DNA from: Verrucomicrobia bacterium UBA1263
GTDB taxonomy: Bacteria; Verrucomicrobiota; Verrucomicrobiia; Limisphaerales; UBA1412
Direction: 5' to 3'
Assembly: GCA_002308515.1 (NCBI GenBank)
Contig: DBVN01000118.1
Span: 26,407-62,496 of the forward strand
Length of the DNA: 36,090 nucleotides
Of this stretch, positions 1 through 36,090 are shown piece by piece. Below the pieces are notes generated by a model, which did no database searches, had not been told where the DNA came from, and saw only the letters and a program-made list of their open reading frames with translations. Each line of letters starts with the position of its first letter. The stretch's first letter is position 1. The translations under genes and the position numbers were made by a program.

Positions 1-734
1 AACACCCGTCCTATCCCTAAACCCACCAGTTTTCCATAACTGGCTTTCGATGTGCTGGAATCACCCCGATTCTCCAATGTAACAAAGAACATATACAGGG
101 CAATATAAACACACAAGATAGTTCCCAGATCATATCCCTCCATGATCGAAAGTCCCGCACCCACGCCGGCTAATGCCACTTTTAACCAGCTTCCAAGACT
201 CATATCCGAAGCCTTTCCGCCTTTTAAAAGCGTTATCATTCCCAGCGCCAACATCGCTCCGCCAAAACAAAGCGGACGCGAACCGAGTCCCCAGCAGGCA
301 TTTGAGAAATTATTGGAATTCAATCCGACAGCTAATCCCCCCATAGCGCATACCCACCAGTTTCCGCCCAGCGCGCGGAAAAGCAATCCACCGCAGAGCC
401 CCGCGAAAAGTGTTGCCAGAAAAGCGTCAAACTTGGCAAACCCCAATGTACCCAACGTCAAACGGATCAGATTCGTAACATTCGGTGGAGCCGCCACATC
501 CTCATTCCCAAGCCAATTCAAATCGTTCCATTGACCCAGAAATGTTCCCGGCAGCTTCCATACATCGGAACTGATCACGCCATACGGTCCGTCATTTGAA
601 AACTGGACTGTGTCCGCGCGAAAAGCCGGATATAACAACACCATCAGCAAAGCGATCAAAACGCCTGCCAATATGAAAAGTCCCCCTCTCATCTTGAGTG
701 GTTGACCGGAATCTTTCGGATTAAAATCTTCCAT
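1..734 (-). CDS. polytopic integral membrane protein, N-terminal ~244 codons (gene runs off the left window edge)
   Basis: This ORF is absent from the supplied track, presumably because it has no stop in the window. Hand translation of the minus strand from the ATG at 734 (alternative ATG at 692) gives an unbroken frame down to position 3; no tta/cta/tca occurs in that phase. The first upstream in-frame stop is at 786-788. The product begins MEDFNPKDSGQPLKMRGGLFILAGVLIALLMVLLYP. It contains several Gly/Ala/Leu-rich hydrophobic helices (GLCGGLLFRALGG, WVCAMGGLAVGL, LCFGGAMLALGMITLL, VALAGVGAGLSIM, ILCVYIALYMFFV). No family recognised. Confidence 0.6.
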   Translation of the reverse strand, partial: MEDFNPKDSGQPLKMRGGLFILAGVLIALLMVLLYPAFRADTVQFSNDGPYGVISSDVWKLPGTFLGQWNDLNWLGNEDVAAPPNVTNLIRLTLGTLGFAKFDAFLATLFAGLCGGLLFRALGGNWWVCAMGGLAVGLNSNNFSNACWGLGSRPLCFGGAMLALGMITLLKGGKASDMSLGSWLKVALAGVGAGLSIMEGYDLGTILCVYIALYMFFVTLENRGDSSTSKASYGKLVGLGIGRV

Positions 735-1003
735 ATAACTGAAGCCATTCTCCCAGAGCTTCCCAAGGATAGCCAGCAAAAAAACTTATCCAGAACCGCC
801 ATTAGCATAGAGATTCCTCATTAATGATTTTCCACAACTCCTTTATCCCGACAGGGTGACAGGGTACATCCACTGTAAATCCCGGAGAATGATTTCAGCT
901 CAAACCCTTTTATAGCAATAAAAGGTAATTTTTTGGGGGAAAGTTTTTAAATTTCATTCAATAACAACAATTTAAATATATTTTTAATTTTTCAAAAAAT
1001 TAT

Positions 1004-1033
1004 TTGACAATCGAATTTTCATGTGTCTTAATA
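1004..1033 (+). promoter_or_regulatory. candidate sigma70-like promoter in front of the toxin islet
   Basis: TTGACA (1004-1009), an 18-nt spacer, then TTAATA (1028-1033), all inside a very AT-rich stretch (about 930-1080). A second TATAAT at 1070-1075 sits only 3 nt before the ATG at 1079. The promoter consensus of this organism is unknown, so this is pattern matching only. Confidence 0.3.
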
Positions 1034-1078
1034 AAATCTTTTCGCAAGAAACAGCGGATCTACGAAAGGTATAATATT

Positions 1079-1165
1079 ATGAGTAAAATGTTTAGAATAA
1101 AAGCACCAGTCTTATCAGCGATTCTTTTTTCTCTGACTTTAGCCTGTGAAGGAGAATACTTATGA
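1079..1165 (+). CDS. 28-codon mini-ORF resembling a lipoprotein signal peptide (possibly a gene remnant or leader peptide)
   Basis: Hand translation gives MSKMFRIKAPVLSAILFSLTLACEGEYL*. It has a basic N-region, a hydrophobic core and a lipobox-like LTLA-C. Its TGA (1163-1165) overlaps the ATG (1162-1164) of the Rhs-tip ORF as ATGA. It is too short to call a gene on sequence alone. Confidence 0.25.
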   Translation: MSKMFRIKAPVLSAILFSLTLACEGEYL

Positions 1166-1881
1166 GTGTCGCATTGTTTCAAAAGAATAATGTCATCACT
1201 GAATCTGCTTGCGGTAACCGTTTTCTGTTCCAAGGCAGAGAGTATGATTACGACACAGCTCTTTACTATTTCAGAAACAGATGGTACGAACCGGAAACAG
1301 GCAGGTGGCTTTCACCTGATCCTATTGGAATTTCTGGAGGTCTGAACCTCTACGCCTTCTGCGGAAATGCCCCCGTGAATTTTGTGGATCCAATGGGATT
1401 GGCTATTGTGAAAAATAGAACAGGACGACCAGTGATTGTAAGCGGTAATATAGGTGATAATCGAGGAACTGGATCGCAATATTATGCTGTGATTCCCCCT
1501 AATCTGAATGGGGAAGATAAAGCATGGGGTGGTTCTGATAACCCTATTTCTGTTTATCAATTTCCAGGAGAAGCTATTGCAGCTTATTTTGGTTGTCCAC
1601 ATACACCTATAGGGGTGGTAACAGATATTGATTTTGTGCCTGGATACGCAGATGCACCATACGAGGATCTTAATTGCGATACTAGCGTACTTTCTCCCAC
1701 AAAAATGTCTGGAACTTCAAGCATGCCAACCTTCGTATTGACGCAAGATGAATTGGGAAATATGGTACTAGAAGGAGAAGAATGGTGGGATTCCCTATTT
1801 ATAGGAGTTCTTGATTTATATTATAACAGATTAGGAGATGGCCCGCGATATTTTGGATATGGTGGACGTTTGCCATTTTAA
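1162..1881 (+). CDS. orphan Rhs tip: terminal YD repeat and RHS core end fused to an unassigned 159-aa C-terminal toxin-like domain
   Basis: Residues 20-80 read NRFLFQGREYDYDTALYYFRNRWYEPETGRWLSPDPIGISGGLNLYAFCGNAPVNFVDPMGL. This is the canonical final YD repeat plus the RHS-associated core ending in PxxxxDPxGL (DPMGL = nt 1387-1401). The remaining 159 aa (nt 1402-1878) have no motif I recognise. An SD-like GAAGGAGA (1148-1155) lies 6 nt before the ATG. The reading frame is closed upstream by TGA at 1147-1149, so no Rhs shell is encoded here. Confidence 0.8.
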   Translation: MSVALFQKNNVITESACGNRFLFQGREYDYDTALYYFRNRWYEPETGRWLSPDPIGISGGLNLYAFCGNAPVNFVDPMGLAIVKNRTGRPVIVSGNIGDNRGTGSQYYAVIPPNLNGEDKAWGGSDNPISVYQFPGEAIAAYFGCPHTPIGVVTDIDFVPGYADAPYEDLNCDTSVLSPTKMSGTSSMPTFVLTQDELGNMVLEGEEWWDSLFIGVLDLYYNRLGDGPRYFGYGGRLPF

Positions 1882-1906
1882 ACGATACAAGAAGGAGGAT
1901 TACTTA

Positions 1907-2227
1907 ATGTATAAGGCATATATTATTCGATCCATTGTTATTATAACAGCACTGTGTTTAGTAGCATGGTATTGTTATGGATTTAATATAGAATTAGATT
2001 ATTACTTTGCTGAAATAGATGTCACAAAGAAAGGAACTAATGGAGTAGAAATTCCAGTCCATTATATTATTGCGACCTATGTTTGGATAGCATTATCCAT
2101 TCATTTTTCACTATTGCTTTTCTTATGGAAGTATCCTAAAGACAGTTTTTTTCGATTATCCATATTATTTCCAATGTTAATACTTTTTATAATGGAATTT
2201 ATCCAATATGGAGTGCAATGTTTATAG
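1907..2227 (+). CDS. small 3-TM membrane protein, candidate immunity protein 1
   Basis: The track ORF 1838-2227 is trimmed to the ATG at 1907, which is preceded by a strong GAAGGAGG (1891-1898). The 106-aa product has three hydrophobic spans (IIRSIVIITALCLVAWYCYGF, HYIIATYVWIALSIHFSLLLFLW, LSILFPMLILFIMEFI). By hand count the region is about one third G+C. Its position directly after a polymorphic-toxin tip is the only functional evidence. Confidence 0.6.
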   Translation: MYKAYIIRSIVIITALCLVAWYCYGFNIELDYYFAEIDVTKKGTNGVEIPVHYIIATYVWIALSIHFSLLLFLWKYPKDSFFRLSILFPMLILFIMEFIQYGVQCL

Positions 2228-2239
2228 TGTTTTTTTAAT

Positions 2240-2908
2240 ATGAAGTGTAATAATATAGAGTGCGGTAATACAGAAAACATCACAGCACTATTTAAGTTAT
2301 TGAAGGGATTATTCTATACGATATTCTTGTTAGTCATTATTTTCCAGTGTCTTTTCACTGTATTGCTTACAGGAAGCTCTCCGGATAGTTTGTTCGATAT
2401 TAAATGGAATATTTTTAAGAATAAATCTTTTGAAGGATATCCATATTTTAGTCTTGATGGACCTCCTACTTCAGAACAACAAATGCTAGAGAAAAAGCGC
2501 GATGGCTATGTTGCAGATGTAAGGAGAGAAGTTATTGGAAATTGGATACTTTTATATGGAATATTTATGCTTTATCAGATTTTTTTCTGGATAAGATACA
2601 TTATCAAATATCGTTACTACGTTGCCATAATTAAAAGACGATTGATCGAATTTGAGCATTGGAACGCAGAAAAACTATGCACATTTTCTGAAAAGAAAGA
2701 AGTGGCAAAAGTTTTATGGAAAAGATGTCTCGTTCTAAATACGTTTGTGAACAAAGATGCAAACGGGGATTTGAAGATCATTTTACAGCTGAAGATGCCT
2801 TATTTTGTAGGGATAGAAGTGAAATACGCGGATGGCATCATCCTTTGCGCAGATGGATCTAAACGTCCGCTTGATAAAGAAATGCGTTCCTTATATGGCA
2901 ATGTGTAG
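2240..2908 (+). CDS. 222-aa 2-TM membrane protein with a soluble C-terminal part, candidate immunity protein 2 or orphan immunity gene
   Basis: The ORF starts 12 nt after the previous stop and has the same AT-rich composition. Hydrophobic spans are LFYTIFLLVIIFQCLFTVLLTG and IGNWILLYGIFMLYQIFFWIRYII. The C-terminal ~90 aa are hydrophilic. No family recognised. Confidence 0.55.
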   Translation: MKCNNIECGNTENITALFKLLKGLFYTIFLLVIIFQCLFTVLLTGSSPDSLFDIKWNIFKNKSFEGYPYFSLDGPPTSEQQMLEKKRDGYVADVRREVIGNWILLYGIFMLYQIFFWIRYIIKYRYYVAIIKRRLIEFEHWNAEKLCTFSEKKEVAKVLWKRCLVLNTFVNKDANGDLKIILQLKMPYFVGIEVKYADGIILCADGSKRPLDKEMRSLYGNV

Positions 2909-2970
2909 TATTGGACTCTCCAGTATATTAATCAGCAGTTGTTTGTACTAACACGCCTTGACACAACAAA

Positions 2971-3000
2971 GAGACGAGGTCCGCAAGCCTCGTCTTTTTA
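2971..3000 (+). terminator. Rho-independent terminator closing the islet
   Basis: Stem AGACGAGG (2972-2979) pairs with CCTCGTCT (2988-2995) around the loop tccgcaag, followed by a T-run (2995-2999). It lies 63 nt after the stop at 2908. Confidence 0.7.
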
Positions 3001-3129
3001 GCGTTTATACCCAAACATCAATAGTGTTAAAAATTTCTCATGGAGTTTTGGGGCTTATCTGAAAAGATAAGATTGCAAGCTTCCCTCAAAATAATCACAA
3101 TAACAGGCAGCTAGTGTAGGATACAAAGC

Positions 3130-5886
3130 ATGGCTACTATTAAGAAACAATATCCGTTTGATGTCATCGAATCCAAATGGCAACGCCTTTGGGATGAAAA
3201 TAATACCTTTCACGCCTGGAACCCGAATGAAGAGAAGGTTCCTCAGCATCCTTTTTGGAAGCGGCATATAAATGAATCAGCGCTTCCGCCTAAGTACTAT
3301 GTATTAGATATGTTCCCCTATCCCTCTGGGGCTGGATTGCATGTCGGTCATCCTGAAGGATATACAGCTACGGATATTCTGGCTCGTTACCATCGGGCCA
3401 AAGGTTATAATGTCCTTCACCCCATGGGATGGGACGCTTTTGGTCTCCCCGCTGAACAATACGCAATCAAAACTGGTCAGCATCCCCGCATCACCACGGA
3501 AGCAAATGTCAACAACTTCCGCAGACAAATCAAATCGCTGGGATTCAGCTACGACTGGAAGCGTGAGGTCAACACCACTGATCCCCATTACTTCAAGTGG
3601 ACACAGTGGATCTTCCTGAAAATCTATAATTCCTGGTTCAACCCTCAAACTCGAAAGGCTGAACCGATTACAACACTTACCTACCCGCCGGAGCTGAAAA
3701 CGGAAGAGGAAAAGCGCGCCTATCGTGACAGCAAGCGTCTGGCCTACGTAGCGGAAGCCCCTGTCAACTGGTGTCCCAAACTGGGAACGGTTCTGGCCAA
3801 TGAAGAAGTCGTGGACGGCAAAAGTGAAGTCGGCGGATTCCCTGTCATCCGTAAGCCTATGCGTCAGTGGATGCTCCGTATCACAGCCTACGCCGATCGC
3901 CTAATCAAAGATCTGGACATCATTGATTGGAGTCATTCTCTTAAGGAAATGCAGCGCAACTGGATCGGCCGTTCAGAAGGCGCGGAAGTCCATTTTACCG
4001 CGGATACCCCTGAAAAACAGCGGATCACCGTCTTTACAACCCGCCCGGATACCCTATTCGGAGCTACCTACATGGTTCTGGCTCCCGAACATAAACTGGT
4101 TGACCAAATCATACCGCGATCCTGGCCAGAAGGCATTCCCGCCAAATGGAAGGGCGCTGATGAAGCTCTTTCTAAAGAGGGATATCCCACTCCCAGTGAA
4201 GCGATTGCCGCGTACAGAGCTTACACAGCCAGCAAGAGCGATCTGGAACGCACAGAGCTTTCTAAAATCAAGACCGGTGTCTTTACAGGCGCTTACGCGA
4301 TCAACCCGGTAAACGGTAAACGTATCCCGATTTGGATCGCGGATTATGTCCTCGCCACGTATGGGACAGGTGCCATCATGGCTGTTCCCGCACACGATAC
4401 CCGTGACTTTGAGTTTGCCAAGAAATTTGAACTTCCCATTATTCCGGTGGTTCAGCCGCCCGATAACAGCGATCCTTATGGTTTTGTGGATGACGGTATC
4501 TCTATCAACTCAGAATTTTTAACAGGCAAAACAACTCCGGAAGCCAAGAAAGCGATCACGGACTGGCTGCAGGAACATCAGTGCGGACACCGCACGATCA
4601 ACTTTAAACTTCGCGACTGGCTTTTCAGCCGTCAGCGTTACTGGGGAGAACCCTTCCCCATCATCTGGAAAGATGGACATCATGAATCTTTATCGGAAGA
4701 TATTCTGCCTCTTATCCCGCCAGAGATGACGGATTATAAACCCACTGAATCCGGCGAACCGCCTCTGGCTCGTGCCAAGGAGTGGACACACCTGCCGGAT
4801 GGAAGCATTCGCGAGACCAATACGATGCCTCAATGGGCCGGCTCCTGCTGGTATTATCTGCGCTATCTCGACGCGCAAAACAGCACAGCGTTTTGCTCAA
4901 AAGAAGCGGAACAGTACTGGATGGGCACGCAGCCTAAAGCTACATCCACCGGTGTGGATCTCTATGTCGGCGGCACTGAACATGCTGTGCTGCATTTGCT
5001 CTATGCCCGTTTCTGGCACAAGATACTCTTTGATCTGGGCGAAGTCAGTTCTCCGGAACCGTTCCATAAGCTCGTCAATCAGGGACTCATTCTTGGCGAA
5101 GACAGCCAGAAAATGTCCAAGTCCCGCGGCAATGTGGTGAACCCGGATGATGTACTGAAGGAATACGGCGCAGACGCTTTCCGCCTCTATGAAATGTTCA
5201 TGGGCCCTCTGGAAATGGTCAAGCCCTGGAACACAAAAGGTGTGGAAGGCGTATATCGTTTCCTTGGTCGTGTATGGAGACTCTTTATCGCGGAAGACAG
5301 TCTGACAGAATTAGAGCAAAACCTGACTTTGGATGTCAGCCAGGCACCCAAACTGGTGGAAGCGCTGAAACTCTCTCCTGATTTCCAGAATGTGGATGCG
5401 ACTCCGGCTCAGCTGAAAGCCATCCACACAGTAATCAAAAAGGTCACTGAAGATCTTGACGGTCTGCGTTTCAACACAGCTATTTCCGCCTTGATGGTAT
5501 TCATCAACGAAGCCATCAACTGGGACGTGAAACCGGCTTCTGTTTTCCTGGATTTCTTAAAACTGCTTCAGCCTCTGGCTCCGCATATCGCTGAGGAGTT
5601 AGGAGAAAAACTGATCCACTTTATGGGACTGGAATATCCCGGCAGCATTGCTTATTTGCCTTGGCCGCAATATGACCAATCTCATCTTGTAGAGGATACT
5701 TTTGAATATCCTATCCAAGTCAACGGAAAACTCAGAGATAAGATCGTTCTTCCCCTGGACGCGACCAAAGAACAGATCCAAGCGGCTGCTCTTTCTTCAG
5801 AGAAGATCACTCCACTGCTGGTCGGAAAGACGATCAAGAAGGTCATTATAGTTCCCAAGAAGATCGTTAATATCGCCATTGGATAA
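3130..5886 (+). CDS. leuS: leucyl-tRNA synthetase
   Basis: Class I aaRS signatures are present: HVGHPEGY (HIGH) and KMSKSRGN (KMSKS). The LeuRS-typical N-terminus [60 protein letters not shown] is present, as is the editing-domain region [19 protein letters not shown]. Length 918 aa. Confidence 0.97.
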
Positions 5887-5911
5887 TAACTAAAGAGAAC
5901 CCCGTAAGAAA

Positions 5912-6889
5912 ATGCGTAAGATTAACTTTAAAAAGATATTATGTGTTTTATCCTGTCTCTCGCTGACCTCGGTTCACGCGGAAGAATACATCCAGTTTTC
6001 GGGTATATCTGACGCGTCCGCCGGGGTTGTCATCGGTACAGAAGAAACAGGATATAAATTCCTTATAGCTGATGATGAAGTGCAGGAACTGCGTCTTTTT
6101 TCTCCGAATGGCGGTTCTCCTGAAAAAATCTTTCCTATCCAGAATCAGATCACTTTACCCGGAAAGCAAAAAGAATTCGACCTGGAAGGCGCTGCCAGAA
6201 TCGGTGATACTGCCTACTGGATCACCTCTCACGGCAGATCTTCCAAAGGCAAAGTTCAACTTTCACGTTATATCTTTTTCGCGACAGAAATTGACGACGC
6301 AAATCTTTCCGTTAAGGTGAAAGGGAAACCTTTCCTTGGAATGTTGGACGCGCTTCTTGCATCCCCGGAGCTTGCGCCCTATGATTTGAAATCCGCCTCT
6401 CTTCTGCCTCCTAAACAAAAAGGCGGCCTCAATATCGAAGGACTTTGCGCGTCTCCTGAGGGTTGGTTATGGATCGGTTTCCGTAACCCTGTTCCCAAAG
6501 GGAAAGCACTCCTGGTTCCTCTCAAAAATCCGGAGAAAGTCATTCTAGGTGGGAAACCCGATCTGGGTTCTCCCGTAACATTGGATCTGGGAGGTTTAGG
6601 GGTAAGAGATATGTGCTACACCGGAACTCAATACTATATCATAGGCGGCCCGCAGGACTCCGGTACATGCAAACTCTACAGCTGGGACGGCAAAAGAGAA
6701 AGTCACCCCAAAGAGGTCATTAAAAGCTTCAAAAAAGATTTTGTAGCCGAAATCGTTTTGAATTTGAATTCTAAAGGAAAAGAAGAACTTTTCGTTCTTT
6801 GTGATGACGGTGGAAAAGAAATCAGTGGAGTTAAAAATAAAAAGCGCCCTTTGAAAGAACGAACTTTCAGAGGCATAAAAATTCCTTAG
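5912..6889 (+). CDS. secreted protein of unknown function (beta-propeller-like; resembles DUF3616/phytase-like families)
   Basis: Signal peptide MRKINFKKILCVLSCLSLTSVHA/EE. Motifs FDLEGAARIGDTAYWITSHGRS and GGLNIEGLCASPEGWLWIGFRNP recall the xxEG(L/A) blade motifs of DUF3616 and phytase-like esterase families. The family call is from memory only. Confidence 0.7.
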   Translation: MRKINFKKILCVLSCLSLTSVHAEEYIQFSGISDASAGVVIGTEETGYKFLIADDEVQELRLFSPNGGSPEKIFPIQNQITLPGKQKEFDLEGAARIGDTAYWITSHGRSSKGKVQLSRYIFFATEIDDANLSVKVKGKPFLGMLDALLASPELAPYDLKSASLLPPKQKGGLNIEGLCASPEGWLWIGFRNPVPKGKALLVPLKNPEKVILGGKPDLGSPVTLDLGGLGVRDMCYTGTQYYIIGGPQDSGTCKLYSWDGKRESHPKEVIKSFKKDFVAEIVLNLNSKGKEELFVLCDDGGKEISGVKNKKRPLKERTFRGIKIP

Positions 6890-6891
6890 TA

Positions 6892-9800
6892 ATGTCTTGC
6901 AGGTTCACATTGCTCACAGGCGCAGCCGGTACCGGTAAAACCTGTCAATGTATCAGAGAAGCTGTTTCCACGTTAAAAACTTCTCCATCTGGGAAACCGC
7001 TTTTGTTTATCCTGCCCCGTCAATCCACCTTCCAGATGGAGCAAGCGGTCTATAGCAATGACAAGGAGATCGTTGGCAGCACACGACTTCAAATCGTCAG
7101 TTTTGAGCGTCTTTCGCTTTTTTTGCTTAAGCTGCTGGAACAAAATGTCCTTCAAACTTTGGATGAGGAATCGCATTCCATGCTGGTTCAGGCACTTCTC
7201 ATTAAAGAAAGAAAAGAACCACTCCAATTCTATCAAGGCCATTCCGACGATCCGGTTTTATCCATCCAGATCGCAAGAATACTCACACTCATCCAACAGC
7301 AAAATCAATCTCCGGAAAAGATCCTTCAAATGGCAGATGGATTGTCTCATCCCCGTCTGCGCTGCAAGATCCATGATTTAGCTATCCTCCTGGGTGAATA
7401 TCAGTCCTGGATAAAAAGTAAAAAAATCCTGGACGCGGATCATTCTCTGGACCAAGTTATTCAGGCGGTTCGTGATTGGCATCGGCTTCATCCTCGGCAA
7501 TCTCTGATCCAGCAGGTGTGGCTGGACGGTTTTACAGATTTGACACCTCAACAATTTGAAATGCTTTCTGCCCTAGCGGATGTCACCGATCAGATGACTT
7601 TCGCGGTCTGTATCAATGCAAATGAACTGGGTGAAAGTACCACCGCGCGCTCATTCTGGAACTTTACCTACCCGCTCTTCCAAAAAATACAGACGATCGC
7701 GAAAGAGGAAACGCAAATGAGCAAACACTCTTTGGATTCCAATTCCACGCTTGGCCGGTTCAAAGACTCTGTATCATTGCGATATCTTGAACATCATTGG
7801 CAGGGAACTACAGCAAAAGACAGTCTGGCCCCCTCCTCTCGCGATATTGAGATTTTCAAATGTGCGGGAACCTGGGATGAAGCGGTACTGATCGCACGAA
7901 AAATCACGGAATTCGTCAGAGATCCAGAGTCTGATCATCGTTATCGGGATTGCTTTGTTGCTTTCAGAAATCTCCAGGATTATCAGAACATCTTCAGGAA
8001 TGTATTCCGTCACTACAACATTCCTTTCTTTTTAGACATTCCGCAAAGCATTGCGCATCATCCAGCTATAGAGCTCACGCTGCATTTTCTTCATACCGCT
8101 GCATTCGGCTGGGATCAAGAAGTGATCCTTTCCATCTTCAAGTCTGAACTGGCAGGGCTAACTTTGGATGAAGCGGATGAGATCGAGAATGAATTACTCA
8201 AGCATAACTTCAACTGCGAGAATTTCTGGAAAAACAACCTTTGGAAAAAGGAATTTGTTCATTCTCGCAAAAAAGAGTCTTTAATCAAACTTTTTGGAAA
8301 TGCCAGTAATATAACGATCAGCGCCTTGCTCCAATTTGAAAAAGATATTTCCGGTGATCAGCCTGTGAGTTCTACAGAAGATTTCCTCAAACAACCTATT
8401 CCCTCTCAAAAAGTCGCTGACGCGATCCAACACATTTGGCAGAAATTTGATTTAAGAAGTCAGCTGGAAGAGTGGAGCGCATCCCAAAATGACCCCTCTT
8501 TTGCCATAGAAAGCGGAATATCTCCTCAAATCCATAGAACGGTCTGGACCCGCATGGAAAGCTGGCTAAGGATTTTCAAATTAGCCTTCCAAGGCGAATC
8601 TTATACACTGGAAAAGTGGTATGAAATCATTCAGGCCGGTTTCTCAGGACTCACCGTTTCCGCTATTCCTCCTTCCATTGATCAGGTCGTCATGGGCAGC
8701 ATAGATAGAAGCCGGAGCCAGAATGTAAAGTTCATGGTTTTTGGAGGTATGAATGACTCTGTTTTTCCCTATCTTGAAAATGAATCTACCCTGTTCACCA
8801 ATGAAGAAATCAAATTTATAGATCCTCAGAAAATCAAACTGGATCTCAGTGCATTAGAGAAAAAGCAAAGAGAAAATTATCATTCCTATATCGCTTTTAC
8901 ACGTCCCAGCGAAAAATTACTCATCACCTACTCCGAACAAAACTCGGAAGGAAATCAGCTTACCCCGTCACGATACATCAAGATCCTTCAAGAAGATTTC
9001 AAATATCCTATCCACGATTTTGCGGAAAAGGATCTTGCTATAAAAGATTGTATTTCCGAATGTGAACTTTCTCATTTCATCCACCATGAGGAAAAGCCTC
9101 GTTCTTTTACTGTAACGGAAGATGCTATTTTAAAACATTATGGAAATACACTTCAATTAAGCGTGAGCAAACTGGAAACCTATGCCAAATGTCCGTTCAG
9201 TTTTTTTGTAGAGTATGTTCTGAAATCCAAAGAACGGGAAGAATGGGCTTTGGGGCGCGATAAACTGGGGACTTTTACGCATAAAGCTTTGGAAATTTTC
9301 CATCAGAAAGTCACTGAAGAAAATTCCACCTGGCGGGATGTCATCAGGAATGCTATAGATAACGGAGAACTTGAAGCCATCATTCAGGAGTGTGTAGAGG
9401 AAGCTTCTCATGACATTTTCAATGAAGATCAGGATGAGACCTTCGTCCTGGAAGGCGGCTATTCACAATTTCTTCAGGCCAAACAAAAAATCTATCTTTA
9501 TCTCAGGAATTTAAATAACTATTTTTCCACTTACAAATTTGATCCGGCACTGTCTGAACTCCGGTTCTCTCCTGATTCCAAAGAGCAATTCCATTGGAAT
9601 ATCAACGAAAAAGGAATATCTGTTTGCTTCAAAGGAACTATAGACCGCGTCGATGTTTACCAGGATGACCAAAACAATCTGTGGCTGGCCGTTATTGACT
9701 ACAAAAACAGCGAACACAAATTTAAAGAAAATGAATTTAAAGCCGGATTAAATCTTCAGCTGACTGCCTACCTCTGCGCTTTGCGGGAAGACATTAAAGG

Positions 9801-10275
9801 CATTCTGAAGTTGTTGGGAAAAGATAATATCTCTCCTGATAATGTCAAACTGGCCGGAGCATTCTATTTGAATCTCAGCACTCCCAAAGGTAAAGATGGA
9901 AATTTACCCGAAAAACTTTTTCAGCTTCGCGGAAGGTTTGATCAGAGTCTGATATTGGAAAATGAAACCCCTATTCTGGACTGCATCCCTTTTAAAAGCA
10001 GGTCTCAACATTTTGCCGTAAGAACCAGTGAAAAAGGCATCTATAAAAGTAGTGAAGATCCTGTTACTGAAGAAAAACTGAAAGAACTCATTGATCAGAC
10101 TAGGCAAATCATTCTGATTCTCTCTAAAAATATCATGCGCGGACAATTCCCTGTCGCCCCCAAAAAGGATTCCAAGACCTCCTGCCTGTATTGTCCGGCA
10201 AAAACCGTCTGCCGTTTTGATCTGCGAAAATCGAATTTTCTACCTCTTGTTTCGCTTTTGCCGCAGTCTCAATAA
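6892..10275 (+). CDS. addB: AddB-type ATP-dependent helicase/nuclease subunit (PD-(D/E)XK nuclease with iron-sulfur staple)
   Basis: N-terminal Walker A LLTGAAGTGKT. C-terminal nuclease motifs GTIDRVDV and LAVIDYKNS. The four-Cys pattern typical of AddB is present: YAKCPFSFF (about nt 9190) plus CLYCPAKTVC (C-x2-C-x5-C, about nt 10183-10212). Length 1127 aa. The ATG lies 2 nt after the stop of the preceding gene. Confidence 0.8.
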   Translation: MSCRFTLLTGAAGTGKTCQCIREAVSTLKTSPSGKPLLFILPRQSTFQMEQAVYSNDKEIVGSTRLQIVSFERLSLFLLKLLEQNVLQTLDEESHSMLVQALLIKERKEPLQFYQGHSDDPVLSIQIARILTLIQQQNQSPEKILQMADGLSHPRLRCKIHDLAILLGEYQSWIKSKKILDADHSLDQVIQAVRDWHRLHPRQSLIQQVWLDGFTDLTPQQFEMLSALADVTDQMTFAVCINANELGESTTARSFWNFTYPLFQKIQTIAKEETQMSKHSLDSNSTLGRFKDSVSLRYLEHHWQGTTAKDSLAPSSRDIEIFKCAGTWDEAVLIARKITEFVRDPESDHRYRDCFVAFRNLQDYQNIFRNVFRHYNIPFFLDIPQSIAHHPAIELTLHFLHTAAFGWDQEVILSIFKSELAGLTLDEADEIENELLKHNFNCENFWKNNLWKKEFVHSRKKESLIKLFGNASNITISALLQFEKDISGDQPVSSTEDFLKQPIPSQKVADAIQHIWQKFDLRSQLEEWSASQNDPSFAIESGISPQIHRTVWTRMESWLRIFKLAFQGESYTLEKWYEIIQAGFSGLTVSAIPPSIDQVVMGSIDRSRSQNVKFMVFGGMNDSVFPYLENESTLFTNEEIKFIDPQKIKLDLSALEKKQRENYHSYIAFTRPSEKLLITYSEQNSEGNQLTPSRYIKILQEDFKYPIHDFAEKDLAIKDCISECELSHFIHHEEKPRSFTVTEDAILKHYGNTLQLSVSKLETYAKCPFSFFVEYVLKSKEREEWALGRDKLGTFTHKALEIFHQKVTEENSTWRDVIRNAIDNGELEAIIQECVEEASHDIFNEDQDETFVLEGGYSQFLQAKQKIYLYLRNLNNYFSTYKFDPALSELRFSPDSKEQFHWNINEKGISVCFKGTIDRVDVYQDDQNNLWLAVIDYKNSEHKFKENEFKAGLNLQLTAYLCALREDIKGILKLLGKDNISPDNVKLAGAFYLNLSTPKGKDGNLPEKLFQLRGRFDQSLILENETPILDCIPFKSRSQHFAVRTSEKGIYKSSEDPVTEEKLKELIDQTRQIILILSKNIMRGQFPVAPKKDSKTSCLYCPAKTVCRFDLRKSNFLPLVSLLPQSQ

Positions 10276-10276
10276 A

Positions 10277-10753
10277 TCATTCACGAGACATGGCAATACG
10301 ACCGGTTCGAGTGATTTCCAAGATGGTAAAGTGATTCATTAGTTCAATGAATTTCTCGATCTTGGATTCTTGTCCCGTAACTTCCATGGTAAGAGTATCC
10401 ATTTGAACATCCACGATCTTTGCCCGAAAAATCTGACTGACCTGCATCGCTTCTGTCCGTGTTGAGGGTGTAGTCTGGATCCGGATCAAAGCTAATTCAC
10501 GATCGATATGAGCTTCATCCGCTCCAAAATCTTCCACCTTTAGAACATCTATCAGCTTATTGAGCTGTTTGACGATCTGCTCAATCGTTGCCTCATCTCC
10601 ATTGGTAACGATCGTCATACGTGACAATGTCGGATTATGCGTTGGTGCCACATTCAACGAATGAATGTTATAACCACGACCACTAAAAAGCCCCGCTACC
10701 CTTGTCAGAGCGCCAAATTTATTCTCAACTAATACGGATATCGTATGCCGCAT
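10277..10753 (-). CDS. ilvH: acetolactate synthase (AHAS) small regulatory subunit
   Basis: [50 protein letters not shown] aligns almost residue-for-residue with the enterobacterial IlvH N-terminal ACT domain ([39 protein letters not shown]). Length is 158 aa. Confidence 0.93.
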   Translation of the reverse strand: [158 protein letters not shown]

Positions 10754-10808
10754 AACAACAGATTAATCATAAATTTCCTCAGAGTCAATTCATTAACAAG
10801 CATCCCCT

Positions 10809-13475
10809 TTATTCCATGATGACTTCATACCAGATAGTGGAGACACCGGAATGATTGTCAGAAGTAAGAATGCATTTATCTCCTTTTGACACTAAGGGAA
10901 TTTCCTTTATCCGATTCCCTAATGGATCTAAAGCATAGCATTTAACTTTTGTATGGCTTTCCGGCAAAGTTATTTCAAATGGAACCGGTTCTGTCAGGAC
11001 CGGAGAATGTCCCCAGTGAGTCCCCACGGAATCATGTTTTTCATTTTTCCACTGCATATCCGTATTTTCCGTCCGTCCAGTAGCTATGATCAAAGCTTTG
11101 GAGGGAGCTTTAAATGTCTCACCTTTAACAAGAGTGACCCCAATAGTACTCCAGCCCAGTTCTGTATTCCCGGGACGAATGACAACATCCCCCAGTACAA
11201 ACTCCCTGTTATCTGTGAAACCGATCAGAGCTTTTGTTTTTGCTGTATTTACCTGAACAAAACTTTGTTTTGATTCTTTACCAAGCTGCCATTTCAGTTC
11301 TCCTGTATCAGAATCCATCTCTGATGTTTTTATGGATTCCGGAGCAGTCTTATGTGTGATTCCATTGGGAACTTCGCCCACACTCATCGCCACACGATGT
11401 TTCAAAGCGTATTCCGGAGTCAACCCCAAATGGCGAGCGGTAGCAATACTCCAGGGGCCGGTGCCTAACAGTTTTTCTAATTCCTTTTCAGGAGTCAACC
11501 CCATCACGATTTGCTCCTGAGCAGTCGCAACATCTTCTCTGCGGAAAAGATGCGAGGCCAATATCAAATTCGCCATCTTTGTTGTATGAGGAGCTGTCGA
11601 AAAGTAATCTCTAAAAACTCCCATATCCACTAACCCGTTGCCGGTGCCGTAATCAAAAAGCCAAAAACCATCCCAATCCTGCAACGCTGCATAAGCCGCT
11701 ATCAACAAAGGTCCTTCAGAGGAATAAGAATTAGGTGATGGATGTTGGTATTCTGTACAGAAAAAAGGTTTCCCCATAACCCTCTGGAGAGCGCAAGAGG
11801 TAAATGTATTGTTAAAAGTATCAGTCATGGGAATATTATCCACAGTCCAATTCTCGCTATTCCATGAGGCACCTTGAAATTGCGGATGCTGCCAGTAACC
11901 ATGAGAATCAACAATATCCATCTTGGCCTGAACATTCGCGGGACTGTTTGCCAGAATCGTACCAAAAATCAATCCCTCATATCCGCAAGTCTCACGCAAA
12001 TGGGAACACATCAGGCGATAATACCGATTCTCTAATCCCACCAGAAAGTCCAGCCAATCCTTTCGGGCTTCCCAAGTAGCCGGCACGTCACCCTGCCAGT
12101 CCACATTCGGGATATTTCCCTTTTTCAAGGAAGCGTTATCCGGGATATTCCCTAATGATCCTCCGTCCATCAACTGAATATCCGCAAACCAAACGGAACA
12201 TTTCTGATCTGCAAATCCGTTGAAATTAGGACGTATATTCTCTTCATCAGCAGGAACTAAATAGCTAAATGAAAAATGCTTCCATTCGTTGGAAAGCGAA
12301 ACGCTACGATTCAGTCCTGCGTCACCCCAGGGATCTTGAGACTGCATGACTCGGATGGTCATATCCAAAGCATGATCAGCCTTTGCCCAAAATGAAAGTG
12401 TTCTGACCTGTCCCTGGGTTTGTTTATTACCAGGCTGATTCAGTTGGACATGCCAGCTCGTATCTGAAGGTTCTTCAATATCTATCCGCAACGTGGATAG
12501 TCCTTCCGCTGGTCCGTCATTATCGAGTACTGTAGCTTTAGCTTTGCCGGAATGAACCTCTATTCTCCAGGGTGAATTCAAGTCTGCACCCTTTCCAAAT
12601 GGTTTAAGTGTATTCTCACCAAAAGGTTCTTTTTTAGAGTTCCAGGCCGTCCTCAGTTCTTCCACTGAGTCATAACGCTCCGCGAGCCATTCATTCCAGC
12701 GTGCCTGAAGCTGGCGTTTAAAAACATCAGGCAAATGATCCAGATATCCACTCATCCAAGCCTGAATGATCCCGTTTTCATTGATGATCTCCGCAAAGGC
12801 TACAACCGGATCTTTTGCCATGGGCAGCCCGGTATAGGGATTGACCGGAGTCAATATCCCCGTCGCGTATTCCTTCTGCAGTTCCAACGCCGTATCATTG
12901 AAGAAGCCAAGAATGTGCTGTACTTTCCACTCAACCTTATCTACTTCCGGCGGCAGTGAGTCGCTTGATTTAAACTGCCTGGATACCAGCAGGTTCATAT
13001 CCACATAAACACCATTGGTCTTCAGCTGGGAAATGAAGTAGTGCAGATCATCCAAACGCTGCTTATTGATATGCCGGGAATCCCCTTGTTTATAATCAAT
13101 CAGAGCATTACACCAGTTATTATCCACATGGTGAAAGCGCACGCCATTGATCCCGAATTTTGCCAGTCTGCCTGCCACTTTGGGTGCCATTTCGCGAGGA
13201 GGCAAACCGGATTCAAAGGTCATATTCATTCCAATGAACCGGATCCGGGGATCGGACTCCTGACCTTCCGACTCTTTTGTCAGGACAAGATGTCCGGATG
13301 GAGAGACTTTCACTCTCTCGTTCCCGATCGGAGGATTCATCTCCGCCACACTCACAACAGTTCTGTTGGTATCATCCCATGGCAGCACAAACGGGATCAT
13401 CTCCGCGTTCACAATAACAACTGAAGCTGCCAGTAAAACAACAGCATTATCAAAAATCTTTTTCATCATCTCCAA
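10809..13475 (-). CDS. secreted glycoside hydrolase-like protein (clan GH-A TIM barrel with an inserted CBM-like beta-sandwich)
   Basis: Signal peptide MMKKIFDNAVVLLAASVVIVNA. GINGVRFHHVDNNW and AEIINENG (candidate acid/base Glu, about nt 12777-12779) are followed about 340 aa later by FFCTEYQHP (candidate nucleophile). The intervening WRIEVHSGKAKATVLDN..TSWHVQLNQ..LSFWAKAD..WKHFSFSY segment looks like a CBM4/9-type module. The family and catalytic residues are tentative. Confidence 0.55.
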   Translation of the reverse strand: MEMMKKIFDNAVVLLAASVVIVNAEMIPFVLPWDDTNRTVVSVAEMNPPIGNERVKVSPSGHLVLTKESEGQESDPRIRFIGMNMTFESGLPPREMAPKVAGRLAKFGINGVRFHHVDNNWCNALIDYKQGDSRHINKQRLDDLHYFISQLKTNGVYVDMNLLVSRQFKSSDSLPPEVDKVEWKVQHILGFFNDTALELQKEYATGILTPVNPYTGLPMAKDPVVAFAEIINENGIIQAWMSGYLDHLPDVFKRQLQARWNEWLAERYDSVEELRTAWNSKKEPFGENTLKPFGKGADLNSPWRIEVHSGKAKATVLDNDGPAEGLSTLRIDIEEPSDTSWHVQLNQPGNKQTQGQVRTLSFWAKADHALDMTIRVMQSQDPWGDAGLNRSVSLSNEWKHFSFSYLVPADEENIRPNFNGFADQKCSVWFADIQLMDGGSLGNIPDNASLKKGNIPNVDWQGDVPATWEARKDWLDFLVGLENRYYRLMCSHLRETCGYEGLIFGTILANSPANVQAKMDIVDSHGYWQHPQFQGASWNSENWTVDNIPMTDTFNNTFTSCALQRVMGKPFFCTEYQHPSPNSYSSEGPLLIAAYAALQDWDGFWLFDYGTGNGLVDMGVFRDYFSTAPHTTKMANLILASHLFRREDVATAQEQIVMGLTPEKELEKLLGTGPWSIATARHLGLTPEYALKHRVAMSVGEVPNGITHKTAPESIKTSEMDSDTGELKWQLGKESKQSFVQVNTAKTKALIGFTDNREFVLGDVVIRPGNTELGWSTIGVTLVKGETFKAPSKALIIATGRTENTDMQWKNEKHDSVGTHWGHSPVLTEPVPFEITLPESHTKVKCYALDPLGNRIKEIPLVSKGDKCILTSDNHSGVSTIWYEVIME

Positions 13476-13485
13476 TAAATCAAAA

Positions 13486-14379
13486 TCAATGTTCTGTATC
13501 CTTTACTCCAAACAGGATCTCTATCAAAGAATAGTACGCCGGGGATACTTCGCTCCCCACAGGTTCGATCTGTCCTTGAACCATAACACTTTGTTCAGAG
13601 GAATCCACACGGGCATTCTTCAATATCTCAGCCCAGGACGGATCGGTAAAACTAAGCCATTTCAATGTTCGTGAAGTCTGCTTGGCAAAGCTTTTGGGAT
13701 CTGCTATAGCTTTAAGTATGAAGTTCATATCCACGAGACATTGTTTGGGTTCCGAGACAGAAAAACAAAGTTTTTTTACATTCTTTGTCAGCGAATCCGC
13801 GAACGGCAAATCGATCATCTCGCGAAACTGCTCGTCCATCACAATATCCAAGTAACTGTCTTTGGCAACTTTAGCTCCTTTCAATAATGGAGGGACTTCT
13901 CCTCCGGAGCCTTTCAGTGCGTCATTCAAATGCTGGGCATTGCGGCTGACATAGATCACCTTCGGTGTCAAAACCACTTTATATTCACCTTTTGAAAATC
14001 GAACGCTCTGACCGGAAGGCTGAGTGATCTTCAACTCTTTGCGGAGCTTTATCAGCCAGTTCGTTGAAAGAGGCTTAAAAATAAAAACCTGATCTTGAAA
14101 ATTAGTATATATTCCTTTGCCAAAGAAAGTAATACCACCTATCACAGTGCTGTTCCATTCCACCGAAGGTGAGATATTCCCGCCGTACCCTTCCAAAAGC
14201 GGATTGATCCATAAACGCTCAAAAGCTTTGCCAGTTTGGCTCTGGATCGCTTTCTGAACATCTACATGAAGCAGGAATCTTGAATCTTTGGGAATCCTGT
14301 TTTGTTCTAATTCTGACGCATTTGCTTGGAACCCAAGCAAATAAAAGAAAACAAACAGAATCAGTATTCCGTGACGCAT
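13486..14379 (-). CDS. secreted/exported hypothetical protein
   Basis: The track ORF is trimmed to the internal ATG at 14379, which gives MRHGILILFVFFYLLGFQANA/SE, a clean signal peptide. This ATG overlaps the TGA of the upstream gene by 1 nt (TGATG on the minus strand). No family recognised. Confidence 0.65.
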   Translation of the reverse strand: MRHGILILFVFFYLLGFQANASELEQNRIPKDSRFLLHVDVQKAIQSQTGKAFERLWINPLLEGYGGNISPSVEWNSTVIGGITFFGKGIYTNFQDQVFIFKPLSTNWLIKLRKELKITQPSGQSVRFSKGEYKVVLTPKVIYVSRNAQHLNDALKGSGGEVPPLLKGAKVAKDSYLDIVMDEQFREMIDLPFADSLTKNVKKLCFSVSEPKQCLVDMNFILKAIADPKSFAKQTSRTLKWLSFTDPSWAEILKNARVDSSEQSVMVQGQIEPVGSEVSPAYYSLIEILFGVKDTEH

Positions 14380-15113
14380 CAATTCTCTACGTGCATTTCC
14401 GGGCTGTAATACAACATACGCCCGCAGTTGATACAAGTCACATTAGGTTCTTCAGAAATACAGCTGAGAACCGCTTGCTGAGGCAGTTTGATATGACATC
14501 CCCCACAGGCTCCGCCATCGATCCCAACCAGAACATGACCTCTTTTATTCCTGAACATCCGCTCATAGCGGATCCTCAAAGCAGGCTCCACTTTTGCCTC
14601 AAGTTCTTTTCTTTTTTGTTTTCTTTCCTTAATTTCCTGAGTATGAGTTGCTTTTAATTTATCTATGGACAGAATACGCTCTTTATACGCTTTTTCGTTC
14701 TCTTTATCGCTCTTGGCGGAATCCTCATAAGTCTTCCGAGCCAACTCCTCAGCATCCATCAGCTCCAGCACTTTTGTTTCAAGCGTGCTGATATTTTTTC
14801 GAGCCGCTGCGATTTGATTCTCAAACGCACGGTATTCATCATTCTTCTTGGTTTGAAGCTGTTGCGCGGAATACTTCGCGATTTGAGCCTGCAATTCTTC
14901 GATTTTGGCTTCCATATCTTTGCGTGTGATACAGACTTGCTGATACTTTTCTTTCAAAGCCGTTGTTTTCTTGCGTCCATCCAGGACTTTTTGAACTATT
15001 TCCTCTCGAACAGGCGCAGAGGAATTCAATTCACCCTCCAGGCGAATCGTTTCCAAATCCCAAGTTTGCAATTCCAATAGACGCTGTAAATCTTCCCGCA
15101 TACCGCGCTCCAT
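14379..15113 (-). CDS. coiled-coil C4 zinc-ribbon protein (COG1579 / DUF164 family)
   Basis: About 190 aa of heptad-rich coiled coil are followed by CGGCHIKLPQQ...CINCGRMLY (two CxxC pairs). The family-typical KNDEYRAFENQI and RIRYERMF segments are also present. Confidence 0.8.
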   Translation of the reverse strand: MERGMREDLQRLLELQTWDLETIRLEGELNSSAPVREEIVQKVLDGRKKTTALKEKYQQVCITRKDMEAKIEELQAQIAKYSAQQLQTKKNDEYRAFENQIAAARKNISTLETKVLELMDAEELARKTYEDSAKSDKENEKAYKERILSIDKLKATHTQEIKERKQKRKELEAKVEPALRIRYERMFRNKRGHVLVGIDGGACGGCHIKLPQQAVLSCISEEPNVTCINCGRMLYYSPEMHVEN

Positions 15114-15177
15114 CCTAACAATCTATCCTGAAAAATACAATGGCTTTTCATCAAACAGACGCTTTTCCTGCAAAAAG

Positions 15178-15214
15178 TAAAAGGCCGAACTCTGTACAGA
15201 ATCCGGCCTTTTTA
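15178..15214 (-). terminator. bidirectional-looking Rho-independent terminator after the 1701-aa gene
   Basis: AAGGCCG (15181-15187) pairs with CGGCCTT (15204-15210). An internal palindrome TCTGTACAGA forms the upper stem. A-run and T-run flank the hairpin; read on the minus strand the hairpin is followed by TTTTACTTTTT. It lies 39 nt beyond the stop at 15253. Confidence 0.6.
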
Positions 15215-15252
15215 TTTCATTTAGTTATAACTAAATGCGCATCAAGTAAATA

Positions 15253-18200
15253 TTACTTGGTCAAACGATAATAACCAGCAGCTTGGCTCACAGGGACTAC
15301 GCACTGATAAGCACCACCCACCAGTTCGCCTTCAAGGATCGTCCAGCTGGCACTGTCGGCTCTCGGAGCTACTTCGAGAGAAGCGCCGGAAGCCGCATCC
15401 CAACGGAGAGTCAGATTCTCGCCATCGAAATCATAGCTCAGTACCAGATCAGTCGGAGTCGGAGGATCCACCCGTTCCTTAATGGAAACATTGGTGAAGT
15501 TGGCGTAAGCATCGTTGCTTGTAGAGCTGTTAGCAGTCACCCACATACCGATATAGAGCGGTACATCGGCTCCCAGTACGCCTTCTTCCCATTCAGCGGT
15601 ATCGACTTCTTCCAGAACGATCCAGGACAAGCCGTCATCTTCGCTGACATAAGCGGTAAAGACTGTACCCACGCGTGTGATGCGCTGCCAATGCGGCCAC
15701 TGAGCCACACTCTCACTGATCGTACCGGTGGTGTCATCTATAGAAGCACCAAAGGCTTGACGCCAGGCTGTCCAGTATCTGGAAGCGGTACTGCCGCTAT
15801 CACGCTGGTCATCGCGCTGGGCTTGTGTCGCAAAGAGACGAGCGGAACCATCATTGGAACCATCGCCCAGGGCTTCACGAGCCATCAAACCTGCTTTGAT
15901 CCAAGAACCGGTGGAAGTACCCACAACGCTGTTCAGCTTCGCTCTGAAGTCGAAGTCTCCCTCAGGAGCCTTCTGCCAGACGAAGTAGCAGCCGTCAGAA
16001 GTACCACGCAGATCCGAGCCGCTGCCCTGGATGTTATATTCACCCGTGGCGGCATTGTAATAGTAGCTGCCCGGAAGTCCCGGAGCCGCGCCGTTCTTCA
16101 GAATATCTTCGCCCACAAAGTCATTGGGATCGGAGGTCGGTTCGACATAAACATACTTGCTGTTATAATCCGCGACCGACACAATGCCGTGATTCTTGAT
16201 ATTATGAGCTGTATTGAAGAGACCGATATAGCCCTTCTTAGGCATGGTGTAATCCAGATTGCCGATCGTACCGGAGAACAAGCCCTGGTTGATCATAGTC
16301 CAGTTGATACCTGTTGAGGAGCGATACGCAGTGAACACATTGCCTTCGCGTTTCAGACGCAGCCAGGCATTGGGATAATTCACATTGCCATTGTTGACGG
16401 AATCGACCAGCGTCAAATTGCCGTCAACGAGTCTCGGCCAGCTTGTGGCTGTGGCTGTTCCGGCAGGATACGCACGCTGCATCACGATAGACTGAGACGG
16501 AGTCGTCAGGACGTTGAGCATCGGAGCATCGAAGTCCAGGCTCGTGCGGTACATGATACCACCTTTCTCCCAGCTTTCCTGAGCAGTGATATTGGTGATA
16601 TGGACCACAAAGTCAAAATCGCCGTCCACTTCCTCATAGAGATAGAAGCAAGCGTCGCCGGCACCTTCCACGTCAGTACCCCAGCCGTTCAATGTCATGG
16701 AACCGGGGCGAACATCCGCGTAACCCAGGGTCCCGATCGCACCGACACCACTGGCTACACCCGGATTATAAACATTCGTCATCTTCAACTGCGTATAGCC
16801 GCCAATCAGAGTGGCAGGAACCATCTCCTTACCGGAGAGATTCTTGACAGAGACAACGACCTTGATCGTTGAAAGAGAGATCACATCGATCGGGTCGATT
16901 TCCAGGAAAGCGGCCCAGGCATCCATATATGTACCCAGTCTGGCGGACTTCACAGTCACACCTTCGATCTTGTAATTGTTCACGTTGACAGAATCTGCAT
17001 GATCCGGCTCTTTATCGAAGAGAACGATCACTTCGTTGCCGGCTCCCATGACATAGTAAGGTGCCAGAGGCGCATCGTCTGAAGAGACACTCACGATCGC
17101 GTCATTGGACTTCACCGTCTTGCCCGGAACAGAAAGTTCGCAATAAACGGCCTGGCCGTCATATTCAGGCAGAGCGCTGATAGTCACAGATGTATCCGTA
17201 GCACCGTAAATGGCATGACCCGCCACATACCACTGATAAGCAACAGGGGCATTCCATTCATTTTCGGACGTACCGGCCACGCTGAAGGTCACCAGATCAC
17301 CGGCCATAGCGGTAACGCTTTCAGGCTGTTTGGTAACTGTAATAAACGCTGTATCCGGGTTGGCATAGATACCGATCATATTACCGGTCAGGATCGGAGC
17401 TGTGTTATTGGCCTGCACCGGGTTGTTGACGTTGTGCCAGGTGATGGAGACAAAGTCTCCGCCGCCGCCTTCACGCAGAGAAACAACATAGTAGTATTTC
17501 TTGCCCGCGATCAGCTGTATCGGGGTAGAACCATAAGTACCGGTAGCACCGCTCCAGTCATATCTGCGAGCGCCGGAGCTGTTCCAGCCGTTCTCCCAGG
17601 AAATCGCTTCTTCAGAGAGATTTTCAACCCATTCATCGGAAGAGATCCACAGTTTGTAATCATCATCGCAGGAACCGGTGAAGTCATAAATACCGGTCTC
17701 TTCAGGAACGATATAACCGGAAATGCGTTCCACACAGTTGTCCTTATTAAAGGTATCGGTGGTGATTTCCAGATATCTGCCCAGCTGAGGGTTGGCATTG
17801 TAAGGAGTTTCCGTAAACATCCAGGATGTTGTTTCAAACAATGTGTCAAAACTGCTTGCGGTACCGAAGGATTCCAGAAGTGAATATCCAGGAGACCAAA
17901 CGAAGGCTGTGAAGGTGGAAGGCTGGGTCAGTTCATAACCGGAATAATCATAAATATTGCTGTATTTAACGGTATAAACCTTGCCTTCTTCCTGATGAGA
18001 AGTCAGCAGGATGACTTTCGTGCCGTCATCGTTGAAAGAGACACCCGTGATTTCAAGACCATCAATGCTGTAATTTGAAATCTCATCGTATCCTATCACA
18101 AACTCACTGAAGCTGATCACGACCTTGTTCATATCGTTGTGACCGGTGGCCACAGCGGTCGGAGCTTCTGTATCACTGGTGACCGTGACTGTGATCTCAT

Positions 18201-20358
18201 TGGAAGAGTTAGTCTTGCCAGCCAGAGCCATATCCAGACGATAAACACCATCGTGATTATAATCAGCCGCGTTGATGAAGGACAGCTTGGGAGTTGTACT
18301 TCCGCTGGCATCCAGCACATTATCGGCTTTGACCCACGCGCCGCCGGTAATGTCATTCTTGACATACCATTGATAGGTGGGAACCACATTGAGATCAGAA
18401 GCATAAGTAACTTTCACATTCAAATCAAAAGCACTGCCCGCAGAAATGACCACGTTGGATTCCGGCTGAGAATCGATATTCAGAACCGTATTGGCAACAT
18501 TGTACAAATCTGTAATGTACTGGGCACCAATGCTGGGAGTTCCATCAGGAATCTGAGCCAGAGGTCCCTCACTCGGCAATGACCAGGCAACCTGGAAAAC
18601 TTCACCGCCGGCAACTTCATAAAGATATGCCTCAAAGTAATAGAGTTCACCTTTGACCAGATTGTAGATGCCGGACTGCTGTCCCGCGTTCTTGGTGAAG
18701 TATCCATAAGTACTCCAATCCGTTTGTTGGCAAATCGGGTCTGCGCTTAAATTCTGAGGATCGCTGTCTGTACTCAGGAAGAACATACCCTGATCATCAG
18801 AAGACAACGCAAAACGGTATTCACCTGTTTCCGGCGGGATCAGATAACCTTTGCAGAACAAACCAAAATAATCATCGTTCTCCGCGTTGTAGTCTAAACC
18901 ATTGGTGACATCTATCACTTTAGTGGGAGCGACACCTTTTCTTACAGTACTGACCAGATCCGAGATACTGGCAGGATAAACCGTATTGTTATCATACCAT
19001 TTGCCTTTGACACCTGTTGTCGTCATGACAGTGAAGTTTCTCTGATAGGGAGCCGCCAACTTGCTGCCATCGGCCGCGGTGATGTTGGAAATGGTAATAG
19101 TATAATTGCCGCCAGCAGCAACAGAAGCGCCTAATATAACACATCTGTTACCTTCAGAAGGAGTCAAAGATGTGATAGCTACAGAAGATCCACCCTCTTC
19201 TGTCAGAGAGTAATTGGACGCATCTGTCAGAGAAGCCGCATCAATGATCTTGTTGAAACGCGCATAGACGACCTTGTCGATCGGATAGTATCCAGCACCA
19301 AGGACGGCCAGTTCATCTGTTACAGCCTCTACATTCAACGTAAAGTTACTAATAGCGGTAGCGATATTATTCTCAACTTCCAGCGTATAGTCTCCGGAAT
19401 CGCTCACCTCTAACTGCTCAAGAGTATAGGAGAATGAAGTTTCATAACTTTGTGTGCTGTAAATGACTTTATCCCCTTTCTTGAGTGTGTAGGTAAACGG
19501 ATCATAACCGCTGACTTTGACATCAAGAGTATAGGAAGCGCCATCGACTACATTGACGACAGCAGGCGGAGCTTTCACAAATTCCGGAGCCAGCTCCGTT
19601 GTCGGCTGGAACTCACTGAACGTGGCAACACTGGTTCCACCACTTTCGGTATGAGATGTCGCCCACATACCAACAGAGAGCTTATAGCCCCATTCTTCAC
19701 AGAAAGCGGTATTACCCAAGGCACCATTGCTCCAGGAAGAAGTATCGCGTTTATCCACTATAGTCCAACTCTTCGCGTCCGAGCTGAAATAACTGAGATA
19801 GGTATTACCATCGCGGCGGATACGGATCCAGGAGGGATAGGAATAATTTTCCGTACTCAGAGTTCTGGTACTATCTGAGACAGTGCCGCCAACAGAGCTG
19901 CGCCAATGAGTGATCCATTTGGACGCGCCGGCGGAAGCATCGTTGCGCAATCCCATAAGGGCATAGCAACGGGCACCACCGTCCTGATCTACAGTTTCAT
20001 AAGCATTGCCTTCCGCGTCATAATCTTCATAGAGGGTATCACCGCCTTCACGAACCATGATACCGGCTTTCATCCATGTGGAAGTTTCCGTTCCCACGAA
20101 GGATTCCATTTTGACCATATAGTCGAAATTGGTATCCGGCTCTTCCAGCAAATAGACAAAATGGAACTGATCCGAAGTTCCCCAAACGTCTGAACCACAT
20201 CCATTGATGATGTATGTATCAGTGCTTGCGTCATAAGTGTGAGAACCACCGGTGGTATTCACACTATGCGCATAAGGAGCGACCTGAGCCTGCGCGGCGA
20301 TACAACCGGCGGCAATCAGGGCACCCGTCAATAATAGACTTTTATTAGTATGATTCAT
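15253..20358 (-). CDS. 1701-aa modular secreted/surface protein (3 ConA-like jelly-roll modules, 2 PA14 modules, Ig-like modules, short C-terminal cap domain)
   Basis: Signal peptide MNHTNKSLLLTGALIAAGCIAAQA, with a possible lipobox AAGC. PA14-type segments are GYLIPPETGEYRFALSSDDQGMFFLS (nt 18781-18849) and ISGYIVPEETGIYDFTGSCDDDYKLWISSDEW (about nt 17640-17740). There are three paralogous modules with G-x-G-S/T-D-x-x-G-x-x-D..F-V and W-x-K-A/G-G-I/L-M-x-R signatures, plus YQWY-type Ig modules. Module boundaries are approximate. Confidence 0.9.
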   Translation of the reverse strand: MNHTNKSLLLTGALIAAGCIAAQAQVAPYAHSVNTTGGSHTYDASTDTYIINGCGSDVWGTSDQFHFVYLLEEPDTNFDYMVKMESFVGTETSTWMKAGIMVREGGDTLYEDYDAEGNAYETVDQDGGARCYALMGLRNDASAGASKWITHWRSSVGGTVSDSTRTLSTENYSYPSWIRIRRDGNTYLSYFSSDAKSWTIVDKRDTSSWSNGALGNTAFCEEWGYKLSVGMWATSHTESGGTSVATFSEFQPTTELAPEFVKAPPAVVNVVDGASYTLDVKVSGYDPFTYTLKKGDKVIYSTQSYETSFSYTLEQLEVSDSGDYTLEVENNIATAISNFTLNVEAVTDELAVLGAGYYPIDKVVYARFNKIIDAASLTDASNYSLTEEGGSSVAITSLTPSEGNRCVILGASVAAGGNYTITISNITAADGSKLAAPYQRNFTVMTTTGVKGKWYDNNTVYPASISDLVSTVRKGVAPTKVIDVTNGLDYNAENDDYFGLFCKGYLIPPETGEYRFALSSDDQGMFFLSTDSDPQNLSADPICQQTDWSTYGYFTKNAGQQSGIYNLVKGELYYFEAYLYEVAGGEVFQVAWSLPSEGPLAQIPDGTPSIGAQYITDLYNVANTVLNIDSQPESNVVISAGSAFDLNVKVTYASDLNVVPTYQWYVKNDITGGAWVKADNVLDASGSTTPKLSFINAADYNHDGVYRLDMALAGKTNSSNEITVTVTSDTEAPTAVATGHNDMNKVVISFSEFVIGYDEISNYSIDGLEITGVSFNDDGTKVILLTSHQEEGKVYTVKYSNIYDYSGYELTQPSTFTAFVWSPGYSLLESFGTASSFDTLFETTSWMFTETPYNANPQLGRYLEITTDTFNKDNCVERISGYIVPEETGIYDFTGSCDDDYKLWISSDEWVENLSEEAISWENGWNSSGARRYDWSGATGTYGSTPIQLIAGKKYYYVVSLREGGGGDFVSITWHNVNNPVQANNTAPILTGNMIGIYANPDTAFITVTKQPESVTAMAGDLVTFSVAGTSENEWNAPVAYQWYVAGHAIYGATDTSVTISALPEYDGQAVYCELSVPGKTVKSNDAIVSVSSDDAPLAPYYVMGAGNEVIVLFDKEPDHADSVNVNNYKIEGVTVKSARLGTYMDAWAAFLEIDPIDVISLSTIKVVVSVKNLSGKEMVPATLIGGYTQLKMTNVYNPGVASGVGAIGTLGYADVRPGSMTLNGWGTDVEGAGDACFYLYEEVDGDFDFVVHITNITAQESWEKGGIMYRTSLDFDAPMLNVLTTPSQSIVMQRAYPAGTATATSWPRLVDGNLTLVDSVNNGNVNYPNAWLRLKREGNVFTAYRSSTGINWTMINQGLFSGTIGNLDYTMPKKGYIGLFNTAHNIKNHGIVSVADYNSKYVYVEPTSDPNDFVGEDILKNGAAPGLPGSYYYNAATGEYNIQGSGSDLRGTSDGCYFVWQKAPEGDFDFRAKLNSVVGTSTGSWIKAGLMAREALGDGSNDGSARLFATQAQRDDQRDSGSTASRYWTAWRQAFGASIDDTTGTISESVAQWPHWQRITRVGTVFTAYVSEDDGLSWIVLEEVDTAEWEEGVLGADVPLYIGMWVTANSSTSNDAYANFTNVSIKERVDPPTPTDLVLSYDFDGENLTLRWDAASGASLEVAPRADSASWTILEGELVGGAYQCVVPVSQAAGYYRLTK

Positions 20359-20724
20359 AACTAATTATGTATGTGACTCTAACATCCACCAAATCTATTC
20401 TGGAATCAGAATAGAAAGCCTTGCGCCAGTCACAATAGTACAAAGCTGGTATCGACTTCCTATAAATGCGCGCACTTTCCCAAAAATCTCTCAATAAGAA
20501 GTTATACAACTTATTCTTCGTCAATCAGTAAAGGTATTATAAAAATAATTTTTTATTTTTATGAGAGCGCATCTATCACAAAGCAGAAACGATTATAAGA
20601 CTCTCTTTGCCCCAGAAAAAGAAAAATATGTCACAAAAAAGCTTTTGGATTCTTGCAAAAACACCCTTTGAAATGTTACTCTGGTGCTGGATGCAGATGC
20701 GCAAACAACAAAAGAGGACTCAAT

Positions 20725-23700
20725 ATGAATTCAAAATTATATTCATCTCTTACTAAAGCAATTATAATTTTATTTGTCACTATGTTTTTATCCCTTTTCA
20801 GTCATGCTCAAAACGTTGCCCTGGAACCGCTCATTCAGAAAGCCGAAAAGGCTTATCAGGAACAGTCATGGGCTGAAGCTGAAAAGGTTTATAACGAGAT
20901 CCTGGAGCACAAAGAGGATTTCTCGAAGAATCAACTCGATTGGCTTCAGCTGCACTATCTTGCGGCAAAGTACCGCAACCGTTATGCGCAATCTTCCTCG
21001 TTCAACAACCGCAAGCTGAGCAGCATTTGGGATGAGATCACGGATCTGGCAAGAGACAGGCACGATGAATTCTGGGCCGAGGTTCAGGAAACGCTGGGCG
21101 ACCTGGAGAAAATGAAACAAAATTTCTATTCATCCCCTTCCGCCCATTATGTGCAAGCTCTGGATTATTGGGCCAGCCAAACAGATATTGAAAAAGCAAG
21201 AAACCGTTATCGTATTTTGATACAAAAAGTTATAGAGAATGCTCTTTCCAATCCGAGCTACCTGCCATTGATCCAGGAAAACATCCTTTTGAACGGAATA
21301 CAATTAATTGAGAAACAAGAGGATCTGCTGAAATTAAATCTTCTGTTGGCCAATCAATATCAACATAAGCCTTTGACGCCGGCTACTTATTATCTCATAC
21401 GCCAGCAATATAAGAAATTGCTTGCTTTTTCTCCAAAAACTCCTCATTATGACCGGGTTCTATTTAACTACGCGCAATGGTTGGAACTGCACGGCAGACA
21501 AATCAAAAACCCCAACAATCAATACAGCTATCTCGCTGATTATGAAGAGGCTCTTACATATTACCAACAAATCATCGAACAGTTCACAAAGAAAAAATCG
21601 CCTCACTGGGAACGCGCAAAGGACAAGATCAAAGCGATCACAGAACCTCAGATCGGGCTTTTAGTCTCCAATCAGTACACGCCCGGCAGTCAAATCGAAT
21701 ATTCCTTGTTCTACAACAACTTGAGCAATGTTCAAGTTTCTCTCTATTCTATTGATCTGAACCGGGATATCCATCCTTTGAAGGATAAAACACTTCATCG
21801 CGGCAGCTATCTGGAAGCTGTTACAGTTCAAAAGAAAGAAGCTGTTTATACAGAAAGTTTTTCACCTGCGACCAATCGCTGGGCGCACTTTCCCAGCAAA
21901 GAGAATGTTTCACCCAAAAATATTTTTCCCGCGGGTGCTTACCTGCTCGAAGCAAAATCCGGAACCAATACCGCGCGTGAGCTTATCCTGATCACAGATA
22001 TCGCCCTTATCGCGAAAAGCGCGCCTGAAGGTGAAAATCTGCTCTACCTGGGCAACGCTTTCAGCGGTGAACCGATCCCTGACGCTGAACTCCATCTGAT
22101 ACACACTTGGAACCATTCCAAGGAGATTTTCTCCAAAGAACAAACATTGCGCACGGACACGGACGGCATTGCCCGTTTTGCTCCACTGGCTAAACAGAAT
22201 TACAGCAACATTCTTGTTACCGCAAAAAGCGCTGATCTGCAAACCCTTCTCTTTTTAGATGCTCCGGAACGACATGATCCGGAAGAGGATTTCAGTGTCT
22301 ATGTTTTTACGGATCGGCCGGTCTATCGCCCACAGGAGAAGGTTCAGTGGAAAACGATCGTCCGCTCCCGCAAGAACGATACATTAAGTACCCCTGCCGG
22401 ACTTAAACTGGATTATGCCATCCACAGCCCGAATGATGAGATCATCAAAAGCGGAACGGTGACACTCAATGACTTTGGCAGTGCCTTTGATTCCCTGACA
22501 CTGACACAGGAAATGCGGTTAGGTGAATATCAAATTGAATTCAAACAGAATGGAACAGCTCTGGAGTGGGCAACGCTCTTTCGTCTGGAAGAATATAAGC
22601 TGCCGGAATACAAGCTCAGCGTCACCCCTACTGCCGAAAATTACCGCCTGGGAGATACCATCCAGACCACGATCCAGGCAGAATATTATTTTGGCGGTCC
22701 GGTGGCAGACGCGGAACTCACAGTGCAGGTACGCCAAAAGAACTATAACCACCACTGGATTCAAATCCGCCGTTATCCCTGGCTTTACGAAGATGATTTC
22801 TCCGGAGGCAACTGGCAGCGCAATAATATTGGTGAGGTCATTTTAACCAAAACGCTGAAAACGGATTCCAACGGACAAGCACTGATCGAGTTTGAAACTC
22901 CGCTGCAAACGAATCGCGATCTGGAATATATCATTAACGCCAAACTCTTAGACAGTGCCGGCCGGGAAGTTGTCGCTCAAAACAACATCAAAGTCACCAG
23001 TTTCAGCTACTACGTTCAGCTGAAACCGACAAAAACGATCATCACGCCGGGAGAGAACGCCGTGATCGAAATCACCGCTGAAGACGCTAACGGAAAGACT
23101 CACAGCGCGCAGGGACAAATCGAAGTGACACGCAAACATTATGTGGAAAGATGGATAGATCCTGCCGGGGACACCGTTGAAGGTGAAAAACTGGATGCGA
23201 TAAAGAAGCAAGTCGGATATGAAAACTTCCCTCCCGCCCCGGAAAAAGGAAAAGCTCCCTGGAGATTGAAATTCAGCAATTACCGCTTTGAAAAAATCCT
23301 GACAAAAGAGGTTTCAACAGATCAAAACGGGAGAGCGCAGTTCCGCTTCCCGTTAGAAAAAACGGGCTGCTATCAGGTAAGTTGGACAAGCGCGGATACT
23401 CTGACCCTGGGCAACGGCGAGAAGATCCCCTGGGACAATATTACCGCCTCCACATCGCTTTGGTGCGCCGATGCAAACACTCGCACGATTCAAGTCAAAG
23501 AACAAGGCATCACTCTCATACTGGATGAAAACCAGGCAAAAGTGGAACATTCTCTGCCGATCATGATACAGACAGATCATCCGGGGCATCATATTCTCCT
23601 TACTGCTGAAGCAAATTCGATCATTGGAAGCCAAATGATCCACATGGAAGGAGATGCTCAACTTGTTGCCGTTCCTGTCACAGAAGCGCATACTCCGAAT

Positions 23701-26649
23701 GTATGGTTCACTGCCACTATGCTGGCAAACGCGAATATTTTTCAGAATTCACAAAAGGTCATCATCCCCTCTGAGAAGAACTTTATCACGATCGAAATGA
23801 CACCAGCCTCCCCTGTTCAGAAACCCAGAGATAAAGGGAAAGTCACACTTCGCACCCTGGACGCGAACGGCAGCCCCATTCAGGCAGAAGTCGCTCTGGG
23901 CATCGCAGATGAAGCTCTCTATGCTATTCAAAGTGAATACGCGAAAGATCCCCGTGAGTTTTTCTCCAATCCGCTGCGCTGGCAGCAGGTACGGACGTAT
24001 AACTCCTTCTGGCGAACGCTGGTATCACACAAAGCTGATACAGAAGAATCCAAAGAAGAGCAGGACGATTTAGCCGAATATGAACATGAGGAAGTTCCAA
24101 TGACTCTGGGCATTGACGGTGCCGCGCCGGCAAGAAGAATGCTCGCGAAAAACAGTGTCATGTCATTAGATGCCAAAGAAACTGCTGATATGGCCTACGA
24201 GATGGCGGAAATGCCCGCACCAATGATGGCCGCCGGCGATGGTGAAATGATCTCTCCGGATCAAGTGACCGTCCGAAATGATTTTCAATCCACGATCTTC
24301 TGGGGGCCAGAAATCGTAACAGATGCAGATGGATACGCGGAAGTAGAAGTGACTTATCCGGATAATCTCACCCAATGGAGATTGACAAGCCGGGCCAACA
24401 CAAAAGGCAGTCAATTCGGTATCCAGCAAGGGGAAGTCCGAGTGCGTCAGCCTCTGATGACCCGTCTGCAAGCCCCGCGCTTTTTCACTGTGGGAGATAC
24501 AGTCCACCTCTCCGCTGTCATCAACAATGACACCGAGAAAGATTTGACCGTAGGAGCTATTTTGGAAATTGAAAATGAAGATATTCTGCGAATGCAAGGC
24601 TCAAAGGAGATAACCATTGCTATCCCTGCGAAGGGAGAACAACGAGTCGTATGGAGCGTTAAAGCACTCGCCCCTGGAAATATCAAAATCAAAACGATCG
24701 TCCGCTCCACTCAGGAAGCTGATGCCATGGAAAAGAGTTATACTGTCTATGCGCACGGTATTGAAAAATTCATTGCCCGATCTGGTAAATTAGATCAAGG
24801 CAGCGTGGATATCATCATGGATCTGCCTAAAGAACGCAAGGAAACTGTATGTGAGATCCAGCTGACACCATGTCTGGCGGCCGGTATGCTGGACGCGCTT
24901 CCCTATCTTTTTGACTATCCCTATGGATGCACAGAACAAACCATGAGTCGTTTTCTGCCCGCGGTCATCGTCAAGCGTACACTCACAAAACTTGGCATTC
25001 CCCCGGAGAGTATCGAAAACCAACTTTTCGGCGGCAGAGAGCAAGATAGCAAAACACCAAGAGCTGAAACGAAAAAGTCATTCTCTCAATTAGATGAGAT
25101 CACACAAAAATCACTGGACCGTCTCTATGACCATCAGCACCAGGATGGGAGCTGGGGTTGGTGGAAGGAAAGCGGAGCGGATCCATTTATGAGCGCTTAT
25201 GTCGTCTGGGGATTGCAGCTGGCCCGATCTGCCGGGATCGATGTCAAAGCAGATGTGCTGAAACACGGCATCCAATGGCTGGACGAACATCTTTCCGCTT
25301 ATGAAGGACAACCTCATATCCAATGCTGGATGCTTCACGCGCTCAGCATAGAAACAAATAAGGACTCCATTAAACATTACGGAGATGTTTTTGATCATCT
25401 TTATAAAAATCGTGAATATCTGACCCCATATAGCAGAGCTCTATTGACACTTTCCGCGGTCAGACTGGAGAAAACTGAGGAAGCACAAATTCTCAGCAAA
25501 AACATTGAAAACGGAGCCATCCGCGATGCCGATCCGGATCAAACCGTTTTATTCAAGCAGACGGACACAACACAAACCGGCGGCGATGATCTGACCACAC
25601 TGCATTGGGATAACAGCCGCGGCGGCTACTGGTGGTTCCATAATCAAATCGAATCAACAGCGTTCTCTATTGCCGCTCTGGTCGCGGCAGATCCGCAAAG
25701 TCCTCTGATTCAGCCGGCAGTAAACTGGATCATCAAAAACCGCAGAGGTACTCAGTGGAACAACACACGGGATACCGCTTTATGTATATTAGCACTCTGC
25801 GACTTTATCCAGGTAAACAAGGAAATTGAAAGCAGTGTACGCTATTCCGTAGAAGTCAACGGCACCCCCGCCGGAGCCGGTCAGATTTCTTTTGCCGATA
25901 TCAGTAGTGGTACTTCAAAAATATGGGTGGACCCTTCCCTGCTTCATGAAGGCCAAAATCATATCGTCATCACCAAACTGGAGGGTGACGCGCCTGTTTA
26001 CTTCAGTTCTCAAATCAAATACTTCAGTATGGAAGAACCGATCACAGCCGCCGGAAATGAGCTTTTTGTAAGGCGCCAGTATTATAAATTAGATTCCATT
26101 CCGACTTTGCTGAAAGGACCTGCCACGCAAAAGACATTGCTGAAAAACGGGGACCACATTGAAAGCGGCGATCACATAGAAGTCGTCCTCACGATCGAGA
26201 GTAAAAACGAGTATGAATATCTGTTTTTTGAAGATCTAAAGCCAGGTGGGTTTGAAGCTGTCCAGACAAAAAGCGGCGCACCGATCTTCATTCGCGAGCT
26301 GAGCGAAACCGGCATTCAACGTCGTGCGGCAGATTCACTCACTTCCGAACTGGAAACTCCCAGTTCTAATCCGAAGATGCCGTTCTGGTGGAATATATCG
26401 CTTCAACCCTCTGCCGATGAAGACTACACTGGAAACAGGCTGTGGGTATATCAGGAACAAAGAGATCAAAAAACAGCCTCATTCATTGATCATCTTTCGG
26501 AAGGTGTATGGGAATTACGCTATGAGTATCGGGCTGAAACACCGGGACAATTCCATGCGCTGCCCGTTTTGGGAGAAGCCATGTATGTACCTGAATTGCG
26601 CTGTAACAGCGATGAATCGCTCATTGATATAGACGAGAGAAATGACTGA
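20725..26649 (+). CDS. thioester-containing bacterial alpha-2-macroglobulin family protein with an N-terminal helical-repeat extension
   Basis: MG-domain signature TDRPVYRPQEKVQWKTIVR. A2M-domain start VRNDFQSTIFW. Thioester site YPYGCTEQTMSRF. I prefer the ATG at 20725 to the TTG at 20653 used by the track. It has an RBS-like AAAGAGGA at 20711-20718, and its product starts MNSKLYSSLTKAIIILFVTMFLSLFSHAQN (signal or anchor). Confidence 0.9.
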   Translation: MNSKLYSSLTKAIIILFVTMFLSLFSHAQNVALEPLIQKAEKAYQEQSWAEAEKVYNEILEHKEDFSKNQLDWLQLHYLAAKYRNRYAQSSSFNNRKLSSIWDEITDLARDRHDEFWAEVQETLGDLEKMKQNFYSSPSAHYVQALDYWASQTDIEKARNRYRILIQKVIENALSNPSYLPLIQENILLNGIQLIEKQEDLLKLNLLLANQYQHKPLTPATYYLIRQQYKKLLAFSPKTPHYDRVLFNYAQWLELHGRQIKNPNNQYSYLADYEEALTYYQQIIEQFTKKKSPHWERAKDKIKAITEPQIGLLVSNQYTPGSQIEYSLFYNNLSNVQVSLYSIDLNRDIHPLKDKTLHRGSYLEAVTVQKKEAVYTESFSPATNRWAHFPSKENVSPKNIFPAGAYLLEAKSGTNTARELILITDIALIAKSAPEGENLLYLGNAFSGEPIPDAELHLIHTWNHSKEIFSKEQTLRTDTDGIARFAPLAKQNYSNILVTAKSADLQTLLFLDAPERHDPEEDFSVYVFTDRPVYRPQEKVQWKTIVRSRKNDTLSTPAGLKLDYAIHSPNDEIIKSGTVTLNDFGSAFDSLTLTQEMRLGEYQIEFKQNGTALEWATLFRLEEYKLPEYKLSVTPTAENYRLGDTIQTTIQAEYYFGGPVADAELTVQVRQKNYNHHWIQIRRYPWLYEDDFSGGNWQRNNIGEVILTKTLKTDSNGQALIEFETPLQTNRDLEYIINAKLLDSAGREVVAQNNIKVTSFSYYVQLKPTKTIITPGENAVIEITAEDANGKTHSAQGQIEVTRKHYVERWIDPAGDTVEGEKLDAIKKQVGYENFPPAPEKGKAPWRLKFSNYRFEKILTKEVSTDQNGRAQFRFPLEKTGCYQVSWTSADTLTLGNGEKIPWDNITASTSLWCADANTRTIQVKEQGITLILDENQAKVEHSLPIMIQTDHPGHHILLTAEANSIIGSQMIHMEGDAQLVAVPVTEAHTPNVWFTATMLANANIFQNSQKVIIPSEKNFITIEMTPASPVQKPRDKGKVTLRTLDANGSPIQAEVALGIADEALYAIQSEYAKDPREFFSNPLRWQQVRTYNSFWRTLVSHKADTEESKEEQDDLAEYEHEEVPMTLGIDGAAPARRMLAKNSVMSLDAKETADMAYEMAEMPAPMMAAGDGEMISPDQVTVRNDFQSTIFWGPEIVTDADGYAEVEVTYPDNLTQWRLTSRANTKGSQFGIQQGEVRVRQPLMTRLQAPRFFTVGDTVHLSAVINNDTEKDLTVGAILEIENEDILRMQGSKEITIAIPAKGEQRVVWSVKALAPGNIKIKTIVRSTQEADAMEKSYTVYAHGIEKFIARSGKLDQGSVDIIMDLPKERKETVCEIQLTPCLAAGMLDALPYLFDYPYGCTEQTMSRFLPAVIVKRTLTKLGIPPESIENQLFGGREQDSKTPRAETKKSFSQLDEITQKSLDRLYDHQHQDGSWGWWKESGADPFMSAYVVWGLQLARSAGIDVKADVLKHGIQWLDEHLSAYEGQPHIQCWMLHALSIETNKDSIKHYGDVFDHLYKNREYLTPYSRALLTLSAVRLEKTEEAQILSKNIENGAIRDADPDQTVLFKQTDTTQTGGDDLTTLHWDNSRGGYWWFHNQIESTAFSIAALVAADPQSPLIQPAVNWIIKNRRGTQWNNTRDTALCILALCDFIQVNKEIESSVRYSVEVNGTPAGAGQISFADISSGTSKIWVDPSLLHEGQNHIVITKLEGDAPVYFSSQIKYFSMEEPITAAGNELFVRRQYYKLDSIPTLLKGPATQKTLLKNGDHIESGDHIEVVLTIESKNEYEYLFFEDLKPGGFEAVQTKSGAPIFIRELSETGIQRRAADSLTSELETPSSNPKMPFWWNISLQPSADEDYTGNRLWVYQEQRDQKTASFIDHLSEGVWELRYEYRAETPGQFHALPVLGEAMYVPELRCNSDESLIDIDERND
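24928..24939 (+). other. CxEQ thioester motif (Cys-Thr-Glu-Gln) of the alpha-2-macroglobulin
   Basis: Codons tgc aca gaa caa sit within GCTEQ. Confidence 0.8.
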
Positions 26650-27061
26650 AGAATTTTCACCGGAATCCATTGATCAACTGAATAAGGGATCCTTTATTTC
26701 ACGGCTGGGCATCCGCTGCACCCATGTCGAGGACGGACTGATGGAGGCGACGATGCCGGTAAATGAAAGCAACTGCCAACCTCTTAAAATGCTTCATGGT
26801 GGAGCATCCCTCACACTTGCGGAGACTTTAGCCGGATGCGGATCCTATGTTCTGGAAAAAGGAAATAAATGGCCTTGGGGAATACAGGTGAATGGGACAC
26901 ATGTTTCTTCTGTCGCGATGGGAGACAGTGTCAGAGCGGTGGCAAAACTGATCCATAAAGGTCATTCGACACACCTCTGGGATGTGAATATCTATGCGCA
27001 GAGTACAGGTAAATTGGTCTCAACTGTTCGAGTGACAAACAAATTGGGCGAGAAGAAATAG
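26642..27061 (+). CDS. menI: hotdog-fold (PaaI/YdiI-type) thioesterase, probable 1,4-dihydroxy-2-naphthoyl-CoA hydrolase
   Basis: LMEATMPVNESNCQPLKMLHGGASLTLAETLAG parallels E. coli YdiI (LEATMPV..QP..LHGGASVVLAES). It is the first gene of a men cluster. Its ATG overlaps the A2M stop by 8 nt. Confidence 0.75.
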   Translation: MTEEFSPESIDQLNKGSFISRLGIRCTHVEDGLMEATMPVNESNCQPLKMLHGGASLTLAETLAGCGSYVLEKGNKWPWGIQVNGTHVSSVAMGDSVRAVAKLIHKGHSTHLWDVNIYAQSTGKLVSTVRVTNKLGEKK

Positions 27062-27063
27062 TG

Positions 27064-28149
27064 ATGAATAAAAAAGAAGTTTCCTACGCCTTATTCAAGC
27101 AGCCCGGCAATGGAGATATCTCTTTATTTTTCCAGGAAAATACCCTGCCTGAAAGAATTCCTGCCTTGCGCGAATTGAACAATAAAACGGGATTTGTCAT
27201 CGCGCCTTTCATTGTCAGCAATGAGACTCCTATTCTCCTGCTGCACCCCGAGTATCAACTCCATGGGATAAAAGAAATCATCGCCTTTTTGGGCACAAGA
27301 CGAGAATCATTCACTCAGAATTCATCGGAAGCTTTATCACTTCCCTATCTGGAGGAAACAAAAGTATTCCAGCGGTATTCCAATGCATTTCAAACCGTAA
27401 AAGATCTCCTTTCAGCGGACAAACTGAAAAAAATCGTTCTTGCCCGTACCACATCAATACAAAACGATACGGACCTAAACGCAGCCAGTCTTTTTTTTAA
27501 CGCGTGTGAAAGTTACCCCAACGAATATGTAGTTCTGTTCCACACACCGTTCACAGGAACATGGCTAAGCGCGACACCAGAACTTCTGCTGGAACACTCA
27601 AACGAAATGGCGCATACCATCGCGCTTGCCGGTACAATTACAGACAAGGATTCCACCCTCCCAACACAGTGGAACGATAAAAATATCAAAGAACAGCAGA
27701 TCGTTGTCGATTTTATCCGCTCTCGGCTTCACCTATATCCCATCACATCCACCGTTTACGAACCGATTCAAGTTCATGGGGGTAAACTTTCACATCTAAA
27801 GACCAATTTCTATTTCAAAATTGAATATCAAAAATTCTATGAACGAGTCGGTGGCATCTTAGATTCACTGCATCCTACGCCGGCTGTCTGCGGTGTACCT
27901 CAAGACGAGTCAATGGAATTGATTTCAAAATTGGAATGTCTCCCCCGCTTGTATTATTCTGGTTTTACAGGCATACTTAACATGGACAGACAAACTCATT
28001 TCTATGTGACACTGAGATGTCTGAAGATGGGGCATGATCATCTGACCCTCTATGCCGGTGGAGGAATACTCCCCATGTCACAAATGGAAAGCGAATGGGA
28101 AGAGACCGAGGAAAAGTTGAAAATCATGAAAAGTCTCATTACTACATGA
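27064..28149 (+). CDS. menF: isochorismate synthase
   Basis: Chorismate-binding C-terminal motifs are present: LHPTPAVCGVP, YYSGFTG and YAGGGI. The men-cluster context supports the call. The start is ATG 27064, or the GTG at 27061 used by the track. Confidence 0.88.
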   Translation: MNKKEVSYALFKQPGNGDISLFFQENTLPERIPALRELNNKTGFVIAPFIVSNETPILLLHPEYQLHGIKEIIAFLGTRRESFTQNSSEALSLPYLEETKVFQRYSNAFQTVKDLLSADKLKKIVLARTTSIQNDTDLNAASLFFNACESYPNEYVVLFHTPFTGTWLSATPELLLEHSNEMAHTIALAGTITDKDSTLPTQWNDKNIKEQQIVVDFIRSRLHLYPITSTVYEPIQVHGGKLSHLKTNFYFKIEYQKFYERVGGILDSLHPTPAVCGVPQDESMELISKLECLPRLYYSGFTGILNMDRQTHFYVTLRCLKMGHDHLTLYAGGGILPMSQMESEWEETEEKLKIMKSLITT

Positions 28150-29861
28150 TAACAAAAAGCAATATGTACTCTGATAAGCTGAATGTGCAAATCCTTGTTT
28201 CACTGCTGATTGAACATCAAATCAGTCATATTGTGCTGTGCCCCGGTTCCAGAAATTCACCGTTGACACATACGATCTCACAACATCCATTCTTTAAATG
28301 TTTCAGCATTTTTGATGAGCGCAGTGCCGGCTTCTTTGCCATAGGACTGGCTCAAAAACTACAGCATCCCGCAGCCGTCTGCTGCACATCCGGCACGGCA
28401 CTTCTGAATCTGGCATCCGCTGTTGCCGAGGCCAAATATCAACAGGTTCCCCTGCTGGTTATTTCAGCGGATCGACCTCCGGCATGGATAAATCAAATGG
28501 ATGGACAAACTATTCCACAACAGGGTGTTTTTGGAAATCTTGTCAAAAAATCTGTTCATCTCCCAGAAGTTCAAAATGACGAGGACAGATGGTATTGTGA
28601 AAGACTTGTCAACGAAGCCATCCTTAGTTTGAGTCAGCATGGGCGTACACCAGTCCATATCAATATTCCCATCAGCGAACCGCTTTTTCAATATACCGCG
28701 TCGGAACTTCCGGCGGTAAAACCTATAAAACTCGCATCCACACAAAAAACAATATGCGATCCGGAATTTGTTCTAAACTGGAGCCATTCTCAAAAACGGA
28801 TGATCTTGGTTGGGCAGCTTCCACCGGATCCTCAGTTGGAAAAAATCATTGACCAAATATCACGTCAATGGCACTGTGTCGTCCTTTGTGAACACTTGGC
28901 TAATATCCAAAACGTAAAAGATGTCATCACTCAGTTTGATACTATCCTGAAAGTATCAAACTCATCCGAAATACATCAATTAAAGCCGGATATTCTTCTT
29001 ACAATAGGCGGTCATATCGTTTCTAAGCATCTAAAGAAATTTCTTCGTGACACTCACCCTGTTCACTATCTGATCTCCAAATCCGGTGAACCAGCAGATA
29101 CATTCCAATCTCTTCGAGGAATCATTGAGGGAGAACCTAAAAGCATTCTTGAAACTCTGTGTGATTCTATCCCTGATGTAAACATTAAAACCGAGGCCAT
29201 TGCATATAAAACACGGTGGAATTCGCTTCAGGATACGCAAACCAGGAAAATCATCGACACCACTGTTCCCTGGTCTGATCTATCTGCCATCCGGCTGTTT
29301 CTTGATAATATGTCTCCTAACGCCGCGCTGCATTTGGCAAACAGCAGCACCGTGCGCCATGCGCAGTTATTTCATTTACCACCAAACACTCAGGTATATT
29401 GCAATCGCGGTACAAGCGGCATTGATGGCTCTTTATCAACAGGTGTTGGATTCTCTATCCTGCACCGAGGCATTACCTATGTCATCATTGGAGATTTGAG
29501 TTTCTTCTATGATATGAATGTGCTGATGAGCAGATATATCACACGCAATTTAAGGATTTTGCTCATTAATAACGGAGGTGGCGGAATTTTTTATCAGCTG
29601 CCAGGATCAAAGAAATCTCCGGCTTTGGTTGAATACATAGCCGCTTCACATTCCGTTTCCGCCCAAGGTTGGATCGAATCTCTGGGGATAGGCTATCTTG
29701 CCGCGAAAACAGAAACAGAACTGCGACATTGTCTGATTCCTTTCACTCAAGCCGAAGCTGAAAAAAACGCTTTGTGCCTGGAGGTATTTACAGATCCTCA
29801 ATCTAATGAAAAAGCAATCAAAACATTTTACGAAATCTTAGAAAATAAAAGTCATGAATAA
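28146..29861 (+). CDS. menD: SEPHCHC synthase (2-succinyl-5-enolpyruvyl-6-hydroxy-3-cyclohexene-1-carboxylate synthase)
   Basis: N-terminal CPGSRNSPL and the ThDP-binding [18 protein letters not shown]. The start is trimmed to ATG 28146, which overlaps the menF stop as ATGA. Confidence 0.92.
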
Positions 29862-30675
29862 ACGAGAATGGCAAACAATCAAGGAATTTGAAGACATCCT
29901 GTTTGAATATTACAATGGCATTGCCAAAATCACGATCAATCGTCCCCGTTATTACAACGCTTTTACCCCAACAACGACGGCCGAAATGAGTGAAGCCTTG
30001 ACCATCTGCCGTGAAAGACAAGATATCAATGTCATTGTCTTCACCGGCACCGGTGACAAAGCATTCTGTTCCGGCGGTGATCAAAATGTCAAAGGTCGAG
30101 GCGGGTACATCGGCAAAGACGGAGTTCCTCGTCTTAGTGTTCTGGATGTTCAAAAACAGATCCGCTCCATTCCCAAACCCGTTATCGCGATGGTCAACGG
30201 CTATGCTATCGGTGGCGGCCAGGTCCTTCAGCTCGTATGCGATCTCTCTATTGCTTCGGAAAACGCGATCTTTGGTCAAACCGGCCCTCATGTGGGCAGC
30301 TTTGATGCCGGTTTTGGCGCATCTTATCTCGCTCGCGTCGTGGGCCAGAAAAAAGCTCGTGAAATCTGGTTCCTTTGCAGAAAATACAATGCCCAGGAGG
30401 CTCTTGAAATGGGACTTGTCAACAAAGTGGTTCCTTTTGAAAAATTAGAAGATGAGGTCGTTGAATGGGCTGAAACGATCATGCGGCACAGTCCGCTGGC
30501 ACTTCGTATGATCAAGGCCGGTCTTAACGCGGAATTAGATGGACAAGCCGGTATCCAGGAGTTAGCTGGTGACGCGACTCTGCTCTATTATCTGACAGAT
30601 GAAGCCCAAGAAGGGAAAAACGCTTTTCTCGAAAAACGCAGTCCTGATTTCAAGCAATATCCCAAGTTCCCATAG
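29854..30675 (+). CDS. menB: 1,4-dihydroxy-2-naphthoyl-CoA synthase
   Basis: 273-aa crotonase-fold protein with a MenB-typical N-terminus ([25 protein letters not shown]), FCSGGDQ, and a C-terminus [14 protein letters not shown]. It overlaps menD by 8 nt. Confidence 0.95.
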
Positions 30676-30681
30676 CATAAA

Positions 30682-31752
30682 ATGCGCGTCAAAATTATCC
30701 CCAGGATCCTCCACTTCAAGAAACCGGCAGGCACTTCCCGTGCTGTGTATCACACACGAAAAGTCTGGTATATCCTTATCCAAAAGGAGGATCGTTTCGG
30801 CATTGGTGAATGCGCGCCATTGCCAAACTTGAGCTGTGATGATTTAGAGGATTATACCGACCTGTTGACTCACTCAGTACATCGCCTCTTGAATACAGAT
30901 AATTTTGACTTAGCATCTCTCCGCGATTTTCCTTCGATGCTTTTCGGATTGGAAACCGCCCTGCTCCAATTAGAAGAGAATACATTCACTCTCTCAAACA
31001 CACCATTTGCCATTGGCAAACAAGGTATTCCTATCAATGGACTTGTCTGGATGGGTACCTCCGATGAAATGGCGAAACAGATCGAAGAAAAAATCGAACA
31101 GGGTTTTCACTGTATCAAACTCAAAATAGGCGCAATTGACTTCCTCGAAGAATTGAAACTGCTTCGCGGTATTCGCCGTCGTTTTCCCGCAAATGCCATC
31201 GAACTGCGTGTGGACGCGAATGGAGCCTTTTCTCCGGCAAATGTCATGGATAAATTAGAACGTTTGGCGGAACTGGAAATCCATTCCATTGAACAGCCTC
31301 TTCCTCCCGGACAGATGATCCAAGCGGGCAATCTGCTCAGCGATCCTCCGATCCCCATCGCGTTGGATGAAGAATTGATCGGTAAAAATACATTGCGGGA
31401 AAAACGATCTCTTCTGGATTCTATTCGCCCACAATATATCGTTCTAAAACCCAGTTTACATGGTGGTATGCTGGGGTGCCGGGAATGGATCGCTGAAGCC
31501 CGTCAGCGCGGGATCGGCTGGTGGATCACCTCCGCGCTGGAGTCCAACATTGGTTTGAACGCGATCGCTCATTTTTGCGCTTCGATCATTTCTCCAATAG
31601 ATTCTCAAACACTTCCGCAGGGGCTGGGTACGGGACTGCTCTTCCAGGATAACATTCCGCTTCCTTTGGAAATCAATCAGGCTTGTCTATGGTTCCATTC
31701 AGAAAAAGAACCTGATGTCCATTCTGTCGCTCAGACTTTTCTTAAGGAATGA
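30682..31752 (+). CDS. menC: o-succinylbenzoate synthase (enolase superfamily)
   Basis: CIKLKIG, and the metal-ligand segments RVDANGAF, IEQPL and ALDEEL. The men-cluster context supports the call. Confidence 0.85.
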   Translation: MRVKIIPRILHFKKPAGTSRAVYHTRKVWYILIQKEDRFGIGECAPLPNLSCDDLEDYTDLLTHSVHRLLNTDNFDLASLRDFPSMLFGLETALLQLEENTFTLSNTPFAIGKQGIPINGLVWMGTSDEMAKQIEEKIEQGFHCIKLKIGAIDFLEELKLLRGIRRRFPANAIELRVDANGAFSPANVMDKLERLAELEIHSIEQPLPPGQMIQAGNLLSDPPIPIALDEELIGKNTLREKRSLLDSIRPQYIVLKPSLHGGMLGCREWIAEARQRGIGWWITSALESNIGLNAIAHFCASIISPIDSQTLPQGLGTGLLFQDNIPLPLEINQACLWFHSEKEPDVHSVAQTFLKE

Positions 31753-32924
31753 ACTCTATCTGTATCAACGGAATAAGTCATACTCAAGAGGAAATTCTGG
31801 CTGGCAGAAATCTAAAGCTCCTCTCGCCAGAACTGGTGGATTTCCTGCATGATTGGTTCTCAGAGTCTCCCGTTTTCCATGTCAGGACATCTGGTTCGAC
31901 CGGCATTCCCAAACAAATCCCTGTCCTCAAAAAACACGCTGTCAACAGCGCGAAGGCCACATGCTCCTACTTGGGACTGAAACGCGGTGATAATGCCCTT
32001 CTTTGCCTTTCCACGCAATATATCGCGGGTAAAATGATGATCGTCCGGGCAATTACCGCCGGTTTGAACCTGTGGACAGTTCCGGTAGATGGGCATCCTC
32101 TGAAACCTTTCTTGAACTCACCTCATCCTCATTTTCATTTTGCGGCAATGGTTCCGCTGCAGGTCATCAATTCTCTCCAAATAGAAAATGAACGGGATCT
32201 CTTAGCTCAGATCGACAAAATCATCATCGGCGGCGCCGCAATCGATCCTCAATTAGAAGCCGATCTGCGCTCTTTCCCTAATACATTTCTGTCCACTTAC
32301 GGAATGACGGAAACTCTTTCGCATATCGCAATGCGTCCGCTGAATGGTTCCCAGGCATCCCCATATTATACCCCACTTCCTGGTGTCCATGTACGGGCTG
32401 ATGCCGATGCGACTCTCATCATTGACTTTCCAGAAATTGGCATAACACAGCTCAAAACACATGACCGGGTTCACATCATCCCATCTGCTCTTGACCGTGC
32501 CGCGAATTTCAAAATCCTTGGCCGGATAGACAATATCATCAACAGCGGAGGTCTCAAAATACAACCTGAGGAAATAGAGTCAAAGCTCGCTTTTCTTCAC
32601 CCCAACCACTATGCGGTCACATCTCTTCCGCATCCCGTGCTGGGTGAAGCCATCGTTCTGCTTATATCCACACAATCTATTCAAAATCAATTAGATTCAG
32701 CAAATACAAAAATCTTAAAAAGACAGAATTGGCAAAACGCTTCGGAACGCTCAGATTTTCTGAAACTGCTCTCGATTCACCTGTCTAAATATCATCTCCC
32801 CAAAGCCATTGGCTGGGTAGATGTTCTGCCCTTCACACCAAATGGAAAGATAGACCGCATAGCATTAAAACAACTTGCTTCCAAAGTCTTTGGGGAAAAT
32901 CCATTTAACCCAAAATCGTATTAG
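31749..32924 (+). CDS. menE: o-succinylbenzoate-CoA ligase (short adenylate-forming enzyme)
   Basis: AMP-binding motifs TSGSTGIPK and YGMTET, with a terminal NGKIDR. ATGA overlap with menC. Confidence 0.85.
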   Translation: MNSICINGISHTQEEILAGRNLKLLSPELVDFLHDWFSESPVFHVRTSGSTGIPKQIPVLKKHAVNSAKATCSYLGLKRGDNALLCLSTQYIAGKMMIVRAITAGLNLWTVPVDGHPLKPFLNSPHPHFHFAAMVPLQVINSLQIENERDLLAQIDKIIIGGAAIDPQLEADLRSFPNTFLSTYGMTETLSHIAMRPLNGSQASPYYTPLPGVHVRADADATLIIDFPEIGITQLKTHDRVHIIPSALDRAANFKILGRIDNIINSGGLKIQPEEIESKLAFLHPNHYAVTSLPHPVLGEAIVLLISTQSIQNQLDSANTKILKRQNWQNASERSDFLKLLSIHLSKYHLPKAIGWVDVLPFTPNGKIDRIALKQLASKVFGENPFNPKSY

Positions 32925-32966
32925 GATTTTGATTTTTTCAAAACATATTCAAAATCAATATGTTCT

Positions 32967-33043
32967 GTAGAGACGCGGGACTCCCGCGTCTCCGAGACGA
33001 GCGACCCGCTCGTCTTTGAGACGCCCGAATCGGGCGTCTCTAC
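32967..33043. repeat. REP/REPIN-like cluster of three tandem palindromes sharing AGACG...CGTCT stems
   Basis: H1 (32967-32992, plus strand) is GTAGAGACGCGGGACTCCCGCGTCTC. H2 (32995-33015) is AGACGAGCG-ACC-CGCTCGTCT. H3 (33018-33043), read on the minus strand, is GTAGAGACGCCCGATTCGGGCGTCTC. H1 and H3 are the same 26-mer in inverted orientation, with compensatory changes in the apical stem (GGGA/TCCC versus CCGA/TCGG). The cluster lies between the convergent stops at 32924 and 33064. Confidence 0.6.
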
Positions 33044-33063
33044 GTAACATATTTTGGGCTAAA

Positions 33064-36054
33064 CTACTTCACCGCTCTGTAGAATTTCTTTCCTTTAGAT
33101 GGTGTGAATGTATAAGCACCGCTTTGGGTACCGCTTACATTCTTCCAGGTCTTCATGTCTGTACTTTCCTGCAGCGTACCCGTGAAGGTGATCTTCCACT
33201 TGCCGCCGCTGGTCTGTGTCAGACTCAGTTCAGGCATTCCGCCCTGCGTCACGGTCAGGATCACCGGGGTGCTCATCACCGCTCCCTGCGCATTGGTGAC
33301 CATCACCATGTATGTTCCCGCGTCGTTTGTGGAGGCTGACGGGATCGTATAGCTGGAACCGTTGGCACCGCTCAGCAGAGAATTATTCTTGAACCACTGA
33401 TAGATCAGAGGCGCGCTTCCGGTCGCCCTCACGCTGAGGGTCACACTGCCGCCTTCGCTGACGGTCTGGCTCTTCGGCTGAGTGGTGATGACCGGTGCGG
33501 ATGGTGCCGCCGTGAACGTCACATTCACCGTGTCAATATCGGCACTGCTCGTTCCGCCGGGTGTCGTGATCATCAGCTGGCCGCTCAGGGTCACGGTCCC
33601 GCTAAAGCCTTCCGGAACGCTCGCGGTATAGGTCAGTGTGCCGGGGAACTGATAATTCCCGCTCATATCGAATCCGCTCCAGCTGACTTTCATACCTCCT
33701 TCCGCTTCAGCGGCGGTTCCGCCATTGCTGATGCCGCTGAAGGTGATATCCTTCCTCTGCCAGGTCTCTTCCAGTGAACCGAAGTATCCCTTCGGCGCGT
33801 TGGAAATCGTCAGCGTAACGGTCGCCTTGTTCCCGGTCACGTTCACACTGCGCCGGACACTCAATCCCGTAGGCGGCGGCTCTGTCTTCACCGTCAGCGT
33901 TGCCGCGCTGCTGGTCACATTACCGGCACTGTTGCTCACGGTCACCGTGTAGCTGCCTTCATCACTGCTCTTCGCACTGCTGATGGTATAGCTGGACTTT
34001 GTAGCTCCGCTGATGGCAGTACCGTTCTTCTTCCATTGATACTTCAGATCGGACCCTGTCGCTGTTACACTAAAGGTCACTGAACTGCCTTCGTTCACTG
34101 TCTGGCTCTTCGGCTGGGTCGTGATGCTCGGCGCGGTCACATCGCTGATCACACTGTCGCCGGTCGTCTGGACTTCTGTCATGTTAAAGGTCGTGCTTCC
34201 CGTCAAGGTCACCGTCCCCGTATAATCGTTCGGCAGTGTTATAGTATAGCTCAAGTCATGTGGGGTTCCCTCCATGAAAGCCCAGCGGAGCGTTCCTTTT
34301 TCTTTTATGTAAACACCGCCATTGCTTATATCACTGATCTCGATTCCTTCCATCACAGGGACGATTTCCTCCACAAAATAGAGGATCACCTCCGGATCCG
34401 GACGCAAACTCAGGCTGACCGTGGCCGTGTTCCCGTTCTTCCGGATCGTTCGGGTACTGGTGCTGTCACCTTCCGAAGCGGCTCTCACCACCAGGTTTTC
34501 CGGCACATCCGGTTCCATTTCTGTCAGTTCCTGCGATGCTACATTAAATTGTTCTATAGGTATTATCACTGGTACTCCAATATTACCACTTCCACTTCCT
34601 CCCGGTTTGATCACTCCCGCTATCCAGCAGTTGGGTTCCTCCTTCTCTGATTTATACAGGTAATCACTGCCATGAAGCCATATCTGCACTCCGCGCGCCG
34701 CGTAAGGTGTTCCAATGACAGTAGAACCGGTAGCGGGTGCCGGGCGTGACCAATTCTTAAACTGCTTCCAGGACATACAGTAACTGGCTATCTCCTGTGT
34801 CGAGATATCCATGTAATCATTCAGATCTGCCGGATGCAGCTTCTCGTTAAAATCTATGCTCCGATCCCCTGTAACATCCTTCTCAATCTCTGTGAAAGTC
34901 ACTTTCCCATTCAGATCCATCTTTTTATAGCAATTCCAGGGCACCTTCACGACATATTGGATATCCCTCGGCTCCGCGTCAAAGAAATACCAGCGGATCG
35001 CGTGGTTAGTCGCACTGTAATATCCTCCGTAACTGTTCGTAATAGCCATTGAATATATGTTTGTAAGATCCAATGGGATAACAGAACTGTTCGTCATGAA
35101 TAGAGTAATATCATAGGACAGTGTATTTGAAAGCGGCGGCAGGATATCCTCCACAAAATAAGAGTTATCCGTGTTCACAGGGGCGGTATGCAGTATCACC
35201 TTGGCATATTTTCCCCTCTTATAAATACTGCTGATCGCTTCTCCCAGCTTGACCGTCAACTTTACACTCTTACTGTTTACATATCCGGCTGCATTGCTCA
35301 CTTTCACCATATAGGTGCCGGTATCATTCCCTGTCGTACTGTTGATAGTATAACTGGAGCCGGTCGCTCCCGCGATAGTTTTGTTATCTTTGTACCATTG
35401 ATAACTCAGCGGTGCCGTACCGGTCGCAGTCACGCTCAGGGTCACATTGCTTCTGGGGCCGACCGTCTGCTCTACCGGTTGGACAGTAATAGTCGGTTTG
35501 ATATTGACTGTTAATGTTGCCAGTGCACTGGTTACATTGCCCGCAATATTGTTCACGACTACCTTATAACGGGTACCTGCATCACTCACCATCGTTTTTT
35601 CGATGGTGTAAGTCTCGCCTGTCGCACCGCTGATGGCAATATTATCCTTATACCACTGATAGCTCAGATTTCCTCCGGTTGCCGTCACACTGAAAACAGC
35701 TCTGTTTCCTTCCGTTACAGTAACATCCTTTGTAAAAGACGCAATGACAGGCTTTGTGATAACCGTCAGCACCGCCTCATCACTGGTCAAATTGCCGATA
35801 CTGTTGCTCACCATCACCGTATAGCTCCCCGCGTCACCGGACTTCACACTGTTGATCTTATAACTGGAACTCGTCGCCCCGCTGATAGCGGTACCGTCTT
35901 TCTTCCATTGATAAGTCATCGGAAGTGTTTTCAGTGAAACGCTGAAGTTTTTCCCCGCGGCAGGAGCCTGGGCAAATACCGTTCCGCACAGCATCCACAT
36001 CGCCGCGCACATCGTTAATATTTTCGTCATTTTCATATACATTAAATTTTTCAT
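33064..36054 (-). CDS. 996-aa secreted Ig-repeat protein with three copies of an unassigned beta-sandwich-like module and a short C-terminal cap domain
   Basis: Signal peptide ..KMTKILTMCAAMWMLCGTVFAQA/P; alternative starts are at 36036 and 36030. There are five Ig-like modules with the YQW(Y/K/F)K..G.....SY.I......D.G.Y.V.V.N..G motif, at aa 31-268, 644-722 and 856-935. Three modules of another type lie at aa ~279-404, ~531-637 and ~733-847. The tail ends KKFYRAVK. Confidence 0.9.
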   Translation of the reverse strand: MKNLMYMKMTKILTMCAAMWMLCGTVFAQAPAAGKNFSVSLKTLPMTYQWKKDGTAISGATSSSYKINSVKSGDAGSYTVMVSNSIGNLTSDEAVLTVITKPVIASFTKDVTVTEGNRAVFSVTATGGNLSYQWYKDNIAISGATGETYTIEKTMVSDAGTRYKVVVNNIAGNVTSALATLTVNIKPTITVQPVEQTVGPRSNVTLSVTATGTAPLSYQWYKDNKTIAGATGSSYTINSTTGNDTGTYMVKVSNAAGYVNSKSVKLTVKLGEAISSIYKRGKYAKVILHTAPVNTDNSYFVEDILPPLSNTLSYDITLFMTNSSVIPLDLTNIYSMAITNSYGGYYSATNHAIRWYFFDAEPRDIQYVVKVPWNCYKKMDLNGKVTFTEIEKDVTGDRSIDFNEKLHPADLNDYMDISTQEIASYCMSWKQFKNWSRPAPATGSTVIGTPYAARGVQIWLHGSDYLYKSEKEEPNCWIAGVIKPGGSGSGNIGVPVIIPIEQFNVASQELTEMEPDVPENLVVRAASEGDSTSTRTIRKNGNTATVSLSLRPDPEVILYFVEEIVPVMEGIEISDISNGGVYIKEKGTLRWAFMEGTPHDLSYTITLPNDYTGTVTLTGSTTFNMTEVQTTGDSVISDVTAPSITTQPKSQTVNEGSSVTFSVTATGSDLKYQWKKNGTAISGATKSSYTISSAKSSDEGSYTVTVSNSAGNVTSSAATLTVKTEPPPTGLSVRRSVNVTGNKATVTLTISNAPKGYFGSLEETWQRKDITFSGISNGGTAAEAEGGMKVSWSGFDMSGNYQFPGTLTYTASVPEGFSGTVTLSGQLMITTPGGTSSADIDTVNVTFTAAPSAPVITTQPKSQTVSEGGSVTLSVRATGSAPLIYQWFKNNSLLSGANGSSYTIPSASTNDAGTYMVMVTNAQGAVMSTPVILTVTQGGMPELSLTQTSGGKWKITFTGTLQESTDMKTWKNVSGTQSGAYTFTPSKGKKFYRAVK

Positions 36055-36090
36055 TATAAATCACTTGTAGCAACGGTGTTAAAAAACAAC

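Follow-up and report, generated by a model that had tools for sequence, protein, structure and literature searches.

A putative shell-less Rhs-type toxin cassette with two membrane-protein partners, found as a discrete insert in an uncultured gut Verrucomicrobia bacterium

Rhs toxins are generally seen as cargo shut in a cocoon of YD repeats, which T6SS, T7SS or Sec delivers, and the plug domain normally sits inside the Rhs shell. The locus described here raises the question of what such a plug could do without a shell. We examined a window of 36,090 nt (the whole stretch of DNA that was analysed) from Verrucomicrobia bacterium UBA1263 (GCA_002308515.1, contig DBVN01000118.1, 26,407–62,496, forward strand), which belongs to an uncultured gut lineage (Verrucomicrobiota; Verrucomicrobiia; Limisphaerales; UBA1412). 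A first-pass annotation had described a toxin cassette isolated beside leuS with no rhs shell gene in 36 kb, and this isolation was borne out: tblastn and Pfam searches of the window recovered no rhs shell gene and no second Rhs core, YD repeat or tail copy. Secretion system genes were also not found in the window by Pfam, and the Rfam search of positions 700–3200 (E up to 1) gave no known RNA element. We think it rather probable that the region 792–3053 is a horizontally mobile operon, complete in itself, that encodes a "mini-Rhs" polymorphic toxin lacking the shell, together with its membrane partners. The features on which the argument depends are the following.

785–790, no strand: left copy of the direct repeat CTTATC, at the insertion junction; a single copy is present in the empty sites of two relatives (L038, L039)
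792–3053, plus strand: AT-rich accessory insert of 2.26 kb with the whole cassette inside, absent from L038 and L039
955–1033, plus strand: AT-rich upstream region, presumed promoter (TTGACA at 1004–1009), which aligns with the DNA ahead of this module in L034 and L033
1079–1165, plus strand: detached ORF for a 28-aa lipoprotein-type signal peptide (MSKMFRIKAPVLSAILFSLTLACEGEYL, then the stop), its stop codon overlapping the toxin start codon (ATGA)
1148–1156, plus strand: Shine-Dalgarno site of the toxin ORF, GAAGGAGAA, a purine-rich GAGG-type site 6–10 nt before the ATG in 4/4 lineages
1162–1401, plus strand: Rhs C-terminal plug, or aspartyl-protease core, aa 1–80 (TIGR03696), with DPIGI at 1318–1332 and DPMGL at 1387–1401
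1402–1881 (stop codon included), plus strand: putative toxin domain of 159 aa, from an unannotated family with 25 further representative clusters
1747–1818, plus strand: hypervariable toxin patch, aa 196–219 (last beta-hairpin and C-terminal helix), from allele comparison
1907–2227, plus strand: 106-aa membrane protein with 3 TM segments (TM scan), candidate immunity protein at the family level, with Shine-Dalgarno site GAAGGAGG at 1891–1898
2240–2908, plus strand: 222-aa membrane protein, lineage-specific partner, with TM segments at aa 24–42 and 98–116 and a basic C-terminal domain of ~105 aa
2591–2689, plus strand: variable juxtamembrane patch of the 222-aa protein, aa 118–150, co-varying with the toxin patch
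2972–3000, plus strand: terminator-like hairpin (AGACGAGG-loop-CCTCGTCT) with a T run; the scan gave the minus strand, and on the plus strand the stem is then followed by TTTTT
3054–3059, no strand: right copy of CTTATC, from the same comparison with L038 and L039

The toxin ORF (1162–1881) encodes 239 aa. Its frame is closed 15 nt upstream by a TGA (1147–1149), and a GGAG (1151–1154) lies 7 nt ahead of the ATG, so that the closed frame and the SD-like site of the first-pass annotation were both found. The Rhs_assc_core profile TIGR03696 matched the protein at E 5.5e-24 (84.5 bits, cut-off 32.5), with aa 15–80 corresponding to profile positions 11–76 of 76, and by this match the Rhs assignment is far beyond chance; the same HMM searches gave nothing on aa 81–239. 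The core ends in APVNFVDPMGL (aa 70–80) and is followed by the 159-aa tail, in agreement with the layout and coordinates proposed earlier. The two DPxG motifs, DPIGI (aa 53–57) and DPMGL (aa 76–80), are 18 residues apart according to a sequence check; characterised Rhs proteins have two such DPxG(L/I) aspartyl-protease motifs about 17–18 aa apart (PMC8636562). The ORF had been thought to open inside the last YD repeat. The core end stood and the YD repeat did not: Pfam RHS_repeat and YD-shell models had no match on the 239-aa protein, there are just 80 aa ahead of the cleavage motif, and the first ~14 aa are not Rhs-like, so the ORF corresponds to a plug or core domain rather than to a recognisable YD repeat. 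The protein starts with MSVALFQ, and a signal peptide or a PAAR, VgrG-binding or LXG-type trafficking domain was not found in Pfam and NCBIfam searches; the hydropathy scan gave 0 TM segments. The MS(V/I)AL start is kept in diverged relatives and one relative (P0030) combines the same head with a different tail.

Full-length Rhs/YD toxins such as Photorhabdus Rhs1 (PMC8636562) and P. protegens RhsA (PMC8765631) share with the cassette the TIGR03696 core, the DPxG pair at that 17–18 aa spacing and a toxin domain beginning directly after the second motif. The architecture and synteny of the cassette would suit a variable C-terminal toxin with a candidate immunity gene behind it. The cassette lacks the YD-repeat cocoon, the N-terminal plug and any trafficking region, PAAR/VgrG-linked or otherwise, and its C-terminal plug would need to work without a shell. 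We read the cassette as a variant of the well-known Rhs warfare system and not as a new kind of system.

We then compared the locus with close relatives, among which the cassette shows presence/absence polymorphism, with occupied and empty sites. The insert sits between a gene for a 901-aa membrane protein and leuS; in the empty sites (L038, L039) these two genes are ~80 nt apart, and homology to the window ends at 791 and restarts at 3054. The GC content is 36% for the ORFs in 1079–2908 versus 46% for the window. No terminal inverted repeats or transposase were found in the insert, which has the 6-bp direct repeat only. By this comparison, 792–3053 is an accessory indel flanked by CTTATC. That the entire cassette forms one discrete 2.26-kb indel had been overlooked in the first reading.

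The tail showed no match to Pfam or NCBIfam, either as a single sequence or with 22 family members, and none to PADLOC, PHROGs or PDB sequences (phmmer and profile). It was nevertheless recovered in 25 further representative clusters by exhaustive HMMER search, always starting directly after DPxGL; word-index protein searches found very few of these relatives, so that the family is visible only by the exhaustive approach, and a metagenome locus scan with a narrower alignment recovered three loci. Two of the relatives are full-length RHS_repeat proteins (P0019 and P0025, the latter with a signal peptide), and five are short forms (P0009, P0017, P0023, P0028, P0029), in which half a plug and then the tail follow a signal peptide that has a canonical AxA cleavage site. 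Homologues therefore do not occur only as the 3' ends of long rhs genes. The suspicion that the tail might represent an undescribed family was in line with these searches, and by its distribution the tail is a rare but recurrent and unannotated family of putative toxins. Its recurrence as a family, including on full-length RHS proteins, was not remarked upon in the first reading.

The AF2 model of the tail (aa 81–239; pLDDT 70, pTM 0.70) was beta-rich with a C-terminal helix. Foldseek searches of the model against PDB (best E 1.6, TM at most 0.29) and BFVD returned noise only, and the fold assignment was dropped; in the libraries searched, the tail thus matched no characterised toxin family by sequence or by fold. 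The dN/dS of the tail was 0.37. A DxD on one strand face and an Asn are invariant, and no segment reaches the TM threshold (maximum 19-residue hydropathy 1.15). Because of these invariant residues and the lack of a hydrophobic segment, we lean slightly, on the model, towards a metal-dependent enzyme acting on a membrane-linked substrate rather than a pore. We set aside the idea that the DxD is colicin M-like, HAD-like or glycosyltransferase-like, as the motifs around it do not fit.

Two small polytopic membrane-protein genes had been reported to follow the toxin, the first with a strong SD; both were recovered, with 3 TM segments in the 106-aa protein and 2 in the 222-aa protein. The start of the first varies: some gene callers use 1838 (129 aa), and in the diverged L007 lineage it is the 106-aa start, with its strong SD, that was called. 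This gene (dN/dS 0.56) is less constrained than the toxin and the 222-aa gene (dN/dS 0.28), which are both under clear purifying selection. A polytopic membrane protein of 95–116 aa with two or three hydrophobic segments, by the same hydropathy scan, lies directly 3' of the tail domain in the window lineage and in L010, L029 and L030/L031. The small proteins of the different lineages have no detectable sequence similarity, and their equivalence is one of position, size and topology. Because such a protein follows the toxin domain in four independent lineages, the conserved intramembrane neighbour points to a membrane-level target for the putative toxin, as had been suggested from the membrane partners of the window. 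The 222-aa protein is present in both genomic contexts of the cassette and had no family match (Pfam, NCBIfam, PADLOC, PHROGs); its single-sequence AF2 model (pLDDT 57) was judged too poor for a fold search.

The arrangement recalls two kinds of membrane-depolarising toxin, the CDI ionophores (PMC11630599) and the Rhs effector Tse5 (PMC9637101, PMC10684867), in which, as with the 106-aa candidate here, a polymorphic toxin C-terminus is followed immediately 3' by a very hydrophobic immunity protein of ~70–116 aa, and toxin variation is likewise concentrated where the partner is expected to bind. Those toxins, however, are helical bundles with membrane-spanning hydrophobic helices, whereas the cassette domain is predicted to be beta-rich, has no hydrophobic segment and carries the DxD. 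No sequence or fold similarity of the domain to CDI ionophore, Tse5 or colicin-type toxins was detected in the PDB and Pfam searches.

We also found co-variation between the toxin and the 222-aa protein, which had likewise escaped the first reading. Between the window and L035, 15 out of 75 nt differ in the toxin patch, with near-identical flanks, and 19 out of 99 nt differ in the patch of the 222-aa protein, versus 8 across the 672 aligned positions that were scored from one patch to the other. Across nine loci (eight related loci and the window), toxin alleles A, B and C pair perfectly with 222-aa alleles a, b and c. Two of the haplotypes are recombinant and the DNA between the patches is near-identical; the haplotypes are linked loci, so that the pairing is no formal statistical test. 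The 222-aa patch is predicted to lie on the cytoplasmic side, and the toxin patch falls in the weaker part of the AF2 model, which is of moderate confidence overall (pLDDT 70).

Whether the toxin is made at all was considered next to the orphan rhs-CT/rhsI and cdiA-CT/cdiI modules of Enterobacteria (Poole et al. 2011, PMC3150448). As in these modules, the end of the rhs core is kept through DPxGL, a variable toxin domain comes after it and an immunity gene (here a candidate) lies next to that, and related tails occur on full-length Rhs proteins of other bacteria. The cassette could accordingly be a silent orphan of this kind, a reservoir for a full-length rhs gene elsewhere whose toxin is not made and in which only the membrane proteins are expressed, as stand-alone immunity. 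We regard this as unlikely, with some weight of its own: it is well known that orphan modules can keep core-coding sequence (PMC3150448), related Limisphaerales have arrays of such modules with a core 79% identical (L011), a related Verrucomicrobia MAG has a full-length RHS with a core 78% identical (L012), and the assemblies of four loci (L004, L006, L008, L032) break 40–54 nt upstream of the ATG, which hints at a repeated head in the genome or community. Classical orphans, however, lie downstream of the full-length gene and mostly have no initiation signals (PMC3150448), whereas this cassette is an isolated 2.26-kb indel between housekeeping genes, with a detached signal-peptide ORF ahead of the toxin and two membrane partners in place of one soluble immunity protein. 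Its ATG, SD, upstream region and terminator are also conserved: four lineages, in at least three genomic contexts, share the start, the SD and the ATGA overlap; the upstream region aligns in L034 and L033, where other genes flank the module; and the terminator stem and T run are kept in L007 in another genomic context, with a different loop. The cassette thus moves with its own upstream region and terminator, and the stretch over which the copies are homologous starts within the signal-peptide ORF rather than at the rhs core. Finally, the plug is under purifying selection at the protein level (dN/dS 0.09 and dS 1.1 versus L007, with synonymous sites near saturation), whereas a handle for DNA homology would need the reverse.

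The first-pass annotation had also proposed an own SD and an AT-rich, promoter-like region. The SD and the conservation of the AT-rich region held; the consensus promoter scan gave 10 sites against 10.5 expected in shuffled sequence, not above chance, and was discarded as evidence. The gene upstream of the cassette lies on the opposite strand, in divergent orientation, so that read-through from it into the cassette is impossible, and the own promoter is presumed from this and from the comparative evidence. Together with the absence of a shell and the start conserved in diverged relatives, the divergent gene agrees with the earlier view that the ORF is not the 3' end of a long rhs gene. Between a recombination reservoir and an autonomously expressed mini-toxin, the two options given earlier, the short form, SD and terminator conserved across genomic contexts favour the second without proving it.

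Position 1079, where the cassette had been taken to start, is in fact the ATG of the 28-aa signal-peptide-like ORF, which had not been described. An open frame of 28–30 codons with the same ATGA overlap was present in L007/L009, L034 and, in part, L032, and the DNA of the ORF aligns with that of the P0032 signal peptide (L033), which is in frame with its protein. Its dN/dS is 1.08. Judging from these alignments, it is a detached remnant of a lipoprotein signal peptide, and it overlaps the toxin in a different frame. The two could be joined in translation, with the ribosome shifting by -1 or +2 or hopping at UUA-UGA, into a Sec-exported and possibly lipidated mini-Rhs toxin: in four lineages the frame has remained open and still resembles a signal peptide, although its substitutions look neutral, TTATGAGT is invariant and in-frame versions exist (P0032, and the five short forms listed above). 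This seems very improbable to us, since a slippery heptamer is lacking, the tRNAs would re-pair poorly if they slipped by -1, no downstream RNA structure is conserved (consensus -6 kcal/mol), the lipobox cysteine is not conserved, and the conserved SD right before the ATG agrees with ordinary initiation, or with reinitiation after termination.

The toxin without an in-frame signal peptide and the window without a secretion system are counter-points to the mini-toxin reading. A leaderless toxin that is never exported might instead form an intracellular addiction or defence module, hitting the membrane of its producer when labile or titrated partners fail, and so stabilising the island or aborting phage infection. 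The maintenance of the detached signal peptide in four lineages, the cytoplasmic side predicted for the co-varying patch, the small accessory island with its presence/absence polymorphism and the secretion genes not found nearby would all suit such a module. The toxin family is otherwise found on exported carriers (the full-length RHS protein P0025 and the short forms with AxA sites), PADLOC gave no match and matched partner-allele polymorphism is typical of interbacterial toxin-immunity pairs; we therefore hold this to be quite unlikely. Relatives of the short type, namely P0032 and the five short forms, resemble two families of Sec-dependent short polymorphic toxins, the lipoprotein SitA toxins of myxobacteria (PMC5562445) and MafB of Neisseria (PMC4287609), in that a signal peptide and a short conserved N-terminal piece precede a toxin that can be swapped. 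In the relatives of the cassette, however, the conserved piece is an Rhs plug remnant, and the signal peptide of the window lies in another frame than the toxin. Pfam and NCBIfam scans of the window proteins gave Rhs-core models only, and so no homology to SitA or MafB.

Returning to the self-contained mini-Rhs operon, the order would be a presumed promoter (~1004–1033), the 28-aa ORF, the toxin (through the ATGA overlap), the 106-aa gene, the 222-aa gene and the terminator. We infer that the toxin would be translated from its own start and that the plug could still cut after Leu80, freeing the tail domain, which would act at the cytoplasmic membrane and there attack either the bilayer or a target embedded in it. 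In the producer, the small polytopic protein would neutralise the domain inside the membrane. The juxtamembrane helix of the 222-aa protein may contact the variable C-terminal hairpin and helix of the toxin, as a second, allele-specific immunity or docking factor. A bolder version, which we consider decidedly doubtful, is that the cassette forms a minimal toxin-delivery system of a new type: the toxin, having lost its signal peptide, would be docked at the inner face of the membrane and exported or released by the allele-matched 222-aa partner, with the 28-aa remnant as a translational coupler or helper, the plug as a self-cleaving release module that needs no shell and the toxin domain having an undescribed fold and activity.

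Should the toxin turn out to have no activity or not to be expressed, all that is left is an orphan of an unusual sort. The window locus and its relatives represent a recurrent architecture that drops the cocoon and keeps the self-cleaving plug, which asks whether the plug is an autonomous release module. The tail would add an unannotated toxin family with a conserved intramembrane partner, a putative activity at the membrane level and no fold precedent in PDB, and the natural allele pairs A-a, B-b and C-c are material for mapping the interface between toxin and partner. Finally, the occupied and empty sites show cleanly, for a gut lineage not yet in culture, how a toxin cassette of 2.3 kb moves as a single unit.

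Next to leuS, the window carries a cassette (792-3053) with the following features:

785-790 and 3054-3059, CTTATC direct repeat (6 bp) at both ends of the insert
1079-1165, plus strand, 28-aa signal-peptide-like ORF reading MSKMFRIKAPVLSAILFSLTLACEGEYL*, whose TGA overlaps the toxin ATG
1162-1881, plus strand, 239-aa toxin ORF, its frame closed by TGA at 1147-1149, with GGAG 7 nt 5' of the ATG
1747-1818, plus strand, toxin variable patch (aa 196-219; 15 of 75 nt differ from L035, a related locus)
1907-2227, plus strand, 106-aa ORF with three hydrophobic segments
2240-2908, plus strand, 222-aa ORF with two hydrophobic segments
2591-2689, plus strand, variable patch of the 222-aa protein (aa 118-150; 19 of 99 nt differ from L035)

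Amino acids 15-80 of the toxin matched TIGR03696 (RHS repeat-associated core; profile positions 11-76 of 76, E 5.5e-24, 84.5 bits, cut-off 32.5 bits), and its relatives carry the NCBI label 'RHS repeat-associated core domain-containing protein'. The ORF has a pair of aspartyl-protease motifs (DPIGI and DPMGL) separated by 18 residues. Experiments on full-length Rhs proteins found that this arrangement drives autocleavage at the C-terminus (PMC8636562). Pfam RHS_repeat gave no match on the ORF, which therefore corresponds to the plug (the aspartyl-protease core, aa 1-80) and not to the YD-repeat cocoon. The first-pass annotation had the ORF opening inside the last YD repeat, which we correct here; its ORF coordinates, closed frame, SD-like site and two small polytopic membrane proteins were confirmed, and the Rhs identity of the N-terminal part is borne out by the TIGR03696 match. 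No hydrophobic segments were found in the toxin by hydropathy scan.

As first read, the window holds no Rhs shell gene, and we found no secretion system elsewhere in it. Its other genes comprise leuS, ilvN and those for a DUF3616 protein and an AddB-like nuclease. Among its large proteins, a surface-type one with PA14/Ig/GLEYA domains (1701 aa) and a bacterial alpha-2-macroglobulin (1998 aa) are encoded head-to-head at 15253-26649; a menaquinone biosynthesis-like operon (26642-32924; thioesterase, isochorismate synthase, MenD-, MenB-, MenC- and MenE-like) and the gene of a 996-aa Ig-repeat protein (33064-36054) follow.

The tail (aa 81-239) had no match in Pfam, NCBIfam, PADLOC, PHROGs or PDB sequences, in keeping with the earlier remark that it shows no recognisable toxin motif. 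A word-index search recovered two close clusters only, and an exhaustive HMMER search (E up to 1e-3) recovered 26 clusters, the query's own included. The domain starts directly after DPxGL in every real match; one candidate, P0018, looks like a spurious repeat-protein match. The alignment of 22 members has invariant N5, G15, G18, G22, P32, G43, G44, D75 and D77 and the motif VSGNxGxG(H/R)GxGxQxYGVIPP...GG..NP..Y...D(I/V)DFY...K..GD..GP, with a variable C-terminal third that mostly closes in an aromatic/basic amphipathic helix. No member matched Pfam or NCBIfam, and the family profile matched no PDB sequence. The AF2 model of the tail (eight sequences; pLDDT 70, pTM 0.70) is beta-rich with a C-terminal helix, and Foldseek found no match in the PDB (best E 1.6, TM at most 0.29) or BFVD; the suggestion of an undescribed toxin domain is thus supported, and for a family that recurs. 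The tail is found on genuine full-length RHS proteins (P0019, 1023 aa; P0025, 1744 aa), on orphan-like fragments, and on recurrent short carriers in which a canonical signal peptide runs straight into the last ~45 plug residues and the tail (P0009, P0017, P0023, P0028, P0029), so that homologues are not confined to the 3' ends of long rhs genes. Unusually for an Rhs toxin, the head of P0025 combines a Peptidase_C39 domain with an N-terminal signal peptide.

Two close relatives (L038 and L039, with LeuS in the same 90% cluster as that of the window) have empty sites, in which ~80 nt separate the gene of a 901-aa membrane protein from leuS (L038 4920-5001 and L039 2977-3058). Homology to the window ends at 791 and restarts at 3054, and CTTATC is present there as a single copy; the cassette is a 2.26-kb presence/absence polymorphism. 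GC content is 36% for the ORFs at 1079-2908 and 46% for the window. We found no inverted repeats or mobility genes within the insert. The same module adjoins an acyl-CoA dehydrogenase gene in L007 and a sugar-transferase gene in L034, and the upstream AT-rich region and a terminator hairpin move together with it. The upstream gene is divergent, so any cassette transcription must begin within the insert. That gene encodes the polytopic 901-aa protein (N-terminus at 1-734, minus strand; no Pfam family), is conserved in relatives beside a Laminin_G_3 giant protein, and has the insertion point in its divergent promoter region.

We consider it fairly probable that this small mobile insert is an autonomously expressed, shell-less mini-Rhs operon, in which the toxin would act at the membrane, the small intramembrane protein would confer immunity and the 222-aa protein would be a second, allele-matched membrane partner. 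A silent orphan reservoir, kept for recombination, is unlikely. Between the window and L007 lineages, dN/dS was 0.22 for the whole toxin ORF, 0.37 for the tail, 0.56 for the 106-aa gene, 0.28 for the 222-aa gene and 0.09 for the plug (dS 1.1). Strong conservation of plug amino acids over near-saturated synonymous change is the pattern predicted for a translated, working domain and is unlike that of a DNA handle for recombination. Moreover, classical orphan modules follow a full-length gene and, for the most part, have no initiation signals (PMC3150448), and the window cassette differs in both respects. An array of orphan tip/immunity cassettes occurs in a Limisphaerales MAG (L011 4900-14035; core 79% identical); several of them open with the junction peptide MKRATDIFPGLK, as does P0006, a chimeric family member.

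P0030 (L032 41-367) has the MSVALFQ head and plug with a different, 28-aa tail; the short head would thus itself be a polymorphic-toxin carrier, and the locus is sequence evidence for swapping of tails on it. A soluble 126-aa ORF and a 244-aa ORF, Sel1/TPR-like by eye, follow P0030. The contigs of L004, L006, L008 and L032 begin 40-54 nt 5' of the toxin ATG, within the last stretch of the signal-peptide ORF; these four independent assembly breaks suggest that the head (sORF end, MSVALFQ and core) is repeated in varied upstream contexts, in these genomes or communities.

Counting the window, four lineages keep a frame of 28-30 codons open, with the ATGA overlap and an internal SD; the others are L007/L009, L034 and L032 (its end only). 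At the DNA level, 1079-1165 aligns with a lipoprotein signal peptide that P0032 carries in frame (L033; core 89% identical), and the window form therefore derives from a signal-peptide-bearing mini-Rhs via deletion and frame change. The 28-aa ORF has a dN/dS of about 1, which fits open-frame selection (translational coupling) or slow decay. Translational fusion of the toxin to the signal peptide is very improbable, as we found neither a slippery site nor a conserved RNA structure for programmed frameshifting at the overlap. In L005, CTG replaces the first ATG of the 28-aa ORF, and an in-frame ATG at 1088 remains. In P0032 (134 aa; L033 195-599), a lipoprotein signal peptide is followed by a short YD remnant and the plug; the protein ends three residues past DPMG, a toxin-less mini-Rhs, and L033 and the window have a common upstream motif, TTTTTCAAAAAA..TTGACA.

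The tail domain is directly followed, in four independent lineages, by a gene for a small polytopic membrane protein (two or three segments above the hydropathy threshold): 106 aa in the window, 116 aa in L010, 95 aa in L029 (3' of a signal-peptide short form) and 100 aa in L030/L031 (3' of a full-length RHS), with no detectable sequence similarity among them. Immunity proteins of membrane-acting toxins, such as the CDI ionophores, show the same pattern (PMC11630599); from this likeness we infer that the 106-aa protein is a candidate family-level immunity factor and that the toxin may have a membrane-level target. Public gene calls for the second gene are divided: some use a 129-aa frame (1838-2227) that starts within the toxin ORF, others the 106-aa one, whose start has the strong SD and which was the one called in the diverged lineage of L007.

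The 222-aa gene is limited to the window-type cassette, where both genomic contexts have it. Over the whole cassette, the window and L035 are near-identical save in the two patches, with 8 differences in 672 aligned positions scored between the patches and 1 in 321 nt of the 106-aa gene. Across nine loci, each toxin patch allele (A, B or C) occurs with a single 222-aa allele (a, b or c, respectively): A-a in the window and L037, B-b in L001, L002, L004, L035 and L036, and C-c in L007 and L008. This pairing is kept in L035 and L037, whose haplotypes are recombinant elsewhere. For the toxin patch, pN (0.18) is higher than pS (0.11), and the 222-aa patch (pS 0.35) looks like an imported old allele. 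The latter lies directly after TM2 within a strongly basic stretch and is therefore probably cytoplasmic by the positive-inside rule. Because the loci are linked, the pairing is no more than suggestive of contact between the C-terminal hairpin/helix of the toxin and the helix that adjoins the membrane in the 222-aa protein.

As for activity, the tail has an invariant Asn and, on one strand face, an invariant DxD, and it lacks hydrophobic segments; we therefore lean slightly towards a metal-dependent enzyme acting on a membrane-linked substrate. A membrane-permeabilising role is less likely but would suit the glycine-rich SGNxGxGxGxG region and a hydrophobic protein as the immunity factor. That the cassette is instead a non-exported addiction or defence module seems improbable to us. 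Rhs polymorphic toxins with immunity are an already known kind of system; new here are an unannotated toxin family with putative intramembrane immunity, a cocoon-less architecture that recurs, the detached signal-peptide ORF, the discrete indel and the two-patch co-variation.
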